A stretch of 57,722 bases of DNA, filler included, from Jimgerdemannia flammicorona (Eukaryota), in assembly GCA_003990765.1 (NCBI GenBank). It is 3 parts of 3 records of this genome, joined end to end, with 100 filler letters (N's around TTAATTAATTAA, not from the genome) between each part and the next. Parts side by side here need not be neighbours in the genome. Positions count along the whole stretch, not along the records: positions 38,552 to 57,722 come from RBNJ01002007.1; 2 more parts are not named here. One strand, written 5' to 3'. A program made the translations under genes and the position numbers. Of this stretch, positions 1 through 57,722 are shown piece by piece; the first letter of the stretch is position 1, and each line of letters begins with the position of its first letter. The notes beneath the pieces are model-generated. The model did not search any database. It was not told the origin of the DNA and saw only the letters and a program-made list of their open reading frames with translations.

Positions 1-405
1 TGATGCTAACATGGCCGACACCTTCTCGGCCCTCTTATGGCGTCATCATGTCATTCGAGGGACCGGACGTCATTGTCTCCATCTGATCTCGATTGGGTTA
101 TCACAATAAGTATTGCCAAGCACGCGCCGTACGAGGCTTCATCTCTATAATCTCTGCTTGCTGTGTTTAACTTTCATGTATATACGTATGCAGACCTTTC
201 TCAAGTGCGCCCTCAGGTAAGCCCACTTTGTTTTTGTTCTATTGACTACCCATTTCCAAGTCCTGGTTGCCGACGTGAGCATTTGGCACACTTTCGCCTG
301 CAATAACTCTTCGACCCTTTTGGATTGTTTTTTGCTTTACAATCTTGGCATTTTTTGTACTTCCCGTTTTCCTGCCACACTTTTATTTTATTTTTATTTT
401 TATTT

Positions 406-436
<31 letters not shown>

Positions 437-3400
437 TATTATGCGTAAACTTCACACCGGCTCGTCAGCTGGCTTAAAAGCAACCAAGACCCAGCAACGT
501 GGCCGGGGCCTCGTCTATTCTCTCGCCCATTACATTCAGCGAACTCCCATACACCAAACACAAGGCGCCGGACGCGCGCCGAAAACACAATTGGAATAAA
601 CTAATTCGGCCATGATGCAATGGTCGCAGGGTCGCTCATATTCATTCTATTTTGTGGGGTTCAAATAAAATAATAAGACTTGAATCAGTAAGTTTGAGCG
701 AAAAACGATTCCCTGTCGGGAAGAGCGTGCTGCATAGGGCACAGAGGAGGGGCCCCAATATAGGCTGATGAAGATAGAGAAGACGGCGAGGGGGTCATAG
801 TGGTGGATTTGTAAGATAGAAAGAAGGAAAGGGAAGGGGGGAAATTTGCAGTAGAGGAAAGCGTTGCATATTGTTGGATAAAGAAGTAAGCATCGGATGG
901 CATGTGAGTTCAACTATCGTTCATCAATAATTCGCTTACTCACACCATCCCTTAGTTACTGCTCTCATGCGATTGCAATACTCACCAAATACCCAATCAC
1001 ACCCATATCTAAATGACGCATGCGATCTCGGCCAGCATGTACACATCGGATCTGCAAGGAAGAAGGTCAATGACATCTTGACAAGCCCATAAAAGCATAT
1101 AGCAAGAAGCTCCGCCTCGTCGCTTGAAAGGCTGATTGCTTTGAAAATCATGGGAGAAATCAGGAATTAGTTAAGGTGTGGTGAAGGAGTTTTTTATTTT
1201 TATTTTTTTATTTTATCTCTCATTCGCAACGATAAGATAATCCCAGTGTTCTTATTCTTTATGCTTGTCGTATTAAGGTATATAACACTTACCCGGAGTC
1301 ATGCCCATCCGTTCTCCTAGGACACTGGCGGGATATTCGATGATAACGTGAATGTGCTTGCAGGATATCGATCCTTCGGAGGACAAGGTTCTTGGGGCAA
1401 AAGTGTGCGGATTCTTGTTTTTCGACGGAAAGGGGGCGTCTGGCATGGTAGCCATGAATCACGCACTGGAGGGTAATATCACGACAAATAACTTTGTAGT
1501 CCTTTCCAGAAGATATAATGAAATGAGTGGGCCGGCGGATAGGTGACGTCAAAGTACTTACAATTCAAGAAAACGTTTGTATCGATGGGTTGATGGTTGT
1601 TACGGTGGATTTTAAAGCCAGGAACCCGTACGACGACCAGGCAAAGTTGGGCGGTGGCGTTGGGTGGAGAGAAAGAGAGCGCACGTTGCTACAAAGCCAG
1701 GCCTATGCAATAAGAATGGGGTGAAGCATCAGGGGTGGGAAGAGGTTCTGGTTCGATAAATGTGGCTTGGTAGTTCAAACGCCATGTATGCGTTAATTTG
1801 AAAATTTGTTTATTATATCTTTACACTCAAATACACGACATATGATAACTAATATCTGCCCCAATATCTAACTCCCGGAAAAAAAAGAAAAGAAAACAAC
1901 CCTCTTGGCATTACCCAGAAGCCACCACGAGGAGGTGGGGTTGCGTCGGCTTCCACGTACCTTATAACGCGCCGTCGCTCTAAATCCACCCATCCAGATC
2001 ACCCCCCTACGCCGGCCCCGCTCCTAATACGGGTGGGAATCATCCTGATGGTCCCATTGGACGAATCATCCACTTGCCGAGGAGAGTATTGCCGCAGCAT
2101 TCGCCACTACGTCCTCTTGACTCATCCGGCCCAGGTACGTGATCGAGGGCTTCGTGAGGGACGGAGGTGACGCTGTCCGCTTGACTCCAAAGCTCACTAC
2201 ACCTTCAAGGATGTGATTCAGCCGGAGGGACACCGCAACTCACCCGTGGGGCCATGGCGCTTGCTTCAGCAGTTCGGTGATACTTGGCAGGGTTTAAACC
2301 CCACACGACTGTGATGTCGGAGGCGCCACACTTAACCCGTACGCAACAAAAAAAGAGATTGCAAAATAATGTGAGAGACGGGTTTAGGCGGAAGAAATAA
2401 CAAATAAGATGATAAAATAAATGTAGTTCGGTCTAGAGACGCAGGCGCCGTGAGGGGAGTTGTTCTGTGGAAAAATAAAAGAAGAGGTTTCCGACCAAGT
2501 GCAGGGGGTTGTCGACGGAAGCTCGGGTAAAACACGATGGGAAACATGACGGAAAACACACAACGAAAAACATAAAGGAAAAGCGCGAAGCAAAACGCGT
2601 TCAGAGATCTGGTGGGATAATCCCGTGCGACTCGCGTCATTGCGGATGAATATCTGAAACGGCTGTCACGATCCGCAATGCTGTACCGGTGTTTCATGTG
2701 CACCAATGAGATTGTTACTACACACTCAGGCGCATTGTAGTCGCATAATGCATAATATTAAGGTCCAGTCCTTCCTGATAGCGCGTTTCAAAGAGAGGCT
2801 AGAAATTACAATTATAATCAGTAAATAACAAAATATTTAATATATTTCATATTATTTATATTATTTCCAATCTTATATTCGATCTAAGTTCTACAGTGTT
2901 CAATCACTATAATATGGTTCCGCTCAAAGAGTTTCATCAGCGTCGGCTTGTGAGCAAAGACGCCAACGGTTTCAGTCACAGCCCACATTATGTCCATATC
3001 GGGATTAGCAAGTCATACGGTTTTGCGCTATAGGAGAGGTTAGAAACTACCCGTGCGTCACACGGTCTAGAATTACATGTTGTCTTGAGAAGTGACGGAA
3101 TGGTCATGTGATGCTAAGCCGTTTGGCCTAGTGTCTTGATTTCATCACATCCTTGCTTCGACTCACGTGAGCAAAGTCGCGTTATGTCCATGTTGGGAGT
3201 GGCTTGTTGGTCACTGACGTTTCAACTTCAGACAAAACTAACATATATTTATCCGGGCGGCCACTTTTGAAATCGTCATACTAAAAGTGCCACCTCTTAT
3301 AATATATACTGCTATCCCTTTTGTGTGTGTTATCATTTTTTTTTTACTTATACATTTTATATAGTACTCTCAAATGAATAAAAAAAAAAATACATGAATG

Positions 3401-3677
3401 AGTTATGGTCAGACCCAGATACTGGATAGACAAAATTGGCCATTACTAGGCAATACTAATATTAATAACTTGAGAATATTATATATAGGCTCATTTAACA
3501 ATACTCTATACATTATGAAAATCAGTTTAGATAACTTCTTGTCATTTTCTCTAGTATATTATAGAATATATATATTTTTATAAAGCAGATTTATATATAT
3601 TATTTGAGATTAATACTTATATTATTATTAAATTCTAAATCAATATTCTGTGTAAGTATAGAGTAATATATAAATAT

Positions 3678-3724
<47 letters not shown>

Positions 3725-5291
3725 GCAGAGTTATATAAAGGAATATTATTCTATTTATGAAAAAAAAATCTAAAGAAAATTTACACAGTTCTCAGTAAAT
3801 AATAAGTTATATACTTAATAATTTCTAAGTTAGTCACAATGTTAAAAATAAACCATTATATAAAAATCAAGACTATTATACAGAACCTGCTAGAATTTAT
3901 CATTATATATCTACCAAATAAGTATATATATATTCAAGATTCAGTTAGTTTGAAATTCTCAGTTTATATTATATTTGTCTCTAAGATCAATAGTATAAGC
4001 TATAAACTATAGAAGTTATAAGTCAGAAGCTACAGAAGCTACAAGCTACTCAAGCTGTAAGTAACTCATTAAGAGATCAATTTTACTAATTTGTTATATC
4101 ATTATAGAGTTAAATAATTTTTTTGTAATATAGTATACTGATATATAAGCTTTATTAAATTATTTTATTCAAAATTTCCAGAGCAATTACAGTTATATAT
4201 TCAGTATTATAAGTATACTCTCTGTATATAAAACAACCTACTCATATTTATCTCAATTTTCTCAAAGCCTCAGACAGACTATCTAGATTATACTAAATAG
4301 AATCAGATTGGAGTTATACTAAAATAATATCAATTAATCTATAAGATACTATATCAAATAGTTTATTTTTACAAAGATAGTTAGAAAAGTAGCTAGAGAA
4401 TTTAAGATAAATATGATATAATTTATTATATACTAACAAAAAAAAAATAAAAAAAAATTAGAGATAAAATTCTTAACAGTATTTTTACACTTATTACAAT
4501 ATATATATATATGTTTTTATACTATTTACCTAATTATCATATTGCCAATCTGTTGTCACAACTATAATTATTTATTATTTTAATTATAGTTCATGGTTAT
4601 ACATATTTGAGAAATAATTATATATTAATATATAGTAAAATAATAAGAAATTCTACTTATTAGCATTTTAGTTCAAAATATAATAAACTGATTTATACTG
4701 TTTATATATAAAGAAAATTAAATTTATTCAAAATAATAAATAATAAACAATTATAAATAATAATAATAATAGAAAATATAACTATAAAATATCAAATATA
4801 TAAGTAATGAGCTATTAAAATTACTACTTTCTACAAAATACTTTGATCTTATATACTTATAATAAATCAACTAATATACTACTATAGTGATATGTAATTT
4901 GAATTTTATTTATAATAGCAGATACTTTAAACAACTATCAAGTTTGTACTAAAAGATCAATTAGTTTATACTGAATATATAAAGCCTACAGATAGATCAA
5001 TAATATGATATTAATAGTAGATATATAATAGAAACTAATATTAGATAAATATATACAACAGAATGAGGTATTAATATATTATTAAAAAGAATATAGTAAA
5101 TAGAAAAACAAAATAAAATCCTATAATAGAACTTTTATTATCAATATTCAAAAAGATTTTTAGATATATATAACATTATTTATCTATTAATTATTATAAA
5201 TAATTCAACTTTAGTTATATAATATAAAATAATAAAAAGGTTATTAAATCTTATTATAAAATTATTATAGTTAATAGTCTACAGGATATAG

Positions 5292-5787
5292 TGTAATATA
5301 GCAGACACTTACTCTTGAAAGTATGTCAGATTTCTGTATCTTGAAAACTTGACTGTTCTGACTCTCGCAGAGTCTCTTGAAGTTGCAGGGGAGAGTGGGT
5401 GAGTTCGAAGTATATCTGCCCATAGGCTTACTAGTTCCTTTGCTATCTCTTTGTTTTGAACTATTTCAATCTGAGATTTATTCACTCTTAAGATACTGGG
5501 TTATTTATACAAGTTTTGCTAGCTATAAGGTAGCTAAGTTATGAGTCATTTTCTGTGAGTCAGCAAGTATAAATTCTCTACATCTGCCAGAATCTTTATG
5601 ATTGTAAAGGATTTACATCTGTAGAATTTCTATAGTTGCCAAAGTTTCTACAAATGTTAAAGTTTCTACACTTGTAAAATATGACTGCTATTTGTAAGGC
5701 TAAGCTATATTGGGAATTGGATTCAGGTACTGTGATCAAATGTCTAATTCCTCTGATTCATGTTACTAATTCAGATTGACCATCACA
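5292..5787 (-). repeat. 3' LTR
   Basis: TGTAAT...CATCACA, colinear with 11549-12044. A purine-rich AGGAGAAAGT (PPT-like) lies immediately upstream on the minus strand (5788-5797). Confidence 0.95.
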
Positions 5788-5799
5788 ACTTTCTCCTGA

Positions 5800-6290
5800 A
5801 TAGGTGATTCATCCCTGAAGTATCCTATTCACTCAAACTCCCAGACTTCTATGATCTATATCTCCTTGTACTGTGCAATTTGCACCATCACATTCTTCCA
5901 ATGTTGTCTTCTAACCTGTCTGAAATCTCCTGGGATTACTTCTCAAAGATGAGCTAGAGCTGACTCATCATCTTTGAATAATTTATACACTCTCTTGGCA
6001 ATCATGATCTGAATGTAGGTGAGCTGACATTCTTTAATCCAGTCTTCTTTCCCCATCTTCAGATTTGAATTCAGTAGTTATTCTAGCTTGAAGTATTCCT
6101 AAAACTCAGTTCATGTTTGGTAGGCTTTGAAGTGCGAAATTCATGATAGGTGGGTCTGGACTATACTTTGTATACTATCAAAGGATTCCTCCATTGTTGG
6201 TGATTCAGTAGAACACCATTGTCTCTCTATGGCTCATTGGGTAGCGCTATTGATCTTGAGGGTAGCTGCATTACTTCATTGGCTGGTCAT
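5800..6290 (-). pseudogene. Extra ORF3 downstream of integrase, unknown function
   Basis: One reading frame from ATG 6290 (MTSQ*SNAATLK...MEESFDSIQ...IAKRVYKLFKDDESALAHL*EV...) whose interruptions are stops each revertible by a single transition. Confidence 0.6.
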
Positions 6291-7300
6291 GGTACTTCTT
6301 GAGTCTGTTTTGGTGGATAGTAGTGGGGATGATTGTACCTGAGAGTTTTCATAGCCAAAAGGTGGTCCCTTTTATATCTTGCACAAGGTAAGGTCCTTCC
6401 CACTTGGGCTCCAGTTTTCATGACCATAAAGCTTCTACCATATTCCAATACATTAGGACTTTGTCTCCTATCTTGATAATCTCCAGGGGTTTGTAGGTCT
6501 TTTCCACATTCCTCCATTGTAATATCTGTGCCTTAGTTATATAATCCTCAGCCTTCTTCCTGATTTGGTGTAGTCTCCATATTTCTGTGTCTATATGTTT
6601 CCATACAGCATCTCCATTAGATGATAGGGTTCCCTGAGAACATTCTTCTTCGAACAGTATTTCTTGAGAGATAAAGTGGGCACTTTGTGATCGGATATCC
6701 TGGAGAGCAGATAATGCTATTGGCAGATAGTGATCCCAGTTCTCGTAGTTATTGCAGATCTTGGTAATAACATTCTTGAGGGTCTTGTTGGTCCTTTCTA
6801 CTTGTCTGTTTCCTTGAGGGTGATATGCTGTGGTCTCAATATACTGGATCTTGTACTTCTTGTAGAGAACTTCGAAGAACTGGTTCACAAATTCCATTCC
6901 TCTATCTGTGGTTACTTGCATTGGGGTCTTGAATTGGCAGATGATTTCTTTGTGGAAGAAATCAGCAATTGACTGTGCATTGGCTTCCATGAGGAGTCCT
7001 GCTTCTATCCATTTTGTAAAAAGGTCTATGATGACAATGATGTATTGGTTGCCAGTCAAAGTCAAGGGTAGAGGGCTGATTACATCTATTGCCATGTGGG
7101 TAAATGGTACTGGTTCTATGTGTACTGATCCTGGGGTTTGATTTCATTGGTCTTGTTTCTGTTTCTGGCATTTATCACAGGTCTTGATAAATTGTCTGAT
7201 ATCTTCCTCTATCTCTGGCCACTATATTGTTCTTCTTGCCTTGTCATATGTATTTGTTCCTCCTAGATACATAGCCAAGTTCATGTACTGATTCCATCAC
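6271..7300 (-). pseudogene. Integrase (zinc-binding remnant, DDE core, GPY/F motif)
   Basis: IKTCDKCQ; IDLFTKW; TDRGMEF; TAYHPQGNRQVERTN; KLEPKWEGPY. Confidence 0.95.
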
Positions 7301-7529
7301 TTGCTCCTTCTTGTGTTCTGGTATAACTAGTAGTTTTTCTTTCTTCAGTATTTCTCTGTCAGTTTTGAATTATTTCTATGTTCTGTTGATAATCATTTGT
7401 ATCCATTCTTCCAGATATTGGGGCATCTTTCGCTGTCCCAGATATATAATAATTCCATAGTAGAGCTCCTTATTCATAACTAATTTGTTGGTTGGAAGTA
7501 GTTCAGGGTGTCTATGAGAGGGCATCTGC

Positions 7530-8790
7530 ATTGGCATTGGTTCTTCCAGAGTAGTGTACAATGGTTACATCATAAGCTTGCAACTTCATTATCTATCTGG
7601 CATAGATTCCTTTGGATTGTCTGGTTATCAGTAGCCAGGTGAGAGCTGAGTGGTCTGTTTGGATGGTGAAGTATCTTCCAGCCAAGTAGTAATGGAACTT
7701 TTCTATAGCCCAGATGACTGCGAGGCATTCCAACTTATAGGATTTGTATTCTTTTTCAGCTCCTCAGGTTCTGCAGCTGAGATATGTGATGATATACTCC
7801 ACTTTATCTTTCTTTTGAGCTAGGACTACTCCTAGTCCTTGTGCACTTGCATCAGTCTGTAGGCTGAATTCTTGAGTCCAGTCAGGTCTTCTGAGGATGG
7901 GTGCCTGGGTCAGTCTAACCTTGAGTTCATCAAATGCTTTTTGTTATCTGCCAGTCTACTGGAACTTGGTATCCTTCTTGTTAAGTTCATAGATTGGTCC
8001 TACAATATTAGAAAATTCTCAAATAAATCTGCGATAATAGGAGGCAAGTCCCATGAAGGTTTGGGCTTCCATAACAGTGGTGGGTCTTGGGTATGCTGCC
8101 ACTGCTTGTATCTTGAGAGGGTCTGTATATATTCCATCTTAGTTGATGATGTGACCAAGATAGAAGATCTCGATTTCTGTGAATTTGCATTTCTTGGGCT
8201 TGATATATAGGTCATGCTCTCTCAGTCTTTCTATTATCTGCCGGATGTACTACAGGTGTTCTTCTAGTGTCTGGCTGTAGATGATTACATCATCAACATA
8301 GACCATCATCCATCTTCCCATGTTATAGTAGAAGATTTTGTTCATCATTTGCTAGAAACTTGCTGATATATTGTACATTCCAAATGACATTTATAGGTAG
8401 ACGTAGGTTCCGTCTGGGGTGATGAAAGCTGACTTTTCACTTGCTATGTCTGTGAGTCTGATTTGGTGGAATCCTGAGTATAAGTCCAAAGTACTATAGT
8501 ACTGTACTTCATCTCTCAGTATTATGAGAATGTCATTGATGAGGGGCAGTAGTTGGCGATCCTTCTTGGTAACCATATTGAGCTTTCTGTAGTCAACACA
8601 GAGTCTTGGGGTAAATTCTCCAGACTTGCTGCCCTTTTTTGGGGCTAGTACAACAGGTGAGGACCAGGGGCTGCTGGCTTCTTTAATGATGCTAGCTTCT
8701 TCCATCTACTTGATTTCTTCTCTAAGCCATTCTTGGTAGACTGGTGGGACAGGTCTTGCCTTCTGATAAATTGGTTTGGTGTCTCCAGTA
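7530..8790 (-). pseudogene. pol: Reverse transcriptase and RNase H domains (disrupted)
   Basis: SSPWSSPVVLAPKK, RLCVDYRKLN and STLDLYSGFHQI; MVYVDDVII at ~8280-8306; RNase H QTDASAQGLGVVL at ~7825-7865. Confidence 0.95.
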
Positions 8791-9059
8791 TCTACTTCAT
8801 GATAGTAGTGTGGGGTCTTTCCTTTGATATTCTTGAAATCTGTGGCAAGGACATCTTCAAATTCATGGAGTATTTCCTTGAGTTCTTTCTTGAGTGGAAA
8901 TTCATTTCTGATGGTATAGCTGTGCTTGCTTGTGTTTTCCTCCTTCTTATGCTCGAGTTTGGTAATCTTGGTACTAGTGAATACTCCTCTTTCTATAGAT
9001 CCAAATCCTTTCTTTCCTCTTTTTGTTTCCTCCAGCTTCTTAACTTCTATAATCTTTGG

Positions 9060-9368
9060 TTATAGGATCAGAAAGATCAACATTTGCACCAATCAGTCCT
9101 TCTTCTTGACTGGAAATGGGATTGTAGGATTGTGATTCCTAGTAATAAGTAGAATTTCTCTAGTATAGTCTGAATCAATGACTCCTCCTTCAATTGTGAT
9201 TTCACTTCTAGCCAGACTACTTCTTGTCTTGAGAATCCCGACATGATCCTTTGGAATGGTCATCTCCAGTCTAGTTGCGAGTAGGGTGATTGTCTGGGGT
9301 TCCAGTATAGTCTCTTCTACTATAGTAATGTCCATTCTGGCTGTATTTTCTGACTTGTATTCTGGCAA
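9060..9368 (-). pseudogene. dUTPase domain within pol
   Basis: IPKDHVGILKTRSSLA and GGVIDSDYT match trimeric dUTPase motifs 2 and 3. Confidence 0.9.
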
Positions 9369-9779
9369 GACTGTATCAGGGTGAATCTTTCAAATCTTGA
9401 CCTTGATTTCTTCTTCATCATCACTGTCCTCCAGGAGAGCTGGTGGTTCATCATCTTCCTCCTTCTCTTCTTCTCTGGTCTGTTTCTCGAGGGCTTTCTG
9501 TCTTCTTTTCTCATGGATCTTCTTGATTCCGATGGTGTACTGATAGCAATCATTGATATGCTCCATATAGTATATCTTGATCCCATGAGGATAGACTCCT
9601 TGTAGTGCATAGTCTTCTGCAATCTTCTTATACTATTCTTCTTCAGAGTAGTCACCATATAAGCTTCCTCTTACTCACTTTCTTCTTCCTCCATATCAGG
9701 CAGGACTCCTTTGTTAACATTGATGGAAATTCATATCTTCTGTCCCTGATAGGTGATCTGCATCTTCTGAGTATTGAGA

Positions 9780-10085
9780 TCAATTACTGCCTTGGCTTTG
9801 TGAAGCCATTGATTGCCAATAAGAATGTCATAGTTGGTGGCATTGGTTACAATTACATCTACTGAGATAGTTGCTCCTTCAATCTTGATGGGAACATCTC
9901 AGATTTTTCCCAGAGGTGTGGCTCTTGTGCCATTGGCTGTAATGAACACCAGCTTAGTTGCTTCTTCCACATCTCAGCCTAGGCGGTCTACTGCCTTCTT
10001 GCTGAGAAGGCATTCTCCTGCTCCAGTATCAATGATGGCTTCAAAGATTCTATCTTCGATTTGGCATATTGCATAAGCAGAGGTT
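9780..10085 (-). pseudogene. Retroviral-type aspartic protease domain
   Basis: Manual translation gives FEAIIDTGAGECLLS...FITANG...YDILIGNQWL, with internal stops. Confidence 0.9.
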
Positions 10086-10119
10086 TTGCGATTGTTCTCA
10101 CTTTCTTCTCCTGAGTCCT

Positions 10120-11434
10120 CTTAAGCATTATTGGCCTTGGTTATCTTTCATCCTTGTTCCTTGGTTGTTTCGGTAAGTCCAAACCTCATTTGTTGTCTGA
10201 ATGTTGGGATTTCTGTGAGCTGACCAAAGGTTGCATTGACCTTTTATTGACTGAGGTCCTTGAAGATATCATACTTAAAGGTCTTGGTCTTGTGAAGCTT
10301 CTTTTCTTTTTCTCCTTTACTGACTGGAGTGGTTCCTCAGATGATATCTTGAACTGCTTGCTCTAGCTCCATATCTTAGTCCATCTCTTCAGCTTGGCTT
10401 TCTGTGGTGGTTTCTATCTGCTTTTCTACTGGGTTCTTCTTAGGTCTTCCTGGCAGTCTCTTGTAGGGTTCTTTGCGAACATCCTTCTTGGTGGTCTGAG
10501 CAGGATAGACCTCCTATTCCTCTTTATTGGATTCTCTGATTTCTTCAAAGGTGATTGTGTTGGTCTGTTCCTTATTTCTAGTAGCATTGCTTGGTTGGGC
10601 CTTACGCTTGGTTTCACTCATACATTCATATGAGTAGTGGCCTTCTTCTCCACAGCTGTAGCAGGTACCTTTCTTCTTGTCTGAGGTGGTAGTAAACTTC
10701 TGAACAGGGTGGTAGTCTCTTCCTCGAATTTCCTTTACCACATCTCCCAGGTGGGCAGTCATTTCAGCAAACCTTTTGGTGAGTTCCTCCATAGGGTCAC
10801 TGTTCTTTTACTACTCTGTAGCTTTTAACTGAGGTGTGTTTTGATTGATCATTGTGGTAGGGATCACACTGGTTGCCTTGGGTGCTTCGATTTTGACTCC
10901 CATGACCCTTTCCATTGTATGGTCTTGTGGATATCTGGCTATCCAGTATCACTGAGCATAGGTGACCTTCTGTAGCAGGTCCAGAATTACTGGTGATGAG
11001 TGGATAGCCATGGCTATCTCTGGGTGGACTCCTTTCATGAAGGTTGCTTCAGCTACTTGGTCTCAGATAGCATTGGCATAATCTGCAAGGATTATCTGAT
11101 ATTGGATTCTGATGTAGAATGTGTTTGGATCTTCACTCATTCCTTGGCATATTATATTGAGCTGATCCTTCAGAGCTTGCTTGATCTTGTCTGTATAGTA
11201 TATATTTCAGAGCCAGGTCTTCTGTGCTATTAGTATAGCATTGGCATCATTTCCTGCATGGGTTGCGGCTGTGAATGCTGCTCTAGCAGGACCTCGTAGA
11301 CTGAAGGACATGAGGGCTATTTGCTGTGCTGCTGTCAGGGTCCTTATAGTGGCATACTGCTCGAAATTGTCAATGAAGGTGAAGATTGATTCATCTGAGG
11401 TATATCTGTAGAATACTGGTGGTCTCATATCCAT
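10120..11434 (-). pseudogene. gag: Gag (disrupted) with CCHC zinc knuckle
   Basis: MDMRPPVFY...FIDNFEQYA N-terminus and CYSCGEEGHYSYEC knuckle (ORF 10514-10792). Broken by stops. The 3' end is approximate. Confidence 0.85.
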
Positions 11435-11530
11435 CTTGTCTGGGTATTGGGGCTCGGTTTGTATGGTTGTTTGGGTAGTGGCAGTTGTTCATTGTTCAGC
11501 TTGAAAGTGAGGGATTCGTCTTGAATCACT

Positions 11531-11545
11531 AGCCAATGGGCACCA
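11531..11545 (-). other. Putative primer-binding site
   Basis: TGGTGCCCATTGGCT starts 3 nt inside the 5' LTR boundary; TGG is complementary to tRNA CCA. The cognate tRNA was not determined. Confidence 0.55.
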
Positions 11546-11548
11546 AGT

Positions 11549-12044
11549 TGTAATGTAGCAGATGCTTATTCTTAAAAGTACATTGGATTTCTGTATCTTG
11601 AAAACTTGACTGTTCTGACTCTCACAGAGTCTCTTGAAGTTGCAGGGGAGGGTGGGTGAGTTCAAAGTGTATCTGCCCGCAGGCTTACTAATTCCTTTAC
11701 TATCTCTTTGCTTTGAACTATTTCAATCTGAGGTTTATTCACTCTTAAGATACTGGGTTATTTATATAAGTTTTGCTAGCTATAAGGTGGCTAAGTTATA
11801 AGTCATTTTCTGTAAGTCAGCAAGTATAAATTCTCTACATCTGCCAGAATCTTTATGATCATAAAGGATTTACATCTGTAGAATTTCTATAGTTGCCAAA
11901 GTTTCTATAAATGTTAAAGTTTCTATACTTATAAAATATGACTGCTATTTGTAAGGCTAAGCTATATTGGGAATTGGATTCAGATACCATGATCAAATAT
12001 CTAATTCCCCTGATTCATGTTACTAATTCGGATTGACCATCACA
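11549..12044 (-). repeat. 5' LTR
   Basis: Same length as the other LTR. About 34 substitutions by manual alignment, no indels seen. Confidence 0.95.
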
Positions 12045-13287
12045 ATAGTTAACAGAGTTGATAATCTATAGTAACCTTTATTAGCTTAGATCAATGAAGA
12101 GATATATACAGTAGTTAAACTTTCTATAACCAGTCTATTCTTCTAACTAGACAGTACTGCTCTCATTATTATTGTTAATACTAATATGCTCTAATACTAT
12201 ATATGTAGTAATTGAGCTCTTTATATAAGAGATAATTGAGATATCAGGAGAGTTAGTAGTATTTTGTGAGAATAGTGAGAGAGAGAGAGACTTTCTAAGA
12301 AAGATAGAGTGAGGAGCACATATATATTAGTATTATGTCATAGATGGTTAGTAATAAAGTAAAAGTTTATATAACTATTAAAAAAAAAAAAAGTATAGAA
12401 AATGTATACAATATATCTTAAATATAGAGTATGACAGCCTTTTTAAACAACTGCTCTATTTCATATTCTTTAAATGAAAACTTCAATTTATGAATATATT
12501 TCAAAAAGATGAACATATTAACTATTATACAGTTATCATTATTTGTATATTTATCAGTATATACTTATCCCTTTATATAATTATAGCTGAATTATATTAT
12601 CTTGCCTGATATCTTACTAAGAACTTTCAATAAAAGAGAGTACAAGAAAATATATATAAGATTTATAACTATATTGATCTACTTAAGATTGAAAAAATAG
12701 TTTATGATCTGTATAATGATATTGACTCAGATAAAGACAATAAGATGATCAATATCTCTGATATTCCTCTTTCATTAAATAAGAATAATCTGATCCAAGG
12801 AAGAGATAAACAGAATATAGAGCAGAATACTTAATAGGAGAAACTGTTTACAGAAGAAGAAAATATTTATAGAAGAGAAGTGTCTGGAGAGAAAAATATT
12901 CACAAAAGTATTTGTAAACAAAAAAAAAAAAAAAAATTCTTTTTTGGAAATTCAACCTTGTGTTTGCTTATTGTTTGCAAGCTATTTATATCTATAGAAT
13001 ATAAGTTCATAATCACATTAAAGAGTTTATATCTATGGAATATCAGTTTATATCTATAGCAAATGTTTGAAGCTACATATATATGTTCCTATCTATAAAA
13101 TATATTTGAGTTTATAACATACTATTGTAAATATATATTAGAATTCATAGATCTCTGACAAATATACTTAGAACTGAATTATTTTTTCATGATATAGCTT
13201 TCACAGGATCTGATTACTAAACATCCAGATATAATAATTATATATATTAGAAAACTGGCAAGCCACTTTTTTGACTTTATTCAATTG

Positions 13288-13289
<2 letters not shown>

Positions 13290-13323
<34 letters not shown>

Positions 13324-14505
13324 GACTCATAGTCTTGTGGATTTTTATTGGAAGAGAACCTAAACTATATAGGCCAAAACCCTCCCCCACTACTCACCAA
13401 ACAATATTCCCCTATTAGTCTAGGCTACTAAATTGTCCAGCAGTCCCACTGCTCCAGCTATGCCTGTTAAATACTAGCTATATTGACCCCTATAACATAG
13501 ACCAGACTTGTCTGCTCACCAGGGCTGGATCATCATTTACATGCAAGAGCACACCTATATATTGAATCTAGCTGCACTGGGACTGAATAAAGAATAGCCC
13601 CCCAAACTCTAAAAGAAAGCCTGAGGCAAAGAAAAAACCCCCCAACCAACCAACAGAGAGCAAAGCAGATTCAAAGTGGATGAGTAAAGAACTTACATGC
13701 AGAATCTTCTACAAAGGACTTACATATAGGCTAGGGCCAGAAAAGACCCCACTCCCACTCCTCAAGCCTGTGGGCCTTGATCATATTATCATATCAGCTC
13801 CCAGTTCCAGTCAGATACTGCCAAATAAGGAAGGCCCCACTCTCCAAGCCTGCAGGCCTCAATTGCATTACTGTGTCAGCTCCCAGTTCTAGTTGAGTAC
13901 TGCCAGAACACCAGTTCCTGCACTACCCCACCCCCTATCAGCCAATCGAAAGGCCCCACCAAAATATTGTCCACCCTAGCCCCAATGACTGCCCTCAGCC
14001 TAGTACCCCACTGGTTCATCATTATTGCCCTTCCTCTTATCTGTGATGGCCATCTCCCCTCCCATCCCAATAACACTCAAAAAACAGTCACATATACTAG
14101 AACTGCACTTGCCAGGAAGCTCACCAAAGCCAGAGGGCCCCATTACAGATACTGAGGACCTGCAGGTAACCTATACTGAGCACTTAATGCCCAAGGTCAG
14201 CTGACTCCCTATGTAACCCATGACACACTGAGACAACTCCCTGTTGGTGATAGCAAAAGGAAGAAGGCATTGCACCAAAACAGATACACCCCAGATGCAG
14301 CTAAAGGCACCAGAATCTGAGAAAAAGTGGAGAAAGCACTGATCTGACACTGATAAAGGGGCAACTCATCACCATTGCCCTCCTCCCACTATGCCCATGC
14401 AGGCACAGCAAACCAACCTGAGGTAGAGGGGGTAATAATAGGGAAAAGGGGACTTAGAAGGTTGCCTACCAAACCTTGTGACTGGTAAGATAGCGGAGAA
14501 AGGTG
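13290..14505 (-). mobile_element. 5'-truncated non-LTR retrotransposon (LINE, L1/Tx1-like 3' end)
   Basis: PolyT at 13289-13319 (polyA on the minus strand). Exact 17-bp TSD GACTTTATTCAATTGCT at 13273-13289 and 14506-14522. Degenerate zf-RVT-like PICKSFVEDSACKFFTHP near 13675-13730. CpG depleted. Confidence 0.8.
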
Positions 14506-14740
14506 GACTTTATTCAATTGCTGTCAATATACTATTAATAGTAACAATTAAGGTTCACCACCAGACTTTGGAGAAGGGATATTCCTAAGGCAATGTATAT
14601 AGTGTTATTGCATTAACTCTTAACCTTATATATAATGGAAATGGTGAGATAATAGTACCATTTTGTTTTTTAGGCTTTGGTTTTGTATATACCGTCTCTT
14701 TTTCAACAACCAATAGAGTCGATCATTTTGTGGGCAACAT

Positions 14741-14937
14741 TCGAAAAAGTGCCCCTGAAATCGCATTATCAAGCACACATTAGATTGATAACGCCGCGTA
14801 AATATCACATATTTTCAGGCCAACTGCTGTCTTCGTAAAGACGAGGAGAATAGGTTAGCAAGAGAAAAAAAAATGCGCCGTTCATTCCAAGTGCAAATTA
14901 GCCAGCACAAAAGCCATTTGCTATTCAACGAGGAAAT
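14741..14937 (+). repeat. Dispersed direct repeat, copy 1 (copy 2 at 18381-18709)
   Basis: Shared blocks ctgaaatcgca..aagcacacattaga, aatgcgccgttcattccaagtgca and cagcacaaaagccatttgctattcaacgaggaaa. Confidence 0.85.
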
Positions 14938-15415
14938 TCGGCAAAGTGGTCTGACACCCGAGTCAACTTAGTTTAGTTCAGATCCGGATTCAGATCTACG
15001 CCAGTTCCAGTATCAATAGTAGTTAGTGCTGTTTCACCAAACTTTAGTAATTAGTCGCATACTACGTCCATCTAGCAACTTAGCAATTAACCATTAGTAA
15101 TTTCGCAACTACAATCTGTTTGCGCACCCATCCATTGCACTGGTCTCTTAAACCTCTTCTCAGCCTCAAATATCTCCCTGGATCCCTGGGTTTCAACCTA
15201 ACATATATCTATCAATTGCTGGCACCCCAGTATTGATGCATCTCCGCATCATTGATGCTTATAGTTGATATCGTCAGTGGCTTTCTGCACTGTGTTAAAA
15301 CCGTCGATCCGATTTTTGTGATATAAATGATATCAATCCAAAAACCGCCCATACGATTTTTGTGGACACCGTGATCACAAAAAAAGCAAATCCGTCAACA
15401 AAGCTGCGGGCATCG

Positions 15416-15580
15416 CAGACACGGCGATTTCCGACATTTCTGGGGAGATCGAAGTCCAGAGCCTGGACACGGCGATCTCCACCAACTTCGGAAACCGAGG
15501 ACCCAGACACGCGATCTCCGACAGTTCTGGGCCGAGGGCCTGGATACGGCGATCTCGGAAACAGAGGGCCCAGACACGAC
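15416..15580 (+). repeat. Degenerate GC-rich minisatellite (core GACACGGCGATCTCC)
   Basis: Core motif at 15418, 15466, 15506, 15543 and partially at 15573. Confidence 0.75.
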
Positions 15581-18380
15581 AACTATCACGTCCAGTCAGC
15601 ATACAGATGGTTACAAGATGTTCCGCAAGAGCGATTTAACTCCATTCGCGTTCGTATGCGAAGGGACCATTATTTCACCTCGAGTCCCCAAGAGATGGGC
15701 GGGAGCTTGAAACGAGAGGCAGAAAAGTGCTAACTCTTGAGGGGACAACAAATATTTCAGCATTGAAATACCTAAACCGCAATTTTTATTTTATTTGACA
15801 TACAGGCGCCAGGTTCAACACGGAAAAAAAAAAAAAAATCAGAATGACATTTGGCATAGAGCTTTCCCACGTATGAAGCCCTTTGCAGAAACCTCTTCAC
15901 CGCTTATTGTAAACCGTTGTTGTTTCTGGTGAACCTCGCCATATCGGCATCTGCCGAATTTTTGGCCACTCTTATAATCACTGCAAGACCGTCGCATGTC
16001 TCCACAATCGTATGCCGAATTTTTTATTTATTCACTTTGAGTTGCTTTTACTTCAAACTTATGTTTATTTTGTATTCATGAAAACGTAACCATGTGTATG
16101 AATTATTAATGCTATTGTCGGCCTTTACTTGTGCGCGAAGAACACAGCGATAAATATCGATATGTTCTCCCGTTTTCTATTCACAATGACAAGCGCACCA
16201 CGAAAGCACCAAGCCAAGCTGCCACAACCATTTTATTTATATCCAGTAATGAACCCGTCCGTGATCCTAACGTTGGTAAATATGTCAACGTACGGCACGC
16301 ACCGCCATTGCACCCACACGATTTGTACTTTCATGAGAATGACACCTCTTCCGTGGATCACAACTTCTACCTTTTCGAGATATTTCTGGTGGTGCTACAT
16401 ACCAACAAGTCCGACAAAGCTGCGCCGCGCAGCACTTTCCTTTGTCAAACCGTCCATGCCACCACCTGAACTCAAGTTCCGCCTCCGTGGTGCCATCCAA
16501 ATCAGAATCGGCTACGAGTAGGACGACAAGAGCACGAAAATATCCTAGGACGGACCGACGGGGATGAGATGCAAGACGGTATCTGTATGCGTGTAAAGGG
16601 TTCGGTGAGAATAGAACGAGTGGTGTACGATCACATTAGTTTGTAACAACTGTTCGAATAATACTTCTTTCCAACTCTGATACACAAAAATACAGATTCC
16701 ATAAATATATTTTTTAATCCCCCCCTCAACCAATTCACCGACTTTACAAATAACATATCCTCTGTCACATACCGCAAGAGTCTCTGGCCGGCACAGTTTC
16801 TGTGGACGGGCAATCTCCGCTACCTGAACCTCGAGGGCGGGAATGAGAATGCAATGAGGAACGGGAAAGATTCAAATGCCTGTATTACGAGAGGAAGAAT
16901 GACGTGATGGTCAACGCACGAAACGCGAATGAGGTCAGGTTTATGGAGTTGCTGAATACCGACCGCCCCACCAAAAACAAAGCACGCTTTCCTCTTATAA
17001 ATGATATTCTTTCACTCAGAAAAATTATGAGTTCCCTGGCGTGCCGTCGAGAGCATTCGTGAATGATTGGAAGTCACTCTGTACTCTGGCCTATTGACGC
17101 CGACAAACTTTATTCGACGGTTTCCTTGAGGTCTCTGACGCTTTTGGTGTTTGTTTTGTTACGTCCAATTGGACTATCACCTTAGAGCATGCATTTGAGA
17201 GATAAATTCACGGTTTGCTCGATTTAAAAGTGACTTAGGTGTATTACAAGATTAATAACCAAATCCCTTTTCAATTGTAAATTCCCCATATATCCATCCG
17301 CTCATATTTTCTTGAAGTTCCCTAATAGTTGTTTTGACTCTATTTGGCGCGGTTATGAATTACACGTGTTTTGGCATCCGCAAACGACACCCACGTCGGT
17401 CTCTCCTACAATCCGAAGTCCAATAATTCCTAATGACGCCTCTTTGGCGGGACGCTTGATGGTCTATCATACAACCGCAGACATCGGCTTCGCCATTCGT
17501 CTACAAACCCTGTGCTGTGGGTGTATGTCGCCGACAGCCTGGGTGCCGATTGATACGGCCATGAAGGCTACGTTGGGATAGGGCTTTCGGTTACATATGC
17601 AAACCACAAAGGTGTTATTTCACTCCGTGGCCGAAAAACGAGGATGGGCATACGCACGTACATTCAGTAGAAGCGATAGAGGAAGGATTTTCCTCTTAAG
17701 GTAACGGATATGGTCCCATCACGTTAACTATTATATTTATCCAGGATAAGAGCGAATAGTGTCTTTGGTTCCGTCTCTTTTTCAACGTCAATCATTTGCA
17801 GGATGGATTTTTACCTCAAAACTGCCACAAGAACCTTCGTGGATTTGTCGATGTCTCCGTCGACGGAACGCTTTATTTGATGTTTTTCCGTAACGAGGCT
17901 GACCGCTTCAGAGTTACCATGCGCGTTGCGCCTTGTATATACATCCCTGTGGCGATCCTTGGTCCCAGTATACCTTAGCGCGCTGTATTCAATGTCAAAA
18001 TTTTGGAAAGACGGATCACTGTCAATTTTGGAAAGACGCATCATTCGAAAAGTAGGTTCAATATTCAGCCGCTGTACCCAGTTAGCCAGCGCTATATGCA
18101 ACCAGTTCCGTCCGGAATAGCCGGCGCGCTTTCCAAAAATGGCGTACGGAATTCCCCAAGAAAGAAAATCTTGGCACTTATCCAGCCACGAGATAAACTT
18201 TGAGGCGTTCTGATATTTTACAGAGGTCCAGCGAGGGGTACACATGTGCCGATTACACCTGCTCTTTATTTATTCGGCGCCCTTGTACTCAACGAAACGA
18301 CAAACTTCAAACTTCACACGCAACCTCATGCTGCGTGGGTAACTTTGCTGTTGTGGAATTCTCTCGCGCACAAACCATAA

Positions 18381-18709
18381 TCGAGGAAGTGTCACTGAAA
18401 TCGCATCGTTAAGCACACATTAGACTGATAACGCCGTGTAAATATCACGTATTGTCAGGCTCACCACTGTCTTCGTAATCTCGGAAGTCGGCAAGACGGA
18501 AGACGACGAGAATAGGTTGGCAAGAGCAAAATGCGCCGTTCATTCCAAGTGCACAAGGTCGCATTGATTGGAGTTCCAAACATCAGCGCACGCAAATCAG
18601 ACTTTGAAACTCGGCTGACAGTATGAAGTGGACAGAGTAATAAAAAAAAAAAAGGGGGGGGGGGGTTGTGTGATTCAGCACAAAAGCCATTTGCTATTCA
18701 ACGAGGAAA
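18381..18709 (+). repeat. Dispersed direct repeat, copy 2 (with extra internal sequence)
   Basis: Same blocks as 14741-14937, with an additional ~120 bp between ~18555 and ~18675. Confidence 0.85.
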
Positions 18710-19137
18710 ACGATAGTCTCACAAATCAACCGGTAGACGGAAATGTGTTGACAAGATAGCAAAATTGGGCGATGGAAGGAAATCCACGTATATATATGGA
18801 ACAGTCCGGCTTTGATTCATTGAAGTCTTTGAATTCGTATTACGTAGAATTTTGCCAGCACATTCTTACGATATCTCATTCGTACATACATGAGAAATTA
18901 GGATGCACGTAGTCGCCAATTTTTTGAAGAAAAAAAATTAACTACGCTACGTCAACGAAACCCCTCGTAAAGTGCGCAAATGAATTAATGAAAATCAAGT
19001 GCGAAGGGCGTGATTGCACGTGCAACGACGCATTAGAACATCATAAAACCACGCTACATACGTGCCGTACTCGGTGTACACATGCTTCAATGTAAGGCGC
19101 ATGTTCAGACAAGTTCGGTTATCAAGCTCTTGATCTA

Positions 19138-19178
<41 letters not shown>

Positions 19179-19278
19179 NNNNNNNNNNNNNNNNNNNNNN
19201 NNNNNNNNNNNNNNNNNNNNNNTTAATTAATTAANNNNNNNNNNNNNNNNNNNNNNNNNNNNNNNNNNNNNNNNNNNN
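19179..19278. other. Artificial scaffold gap/linker
   Basis: 100-nt N run with a central TTAATTAATTAA (stops in all six frames). Confidence 0.97.
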
Positions 19279-20497
19279 GCTATAGGGGAGAGAAAGAGAG
19301 AAAAAAAAGGAGATGAAGCATATGTATAATACATATCTGAGCCGCTGGGACGGATTTCATGCTCGCGTTTTTCACTGAACTTCTCTCAATCAGACCCCCA
19401 AAGATATCTACAGTTCAGTATATTACCAACCCATTCTACTAGTTCTCTTTCCACTCACTCTGTTTGCTCCTCCCCACCGAATCTAGCTACGCCTCGACAT
19501 ACAGCAATACCAACGACCAAAATTCACAGAACATCACTCACTTTCTTCCAATCTCTCACACATAACTCCGTTCATGTCGGGAAAGGCTTCACCGGTCTCC
19601 CGCCAGTACCCGAAATGCAAAAACGTGCTCCAGCATACCGAGACGGGTGGCACGTTGCCCTGCTTCCGCTGTAATCGCTCTCCTTCGTGGTTCGCGGACG
19701 ACGTGAAAGCAAAAACAGACAGAGAATCGAGAAGCAGAGGCGTAAACGAGATCCCGATCTTGCGTTTGGGGACGGACTTTCAAATAGAAGGAGAAATAGG
19801 ATGTGCAGAATCACCTAGACTTTTGGAGGGACAATATTCTATATTACGACTAAAGTTGTTGACTGCATTTAGTTCCCACGTTCAATTTGAACAATTGAGA
19901 AAGAGATCAATTAACATCAAAGAGCGAACTTAAATTCGAGTGTAACCATCCATTCCGGATCCAGGAAAGGAAAAAAAAAAGTCTATTCGCAATCCCCGTA
20001 GCATAGAGCGGCCAATTATAAACAATATATTTGGTACGTGGAGTTTACGTTCGCGATATTGGTTCCGCTCAGAATATTTCGTCGCAAGATCCCAAGCTGA
20101 TTAACTAGTAAATCAGGCTTGGACATCGATTTCCCGGCCCTCGTCGATATGTGAAATACTGAACCCAATTCTAATATGCAGTCTACAGAGTTTATATTGT
20201 GCGAGCGAAGGTAACCTTGACATTACACAGATGAGAGAATGATTCTACGCTGGTTGAATCGATTAAATAGAATATGGTTATTTTGAAATTCGAACTTATT
20301 CGGCATCGTACAATGTAAGCGTATATTAAACTATATAGTAGGCATTATTCACGACACCCGAATGGCTCAAGAGTCACCGCAAAGGAGGTCGGCTCTAGAT
20401 CGCCGCCAGAATCTCCAAGACAACGCCCTATTGTCCTCAAATAACCCAAGTGCACGGCAAAAACAAGCGGCTACTCGTTATCGAAAACGAAAGGTCA

Positions 20498-22000
20498 CTA
20501 CAAAATCTCAATCCCTTCCCTGCCTTCCATTACTGTGTCACTTTCCTGCTCCACGGCCACTCCTGGGAACTCTACATTGCCGCATGTATCGACCTGCCTC
20601 ACCCACGGTCCCACCTTGGATTCCCGCCCATCCTTTATCGTCCTCTTGAACCCGCACGCCGCCAACACCTTTACCATACAACCGTACCCCCCCCATGGCT
20701 CAATCCCCGCCCGGATGAGCACGGACTCCAGCCTCGGAAAACGCGCTAGCAGAGCCTCCAGGAACAGCACGGTCATCGGCGAGTAGGAGCCTAAGACGAG
20801 TTCGCTTAGTGATGGCCATAATAGTATCGTCGGAAGGGATATTGAGGTGATCTCGTTCAAAGGGTAGGTCTCGAAACAATTCCACTGCGACAGGTCGAGC
20901 TTGCGGAGGACCGGCATGGGAGTGGCGAACAATCCGGAGGGCAAGTTGCCGTGGTTGTGATTGTATTCTTCGCCGTCGGGCCCCCGTTGACCCTTTGGGA
21001 TAGCGAGCGAGATCAAGGACGCGTGGCAGAGATTCACCAAACGGATGAAATCCGTGTTCAGATAGTATCCGACGTTGTCCTGAAACTGAAGGGTTTCGAG
21101 GTGGAAAGAGGACTCGCGCGACAGCGCACGGACGGTGTTTGTCAGAAGACCTGCGGACTGGGCGGCGGAGCCGTAGAGCATGCGGATGGTCAGGGAGCGG
21201 AGTTCGGGCCAGCAGGCAATAGTTTCGGCGAGGTGGGCAGGTGGAAGGTCGATGTAAGAGCATTGGAGGTGGAACGTACGGATGGAGCGACAGTGGCGCA
21301 AGGTATGCGAGAAAGGGGAAGTGATGTGGCTGCCGGAGATATGGAGCTGGGTGAGGTGATTGTGGAGGCGGTGGAAGAGCTGGAGGGCGGGGTGAAGTGC
21401 CGGAGAGTCGTGGGTGGGTATTTGAAGGGATAGAGGCGGTTTGACGAGGCCACCGAGGGTACGGATGAAGGTGGAGAGGACTGTGCTAGTGGAACGTCGT
21501 GAGAGTGAAACGGCGTAATCCCCAGTGCCGAGTAGCGATGCCTGTAACCGACGAAACTGCACACGCGTTCGGAGCTTATGCAAGAGCTGTAGACGTTTTG
21601 GCTTCCGGGGGCAGTCGAGGATAAGCGTCAGTGCATAAGGATCGGGCCGTGTAGCGTCCAGCAAATGAACGACGGTTCCCGGACAAGGCACCCCGGGACT
21701 CCAAAAATCTGAATAAAAGAAAATTTCAACCCGCTGGACCATGTGTCTGAAGGCAAGCCCGTGCCGCGCGGATGCAATTAACATATTGACGACGTGTTCC
21801 AGTTGCCTGCTCGTGCAGTGGTTGGTCGGGAGTTTACGCATGATAAGAAGGTTCCGTTCCAGAGCAGGCAGAGCGCAGGCGTACCACGACCAGCATACTA
21901 GGCAGCAGGAAAACAGGTCGAGGGTGTTGTAGAGAAGGTCTCCTATCGCGACCAGCGAGAAGATGATGGCGAGGACTTCAGAAGGAATGGGTGGCGGCAT
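20498..22000 (-). CDS. F-box domain / RNI-like leucine-rich repeat protein (500 aa, intronless)
   Basis: N-terminal IPSEVLAIIFSLV...LFSCCLVCWSW is F-box-like. LxxLxL repeats follow (LTQLHI, LRSLTI, LETLQF, LRKLDL, LSELVL). Confidence 0.85.
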   Translation of the reverse strand: MPPPIPSEVLAIIFSLVAIGDLLYNTLDLFSCCLVCWSWYACALPALERNLLIMRKLPTNHCTSRQLEHVVNMLIASARHGLAFRHMVQRVEIFFYSDFWSPGVPCPGTVVHLLDATRPDPYALTLILDCPRKPKRLQLLHKLRTRVQFRRLQASLLGTGDYAVSLSRRSTSTVLSTFIRTLGGLVKPPLSLQIPTHDSPALHPALQLFHRLHNHLTQLHISGSHITSPFSHTLRHCRSIRTFHLQCSYIDLPPAHLAETIACWPELRSLTIRMLYGSAAQSAGLLTNTVRALSRESSFHLETLQFQDNVGYYLNTDFIRLVNLCHASLISLAIPKGQRGPDGEEYNHNHGNLPSGLFATPMPVLRKLDLSQWNCFETYPLNEITSISLPTILLWPSLSELVLGSYSPMTVLFLEALLARFPRLESVLIRAGIEPWGGYGCMVKVLAACGFKRTIKDGRESKVGPWVRQVDTCGNVEFPGVAVEQESDTVMEGREGIEIL

Positions 22001-22369
22001 GGAAGGTTGAGGACCCGTGGAGCACGTGATCAGTCTTTATATACAAAGACCGAGAGCGGAGTTTCAAGGTTTTTTGTGCTCTACTCTGTTCAGAATAAGC
22101 CCTTCCGACCAACCGACGGTACGCGCCGATACTCCGCGCTCCCCCCCCCCCTTGCGCCTGCTGCCATGAACCCAATTACATATGCGCGTGCTGCCATGAG
22201 CCCATTACAAATGCGCCAAGTCTTTGAGATTCGTCTCTTTGTTCCCTTCATGCATTGCGTAGCCTCCGTTGAAACCATATATAAATATAAATATTTCTCG
22301 ACCAAACCTAGCTTTTAGTTCCAGGTCTGTCGGGTGTGTGGCTGTGTGTGTGCTCTCACAATGGTGACG

Positions 22370-24043
22370 TCACAAGCCTTCATTTCCTAACCAACCAACG
22401 TGAAAGGCCCGATATAGTATTGTATTACGCATAAAATGAAAAGTAAAAGTTAGCATAGAAAGCTTAAGTACTAATGTAAAAGTGTGTGCATATGGAGAAA
22501 GTATAAAAGTGGGGTTGAACTTCTGTAAAATTGTAGGTGTTATGTATTCTATATTTACGCTATATATTCTAGATCTACGCCATGTATTCAAAGACATATT
22601 TTTGTAAAATTTTATGCCCCACGCACTCAAAACCGCAATGGCTTCTGGGCAAAAATTAAGCCAAGTCTTGTTCTGTTTAAACTGTTCGAACTCCATCTTA
22701 ATTTCTTGGATCAATACATCATAACTAATCCCCAGTAATGGCAAAAGCTTCGGCGCTAACCCTATCCATCCCATGTACGCATTCTCGGCCCAAAGATCCC
22801 CAGCCCGTCCGCCCCAGCCCAGGGGCACGGAAACGTAGTCCTCCACTATATCATCGTCCGAAAATCCGTTATCGGAAAGCAGACGTCCAAATTCGCGGAC
22901 ATATGCAATATCTATGCCGTATGACGCAAACACGGAGAGGACTGAGGTATGAAGAAAAACAGAGTGAAGAATGCATTAAAAAATGGGAAGACGCACAAGC
23001 CATAAACCTACGCACACACGCTGGAAAATAGGAGCTATGTACGCACTTGCATTCCAGATTTTCTGTTCTCCCGCAAGCCGTTGTAGTTCAAAGTCATATT
23101 CTAATAATTCAAGCCAGCCGCTGGCACAAAAGATAACAAACGTAGGGATTGAGATTATTTTCGATTTGTGAAACAAGCAAAAGTACAATATTCATGTCCA
23201 ACCCGACCCCGTCGAGCTTACGATCCTACATACCCAGGCTTCACCAAGCGCGTCAACTCTGTCAGTGCGACTTTCCAATCCCGCGGGGTGAACTCGTGTA
23301 TCATAAATCTTTGAAACACGTAATCAAATGTGTCATCTTCAAATGGCAGGCCTTCCAAGATGTTTGCCGTTAAAAAGCTCACGTTGGGCGGGAGGCCAGT
23401 TTTGGGGTATATGTCGGCCGCGTCGATGCCCACAAAGGTGGAATTGGGATAATCCTCGGCCATTTCTATGGTCCATACACCTACAATAATATAAATGCAA
23501 ACGTTTATACATATATATGAAGCAGCCCAAGGTCAGAGCCATAGATAAGTGGAAACGTCATTTGGCTCACCTGTTCCACACCCGGCATCGAGAACTCTAA
23601 TACCATTCTCAAGATCCTCTTCAAGCGGGGTGTTGAAGGTGCCATGTAGCATCTGCCTGTATAGACGAGCAAGAGAAAGAAGGCCCGCAAGGCGAGTAAG
23701 ACGACCTCCACGTAACTATTAGCAAAACGCGCAGATCGCACAACTGTTGAATATTCCCTGTGTATGCGAACCCACTCAACGGGCCGATCAGTGCATCCAC
23801 CGTAATGGCAGCTGTTTCTGTCTAGTACCGAGCGCCGCAGCGCTGTGGGTGGGTTTCAAAGCTGAAAACGAATCGCACGTACCGCGTAACGTAGTGCTGG
23901 ATATGCAACCTGTTGAACTCGGTGTCGTTTCGCGGCAGCAGATATGGTTTAGTTGTACTTTTGCAGTCTGTTTGGAGCTTGAACGCCTCTGGAAGGTTAT
24001 CGGATTGCGGCACGAAGTTGGGCTTGTTGTGTTGTCCGTCCAT
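22370..24043 (-). CDS. Class I SAM-dependent methyltransferase (LaeA-like family), about 5 exons
   Basis: YLLPRNDTEFNRLHIQHY; RVLDAGCGTG; WTIEMAEDYPNSTFVGID; NILEGLPFEDDTFDYVFQRF; WLELLEYD; VPLGWGGRAG; GT-AG introns. The true C-terminus may end near 22600. Confidence 0.9.
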
Positions 24044-26508
24044 AATGTCCTGGTTGTGTTTATTGGTGAGCAGAGCGAACAATATGAAGGATCTAGAAAC
24101 GGATTCTGGAAATGGTTAATAGTGGTGGCCCCACCAATGTCCCAGATTGATTATCATGAGCACGTGCTCGAGTCGGATGTGATCCCCAACACTTTAAGAC
24201 GTCCCGAAGAATATTAAAGCGCGTGATGTTGTTTAGATTCCGTAGATTTTGGAAAGCGCTGCAGGAGTGACTCCGTCTTTTCTGTATATTAGCAAAGCGT
24301 GCAGTTCAGAAAAGCGGCCGAAATAGCATTCCGCCCCCCCTAAAAAAAAAAAAAAAAAAAAAAAAAATTAAACTGAACGTCTCGGAAACACCTTCAGATG
24401 CCAACCATCACATTTAACACGCTTACGGTAACAACCAAGATGTCAGCTTTGGCACTCATTTAGCGGAGTTTAATTCATCCCACACACATAACCGTAAATG
24501 TTTACAGTACGTTAAGCCATAAAAACATCGCGGACGCTGTATTCGGCCTCGTTTGGTCAATCGGAACTGTTTTGAGATTATTCACACATCCGCTTTTGCT
24601 GTCATCCGCGCAGAAATTCTCCGACTCCCACAAAAATTTCGATCGCCTGGCGATCAATGCCCGTCCGCTTGCAGAATTTAGGGGCATCTTGGGTAACCTT
24701 GGATATGAAAACAATATAAACGACTCACTCCATTCGCAGTCATGGATGTGGCGGCCGTTACTAAGAAAGGGGCCTAACGGGCTTCATGCAGTGAATCGTC
24801 GAATACTGAAAATTGTGTAATATATGGCGGACAAGCATACTGATTATGCCACGTTTCAACAAACCAATGCTACCAAGTTGCTGAACGCGCCGGAATTCGA
24901 ATTTTCTAATGTTAACTACTGCAGCCTTTAGCTCTGAACTATGTGGAACTCAAAAGGTAGCTTCATTTACGCCAACAATTTATTATAGAGAGGTAAATTT
25001 TCAATACGTATTGGTAAGTGATAGGAAGTAAAAAAGTTGTTATTAGGAGTGAAGGTCTTCGAGGGCTTGTTAGAGCACGCCAGTAACGTATATTAAACCG
25101 CTCATGACCTCCTTTGCGTCGAATGGGACGCTCGCTTCATATGAAATGACATCTCGTCGCGACCTTGAACTCCTTTAACGGTGAAAACTTGTAATTTTTT
25201 ACCTGAGGGTCAATGAATAGTGCGACTGATGTGTTGAAGGAGGAGGAGCTCCTGTAAACCATGTTAATATCTTTGGTAAGTCATATATTTCAGCTTGGAC
25301 GTCACACGTGTATCTGTTTCTCGCTTATATATACATAGTCTCTGCCAAATATGCGAATGTAAAGTATCACACTACTTGACGCTTTTGGTATATATTAATT
25401 ATACGCGCTTTGGTCCCAAAATTCACGGTGCGAGGCGACGCATGCCGTAAATATGTGGTGAACTGAACTAATTTATTCCACGCATCAAATTAAGAAATAT
25501 AATACATATTCTCGCCAAGTTAAGTGATAAAAGTGTTCGCCGACGGCGGGAATAGGCGCATATGACTGTAAGGATTGCGATGCTTGAATGCTAGTCACAT
25601 GCCCTTATGGGCGACAAATATAACTGTGATACCTCCTTTGCGTTATACCGAAATAAACGAACATTCGTTCGGATTATATGATAAACATTAATTTAGTTGC
25701 CTCTGCCTTCCGAATCTGGCAATAATATAACTAGTAGGGTCGCCTCAAGCATTAACAGAAGGTTGCCAGCGTGGCTGCACACATCAAAAATGGACTGTGC
25801 GTACTGGTACCTGACTTAGTAATGTAGTCAGTCATATAATGAATGTAGACCAAAGAATGTTTTCGTGCTTCATTTCAAGCATACATCTGTTTAGCACGCT
25901 GCAGCAGAACGAAGGTTTCTTTTTGTATTCTGGAGATAGACAAAAACTTCAGAAAGCAACATTTGTACAAAATATGGCCTGGTTGGGCATTTTCGACTTG
26001 TCAACTCTGGATACGATTACCTCATCGACGCGATTACAATTCGTGTTGTGTTGGACCTACTCCTCGGAGCACTTGACCATTTCAGGTTGACTTTCAAAAT
26101 AATTTTAAACCTAGACGTTGTGCCATGCAATTAAGTTGCTTGCGTCAGTTTGTAAACTATATATTAGGTTGAGAAGCTAGACGTTCTAGTCGCGTTCCTA
26201 CTGTGCAAATGTGAAGTGTGCATTCATGCATGCCGTTTGGCTACCTTTATACTTTAAGCAAAATGGTTCCTTTAAGATATTTGCCATTTGGACACAATCG
26301 GTCGGTTTGCGGTTAAGCGTTCTGCACTTAAAGGTTCTGCAGGTAATCGTCATTTTGCAGTTACTGATAATGACACTAGCCGGCTTGTTAAAATTTCTTC
26401 TTTATTCGAAGTTTGAAGTGTTCTGTACTGAAACCGGTATCGCTTGGTATTTGATAAGGCACCAACTCAATCATCATGCAGTCGATAACAGTACCAATGG
26501 AATTAACC

Positions 26509-26585
26509 TGCATGAATGATGCGGGCACTTGCATGACGATATGAGCACTTGCATGAATGATGTGGGCACTTGCATGAACGACGCG
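26509..26585 (+). repeat. ~21-bp tandem repeat x3.7 (TGCATGAATGATGYGGGCACT)
   Basis: Seen directly in the sequence. Confidence 0.85.
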
Positions 26586-27052
26586 AATGATGTAAGAACA
26601 ATGTGAGCCACAAGTGGATTCGTGAAAATAGCCTTTGACCTATCACATGCCGATACATTGTTTAGTTCAGTTGGTAGTGGAAGCAAGCTATGATTGGTAT
26701 CAAGCGCTAATGATACGGACACTTAAAATTTGTACTGAGTAAAAATCGGACATTTACTTGCTGTAAATGTACTAGTAAAGGTCGTTAGCCAGACTATGAA
26801 GTGTAAACCTTGCATCTTTTGAGCCAAGGAGATACGTATCACGGACTTTGCACAAAATACCAAATCGCTTTTTTCATTGTTAATATTCCATGACTGGCGT
26901 ATATTTGCTTGTGCGATCCAGAGGGCATTTATTGTGATGTTCCTCTTTTCTTAAAGTATGTGTACTGCATTAAAATATTAACTATTCGTTGCATATTTAT
27001 TTTGGAAATATATTTTTTTGTAAAAATGTTAAGAGGTTTCACAACAATATAC

Positions 27053-28081
27053 TCAAGGACCTTCATTCCCTTCGCGTGCGCGAGAATTTTTATTATTCCC
27101 AATGCAGCAAAAAAAAAAAAAAAAAGTTCTGTGATCGACTGATGAAAATAACGATGATCGACGACAACCAACCATTTGATAGCTGACCATGGCAGTATGA
27201 ACAGCAATTATAATCTTACGAACAGCCACCCTCACATACTCAGCAAGAGCCTCAGGCTGGTCAGCCATGGAGAAATGATTCAACCCGTCCATCGGCACCA
27301 TTACGACTGCCTCTCTCCTGTCTACTTCGCCAAATCCTTGATTATATTCGGCGCCATAGTTCCATACAGCACACCAACCGATAGTCTTCGTAGCGCCCGC
27401 ACGGCCACCTCTTCCGTCAGCTGTAGCCTGGTGGTTGCGAACAACTCGGACATGTTCTCGGATTCAAAGCACGACGCCAGCAGGTCGCGCGGCATGAGGT
27501 CCAGAGAGTTCCGGCCTGCCACCGGCTCATCCGTCATGGGATCGTAGAACCCGCCGATTACGTGGAAAAAAATTGGTGGCACTTCAGGCCCATCGGCGAC
27601 GATTGGGATGCCCCCAGGCTCATAGAAAAGGAGGGCATCGAAGGAGAGCGGGTGGCCATGTGGGACATCATCGACGGCTGGCATGAGCTGGAGGACTAGA
27701 CTAGGACAACTAACTTAGAAGGGATGGCGCTAGACGCGCGAAGGTAAGACGTCAAAGAGAGGGGGTCCGTAGGGTGTGGAAGTGGCGTGGTGTTGTTGGA
27801 GGTCACGCGTGTTTGGCCGTAGCCACGGCGGTCATAGGAGATGATGCGGTAATCTGAGGCCAAGTTGGGAAGCAGGAATTCGAAAGCATCTGTATATAAA
27901 CGGAACATGGATGAGAGAACAATATTGATAAGCAGCATTTGGTATAGATCCATCTATTTTTCTCTTCCCACTCAACTCACGCGAATTGCACGAGAAGAAT
28001 TGTTATGTACTCCGTTATGTTGGCAGGGATACCAGTGTCTTGGTACGAGATTGTAATACCGTCAAGCTCAGCGTAAAGCAT
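27053..28081 (-). pseudogene. Alpha/beta hydrolase, probably disrupted
   Basis: MLYAELDGITISYQDTG; YRIISYDRRGYG; LLFYEPG; MDGLNHFSMADQPEALA. Frame breaks near 27700 and 27330, and no GxSxG found. Confidence 0.7.
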
Positions 28082-30740
28082 GATTACTATGCGTAATAAT
28101 GAACAACCAATCTACTTTGAATAACTCAGGTGTTTACCAACGTCCACATTTATATTCTTAACGGAGATTTTCACGCATTGATTTTCGTCAAGTCCCTTTA
28201 TCTGTGCTGCGCCTCAACTCGGCAAAGAAATTTTCCGTAAATCCGACCAGCGAGTTATCCGAGCTTCGCATTGAAGGACCCTCCCCGAGCCACGTGGTTC
28301 CCACAATCGATGAGGCTTTGCGATATTCGGATTTGAATTTTGACGCATTTGCATCCCCGAAAAAACTTTTTTGAGTAATGGTGTGAGGCCCTCGAGGATA
28401 AATTCGGCATCATCGATAGGGATGTCGAGTTGTAACTTCGCAGGCAGGTCATAATTCCATTTGGCTATCTACTAACTTCGGCTATCAACATCGACCAACT
28501 TGTTACACACCCCAGGGTGCGATACATCAGAGTATTCTATACACAGGGCATTGGCCGTAGCCTCGGGCTATGGGTTAAATGATGATGATGAGATTGGGGT
28601 GTGTTGTCTATTACGCACGAGTGAGTCTGGACACTAAGTTGGGGTCGTCTGGTCGGGGGATTCCGGCGTGGGGATGAATACATGCATCGGGAGCTACATC
28701 CATTAACAAGGTTGGGATATCTTTATTTATTTCATCCCTTTCACACATGCATATGTGAGCTTGATGTAGTTCACAAATGATGACCTCCAAAGCCATCTTT
28801 TCTTCTACCGAACTTCATGCATTTTTTTCTCGCGGTTATATTTTCTCGGAGCCACTGCTGTTAGAATCCACTCATCCATCGAAATGTAAGTCTCACAAAA
28901 CACATCTCATCCCTGCACAATTTCTACCCCTTTCTCCGAGTGCTTTAACTGCCGCGTTAGGATATTGGATATGCATGCCATTCATGCCGCAACAAATAAC
29001 ACAGGAGTTCCCCACGAACAAGATCGAGGATTAATTCCCCTGCTCCTAATGCCCCGATCAGTATTTCGGCTATCTAAAGCACAACCGGAGCAAAACCATC
29101 CAGTTCCGTGCGCCTTAATTAAGTGTTGAGATTTTTCGACCTTCGCCCAAGTAGCCACATTCGTTTATGACATAAACACATTTTATGAAAACAAGTTGCT
29201 CATTTCGCTGCCCTCACCAGAAATGACTACGCTCGTGCCCTGTTACCTCGTGACCATGACCACATCACTCCACACCTCCCTATCAGACCTTTTTCTAGCC
29301 CGGTACGTTCTCATCAAAATGTACGCTAGTCATCTTACAACCACATCTATAGCAACTAGAGATCATCCACGTAATGTCGACTCTATTCGCGGCATCTCAA
29401 TTGGTACAACACTTGCCACCTTTACATTTTTCAAAGGGGAAATGACATCTATTTTATTCGAGAGTTATTTTATGGTTGCAATACAGTGCTTTTGGAAAAC
29501 AATTATCCTTCAAACGAAGCCGTACACGATTATTGGTCACTACCTCAATAAACCGGTGCCCCTAAGGACAGAAAAGTCTGGTAAACACATGGGTACATTT
29601 TTTTCGCTATATTATTATAGAATTGGCAGATGAATCTTGGCTTCGATAGTGTTGTAAGGTCAAGTCTCTTGAAATTGGTGTTAAAACTGCGGAACAACAC
29701 AAGACGCAGAGTGCAGAGAGAGCTTGCGAAAGCGCCAACAGGAGAAATTCCAAGGTTCAGAGTACAGAGGGGCTTTGATTCGTGATTGTCAAAAGGAGCA
29801 ATGTGAAGTGCAGAGCCTTCATTTGCGTTTGCGGCGAATGATTAGCCGTACGGCTTGTCCATGACATAAGCGGACAGCTCTGAACGTTCAAAAATTTCAC
29901 ATAACCACAAAGAAAAGACAACGCTGGGCATTCCCAGTGGGAGTTTGCATAAACCATATGGTCATAATAGGGCAACCCCATTAAAAAATAATGAAAGAAC
30001 TGTCGTCGTCCTTGACCAACAAGGTTAGATTTCACCCACACAACGCATCGGCCTAATGCAGCAATTTTCAGCTGTCCCTGCCAACGCTCCTATTTTTGGT
30101 CAAATTCCGACGATCCTTGGACGGTGCGTCCGCTTTCCACATGTGTCGGTCCATTGTCTGATCAGCATAGAAATTCACCAACATAGTCGTAACGTAAAAG
30201 GATGAGCGGCCATACCTTTCCCAAGCCACAGAAATGTTTGGATGAACAGTACAATGAACCCGATATTGAGGGTCGCGAAAAATACAGAATGTTGCAAATC
30301 GAATCTGGCTTCAAAGCTCTGCTGTCTCAATCAATCCAATCACTGGACGAGGCCGTATTTCGGCTTTGTACCAGTAGTTCTTCGTTTGCACTTGTCCGAT
30401 CTCCGCGCAATTATTTACATCTGTCGTCACATTGATTGATGCCAAACAAATAGCACACCACTCGGGGAAAGATTGAAAAAAGTATCATTTTTAGCATAGG
30501 TGACAGAAAACATATACAAGAATCTATGGATGAATTTTACTCTGCAACTTTTTACAATGCGGATGAGGGGTTGATTGGTGGATGAAGGTAGTTTGTGGGT
30601 ATAAATACATATGGAAGCAGCTACATACAGTTAGTTCGCACATTTATGGAGATTCGACGTGCAAGTTGATATCATGTAATAAGATACGGACAGCGACAAA
30701 GGATCCCTGATTTGGTTGCAATCCGATCATGGGCACAAAG

Positions 30741-32180
30741 TTACGCTGACATGACCAGCGTCGCGGTCTGATCTTCGTTCGCCTCACATTGTAACCAAAA
30801 CGCGATGAGCGCTTGACACAGTTCCATCGGGCGGCAGCTCGGTATTGCGTGCCCCGTGTCGTCGAATACCAGGAATTTTTGGGGGTTGAGATGTCGCTTC
30901 AGGTACTCGCTGCTCTTCGTCTTGACAAAGTTGTCCCACGTGCCGACGCACACGAACGAGGGGATCTGCGTCTCTTTGATCACCCGTAGCTGCTTCCGCG
31001 TCACCTTGTGGCGAATGCCTGCGACCGCTTGACTGAGCATGCCTGACAAGGGTTGGGGTCGGTTGCGTGCTGAACGTGTTTTCTGGCGCTATGTGGTTAA
31101 CAACGTTGATTTAGTGATGAAAATTTTGTTTCCACCCCAGCGCAATAAAAAAGGATAGAACGACACTCACGTTTAAGATTTTGTCGAAATTCGTCTCGAA
31201 TTCGGGATCTTCAGGCTTTGCCTTCAACCAGTTTTCAGTGAAGTTAATGTTGATGTTACGTCGCATGCCTGTCTCCGGATCCTTGAAAAGATTCGTCAAT
31301 AGTGTGTATGTCGCCACGAATGGTGTACCTGTCTCACCGGCTTTTGTCGCGATGAGGCACGACGACGCGAACATTTCGGGACGCAGCATCATTGCCTTCA
31401 GCGAGATCATGCCGCCCATCGAGATCCCCACAACGTGCACGTCGGAAGTCCAACCAAGGTGTATCATCAGCTCAATCAGGTCAATGGCCATGTCCTTCGT
31501 GCCGTAGAAACCCCATGGAGCATCTGTGGGAGGGCGTTGTTAGGTTACGGTCATGAAATTGGACCCTGCGGATGCTTTCCGGTACGGACATGAAATGAAA
31601 TGAAACGGAGCAAGTATTTACCTGACCATCCGACCCCTCGGTTGTCGTACGTTAGCACAGTGTAATCGCCCTGCGCACCGAAGTAAGCGGTCTAGAACAA
31701 ACACAAAAATTAGTTCTGGGAATCAGTCCGGATGACGTAAAGATCGCCGTCGCACAATGGTCAATTTCATGAGAATTTCAAGAGGCGTGGTCATAGTACT
31801 CACCTGATAGTCCCAAGCTTGGCAAGTTGTGTTCAGGCCTGTAAGCGGGAAAAAAAAAAAAAAAATTGGTTAGTGAGGTTGCACAAATAACGGAAAACGT
31901 TGACACGCACCGTGCGAAACATACCCATTATCAAAACAACCCTCTTCTTGCCCGCGCCGTGAAGTTCGTAGTACAGCTTAATGGGCTTCTTGGCGCGATC
32001 TTTGGCCACCTCAACGGTTCCCTGTTGGAATGGGTAGGACACGCTTATGTCGGGCATATCGTTTGTGGTTGGTTGCGTGAATTTCTCTTTCGCGGATGAC
32101 GGTATTTCCATGGTTTTCGCTATCGCTTGCCGGCCGACGATGGTTTCGCTCGAAGTACGTGTGTGTTGGGTCCTAGACAT
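30741..32180 (-). CDS. Alpha/beta hydrolase, multi-exon
   Basis: KLYYELHGAG...VLIMG|LNTTCQAWDYQ|...YDNRGVGWS|DAP...; nucleophile elbow VHVVGISMGG; C-terminal GTWD and TGHAIP; GT-AG introns. Confidence 0.92.
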
Positions 32181-34956
32181 TAGGAAGAGTGAAGGGGCCA
32201 AAGGGAATGCAAAATAAAGGCGTTTCAAGGCTGTTTATATATTTATTGCTCGGTCAACAATATTTAATCACCTGGAAACCCCGTTTTTCGATTACTACCG
32301 AGGAACAGTGCCAGATTCGACCGATCAAGACGACAGTTCGGGTGGCGGTTTGCGGACCCCAGTCCAGGAAGATATTATTTTTATCGTCCCAGGAATGGAT
32401 CACGATCCTTGTGTGCATGTTGTCAAACGGGCGGCAGACCGCAGCAGTCACAATTTGGTTCGAAATGCAGAGAAAAAAAATGTTATTTGAAAATTCCATC
32501 TTGCTCCTCCAATATATCGGCTGGTTATTTGGGAAAATGGAACTAATTCCGTATAATGCAACGTGCAGGTGAAGGAAATACAATATTGCCGTAAAAACAA
32601 CCTATCGGAGATCTTCGGGAGGTGAAGCCCTTGATTGTTTCCATGGAAATATAAGGTTTCTCGTGTTACGGATGAGAAATCGGTCGGACTATATCATCCA
32701 TGCTCATAACACTTGACAATTGAAGCTGAACCACAAGCATATTTCCAAATATATTGATCAATACGACTCGACCGAACAAGGAAGGTTGAGGTAGTTTACA
32801 CAAGGCCCGGCCTCATAGCGGTAGGGAGCCATCCCATTGAGTTTTGCCGATGAATCTGCTCGATATAGATCCATGAAAGCCTTTCCCGGCCGACCCATCC
32901 ACATTTTACGCGACGTCCACTGATTTGAAAGGGGATTTAGCAGTCGCATTGAACCTAGAAACCTATAGTTGGCTTTGTTCCCCGTGGTTATTGTATAAGG
33001 TCTTTGATCGTGCCAAGATTGAACAACGCCACAAGCCTTGTATTGTGGTTGTCCGCGTGGTCAACCGCTCATTCCTTGAAAATTACTCACTGTCTCACTG
33101 GCATGTCGAAAATTGGACCTTGGACAGAAATGGTCAATCCATCCGAAAGTGGCGCGGGTCGGGTTTTTGTCCGTTGGTGGCGTTGGCCAATGGTCAGATT
33201 TTTTGTCTGTCTCGAGTGGAAAATCCAGACGCTGCAATCAATAACGTGTTACCTCCCGAAAAGGGGTATGTGAAGGAGTAGCGTGTATCTCTCTAATTTC
33301 CAATTTATTACAAGAGACGTTGTTTTGGTCTCCCGCTCTAGAAAGGTAGGCGAGTGACCTCTTTGGTTGCGGCATGGATGCTGATTTTGTAATCAGGGGC
33401 GCCCAGATGTGTTACAAAATGCAGGTTATAGTGACACGTCACGCTGGAATTTGTCCTTGTGCCAACGCGCAAGCGCCGACTGGCCGATGGCGATGATCCT
33501 ATAGCTCTCCTTCCAATCTCAGCTCAGTTAATTAAAGGAAAAACTTGTTAGTTGTATCCATCCCTCCAATATGGGTAGTGGCGCAGTGGATCTGATATGC
33601 CACGAATTTGTGATGTTTCAGATAGGACAATCCATTCAACGCGGTCCGTAGGGTGGACGAGTTTACTCAGCGACTCGTTTTGATTACTCAGACACAGACT
33701 TGTGGTGAATCGCGCTAGTAGTTTGGCAAACGATAGTAAACCGTGTAATTTGGGGACCGTGGAAATATTCCTGTATTTCCAGTTGGGATCATGTAAATGG
33801 GCATGCCGGCTCTACGAATCAATGGAGATCCTGAATGCGAAATTTAACCTACAACATAATTACTATCATTGGCTGACTATATGGGAGCTCAGCTTTGGAG
33901 CTACCATTTGTTACTTCCGGTATATATATATATATGATTAATGGCAATGGCAATGGTAATGGTAAACGGAGCTCTCGCGCGGGTAAAATAAAAGTAGCAG
34001 TGCAGAGAAGCCACAAAAATAAAAATAAAATGTGCATTTCCTGAATTGAATATTGAACGCAGTTCGTTCCCTAATTGTACGTCGTAGTTCAGTCCTTGTG
34101 CTTAATAATCACGACAAGTCTTGGTTTTGCATCTATTTCTATACCATATTATTTGCTTGGAGATCGATTAGATAAACTGTCGTCGACCGTTATTCGGGCC
34201 AGGATTTTTGGTTCTGACGAACTCGTTCAACCTCGTTATCAGATTGGTGTTTCGAGTCACGCAAAATCTTAAGTTAAATCCTTCTCGCAACTGTAACTAA
34301 AAACAACCAATTTTCCTTTAACCGATCATTGTTCTTAAAATTTTGTTGTATTTGGGCAAAATGCATGCATGAGGAAGTCCGTCTCGAACGCGTTGCATTG
34401 GTCAGTTCGATAAGAACCCGACAAGAAGTGTACCAGAGGGAGGTGGGAGGGTGTAAAAAAGGCAAAGTATTGGCTAATCGTTTGGAATGAAACGAACCAC
34501 AGGCGAAAGCGAAAGCGAAGAGATATGTAGAGTTGAAATACAAATGAAGGGATTCCCTAATTAGATGTCGTAACGACGTGTCTAATGCGCTATCCTTTTT
34601 GGGATTCCTCCAATGACGTTAGAGACGAATAAGCTAGGAGAGAGGAAAATAGCGATGCCTTTTCATACTATGCGGTTTACGCGCGTATGATATAATTCAA
34701 GTATCAACATCAGATATGTGCACATACGGCCCCCCTCCTCAACCCCGTATACACCGATGCATCCGCATACGTTTTTAAGAGATTTATATTCCTGAACGTA
34801 ATTCTTTACAAACGGCTAGAGGGTAAGTCCCACTGTTGACGGCATAAAAGAATAATAATTTCGGCAATATGTTGCTTGTATATTTTTAATTAACAATTGC
34901 CACTGTTCCGTACTTCCGGAGTTTGTCGTCAACCAATGCCAGCTTCGGCTTGGCTT

Positions 34957-35240
34957 CTCGACATTAGTATACAAAGAGGAGGATCAACGACACGTACTAT
35001 TCGGCGTGTAATATTACCTGGACAGGTAACTTTCAGCACGTGGAACATAACTACGTCTACCGACTGCGCAATGTGACGAAAGTCGTTTCCCACGTTTCGT
35101 AACCGTAATACACCCATCACTCTCAATGCTCGACATTATGACGCGGACTATTTGGCGTGTAATATTACCTGAACAGGTAAATGGAACACAACTAGATCTA
35201 TCGACCGCGCAATGTGAAAAAGGTCGTTTCCCATATTTCG
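34957..35240 (+). repeat. Imperfect tandem duplication (~150-170 bp period)
   Basis: ggcgtgtaatattacctg..caggtaa and gcgcaatgtga...gtcgtttccca each occur twice. Confidence 0.8.
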
Positions 35241-35852
35241 CCACCAGTAATTTAAAAGATTTTCTGCAATGCATCAATCACTATCAATGTTCTATTACAA
35301 AAAAAAAAAAAAAAAAAAAAAAAAATTCCGGAATGCGCAAGCTCATTCTCGATGATATTATCCTCCTTTGGACGGCTTGAAACATTTATGGATTGAAAGA
35401 GAGCAATGAGGACCATAAAAGAATTTAAAAATCGCATTCACATTTTCGGGGTTCAAAACAAGTCATTGAGCTTCGTGCATATATAATAATCATCGTTCCG
35501 AAGCAACCTTATGAATCTAAATGGATTATAAATTGAATAGTGGTTGAAATCCTTCTCGTGACAAATCTAAAGGCATCGCGGGATACTGGCAATTCGGAGG
35601 AAAAAAAAAAAAAAAAAAAAATGTAAGAGTGAGACACCAGCTAACATGCGAAACAATTGAAATGCACGATACAAATGATGGCCTCTGACGTAATGATTTA
35701 CATTGACGGCAAAGATGTGGCTTATATAACTTTTCTTGTGGAGAGAACAAACGCTACATTGTATTTGCATTCCTCGTCCGATAATCATGTCCTCCCTTTC
35801 CCATACACTTATGCAATACCAATTCTTCCCCCACCTCACCGAGTCTTACGTC

Positions 35853-37247
35853 ATGCCCAAGTACGTAGACAAAGATGAAGTTGAAGCTGAAGCAATGAAC
35901 GTAGACGAATATGAAGTTGAAGCTAAAGGCCAAGATGACCAAGGCCTAATTTCCCTTGGCGATATCGAATGCAAATCCTTCTACCCATATCACACTGCGC
36001 CCACGCCCGACGAGGTCACCCTCATCCGCCTCCGCATCCTCAAACTGTTCGAGGACATGATCTACATTACCGTAGGCTCCATCGCCGGCTGCTACCGTCG
36101 CAAGTACGGCGTTCCTTTGAACAAGGCTGGCAACTCGGTATGTGGCAGGCGATTCTGAATGCGAACTGTTTTGGAAGAACGTAAAATTTTTCACTCTGCT
36201 TACCTCTCGCCATTTCCCCAAATTTCTATCTTGAAGGAACAATACATCCGCGCTATTCTTCCCTTGCATCTAACCCACCAAAAACGCACCGACATCCCTA
36301 GAAACCGCAAGCTCATCAGCCTCACCGATCGTCCGCCGCTTCCGACTGGGCTGGCCGACGTCCCGTTCACGCTGGCCACGCTCCGCATGCGGATTCTGCG
36401 TCTCTGCCCGACAGTGTGCTCGGCGGTGGCCGTGGTTCCGCTGTACGAGGAAATCTACGGCCCGCTCCAGAGCGCCCAACCCGAGCCGACGGACACACCT
36501 CCAAGCAACGGCGGCTTGGTGAGCTTCGAGACATGGGTCGAAATTATCCGCTGGGCTAGGACTAATCCGCCCAAAAAATGCCCAGCGCTGTACGCCGAGG
36601 TCGGCGACGAGCGCGAGATCAATTTAATCAACTATGTTGGACCCTCCACCAGCGACGGATGGACCAAGTTCGTCGGGACGGACGGGACCGTGTGCGTGCA
36701 TAATATACTCTTCTCGTCCGAACCTTTCAACACCAACCTGGGCACCGAGCATGTGGCGGAATCGCACGACGTCAAAATGGGCACCGAGCATGTGGCGGAA
36801 TCACACGACGTCAAAATGGGCACAGAGCAACAAGTCAAGTCCGAGCATTACGACGCCAACATCGATACCACAATCACACCTGTCCTGGTCACGCAACCTA
36901 TTGCGTCGCACCTACAGAATGCGCCGACTCGGAAAGTAATGCCCTGGTCTATCTCCCCCCAGTACTACAATATCGAACCGTCCAAAAAGCGAATTAAAAA
37001 GCAAACTAAAAGTTCCAAGCGTTATCGTACCAACGACCCATCAGTGCCAGTGTCGGTCCCGGTCACGCAGCCAACCGCGTCGAATTTGCAGGATGTACCG
37101 ATATTGACGAAAAAGCACACCCACGAGATCAAGCACCACAGGACCAGCAAGCTAGGGAAAAGAAGTGTGCTGGACGGGATGGGGAAAAAGTCGAAGTGGG
37201 AATCAGTGGAGGGAAGGGACGAGCGTGTCTGTTACAACCTATCATAG
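35853..37247 (+). CDS. Hypothetical protein, probably spliced, with possible winged-helix (OST-HTH/LOTUS-like) units
   Basis: Adjacent ORFs 35736-36158 and 36159-37247 with coding-like codon use. GTATGT donor at ~36138. Repeated IRLRILKL / LRMRILRL followed by YxxxYG-PL. A 39-bp coding tandem repeat lies at ~36741-36830. Confidence 0.6.
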
Positions 37248-38451
37248 TGCTCCATTGCTCTTTATCTTGTGCATTTGCGTTGGCAGGACTGGGTTTATTG
37301 TTCCGCAGTTCGGCGGTGGATTCGTGATTTCCTTAGGCATCTTTTTTTTTTTTGTTGCTTGTAATGCTTAGTTTGAAATCTTGGATAGTATTGCGGCTTG
37401 GGCAGATATAGCGAACGAGATATTTGTATACATTATGAATAAATTGTGCCAATCATACGAATAAGGTCTTGACCTATTGATTTTCATGGAACTTGTAAAG
37501 TCATTCTTGCCGTGAACGTAATGCCACTTCATGGCGTTTATCACTCTTCTAACCTCCGAACTATCGTTTATTCATACAAAACGAATGAGGCTGCAGTGTA
37601 CTTTATGAAGAAAGAGGTTTAATAATTTACATTTATGTACCTTTATAATCTTCTCTATTAACATTATAGAATAAAGAGAAATAACACAAGTTACTTATCA
37701 GAACTGCTGGGGATGATATTAATTCTTAAATTTGTCGTTAATTATTTAACAGATTACATGTAAGAATATTACTTTTAAAAACACAGTTTTGTGTTTATAT
37801 CAAGTATTTAACCTATTACATAATAATAAAAACCTTTGGCTCACATTTAATAGGCCTGTTGTATTAGGTATTGAGGAAGTACTAAATTTCATTATGATAT
37901 CTAAGTATTTTATAAGGATTCTTAGTTGAGATGTTAAGATACTATTGCAGTTTTAAATATTTGTAAAGATATCTAGTTCAAAGGAGTTCAGAACACCTGC
38001 TTATTGCTACAAAGAACCCGCCATTTTGGGACGGTTTCGGCAGACGAAGCCTTGCGTGCATGCAGTAGGTGTTAGACTGGGTGTGGAGCGCAGGCCGGCA
38101 GGTGAGGGGGGTCACTGGGAGGATTTGAGGTCTCAGCTAGTGGGGGGGGTGGGTGATAGTTGGCTCACTGTCAAGTGGGTGTTAGCAGTTTGGGTGGGAT
38201 TGGTGGGACATTGGCTATTTGTGTTTGAGGAGGGGTGGCAGATGAGTCTGCAGGTGAAGGTTTCAAGGTGGGAGGAGCTGTTGGGGGATCTGATGAATGG
38301 ATGGTGGGTAGGTTGGGGCCCTTCAGGGGGGCAATGGTGAGGTTTGGTGGTGAAGATATGCGAACAGAGTGGTGGGAGGGTGGGGACTGTATTTGATAGA
38401 GTGGTGTTTCATCGAGAAGGGGTAGGGGGGAGGGGCCCCCCTAGGGGGATT

Positions 38452-38551
38452 NNNNNNNNNNNNNNNNNNNNNNNNNNNNNNNNNNNNNNNNNNNNTTAAT
38501 TAATTAANNNNNNNNNNNNNNNNNNNNNNNNNNNNNNNNNNNNNNNNNNNN
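38452..38551. other. Artificial scaffold gap/linker
   Basis: 100-nt N run with a central TTAATTAATTAA. Confidence 0.97.
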
Positions 38552-39586
38552 CTCTCCGCAATCACAAGACGTCAGCCTCTATCACCACCTGATATCACAC
38601 CATAGCGCCCTTGACTGTTTATCCTCCTCTACCACATTTTCCGCCCCCCCCCCCCCCCCAATACTCACTTTGATTAAACTTGTAATTATTATTCGCTCGA
38701 CCTATCGTGCTTCATCGTTTCATAACTACCCCGTTGCACACTTACTCTGCGTTTTACTTCCCCCCCTCCCCCTTCCAAATCTCGCACACCCATTCACTTA
38801 ACTCATTCGTGGTTGACCGCTTGTGTTCTGCAATCCAGCCTTGCTCGCACTCACTCTCCGCAATCACAAGACGTCAGCCTCTATCACCACCTGATATCAC
38901 ACCATAGCGCCCTTGACTGTTTATCCTCCTCTACCACATTTTCCGCCCCCCCTCCCCCCATAAACTTTTTGTCAAGAGGAACTCTCCTCCTTCATCACTA
39001 CTGTCACCTGTCACCCATTCCGACGAGAGCTGTCTACAACACAGCCCACCCCACACTTCTCTACCCAACCTTTACCTCGACTGAACGACTTCTCCGTTCA
39101 CCTCTTCTCTACCACGCTCACATATCGAGTGGTTTTCCTTTTCTTTTTTCTTTTTCTTTTTTCTACTCTGCTCATCTGAACAAGACCCCTACTTGTCCCT
39201 CTGTTCGCTTCCCCTTATCACTCCTACCGAGACTCCAAAACCCCCCACTCTGGTTACCTTTATCTGTTACCGCAAGTTCTTTGCGGTCCGAGTACGCACA
39301 TCGTTTCTGTGTTTCGTACACCATTTTTTCGCGCGTAGATCTTCATCCGCCCATCTTACCTTGCCCCCATTCGGGAAATCGACGGTGCTATCTCACATCG
39401 AGCATCGGCCTTGATATTTAATTTCGGAGATTCTTCCTTACGGTCTCTCTTCCTTACCGGTATTACTCGAAGACTTTTGATTCCTTCGTCTTCTTCCTAA
39501 TATCTGCACACCCCCACAGAACCTCGTCAAGCATTCCCCGAGGCTCTCCCATCTATACCATCGACTCAACCATCGGATCGTAAACC

Positions 39587-41875
39587 ATGGCAGCCGCAAC
39601 CTTTGCCACCCCGCCCTCGTCCAATCCCCACCGCAACATCATCCGCATTCCGGTCTCGCTGATCAAGAACACAAGCACAAGCGCCGCAGTAGCCAAACGG
39701 AAAGCCGTCACCGCAGCAGTCAGCCTCGCTAGCGTCTCGACCGCGACGACCACTATGAACGACGTGGCTGCGGCCATCCTACCCGCCACCGGCTATAACT
39801 ACAACTACCGTGCCCCGACCGGCCCGCTCTCCTCCCAGTCGTCCTCCATCGCTGGGAACAACGCCGACTTTGCACAGCATATACCGGCCATCGTACCAAG
39901 GATCAAGCTTATCGTCCGTCCCGCCAATGGCTCGTCCCCCGCCACGGCCTTCATCGCACCATCGCCGCCATCAAAGAGCTCCGCTCTCAAAAAACGGAAA
40001 AGGGACGGAAACAATGCATCCGCTGAGTCGTCGCCTTCGTCCGCTCAGGCCGCTATCAAGACCCTCCCGCCCGTGGTCCCGCTCAAGAAGCGAAAACTCA
40101 ATGATATCCGCCCGCAAGCCTTATCGTTCAGCTCCGTGTCCACATCTCCCCTCATGGGATCGAGCTCGAGTTTCCGCATGAGCACGTCATCGTCGTCGTC
40201 GTCATCATCGTCATCGTCCACGTCCACGTCGCGGACCTCCAGCATGTCAATTGATCTCGCCCCTGGCTCGTCCACGCATCCAATCCGCATCACGTCCTCG
40301 GACGACGAAAACTCCACCTCGCCCACTATCCCGATCTCCGCCGTGTCAATGAATTACCCGGTTGTCCACAGCTCGTCCTCCTCGCCCATTGAGCTGACAA
40401 GCACCGCCGTGTCCCCGCAGATCCAGACCGCGCTCGCGCGTCTCATTCCCAACGCCGAGCAACAGGCCCTCCACGCCTTCACCCCGCAGCAGCTCGAAAA
40501 CCACAAGCACTTGCTTCTCGCCGTGCTCATGCACTGCTCGCGCTTCTCTGTCTCAGGCGAGCTTGAGCCCGAAGAGCGCTACGATCTCGACAAGTTCCTG
40601 GGCAGTGGCGCCAGCGGCCTAGTCCTCCGCGGTACCCGCAAGCGCGACGGCGCCAAAGTGGCCGTCAAGCTCATCGCCGAGTCCTCGTCCTCCACGCACG
40701 CCAAATTCCACCGGGAGCTGTCGACTCTCACGGCCATGAATCACGAAAACGTGCTTCCGTGCTGGGATGCCTTCAGCTGCCCGCCCTCGTGTGTTCCCTC
40801 GCTCAGCGGGGTGGATACCACGTCCCCGGGCACACCCCCGAGTAAGGCCGGCGTCACCTCGCAAAAGAACCTCGTCGTCCACGTGCCTCGTGTCTTCGTC
40901 ATCGTCGCACCCTACATGGATGCCTGCCTCTTCGACCTCATCGATCAGCACAAAAGTGGCACCGGCTCCACCATCTCGTCGGACTCTGCCTCCGTCGGCG
41001 GCCTCCCGCTGGATATTGTTAAGCCCGTTTTCACCCAGCTCGCCCTCGGCCTGCAGTACATGCACGCCCGCGGCTTCGTCCACGGCGACATCAAGGACGA
41101 GAATGCCCTCGTCGAAGTTGTCAACGGCGGCCGCGTCCTCGCCCGCCTATGCGACTTTGGCCATACTCGCTGGGTGCCCCGCGAGAGCAATCCCACCGTC
41201 GTCTGCCCTTCCAAGCTCGTCCTCTGTGATGTTCCAGAATGTCCCTACGCCATCAGCGGCAAGAATGGCGGCTTCCTCGAGACAGACGTGCTCAACCCGC
41301 AGGGGAACCGGAATCACCCCTACGCGCTCTACGGCACAACCGTCATGACCCCACCGGAGATGCACCACAACGTCCGCCTTAAAGCCTGGTTCCGCCAGCA
41401 GCAGCAGCAGCACCAGCTCCAGCAGCAGGCCGCCGGTGAGACAAGCGCCGCGGTCCCCGCCTTGCCATCCGGCGCCACCCCGCAGTACTCCGGCGCCACC
41501 CCGCAGTACTCCGGCTTTGGCGGGTTCGAGGCTGACGTCTGGGCTCTTGGGCTCCTGCTCCACACCATGGTCTTTGGCGAACTGCCCGCTGAATGCTACG
41601 CCCTCGAGTCAGATTACACCACCGGTGTGACAAAGACCCCCAAGGCTGGCAGGCGTGGCAGGCGGAAAGCCGTCGCGGATGGGGCCGAGGATGAAGCCGA
41701 GGAGGCCAAGGCGAAGAAAGCCGGCACGTGTGGCGTCAGAATCGGAGGGAAGGGAAAGAAGGTCGGAGCCGTGGATCGTAGACTGAGAGACCTGCTAAGG
41801 AAGATGCTGGCGAGGGATGCCGAGAAAAGGTTGAGGATGGAAGAAGTACTTGGTCACGCATGGGTTGTGGGTTAA
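39587..41875 (+). CDS. Ser/Thr protein kinase (CAMK-group, PIM/PAS-kinase-like), 762 aa, intronless
   Basis: LGSGASG, VAVK, HGDIKDEN, CDFG, GTTVMTPPE, ADVWALG and EVLGHAW. Long low-complexity Ser-rich N-terminus with basic KKRK motifs. Confidence 0.93.
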   Translation: MAAATFATPPSSNPHRNIIRIPVSLIKNTSTSAAVAKRKAVTAAVSLASVSTATTTMNDVAAAILPATGYNYNYRAPTGPLSSQSSSIAGNNADFAQHIPAIVPRIKLIVRPANGSSPATAFIAPSPPSKSSALKKRKRDGNNASAESSPSSAQAAIKTLPPVVPLKKRKLNDIRPQALSFSSVSTSPLMGSSSSFRMSTSSSSSSSSSSSTSTSRTSSMSIDLAPGSSTHPIRITSSDDENSTSPTIPISAVSMNYPVVHSSSSSPIELTSTAVSPQIQTALARLIPNAEQQALHAFTPQQLENHKHLLLAVLMHCSRFSVSGELEPEERYDLDKFLGSGASGLVLRGTRKRDGAKVAVKLIAESSSSTHAKFHRELSTLTAMNHENVLPCWDAFSCPPSCVPSLSGVDTTSPGTPPSKAGVTSQKNLVVHVPRVFVIVAPYMDACLFDLIDQHKSGTGSTISSDSASVGGLPLDIVKPVFTQLALGLQYMHARGFVHGDIKDENALVEVVNGGRVLARLCDFGHTRWVPRESNPTVVCPSKLVLCDVPECPYAISGKNGGFLETDVLNPQGNRNHPYALYGTTVMTPPEMHHNVRLKAWFRQQQQQHQLQQQAAGETSAAVPALPSGATPQYSGATPQYSGFGGFEADVWALGLLLHTMVFGELPAECYALESDYTTGVTKTPKAGRRGRRKAVADGAEDEAEEAKAKKAGTCGVRIGGKGKKVGAVDRRLRDLLRKMLARDAEKRLRMEEVLGHAWVVG

Positions 41876-42838
41876 TTAATCCCCCGATCCCAATTGTACA
41901 GGCGTTGAACTTTTGAAGACCGGCAGATGCATCTAGACTTTTATTTTCCCCTTTTTTGGGAGGGTTCTTTTGGACTTGGCGCCGTATCGAATCGTTTTTT
42001 TATTTTGCTTTTTACGCGTTGACTTCTCAGTTTGCTCTGGACTCTTAATGCTTGCGGTTTTGCTTTTAATCATAGACGTTTTGCGAAGGTGCTTGTATAC
42101 ACCTGTTTTGTTTATTTTTTTACTTCATATTTGCTTTCGCTTCTTGTTAATCTTGCTGTTCGAGGGGTCGGAGGAGGTAACACCCCTTACTGTATTCTAT
42201 TTCTTTCTTTTGCGCGTTATTTGCTTTGATTTTCCTCATCTGCCTTTTTTTTTATTTTCTTTTATTTTGTATCATTTCACCAATAATTCCTGTCACACCT
42301 CCGTCACCCTGTCGCCTTTCTACCCTCTTCTTGTACATTTCTTCTCTTTCTTCATTATTAAACCCTCCATTGCCTTTTGAGACAGGAATCTCTCTTTTTG
42401 TCTTTTCTTACCCCTAGGTGTCAAGCTTGCTTTTATTTTTCCCGTTTTTCCCTCCTCGCCATTCTGATGCTTTATTTGCTTTGACACCTTTACCTTCTTG
42501 TACACATATTTATGTGTCGCTGTAATTATGCGCAGGTAGACGGTGCCATGCCGTCCCCTCTGTCGCATTTTGTTATTTTTTTTTTTTTGTTATTGACTAT
42601 ATGCCCCTTTTACTTTCAATTTCCTTGCGCCTAGTACCCGCTCTTTTTGTAAAGCTTGCAATCATAGAAATCTTTGCGCCTTTTGTCTTCATCACAACGT
42701 CATTTTCTGTCATTTCTTTATATCTTTCACCTCTTGTTTTTCTTTCACAGGTGCGCCTGCCTGTGGTTTTTCCAATCCTCGAATCACCTTTTTGTTTTCC
42801 TGGCTCCTGGCCTAGTCGACGTCTCTCTCTATGATCCA

Positions 42839-42841
<3 letters not shown>

Positions 42842-42884
<43 letters not shown>
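42842..42884 (+). repeat. (CT)n microsatellite
   Basis: Seen directly in the sequence. Confidence 0.95.
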
Positions 42885-42887
<3 letters not shown>

Positions 42888-43879
42888 AATCATCCTTCTC
42901 TTCTCTACGCCGACTAGATTATTAGACTTTTGTGGCACTGGATCGCACCCCACCTTTTCATCTTCCTTCTCTCCCTTAACACGTTCACACCACACCTCCC
43001 AAATAGACTTGAGGCAAGGCGGATAGGTATGATGTGTGTACCACATAGATGCCCGGGTAGCGCGATGTATGCTGTATAAAAGTGGATTTCTTTTACTTCG
43101 CAAGAATTGGGAGACATGCAAGGGTTGTATAAGTGATGATGGGGGTGTGCGTATCCGATTTCGGCGGCCTGGTCGAAGTCATAGCGCGCGCGCGCTGAAC
43201 AGCTTGCTCGTCGAAGCAACCGCTATCGGCATGGAAGCTGGAGGTGGCGTTTGTATGACGCTGGTTAAACACAAGTCTCGGATGTGCAGTCTATCAACGA
43301 ACACCGAAGGCGTCTCGAATCTCACGGCTGCATGATAGATTCTTGTGAATTAGAAGCGATTTATTTTTAAGGATTTGCGCATTTTCAAAAATGTGTTGGC
43401 CGTGCATAACAATTGATCTTCGCCTTTTCACTACTATACTGTTCAATGATGATGGCTAGCGGTCCTTCTTGGCTATTGGTGGCCAATGTACACGTCTTAC
43501 CGAGTATTGCTCTATGTTCTTTTTGTACTGCCTTGTCCTACTTTGTGCTCTTCTTCTTTTCATATTGTATTGCCTTCTTCCTTTTCGCCCTGAGATACTA
43601 TAGATATCCTCTCCCAAATGACTCCATCAAGCATACATTGCCGCTGGCACAGCGGCGTCCATCCATCTCTACAATGTCAATCCCGAGCCGCCTCCCCACA
43701 TACAGAAACATCCGGGTCTGCAAGGACGTTATTGTCTCCTGCGATAACCAAGGAGGCCTCAATCCTGTCTGAGTCTGACTCCAACCATCCGTTTGGACAT
43801 AAAACCACGGAATGGAAAGTACCGATAAAAAATTGCTTCTACACTCCGAACAAGTTTGTGGCTGACTACTATCACTTGT

Positions 43880-44420
43880 GCTACGGCAAGTCGTTTTTGG
43901 AGAAACATCTGAGGATAGATAGGGCGACTAATCTCAAGGTAAGAAAACGCTGCGGTATCGTGTTTCATGTCTGGGACGCGCGTACGGATCGGCTCAGGAA
44001 AAAAAGGTGGGTGATGGCCTTCCTTTCCCAAAATGGCAATCTGGCGACCGGCGACCGGAATGATATTCCCTTTTTGACACCTGCGCCTATCCAGAGCCAC
44101 GACCGCAAGTGTTCCGTCTTTGTTGGCAACTTCGCCTTTGATGCGCAGGAAGAAGGACTCTGGGCCTTCTTCAAAAACTGTGGTGAGATCGGGAATGTAC
44201 GAATCGTGCGAGACTCGAAGACGAATCTAGGCTTATGTGCAGTTTGTGGTATGTAAAGAAAATGGTATCGCGTGCATGCTTTGTGAGAGTGAGGGAGGCG
44301 ATGCTCCATTGAGGAGTTTGAAGAATTCTCTTTATTTTCTGTGTAAATTTGTTTATTTTTGAATGAGCACATAAAACTTGGCAAGCCAAGACGAATCGCA
44401 TTTGCCAGTGTCGGAATGAA
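43880..44420 (+). pseudogene. RRM protein fragment, Nop12/RBM34-like
   Basis: [11 protein letters not shown], then a GTAAG intron, then [46 protein letters not shown]. The RNP1 (KGFAYV-type) motif is broken and a stop follows. Confidence 0.7.
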
Positions 44421-45060
44421 ATCCTATCCCACTAAGACCAAAGAATCTATTGAATAACTCTACCCAAAGAAAACCTATTACAGGACCAGATTCAATGTCC
44501 TCACATTATGCTAAAGGTCTTCGTCACCCACCCTTACCTCTTGGGCGAGAGGTGCCAGAAGCACCTGTGATATTTTGAATCATCCATTCCAAGTTTTCTT
44601 TGAGAGAAAAATCTCAAAGTTTGATTCTCACTGCTGCGGAATGACCCACAACACAGCCAGCTGGATCCCGCGCCTCTCCGCTCAAATAAGTCTCGTCATT
44701 GGCCAAAATGTATCGTTGGGAGAATACCGAAACGCCGGCAACTCCTACATAATCATCAGCAAAGCCAAGAAAACCAACCCTGGGGTGCAAACCGACGAGG
44801 CAAGGTCTCATATAGAGTCAATTTACACGCTTTTATATACGTGTTTTTTCGTGACGACTGATGACGTCACCATTGCCAGGATTATAAGAATTTTTGAATT
44901 AGCTACCCCGCTAGGAATTCTATCGGATCAATAAACATACACATGTACATATCACGATTGTTCCGATCCGGGAAGTCTCGATCGGGTCTGTGCTGTAAGA
45001 ACACGGATTTCGCGACCTGCTCCATCACGACCCAAGACCCTGCTCTACTCGATTTATTAT

Positions 45061-45575
45061 TTAGTTATTAGAATAGGATCAAAGAATTTTGTATAGCATT
45101 TGAGCGAATAAACCTCATTCAATTTCTCAGTGAAAAATCCACTATAATTCCTACGATGATAGTGTCGTAGATGGGCACGGCGGCCTGGCCATACTGGGGG
45201 AAGGTGTGAACCCGTGGCGAGATGGGCTACGGTTTCGAGCAACGTGACAATTGCCAAGGTGGGTTTCGCCATTGGAATTGATGATGGCAAAGGGGAGCGG
45301 GTGAAAGTAGGTTGACTGACAGGTTTTCTTTGGATCGTCCGTCAGATGCGCCCCGGTCGGGGGATCTATCAGATTAATAAATATGCACATGTCCATATTT
45401 ACATATTTACAGGGATTCTTTGTCACATTTAGAGGGGCACTTGCCATGTGACCAGTGGCCAATTACCGGCGTGACTTGTTATTGCTTAGCTATTAGAATA
45501 GAACTAAAGAAATTTGTGTATTATACATGGTATTTGAGCAAATAAACCTCAGTCAATTTCTCAGTGAAAAATTCA
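45061..45575 (+). repeat. Pair of ~80-90 bp direct repeats (45061-45140 and 45486-45575)
   Basis: tattagaata...atttgagc.aataaacctca.tcaatttctcagtgaaaaat occurs in both copies. Confidence 0.8.
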
Positions 45576-47099
45576 TTACATTGCCTCAAGAAAGCAGATC
45601 AAGGTTTGCTCTGCAGCCTATGTTTCCTCGGTAGTCCACGTTCCCTCGACAGTCCACGTTCCCACGGTGTCACATCTATTCTATCAATTGATGAAAATCA
45701 CACGTAGTGGCAAAGCCCATTCTTTCCCACTCTGGCTACATACCGCGATCCGATGGTGCCCGCGACGAGGTGGCGGAGGAGAGAGATGACGCATGGGTTC
45801 ATCATGTAGCGCGCAGAGGTTTCGACGAAGATTGGTTCGTAGGGCGGGGTTCCAGATGCAAACAGATCTTGGCTATCTCCAACCTCGATCCCAAAATTAT
45901 CACTGCTGTCTCGTCATCGTATTTCAGAAAAGGCCGTCTTCAGCTATTGCTTCTATCGCCAACAAAGTTGCGCGCATGGGAGTTTCCGCAGCATCCAGAT
46001 ACGCAGCCCAACGTGGCGGAAGAGGCGGCCGGCGGAGAGGAGGTCATCGCGATTAATTCCAAGGGTGGAGATGGAGTCCGAAGCGACAAGCGAGGACATG
46101 AGGAGCGGTGACGAAGACAGGGGGATTTAGCGGTCGTTGGTGATGATGAAGAGCGTGAAGATGGATAGGTCTGGCAAGAATGTGCAATGGTAATGTTCGA
46201 GCATGTCGAAAGTGAACAGGACCCTGAATCTGAGTTGGTTGGATAGATTCAGCGTCGTGATGTTGTGCAAGTATGAAGTCCAGTGGCATAGGATTGTATG
46301 TTCAGAGTTCTTCGTATCCCCACCAATAGCTACTCACTTGGCTCACTAGGCCACAAATATCTTCACCTTCTCCGTCTACCCTTCCCTTCGCAATTCATAT
46401 TGTCCAACCCTAAAGAAATCGTAACATGTATTTTTATTTTGCATGGCTGTGTGTAGGTGAGTGTGGAAGTTGGCGCCTGCGCTGCTTATCAACATCCTAT
46501 CGTAACTTGTCAACTGAGCCGCGGCGCGCATTGTCCCTGCACGCGGACGAACTCGAACGAGATTCTTGTGCGCCAGACAGACGCGGGTTACGTGATCGCA
46601 CTGGGACACCAGGAAGCGCAGGTATCTGTCCAGCGAACGCAAGTTGAACTCGGTCGGGCCCAACTTCCCGTCCACTCCCAGCTGTGCTTGTGGTGATTCA
46701 CCGAGGTCTTGGCGGACGCGAATTATAGTTGAAGGACATATAGGGGAGAAGGATTCGAAATTTTAGGGGGCTTAATAATGTTTCCGGCATGGTAAGAGTG
46801 GATGCTGCTGCAGTAACCGAGAAATGGTTCGGATAAATTCCCATGGGCATCGGAATGAGTTGTCTCAAAGTAAACCGCGCAGAATATTATATCGGTGGCC
46901 TCGATTTTTGCATAATCTATACGGTTTCTCCCTATCATATATTTCTTCTCTCTTGTTGGTTCAAAATCACTCACGCAGATGCACACTCATCCCTTGAACG
47001 AATTCTGCCAATAAATTCCTCTTCTACAATTCACCTCTGCAATTTATCCCTCACCCCTCCTGCCTCTACCTAATCTCCCTTCCTCTCGACTCAGTTTCC

Positions 47100-47828
47100 T
47101 TAAACGATGTACTCCCATTCCACGTCACTTAGGTTGATCCCTATATTAGGCGTGAACCCGAACCCGTACCCACTCCACTCCGGTTCGATGGTCCCGCCGC
47201 AGACCCGGTCCTCGTCTACCACGATTCGCATGCGGCCGCGCACCATCTCCACGCGCGCGTTATACAGGGTCACGTTGGCTTGCGGCTGGAGGATATCGAT
47301 CTGGTCTGATGTAGTGGGTTCGGGCGAGGGGCGACCAAGGAGAAGGCGGGACGGGGGGAGAGGCGGGCGAGATGAGTGATACGTTCACAGTGGACGATGT
47401 CGTGAAACATCCTCGTTATTGAAAGCCTAATAGTATAAACCATTTCAGACAAGCTTACCGTTCACCGCCTTCAAGACGATCGTTGCCGTGTCATCGGCAA
47501 CCAGGTATTCCGCCACACGTATGACCTTGCCGCCTGCGTTAAGCGAAACAGCCGAAACTATCAGCAAGCAGCAAGCTAGAGCAATAAGGGCTTCTGACAT
47601 CCTACCCAGTGATGTGCCCATCCCACTCACTCTCGTGTTGGCTCTGCGCCAAGACAAGCTGCGTCACGACCTGGACGCACAGGTCGGCTTGGTGTTTGGA
47701 GGGACGAAGCTGGGCTATCTTTGTGTCTGGAGGAGAGCCGAAGGGTAGGATGACGGGTTTGAGAAACTATCCATTCGTTGGCGACACGGCAAGCTCAAAG
47801 AAGCTCACGTACAGGTTGTTCCGGGCAT
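47100..47828 (-). CDS. Small OB-fold nucleic-acid-binding protein (At4g28440-like), 4 exons, 130 aa
   Basis: Exons 47828-47813, 47726-47631, 47533-47459 and 47305-47100 splice in frame with GT-AG to give MPGTTYTKIAQLRP...RVAEYLVADDTATIVLKAVNDQIDILQPQANVTLYNARVEMVRGRMRIVVD...NLSDVEWEYIV. Confidence 0.88.
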
Positions 47829-48578
47829 GTTGAGAGCTGAAATGTAAAGAGTGCCTCAAATCATGTGACTCTGATGGTGGTCGTCATTAACCTGAACAGG
47901 GAAGTGATCCGTCACAGCTTACACCTCTTGTTTGTGAATTAAAGTTAATGTTTCAGTATCCACACGGTACAAGGTGTTAGTGGAGCACATTTTGGAGAGG
48001 TATGTGTGAGGGGTGACACTGTTTTTGCTCAAAATCGTAGCACACCGTACTTTGTGCGGTAGAGTGCGTCCAATCGGACGAGCCGACTATCGCGAGGCAG
48101 TGTCCCCCCCCACCAAAGGTCATTGCTACAACGATTACTCCCTACCAACGACGCTGCCTCGGCGACAACCCACATGTTGATGGTCCGCCTCGACATCCTG
48201 TGCGGCACGGCACGGTGGACGTGAGCTGCGCCTTGGTTTCATTGAAAATACCAATGACATCACTCAACGATAAAAGTGAAGCCACCTTTATGCATCCCCA
48301 TCGGGTAGTTTTTTCTTAGGCGGGATTAGGGGTGGACCCCCGTGATCTTTATTGGGTGGAATGCGGCTAGAGTGCTCTTTGAGGGTTGTGAATTTTGTAA
48401 TGGTCTGTACGATTGGGCCGATAGGTCCTTTTTATAATTTCCAGATACAAACGCTCTTTATCTTTCATTCGTAACACTAATAAGCTGAAAAACGTACTCA
48501 TAATTCTAGTCTCGCGGTCCTGTACAAATATTTCCGCTATTATTTAAATGTTCGTAAGTCCCATACCTCCACCTCCGA

Positions 48579-49817
48579 TTACGACCCAGCCACGAGCGGT
48601 ACCATTACCATCTCCAGCAGTTCGCTCACCCACCTGTCGCGCATGCCGACCCAACCCTCGTCGCAAACGACGGTATACCTCTCGAGGCTGACGAGTGCGC
48701 CGGCGAGGTGGCGCTCTGTGCGTGCGTTAACGACAAGCCCCAACCAGGTCTCACGCTCCTCGACCCATGTCTGGGCAACAGCGGTCCATAGCAGGGCCAT
48801 CTCGAGTTCGACGAGCTGGTAAGCAAACTGCTCGATGGTGGTCGGCGACCGTGACCGCCACACGCCCCGCGTGGCCGGCCACCGCGGCGCTTTATACCGC
48901 GGTGGGATGTGCTCCTCGTACGATAGCAAGTGCGACATCAACGACCGGATCGTTTGTGCGATTGAGTGCTCGTACGACGGCGGTGTATCGTAGCCCGGCG
49001 GTGCATCACCGGCTGAGGGCGAAATTATGTGCGCGAGTTGCACGAGGGGGGAGTTGGCTGGTCGTGTAGGGGTGGAAAGGTTTGAGGAAGGGGGTGTTGG
49101 AGGGGTGCTGGTTGCGTCGGTGATGTCTGGTGCGGGGGTCGATGGTGGGGAAGGTAGTGTGCCTTGAATGGAGGAGGTGACGATGGCAGGGTCGGCGCTA
49201 GAGGACACCTTCTCGGCATATTCCTCCGTGAACCGTTGATCGTCCATGGGACTGCCAGGTGAGCGCGGTGGCTCGTGCGGCGCCGTCACGTGGTCTCCGG
49301 GGGCGTCGGGGTACGGGCCCAGGACGTCGAGCTCGGCAGGTTCGTCGTCGTCCTCGTCCTCCGCATGGCGAGCCATCTCATGTCCGTCGATGGATTGCGT
49401 AGATGGGATGCTCTGCGAGGAGCCAGGGTTGAATACCACGTAGTGAACGGGGCCGTTGGAGAATTGTTCCTCGGTTGGAAGGATCCGGTCGAGGCGGCGG
49501 AGAATCTCGCAAAACTTGTTCTCGAGCGAGTCAAGGCGCTCGGCAAATACGTCCCCTGGCATGGCTTCCGTAGACGGTCGGTATGCCTCCCATGTTCTGT
49601 CGGCGTCCTCTGCCTGCACGGGGACACGTAAGGGTAAGAGCGGGATGCCAGACGTGAGATCTACGGCGACGGGGACGGGCCTGCCGTCTGACAGGAGGGC
49701 GGTAACGTGTGGGAAGAAAGCATGAATATCCGGAAATAGGATAAATGGCTCTGTGGCAACGCGGCGCACGGGGATTTCGCGGATTTCATTTTGGAAAGAT
49801 ACTCTCTGGAAGGACAT
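48579..49817 (-). CDS. Hypothetical protein, 412 aa, intronless; duplicated Trp-rich helical C-terminal motif
   Basis: Long ORF with coding-like GC3 and a Pro/Ser/Thr-rich linker. The C-terminus has two W-x3-R-x2-W...A-x2-L-x2-LE units. Confidence 0.85.
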   Translation of the reverse strand: MSFQRVSFQNEIREIPVRRVATEPFILFPDIHAFFPHVTALLSDGRPVPVAVDLTSGIPLLPLRVPVQAEDADRTWEAYRPSTEAMPGDVFAERLDSLENKFCEILRRLDRILPTEEQFSNGPVHYVVFNPGSSQSIPSTQSIDGHEMARHAEDEDDDEPAELDVLGPYPDAPGDHVTAPHEPPRSPGSPMDDQRFTEEYAEKVSSSADPAIVTSSIQGTLPSPPSTPAPDITDATSTPPTPPSSNLSTPTRPANSPLVQLAHIISPSAGDAPPGYDTPPSYEHSIAQTIRSLMSHLLSYEEHIPPRYKAPRWPATRGVWRSRSPTTIEQFAYQLVELEMALLWTAVAQTWVEERETWLGLVVNARTERHLAGALVSLERYTVVCDEGWVGMRDRWVSELLEMVMVPLVAGS

Positions 49818-51881
49818 GTCGAAGCAAAGGCTGTTCTATCGATAAACGCCACGGACAATCAACCCAGGAATGCGTGCTTGCCATCACGTGGATCCGCCGA
49901 TCTGCAGATGGCTTAGCAACAGCCAAAAATCTCCGATGCCGCAGCATCCTTCCTCCCCGAAATACCTTCGCTACCTTGACTACCTTCGCTATCTTCACCA
50001 TTTTCGACGCATCCAAATTGGTTACATGTTCATAAGATTTTCGTACCATTCCATCGTGGCCTCATTAATTCCGAATTCGCAGACATAATTGTGTCCCTCG
50101 GCATACCCCACGATCGCAAGTATATCAATACATGACTTACTCTGTGGTATGCAGTGAATTGTTGTGGATGAATCGCACGTAAATATCGAATGCTTATTGA
50201 AGTTTTCAGGCATAAAGTTTTGAATGTCCTCGGAAACAGATTATCAAATCTTGCATTCGCTTCCAATAACCAAAGATATGCAAAAATATATAGGGCGGAG
50301 ATGGGTCGTGCATTGAGCAGTACTATGAACCAGGAAATTAATGTACTTGCAATTCAAGGCAATCATCCTACCGACAATAGCCCCATAATTCCTGTACATC
50401 TCACAGTGCCGCTCCCGTTCATAACTTCACGGTTCCCAGCCAAAAATTGATACGCTGTGGGGCCTAAGTACACGTAGAGCACACTGTCGAAAGGGAGAGC
50501 CTCCGAAGTATAGGCACTCCGTTGTTCCAAGCACTCAAAGTCAAATGAGAACTTATTAGCGAAGTGTGATTCAAATGCATTCCGAGGAATTCTTACATGA
50601 GCAAGTAATCTTGGGTGCATTAACAGTATTTTACGAATAGAAGCAACATATGCAAGTGCAATAAAAGTGGAGAGACTTAATACGTGAAATCTACTAGAAG
50701 CTGAAGACTGGAATAAACCACCCCTAACCAATGACAAAGAAAGAAAGAAGAAAAAAGATCTATCGCAAAACAAATGAGTTCTAACGAAGCCTCCTCGAAC
50801 AGGGCTTGTACTGCGAGATAAGTGAGGGCTTTTGGTGTCGTTAGTGCCAGTCTTTGAACTGGTTGGTACTTTGAACTTTTTATTTTAATAAAAGGCTACG
50901 TCTAAGGTGTCTTCATAAGATACTGATCCGCAATTTTTTAAATTACAGTAATACGACAGTTATTTTGGAAAAAAAATCAGACCGAAAATACCACAAATCA
51001 TATTTAGTTATTCATCACCAGAAATTGTTACCAAAACTGTTGCCAAGGGGGCAAAGAATTGACCCCTGTAATAAACCGAGATCAGCGTTCCGATCGAGCG
51101 TCTCCTGCTGCCAAAGCGGTAGCAAAGATCAAGAGGCTACGTAATTTAATTTGCACATACCCATTTCGGCGCTTCTAATTGAGGGATCCCGGATGGCAGG
51201 GATAGTTTATATAACACCAAGAGCCAGTCGAACACACAAATAATTGTCGAATATTGGGTATTAAGTATTGAGAACAAACATCTGAGTTCTCGCCCTTATC
51301 GATTTTTCACGTGATGTTTGGCGGTTCCGGATTCCGAAATCGAACCCTGTGTCGCGATATGACGTAAAACGCCAAGCCGAATAGTGTCGTAACGTAATTA
51401 TATATGTCCAGGAAGCCACGCTACCATATACTGTCCAAACCATCATTCGTTTAATATCTGTTGGTATTTTTTATATAAGTTTTGGTGATACATTAGTTAT
51501 TTATTAGGCTTATTTTCATTTTATTTTATTTTTTTAAATAAAAAAAAAAATTACATCTGTTATATTAAAGCACTGATAGTTGATATATAACTTATCATTT
51601 ATCAACTAGCTCTTATGTTCACTCTCAATTAATATAAAAAACTAGAGTTTACATATAGTTATATACAATATGCAGCTCTTTAATAATAGTTTCTTTAACT
51701 AACATGATCCAGTTCAAGATCTTGATATAGCATGAACCTAATCATCAAGTTCTCAGCATCATCATCAGGTGCTCCCATATGAGTCTCCTATGACCCTTTG
51801 AATTGTGTGACAGGGTTTGGAATGATATCGTGCTTGATTATTTCGTATCTCAGATGTCAGAATTAGAGTGGTTTGACCCGC

Positions 51882-51938
<57 letters not shown>

Positions 51939-52166
51939 AGGTCATCAAGATGAGAAAACACAAAGCACAACCTCATCAAGCACAGTGATTGGGTTTCTTC
52001 TCGCCATTACGAAACATCCGTACCCGAAGAATTTAAGACATGTTTCGTTCATCCCTTACACATCTAATACACTGCCCCCCAAGAACCGGCCAACTTAATT
52101 TTAAAAGATCAAACGCTCGAGCTCAACCTATTTGTCAATTGGCTCGGATTTGTCATGTCATTTCTC

Positions 52167-53657
52167 CTAATTTACAGTAACAATAATGTTCACAGTCATG
52201 TGGATAAGCATGTCGAGTTTAGACTTCAAGCCCATGAGGCGAATAAGCTTATAGGTACACATCGGAATAACTATGCACATCGCCCCAGTCACGGCACCAA
52301 AAAACCACCACAAAATCACCCACGTTATCTCGAACCTGCCACCGGCCGGTTTGGGCGTCGCACCCATGATGAAGTAAAAAAACCTATGAATCCGTGCCAA
52401 AAACCCCATAGTCACAAGACCAAAATGCATCCACAAAACCGTCCACATTATCCCGGCATAAACGATAATGGAGTCGATCGAGATGCCTTCCTTCGTCATT
52501 GGTTGCTCGTGTGAACCCGCGATGGCCTTGTACCATGTGTCTTTGCTCGTTGTTATAGTTTGGATAGGTTGGCGCTCTTCTTCCTGTATCGTCTCGGTGT
52601 GTACTGTCGAAGTTAGAGCCATGGGGACGGGAGGGGTGCCAGGTTGGCAGTGCGTAGCTCCTACAGTTAGATGGGTTACTCCGAACACGGAGGTGCCACG
52701 CACGTGCTGGCTTTTGATCTCGACGGTCGGCAAAAGCTGCTTCGTTGGAATAGGCACGGGCGCAGCCCGCATATATTCCATTTCCCACTCCACTGTCCGC
52801 ACAGCCTCCATCATCGCCCGGTCCCCATCCTCTAATGTCAGGATCTCGACCCCACCGTCCCTCCGGTTCATGCAAATGCACGCCAGCACTGCCACAGCCT
52901 CAGGGTACTTGCGCGCGAAATGCTCCCGGTACCGCTTCGCCTGCTCCCGTACCTTTCTGCGCTTCTTGGACCTGTTCAGGCGCGCCGTCTGGCCTTTGGT
53001 GTCGAAGTCCAAGTACTTCACCTCCACAACCACAAACACCCCGGTCCGAGATGCGAGCACAAGATCCCCTCGGCCCATGTACATTTGTCCGGGGGTGACA
53101 TCCCACTCGACGCTGCGCAAAAAGGGGAACCCGGGTAGTAAAATTGGTTGATCCAGCATCAGACGCTGCATGACCACTGTCTCATTTAAGGAGGGTCCCT
53201 GGAGCGAAGCCAGCCGCTCCCGCTGCTTCCGGTCGCACTCAACAAGGTCCACATTCGAGTTGTCGAGCTTGGCAGACCAACGGTACGCGATTGTCAGTAT
53301 GGTGCGCGTGATCCGTCGGGCGTCCTCAGGATTCCAGCGGAACCGAAAGGTGGCCGGCCGAGACTCAACGATCAGAAGCTCGCAGCCAGCTTCGTGGCAG
53401 AAGCCGCGGATCGTCGCTCGAAAGACATCCGGCTCGTCACCGTACAAGTGGTCGGTCTCGGGCATCCCAAAATCCGAGGCAGGCGAGGAGAAGGTGAAGT
53501 AGTGGTCCGTGGTCGCGAGGCCAAGGCGACAGAGAGCGAGGATCAGTTCGCATTCGAAAGGGTGGGGCGGCAGGTCGGCGAGGTTGGGGTTTAACAGCTG
53601 AACGCAGATGGTGCATTTGCACGTCATGATGATCGTTGCATCGGAAAGGGATGTCAT
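52167..53657 (-). CDS. PD-(D/E)XK nuclease-fold protein with C-terminal hydrophobic helices (paralog 1, 496 aa)
   Basis: NETVVM...LLPGFPFL...EW...GRGDLV...VVEVKY...EQAKRY, followed by hydrophobic segments in the last ~110 aa. Confidence 0.85.
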   Translation of the reverse strand: MTSLSDATIIMTCKCTICVQLLNPNLADLPPHPFECELILALCRLGLATTDHYFTFSSPASDFGMPETDHLYGDEPDVFRATIRGFCHEAGCELLIVESRPATFRFRWNPEDARRITRTILTIAYRWSAKLDNSNVDLVECDRKQRERLASLQGPSLNETVVMQRLMLDQPILLPGFPFLRSVEWDVTPGQMYMGRGDLVLASRTGVFVVVEVKYLDFDTKGQTARLNRSKKRRKVREQAKRYREHFARKYPEAVAVLACICMNRRDGGVEILTLEDGDRAMMEAVRTVEWEMEYMRAAPVPIPTKQLLPTVEIKSQHVRGTSVFGVTHLTVGATHCQPGTPPVPMALTSTVHTETIQEEERQPIQTITTSKDTWYKAIAGSHEQPMTKEGISIDSIIVYAGIMWTVLWMHFGLVTMGFLARIHRFFYFIMGATPKPAGGRFEITWVILWWFFGAVTGAMCIVIPMCTYKLIRLMGLKSKLDMLIHMTVNIIVTVN

Positions 53658-54068
53658 TTTGGTGGTTCTGTTAGATGACGGGGTAGGGGATTATAAAGGA
53701 ACAGGCTCCGCACGGAGGATAGGGGCGACAATCGACGCGCGACGGGAGTCCATGGGATCCCCTTGGCAGCTGATTGGGGACAAACATAAATTATCATTGA
53801 GTGTGTACCACCAAATATTCTTTGATTTGCGCAGTAGCGTATATACTCAGAATAAAACAAAATCCCTTTCCAGCGGGTCACTCGCTCACGTTATAATTAC
53901 AAAACCCCCATTGCCGGTATTGTTTCTCCGACTGCTGTTGAAGGGGCGCAGGCTGAAGATTGTTTCATTTTTGATGATTTTGATTTTAATCAAAGAATCT
54001 CATTATTTTCACTGCAGTAAGTGTCGCATTTTGGTATGTAGCTTTCTACCAAACCTTTTGATACTCCC

Positions 54069-54962
54069 ATGAACCTTTTACGTGCTGTGTCAAAATACGT
54101 CGCCCACTATATCGCATCGACCGACCTCCACAAGCACTACATCTCATCGGCCGACATCCACAAGCACTACGTCGCATTGGCCGACCTCCACAAGCACTCC
54201 ATCGTGCCATCCTTATGTCGAGATCACCTCAAATCGTTACGCGACGGTATCCCCAGGTTTTCCTTTCTCAGCCTTCATAATACATCGCACGTGAAAAACG
54301 ACGGATACGAAACTTCCTCAATGACGGTTCTGGAACAGTACTCCAAGGAGACCCTGTCAGCATACAAATCCAAAATACTGGTCGAGCACTGTTTCGAATG
54401 GTCAAAGGAATCCGCTCCAGAAGTCCTGCAAAAGGTCTTGCAACTCGCTCATAAACATACCACTTCGAAGCCAAACATCGTCAATACGTTCGAGCTTCGC
54501 GACAAGACCATGCGCAATCACCTCGTAAGTATGAAGTCCTCGGCGGGGACAGAGAAGAAGCTTGAAGCAGAACTCATGGAGCGTCTAGTCAAAGAGCAGC
54601 CGAAACTCCTCCCGGGGTTCCCTTACCTCCACGCCGTGGAATGGAAATCGAGCACCGGAATCGATGGCCAGGGCGACTTGGTGTTCGCTTCGGTGGGCGG
54701 GATCTTTGCCGTTGTGGAGACGAAGTATATAACTAACAAGCGGTCGAATAAAGAAAAAGTGGTACTTGAACAAGCAAAGAAGTACCGCGATATTTTCGAG
54801 AAGGACAATCCCGAGGCGCTGCTAGTGGTTGCGTGCGCGTGCGTGAACGGGGAGGATGGTAACCTCACAATTACGCCGATTGACGATAACAACGATATGA
54901 TCTTGAAGGCTGTGGGAACGGTGCGGGGCGCTGCCAAATCGAATAATAAAAAGGGAAAGTAA
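54069..54962 (+). CDS. PD-(D/E)XK nuclease-fold protein (paralog 2, 297 aa)
   Basis: LEAELM...LLPGFPYL...EW...GQGDLV...VVETKY...EQAKKY. Confidence 0.85.
   Translation: MNLLRAVSKYVAHYIASTDLHKHYISSADIHKHYVALADLHKHSIVPSLCRDHLKSLRDGIPRFSFLSLHNTSHVKNDGYETSSMTVLEQYSKETLSAYKSKILVEHCFEWSKESAPEVLQKVLQLAHKHTTSKPNIVNTFELRDKTMRNHLVSMKSSAGTEKKLEAELMERLVKEQPKLLPGFPYLHAVEWKSSTGIDGQGDLVFASVGGIFAVVETKYITNKRSNKEKVVLEQAKKYRDIFEKDNPEALLVVACACVNGEDGNLTITPIDDNNDMILKAVGTVRGAAKSNNKKGK
54105..54200 (+). repeat. 30-bp coding tandem repeat x3 (HYxxxxDxHK)
   Basis: cactatatcgcatcgaccgacctccacaag followed by two variant copies. Confidence 0.9.
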
Positions 54963-55287
54963 TAGGTATCAACGATTGAGCATTGTTTTGTCATTGAGCC
55001 CATGTATCAAAACTTGATTGAGTTAGGGTAGTGTTGTGCAAAATAATCCTTTTGTGAACGTCTATATCATCTATCTCTCATATTACAATGATCCAATACA
55101 AACTTCCACTTTTCAGGCATCTTGGATCCATCTCGCACTAATGACCGAAACCGAACCTCCTGAAATTAGAACCCCATGCGAGAATAAAAGGACTATATCA
55201 ATCAATGCAAATTTTAAGACTTAAAGGACTATATCGTTCAATCGTAAATTTAAGATCTATGGTGGCAAGTCGTCTTTTCTCCTCTAG

Positions 55288-55300
55288 GATATATAAAGGG
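55288..55300 (+). promoter_or_regulatory. Putative TATA box of paralog 3
   Basis: GATATATAAAGGG ~80 nt upstream of ATG 55375. Confidence 0.4.
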
Positions 55301-55374
55301 GTTGCGTCGGCCTCACCGAGCTCAATAAATACCAGTAAGTATTATCCAAGCTTAACGACCCGCGCCTCTTCGTC

Positions 55375-56150
55375 ATGAATAACGTACGCCCTACTTTGAG
55401 TGCACTCGTGCTATCGCTTTGCCGCTCTCATTTGAAAAGCATGCGCATGGTCTTGCGACGTTTTCCGATTTCTCGCCGTCGATGATTAAACAACAGCATC
55501 TCGCGACCTACCCGTGGTACGCCAACGAAACTTTAACAAAATACGAGCGCGAGGAGATCGAAACCGCCATTCAGCATCGATTCGAATGGCCTAAAGAGTC
55601 ATTTCCAATCGTCCTCCCTCGCATTTTACAGTTAGCTAATAACTTCCACGCCACGATACTCACAACCGCGACTCACCTCGCACTCCGCGATCTGGAACAA
55701 CGCCGTCGGTTGGCCAGCCTGCCCTTGTCGCGAGGAATGGAACCTGAGGCCGAGCTTATGCGCCGGCTGGTCCGCGAGTAACCAGACCTCCTCCCTGGAT
55801 TCTCCTATCTCCATTCCGTTGAGTGGAAAGTCGCCACCGAAAATGGTCAGGGTGATCTGGTGTTCGCGTCGCCCGGTGTGATCTTTGTGGTAGTTGAGAC
55901 GAAGTATTTAAACGGAAAGGGGGATGCTAAGAAATGGACAGTTGTGTTCCGCCAGACAAAGAGGTACAAGGAATCATTTGAACAGGAAAACCCGGGGGCT
56001 GTGGCGGTGGTCGGGTGTGCGTGTGTGAATGCCACGGATGGCCGTCCAGAGATCCATCCGGCCGAGAACATGGATGGTGCGATCTTGAAGGGTGTGGGAA
56101 TGATAGGATTGAAATCCAACTGGTATTCCTGGTTTTTTACTGGAAAGTAA
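55375..56150 (+). pseudogene. PD-(D/E)XK nuclease-fold paralog 3, frameshift plus premature stop
   Basis: SLCRSHLKS matches paralog 2 SLCRDHLKS, then a 1-nt frameshift occurs near 55447. TAA at 55779-55781 sits where the paralogs have Gln. Downstream LLPGFSYL...GQGDLV...VVETKY...RQTKRY is intact. Confidence 0.85.
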
Positions 56151-56713
56151 AAACAAATAACGTGAAGTTGGACATGGTGTGTGCACACAGTGTATGGTTG
56201 TATTGATAGAGTCGAAATGATAACGGTTATATATATATATAAACGACATCGTCTCAATATTTAGCTCCCATTGTATATGGTGATTTCCATGAGACGATCC
56301 CGCTCACTTTAATATATATATATATAAATGGCCAGTTTGAGTTTACCGAGTATGGGCATATAATTTGTGGAAAGCATCAATAAGTAATTACGATCCTTAC
56401 CTGATTTGCTAGGCAAAGGCAAGAATGACTCACGAGTCGCATACCGTATATACTCAGTTCACCGAGCAGCCAAAGTCGCATGGGCCGACGATCGCGCATG
56501 CGCACTATTATTTGTCAGTTTCTCCTAGGGAAGGGTTGATATCAAGGTCCAATATCAAGGTTCGAATATGATGCCTCTCCCCTGCCATCCTTGTACCTTT
56601 TTTTTTTCTTTTTTTTTTGGTTTGTGAGACGTGACTGCCTAAACCCACAATAAATGCTCGAGACGCGTCTCGCCAGTTGTTTCCCACGCTTCGTACTCGG
56701 ATACTGCAGAACC

Positions 56714-57722
56714 ATGAACCACAACGACCACATCGATATCACAATCATTGGCGGCGGTCTCGCCGGCTTGAACTGCGCCTATGCGTTGCATAAGCGTTTA
56801 CCGAACAAAAATATCACTGTGCTGGAGAGGGGCGACCGCGTTATGGGGCTTACAAGTTCTGCAAGCACGGGTAGGTAGGGTTTTTGAAGGGATCGCAAAT
56901 TTAAATATGGGAGGGAGTGGAGAATGGGGTGGAAACTTTTGCACAGATTTTTTTTTTGTCTGAAGCCGTCGGTGAACACTTCAGGGTCGAACTCACTCCG
57001 GGAAAAAGAACCATATCTTACTTTCTTCTCATTCTCGCTCTTTACGAATAGGTGGCTTCCGTAACTTCTTCCCCAATTCCCGCGCCATGACCAACCTCTC
57101 CAACCGCTCCATCGACCTCCTCCTCGAGTACGCTCGTGCTTCCGCCGGCACAGGCAATGAGTTCATGATGAACCGTTGTGGATACGTCTTCCTCTCCGCG
57201 CAGCCTGAACAGATGGAGCGCTATAAGAAACAAGCCCAGGCGGCGCACGAGTTCGGTTCTGGTACATGATGCCTTCCTTTCCCGTATGGTCAAAAGTGAC
57301 AAGATCCCTGACGCTAGTCCCTTCAATTCTTCGTTGGCACTCAGGCGCGATCCGATACAACGGCCACCCGTACAACCCCGAAAAACCGGCTGCGGTTTTC
57401 AGCTCCGTTGGCTTTGACTTCGAGCTCTACAAGACGCACAAGGACGGCTTGGACTTGATCGATGATCCCGCGGTCATCCGGAAGCTGGTGCCCGACTCCG
57501 TCACCAAGGACGTGCGCGTCATGTTCCACGTTAGGAAAGCGGGATACCTTGACGTGGAGGGATTAGGTACGTGCCATCGAGAGGAACTAATGAGGTGAAG
57601 ATGTGTATGGTGGGAGTCGATAAATATGTGTGCGTACGGCTCGAGAGCCGATGTTTCATTGAAAGGTGGGTGCCAGAACTCTGTTTTACAACCTCGCTAC
57701 CCCCCCCCCCCCCCCCCCCCCC
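56714..57722 (+). CDS. FAD-dependent oxidoreductase (DAO / sarcosine-oxidase-like), multi-exon, runs off the window
   Basis: DITIIGGGLAGLNCAYAL (GxGxxG), ITVLERG, TSSASTG|GFRNFF and CGYVFL; GT-AG introns. Confidence 0.88.

Follow-up and report, generated by a model that had tools for sequence, protein, structure and literature searches.

A NucS-like PD-(D/E)XK nuclease family with predicted membrane-anchored members in the soil fungus Jimgerdemannia flammicorona

Introduction

Shedu (SduA) is a single-gene PD-(D/E)XK nuclease related to EndoMS that occurs bare or with N-terminal regulatory domains, among them a winged helix, and the word 'transmembrane' has no occurrence in the main text of the preprint describing it (bioRxiv 2023.08.10.552793, available portion). 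The catalytic residues of NucS are given as D160, E174, K176, Q187, and Y191 (PMC7343888, available portion). In eukaryotes, restriction-endonuclease (REase) domains are common C-termini of Crinkler proteins according to the available parts of PMC5289972 and PMC6131194.

Here, I describe a cluster of three neighbouring nuclease paralogs in Jimgerdemannia flammicorona. The window, i.e. the whole stretch of DNA analysed (57,722 nucleotides), is composed of three separate stretches with N/spacer runs between them; the last of them (38552-57722) holds the cluster, with ORF1 on the minus strand and ORF2 and ORF3 on the plus strand. Few restriction-fold nucleases acting in eukaryotic immunity are known, and the immunity of early-diverging fungi is poorly charted.

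Results

The family resembles NucS/EndoMS (Pyrococcus abyssi 2vld; Thermococcus 5gke) in the fold of its catalytic domain and in its RecB-type E-D-ExK-QxxxY set: its D, E, K, Q, and Y correspond to the five NucS residues named above, and the D-to-E spacing of 14 residues is identical (PMC7343888, available portion). Unlike NucS/EndoMS, it has a longer, basic helix before QxxxY and a different N-terminal region, is patchily distributed, carries a predicted membrane anchor in many eukaryotic copies, and is not recovered by the NucS model NF003270 (2/49 short members matched, best E 0.04). Shedu was a lead in an Atlas search (0.86). The likeness lies in the layout, namely a single gene that is bare or has an N-terminal domain, and family motif residues correspond to Shedu motifs II-IV (bioRxiv 2023.08.10.552793, available portion). 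In contrast to Shedu, the family has a core of ~140 aa and includes eukaryotic and predicted membrane-anchored forms, and SduA_C/DUF4263 (PF14082) matched only 1/49 short members (E 0.076) and 0/45 long forms.

The minimal fold is shared with the small PD-(D/E)XK proteins YraN/UPF0102, NERD, XisH, and Hjc (UPF0102 3fov, Z 7.6, rmsd 3.6, 97 aligned; Hjc, Z 6.6; XisH, Z 6.2), while the domain signature EW-x-V-x-PG-x4-GxGDLVF is distinct from all of these and HMM matches were weak (best E 0.0017 for UPF0102 and 0.00023 for YraN), except for an ORF3 fragment that exceeds the NERD threshold. Going by the available parts of review descriptions, the Crinkler-RHS REase effectors (CR-REase) are similar in being eukaryotic proteins that join an N-domain to a REase and have prokaryotic ancestry; the family differs in having neither the ubiquitin-like LxLFLAK header nor an NTPase, and bears predicted tail anchors instead. 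The motifs LxLFLA, LxLWK(V/I), and H(V/I)(L/I)VxxP were absent from the first 200 residues of all 184 proteins, and no Crinkler Pfam matched ORF1-3 or the 45 long forms, which leaves the Crinkler link raised in a preceding sequence-only reading of this DNA unsupported.

That reading had described three paralogs with shared motifs, and this was borne out. LLPGF, VEW, GxGDLV, VVE(V/T)KY, and QxxxY are common to all three ORFs, and their likeness is, at the level of sequence, far beyond chance: ORF1 and ORF2 align with 38% over 189 aa (BLASTP, E 2e-36), and a genome search with the ORF2 domain as query returned ORF3 at E 5.9e-36 and ORF1 at E 7.6e-25. The first two genes are divergent and separated by a 411-bp spacer (53658..54068) that may act as a two-way promoter. 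The lack of introns, which had been taken as a special feature, loses that standing, since the same contig has other uninterrupted frames (a 412-aa ORF at 48579-49817 and a 763-aa kinase frame). The genes flanking the cluster do contain introns, and RNA contigs skip them.

ORF1 (52167..53657, minus strand) encodes a protein of 496 aa with an N-domain, a PD-(D/E)XK nuclease, a disordered linker, and two predicted membrane helices. Its N-terminal alpha/beta domain (residues 11-131; 53265..53627, minus strand) begins with CxCxxC...HP, is weakly winged-helix-like, and belongs to no assigned family, and its nuclease domain (residues 157-298; 52764..53189, minus strand) carries E159, D198, E212, K214, Q239, and Y243. 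The predicted transmembrane hairpin (52236..52478, minus strand) consists of helices 394-430 and 442-474, which have hydropathies of 1.81 and 2.07 and are both helical in the structure model. Model confidence was high across the nuclease domain (pLDDT >90) and reached a pLDDT of 85.6 for the N-domain (residues 11-152), and a homodimer prediction for residues 11-300, run without an alignment, scored 0.00, a value that is uninformative on dimerisation.

ORF2 (54069..54962, plus strand; 297 aa) has a divergent N-domain without CxCxxC, an intact nuclease (E166, D203, E217, K219, Q235, Y239), and no membrane helix; a 30-bp tandem repeat of 3.3 copies (54105..54204, plus strand) encodes His-rich D(L/I)HKH units at its N-terminus. 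ORF3 (55375..56150, plus strand) likewise has no membrane helix and is an ORF2-like pseudogene in the present assembly: its reading frame shifts by one base near 55448 and is interrupted by an in-frame TAA at 55779-55781, while all six catalytic residues and the motifs around them are still intact. At 55448, an X1 RNA contig of depth 3 carries an extra base. The RNA contigs leave 55775-56165 uncovered, so that the TAA falls outside this comparison, and this gap carries no information on expression.

RNA evidence consisted of contigs from two runs, X1 and X2, neither of which is on record as RNA. Expression, a check proposed in the sequence-only reading, was supported by partial cover of ORF1 in both runs and of ORF2 by X1 contigs and one short X2 contig. 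Among the sites listed, ORF2 differed from its X1 allele by at least 10 replacement changes and at least one silent change, and a neighbouring gene differed from X2 by at least three replacement and at least six silent changes; in this comparison of listed sites across two different runs, the ORF2 allele pattern showed no departure from neutral (p 0.14).

The full E-D-ExK-QxxxY set is kept in ORF1 and ORF2, and D, E, K, Q, and Y are each at least 90% conserved among 146 aligned relatives. The alpha-beta-beta-beta-alpha-beta core fold is present in the predicted structure, and a helix rich in basic residues separates ExK from QxxxY. The leading fold matches of the nuclease domain were NucS, UPF0102, Hjc, XisH, HsdR, and McrC; the best matches covered residues 143-292 with Z up to 7.8, which is middling alone, and the match to NucS 2vld had Z 7.8 and an rmsd of 2.8 over 92 aligned residues. 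Six catalytic residues in each of ORF1-3, combined with a NucS-like predicted fold, support the PD-(D/E)XK assignment, and family members are probably DNA- or RNA-cutting enzymes. The earlier comparison with NucS holds for the fold but not for the family model, and the comparison with Mrr found no support, as Mrr_cat and Mrr_N (Pfam) matched none of 49 short members (E <=0.1) or 45 long forms (E <=0.05). NucS Pfam families likewise gave no match among the 45 long forms. With NERD (PF08378, gathering score 22.1), the ORF3 fragment scored 24.4 bits, ORF1 16.0, and ORF2 15.8, and 11/45 long forms reached E <=0.05.

The nuclease family is uncatalogued. There was no convincing Pfam, NCBIfam, PADLOC, or PHROG assignment among the prokaryotic members scanned, with no fitting PADLOC model (best lone match E 9.8e-5, 1/49), and Foldseek returned no match at E <=0.001 in the PDB and a viral library. 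No name for the family appeared in the literature searched, a search whose scope left out subscription journals, Zhang et al. 2016, and supplements. Profiles were needed to find relatives, because a single-protein search with ORF2 gave no match at E <=0.001. A sequence search of the PDB returned a single match, which was irrelevant.

Relatives fall into long and short forms. The long form consists of the N-terminal alpha/beta domain and the nuclease, often followed by a C-terminal hydrophobic helix (27/70 long forms vs 0/113 short forms), and D, E, or K was lost in 14/70 long-form domains vs 5/118 short-group domains. The N-domain is common to ORF1 and four other genome copies and recurs in Glomeromycota-type and unnamed relatives (hhalign 97.6%), while C-terminal hydrophobic helices are found in ORF1 and three further copies; the sequence-only reading had overlooked both this shared N-domain and the two predicted helices of ORF1. 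Searched alone, the N-domain matched winged-helix proteins best (Z 5.5); NucS, Mrr, and Crinkler chains were not among the listed matches, which does not exclude them, and an Atlas search gave no usable match. A gasdermin C-terminal domain was also considered: within the whole model, the N-domain matched gasdermin 5b5r (Z 6.9, rmsd 3.3, 103 aligned), a likeness that faded once it was folded alone, when three gasdermin chains reached Z 4.7-5.0, no better than many winged-helix chains.

A genome-wide count, as had been suggested, yielded at least seven copies, i.e. the cluster of three and four single copies on other contigs, with 28-56% identity in the nuclease domain. Two of them, L006 and L007, have lost catalytic residues, and together with the pseudogene they uphold the proposed birth-and-death turnover. 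All copies fall into one Endogonales clade (SH-aLRT 99; 94/98 in a second tree) nested in a long-form group that includes Glomeromycota and Klebsormidium. This group has 70 rows, its named members are all eukaryotic, and in a quick tree it is separated from every named prokaryotic row (SH-aLRT 96). GC3 was 0.60-0.68 in the cluster genes vs 0.70-0.77 in two neighbours, and by this measure the base composition of the cluster is not foreign. Both results speak against recent horizontal acquisition. A single local triplication is also unsupported: the closest grouping of ORF2 and ORF3 is with a protein of Endogone rather than with ORF1, and a tree constrained to a clade of all three genes was borderline (p-AU 0.051).

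The short form is a solitary small gene of 140-150 aa in cyanobacteria, myxobacteria, and Asgard archaea, and it is patchy, being present in 12/53 genomes of one cyanobacterial genus. No fixed partner gene was found across 49 prokaryotic loci. Defence, toxin-antitoxin, or mobile Pfam labels were assigned to 29/145 neighbour ORFs vs 5/120 control ORFs, and 17/48 loci vs 4/32 controls had such a neighbour (p 0.037), with labels given by judgement, control stretches limited to contigs of sufficient length, and related loci not being independent. No defence or mobile label was found among the neighbours scanned at 31/48 loci, and several lie among housekeeping genes (aconitase, fabF, glutamate synthase). 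Three queries against IMG/VR found no relatives, nor did a single query of cyanobacterial type against plasmid and phage records, and a metagenome scan gave three short loci out of 277 candidates, with uninformative context.

Discussion

A conflict or defence role, as proposed from the sequence, is still the leading guess, and it gains from the patchy prokaryotic relatives and their modest enrichment beside defence and mobile genes. Its occurrence as a small solitary gene in prokaryotes, bacterial and archaeal, and with a predicted anchor in many eukaryotic copies makes the family a candidate immune enzyme across domains. The reading favoured here, with about an even chance of being right, is that an old NucS-like PD-(D/E)XK family acts as a single-gene intracellular defence or conflict nuclease, gated by the N-domain and with some paralogs membrane-tethered and facing the cytosol, so that it would work like Shedu without being Shedu. 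The N-domain, winged-helix-like and often with a putative CxCxxC metal site, might bind foreign nucleic acid or hold the enzyme off until a trigger arrives; the basic helix could aid substrate binding, and the metal-dependent site would then cut DNA or RNA. For anchored paralogs such as ORF1, the expected place would be the cytosolic face of ER or organelle membranes, within reach of nucleic acid from viruses or endobacteria or of the RNA of the cell itself. The soluble ORF2 and ORF3 would cover cytosol or nucleus, and paralogs that have lost catalysis may serve as decoys or regulators. Fungal immune genes tend to form larger families than the seven copies here, which counts against a defence role.

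A broader version is more tentative and rather doubtful: an undescribed immune nuclease common to bacteria, Asgard archaea, and scattered eukaryotes, which in prokaryotes is a bare 140-aa anti-phage enzyme. Early eukaryotes would have added a tail anchor and an N-domain that senses nucleic acid, and the resulting membrane-tethered, cytosol-facing form would act on viruses or endobacteria, dead paralogs serving as decoys. If the defence reading is true, this is a cross-domain conserved defence enzyme with an unusual membrane-anchored form; if it is false, it is still an uncatalogued nuclease family in mycorrhizal fungi.

Two alternatives appear unlikely. The first portrays a selfish toxin/antidote or nonself-recognition module, i.e. 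a killer nuclease checked by its divergent neighbour or a dead paralog, and it draws on the head-to-head ORF1/ORF2 pair, dead L006 and L007, a possibly different ORF3 allele in RNA, and the replacement-rich ORF2 allele. However, ORF1 and ORF2 both appear catalytically intact, the other four copies are single, and prokaryotic members have no fixed partner. A housekeeping nuclease, in NucS-type repair of branched or mismatched DNA or in RNA/DNA turnover at organelle surfaces, is comparably improbable: patchy presence, fast divergence with frequent catalytic loss, and the failure of the NucS model to recognise the family are at odds with it, and a membrane anchor suits nuclear repair poorly, although NucS is the best fold match, the long form is old, being found in Endogonales, Glomeromycota, and Klebsormidium, and is transcribed in both runs, and for some prokaryotic copies the housekeeping context is the same from genome to genome.

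The remaining possibilities are weaker still. A recent bacterial origin by horizontal transfer, with subsequent local duplication and little function, would fit the absent introns, the pseudogene, and the close bacterial relatives at ~35-40% identity in the nuclease domain, but the single Endogonales clade within the long forms, their split from prokaryotic rows, the N-domain common with Glomeromycota-type proteins, and the base composition render it extremely improbable. Delivery into plant or microbial cells as a Crinkler-type effector, suggested by the REase C-termini of Crinklers (PMC5289972 and PMC6131194, available parts) and a layout alike in outline, is very unlikely given the missing header motifs and Pfam matches and the predicted tail anchors, which would retain the protein. 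A transposon-borne nuclease or neutral mobile-element cargo is similarly hard to credit. The genome is repeat-rich, transposon-like relics lie no more than several kb from L004 and L006, and some prokaryotic copies adjoin integrases or transposases; nevertheless, no flanking DNA common to the seven copies was found, the single query of plasmid and phage records gave no match, copy number is low, and the cluster, L005, and L007 sit between ordinary host genes.

Layout and transcription of the nuclease cluster

Re-derived reading frames place all three nuclease ORFs where the sequence-only reading had put them, on contig G000:C2007. NCBI lists one paralog of this genome under Jimgerdemannia flammicorona, which makes the host a member of Endogonales. 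ORF1 (52167-53657, minus strand, 496 aa) and ORF2 (54069-54962, plus strand, 297 aa) are divergent and 411 bp apart, close to the ~410 bp noted before, and share 38% identity across 189 residues (E 2e-36). ORF3 (55375-56150, plus strand) starts at the ATG at 55375 with codons that resemble the ORF2 N-domain, and is broken in this assembly by a frame shift near 55448 and a TAA (55779-55781) immediately ahead of LLPGF. A 36-bp tandem duplication (1.9 copies, 55187-55255) lies upstream of ORF3. N runs around TTAATTAATTAA at 19179-19278 and 38452-38551 separate three stretches, and since the first belongs to contig C2005 and the third to C2007, genes either side of these runs are not neighbours.

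Two sequencing runs from two studies, X1 and X2, contain part of the stretch and are not recorded as RNA, but their contigs behave as RNA because canonical introns are skipped in both flanking genes and bins 50692-52255 are empty. The suggested expression check came out positive for parts of ORF1 (X1, 52691-53174; X2, 52714-53767, in pieces) and ORF2 (X1, 54517-54854; X2, 54552-54702), with no joint in the covered parts of either. At 55448, the site of the ORF3 frame shift, an X1 contig of depth 3 has one extra base, which could reflect a different allele or an error. ORF2 differed from X1 by an amino acid change at 10 of the 11 differences listed, versus 3 of 9 listed between a neighbouring gene and X2 (Fisher p 0.017); the ORF2 share, taken from listed differences beyond which 29 more exist, was not distinct from neutral (p 0.14). 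Where an X1 contig maps to 50360-50690, the alignment shows numerous differences plus an insertion of 27 bases, which suggests a transcribed repeat with other copies elsewhere.

Nuclease domain and long-form architecture

The proposed PD-(D/E)XK assignment with a NucS-like fold was supported, more strongly by motif than by fold. D198, E212, K214, Q239 and Y243 (ORF1 numbering) are at least 90% conserved among aligned relatives and E159 is the consensus residue at its position; together they correspond to E127, D160, E174, K176, Q187 and Y191 of NucS, as given in PMC7343888. An AlphaFold model from 146 sequences (nuclease domain pLDDT > 90) matched NucS best (2vld, Z 7.8, rmsd 2.8, 92 aligned), followed by UPF0102 (3fov, Z 7.6), then Hjc, XisH, HsdR and McrC, all at middling Z values, and a Foldseek search with the model gave no match at E <= 0.001.

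The fold is already known; none of the models in the four libraries scanned fits the family itself. The 49 short members gave weak PD-(D/E)XK-type matches in Pfam (best E 4.7e-5), nine single PADLOC matches, none a fit, and weak YraN matches in NCBIfam, while PHROGs matched one of 25 members scanned. The NERD cut-off was passed by the ORF3 fragment alone. No description of the family was found in the open literature searched; the CR-REase families, reportedly defined by Zhang et al. 2016, may cover the domain.

A genome-wide count, also suggested earlier, gave at least seven copies, at the same places in each of four genome searches: three in the cluster, and L004-L007 outside the window as single open frames of 369-429 codons. 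The sequence-only reading had missed a shared N-domain and, in some copies, a C-terminal hydrophobic helix. The N-domain is clear in five genome copies, three of which start with CxCxxC, a motif found in 11 of 184 family proteins. Among N-domain profiles all cut from one joint alignment, the Endogonales profile matched Glomeromycota-type and unnamed relatives at 97.6% and a Klebsormidium-containing set weakly, at 76.6%. Folded alone, the N-domain is a small alpha/beta domain (pLDDT 85.6) that matches winged-helix proteins weakly, at Z of 5.5 or less; gasdermin C-terminal chains scored no better than the background (Z 4.7-5.0), so neither assignment is made.

Beyond the nuclease, 27/70 long-group versus 0/113 short-group proteins have a hydrophobic helix, scored as Kyte-Doolittle >= 1.6 across 19 residues; in 19 of those 27 the best helix lies <= 10 residues from the protein end. 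ORF1, L005, L006 and L007 carry it; the same scan did not find it in ORF2, ORF3 or L004. The catalytic D, E and K residues are all retained in 56/70 long-group versus 113/118 short-group domains (p 0.0009), and are lost in L006 and L007.

The catalytically dead L007 adjoins an uninterrupted RNA ligase frame (L116:4799-5875, plus strand, G000:C5220; PF09414, E 1e-20), which converges on it from ~1.4 kb off and has a protoglobin gene upstream. L005 (G000:C3908) is flanked by two similar inverted PB1-domain genes (L113:411-1937, plus; 5737-6951, minus), one presumably with a UBA-like tail as in p62/NBR1-type autophagy receptors.

Family range and prokaryotic neighbourhoods

A search with a profile of five genome copies yielded 371 representatives at E <= 0.001 among 1.84 billion, the best 150 of which were examined. 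They are of two kinds: short forms, most of them 130-180 aa, and long forms. Among rows with an organism name, which many lack, short forms occur in cyanobacteria, Myxococcota, some proteobacterial bins and two Promethearchaeota, as well as in the eukaryotes Stygiella (with three domains in tandem), Nonionella and Cladocopium, and long forms in Jimgerdemannia, Endogone, seven Glomeromycota genera and Klebsormidium. Two or three tandem domains occur in P0008 (Stygiella), P0005, P0057 and P0109, with an altered ExK motif in the first domain of P0008 and P0005.

A quick tree of 188 domains, unrooted and without bootstrap, separated 70 rows with all named long forms from 118 with all named prokaryotes (SH-aLRT 96). 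One clade (SH-aLRT 99; 94/98 in a second tree) comprises the seven genome copies, a further Jimgerdemannia protein, an Endogone protein and an unnamed row; within it, ORF2 and ORF3 join the Endogone protein (99/100) rather than ORF1. The family therefore has a long history in Endogonales, and two old subfamilies are probably brought together in the cluster. This goes against the earlier idea that local duplication gave all three ORFs, although a tree forced to unite them was borderline (p-AU 0.051). The older source may be ancient transfer or inheritance from archaea, which the unrooted tree does not separate.

Of 51 prokaryotic loci, 49 were parsed and two weak matches excluded; no partner gene recurred across lineages, save a helicase-like cluster in 7 loci. 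The gene was present in 12/53 genomes, many incomplete, of one cyanobacterial genus, and had no match in the plasmid, phage or viral records searched. At 48 loci, 145 of 270 selected neighbours were scanned, mostly two genes per side, with the centre offset by some kb in a few loci. By my own labelling, defence, toxin-antitoxin or mobile families made up 29/145 neighbour ORFs versus 5/120 control ORFs, drawn from 32 arbitrarily chosen stretches within that genome set; counted more fairly by locus, 17/48 versus 4/32 had such a neighbour (p 0.037), a modest enrichment, and 31/48 had none among the neighbours scanned. Leptolyngbya sp. PCC 7375 has four copies (L013, L017, L028, L052), three of which adjoin the same small divergent gene and shared ORFs, also seen at L023 and L033, which suggests a repeated mobile cassette.

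Proposed function

The gene could well encode a single-gene defence nuclease, a reading proposed because the prokaryotic gene is solitary, patchy and found beside conflict genes, and because the fungal family diverges fast and includes dead and broken copies. The N-domain would gate or aim the enzyme, and a predicted tail anchor, by its established topology, would tie some paralogs to a membrane so that the active site stays in the cytosol. Given that predicted orientation, the putative target is nucleic acid in the cytosol, whether viral, endobacterial or cellular, and may be RNA; the RNA ligase frame beside the dead L007 copy is a single anecdote on that point. Judged by layout, Shedu is the closest working analogy: in bioRxiv 2023.08.10.552793 it is an EndoMS-related nuclease occurring bare or under N-terminal sensor domains, much as the present family occurs bare or with its N-domain.

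The defence or conflict role suggested earlier has patchiness, modest enrichment and broken copies in its favour, and the majority of loci without conflict neighbours against it. A toxin/antidote pair and a housekeeping nuclease are both unlikely, to an equal degree, and mobile cargo is improbable. Slightly less probable again is a Crinkler-type effector, a link raised before, as the Crinkler header motif is absent from all 184 family proteins. Least credible is recent transfer, one form of the horizontal acquisition raised before as possible: all genome copies fall within one Endogonales clade among the long forms, and GC3 (0.68, 0.64 and 0.60 for ORF1, ORF2 and ORF3) is near or somewhat below that of two neighbouring genes (0.70, 0.77).

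Other features of the window

An intronless 412-aa gene at 48579-49817 (minus strand) is covered by X1 and X2 contigs and has no Pfam match; I take its N-terminus to be like a short header of many Mucoromycota proteins and its C-terminus like a WHIM-like helix set. At ~6400-9700 (minus strand) lies a decayed LTR-retrotransposon-like pol, presumably with integrase-like and dUTPase-like frames, and a related copy is found at L115:6813-9597.
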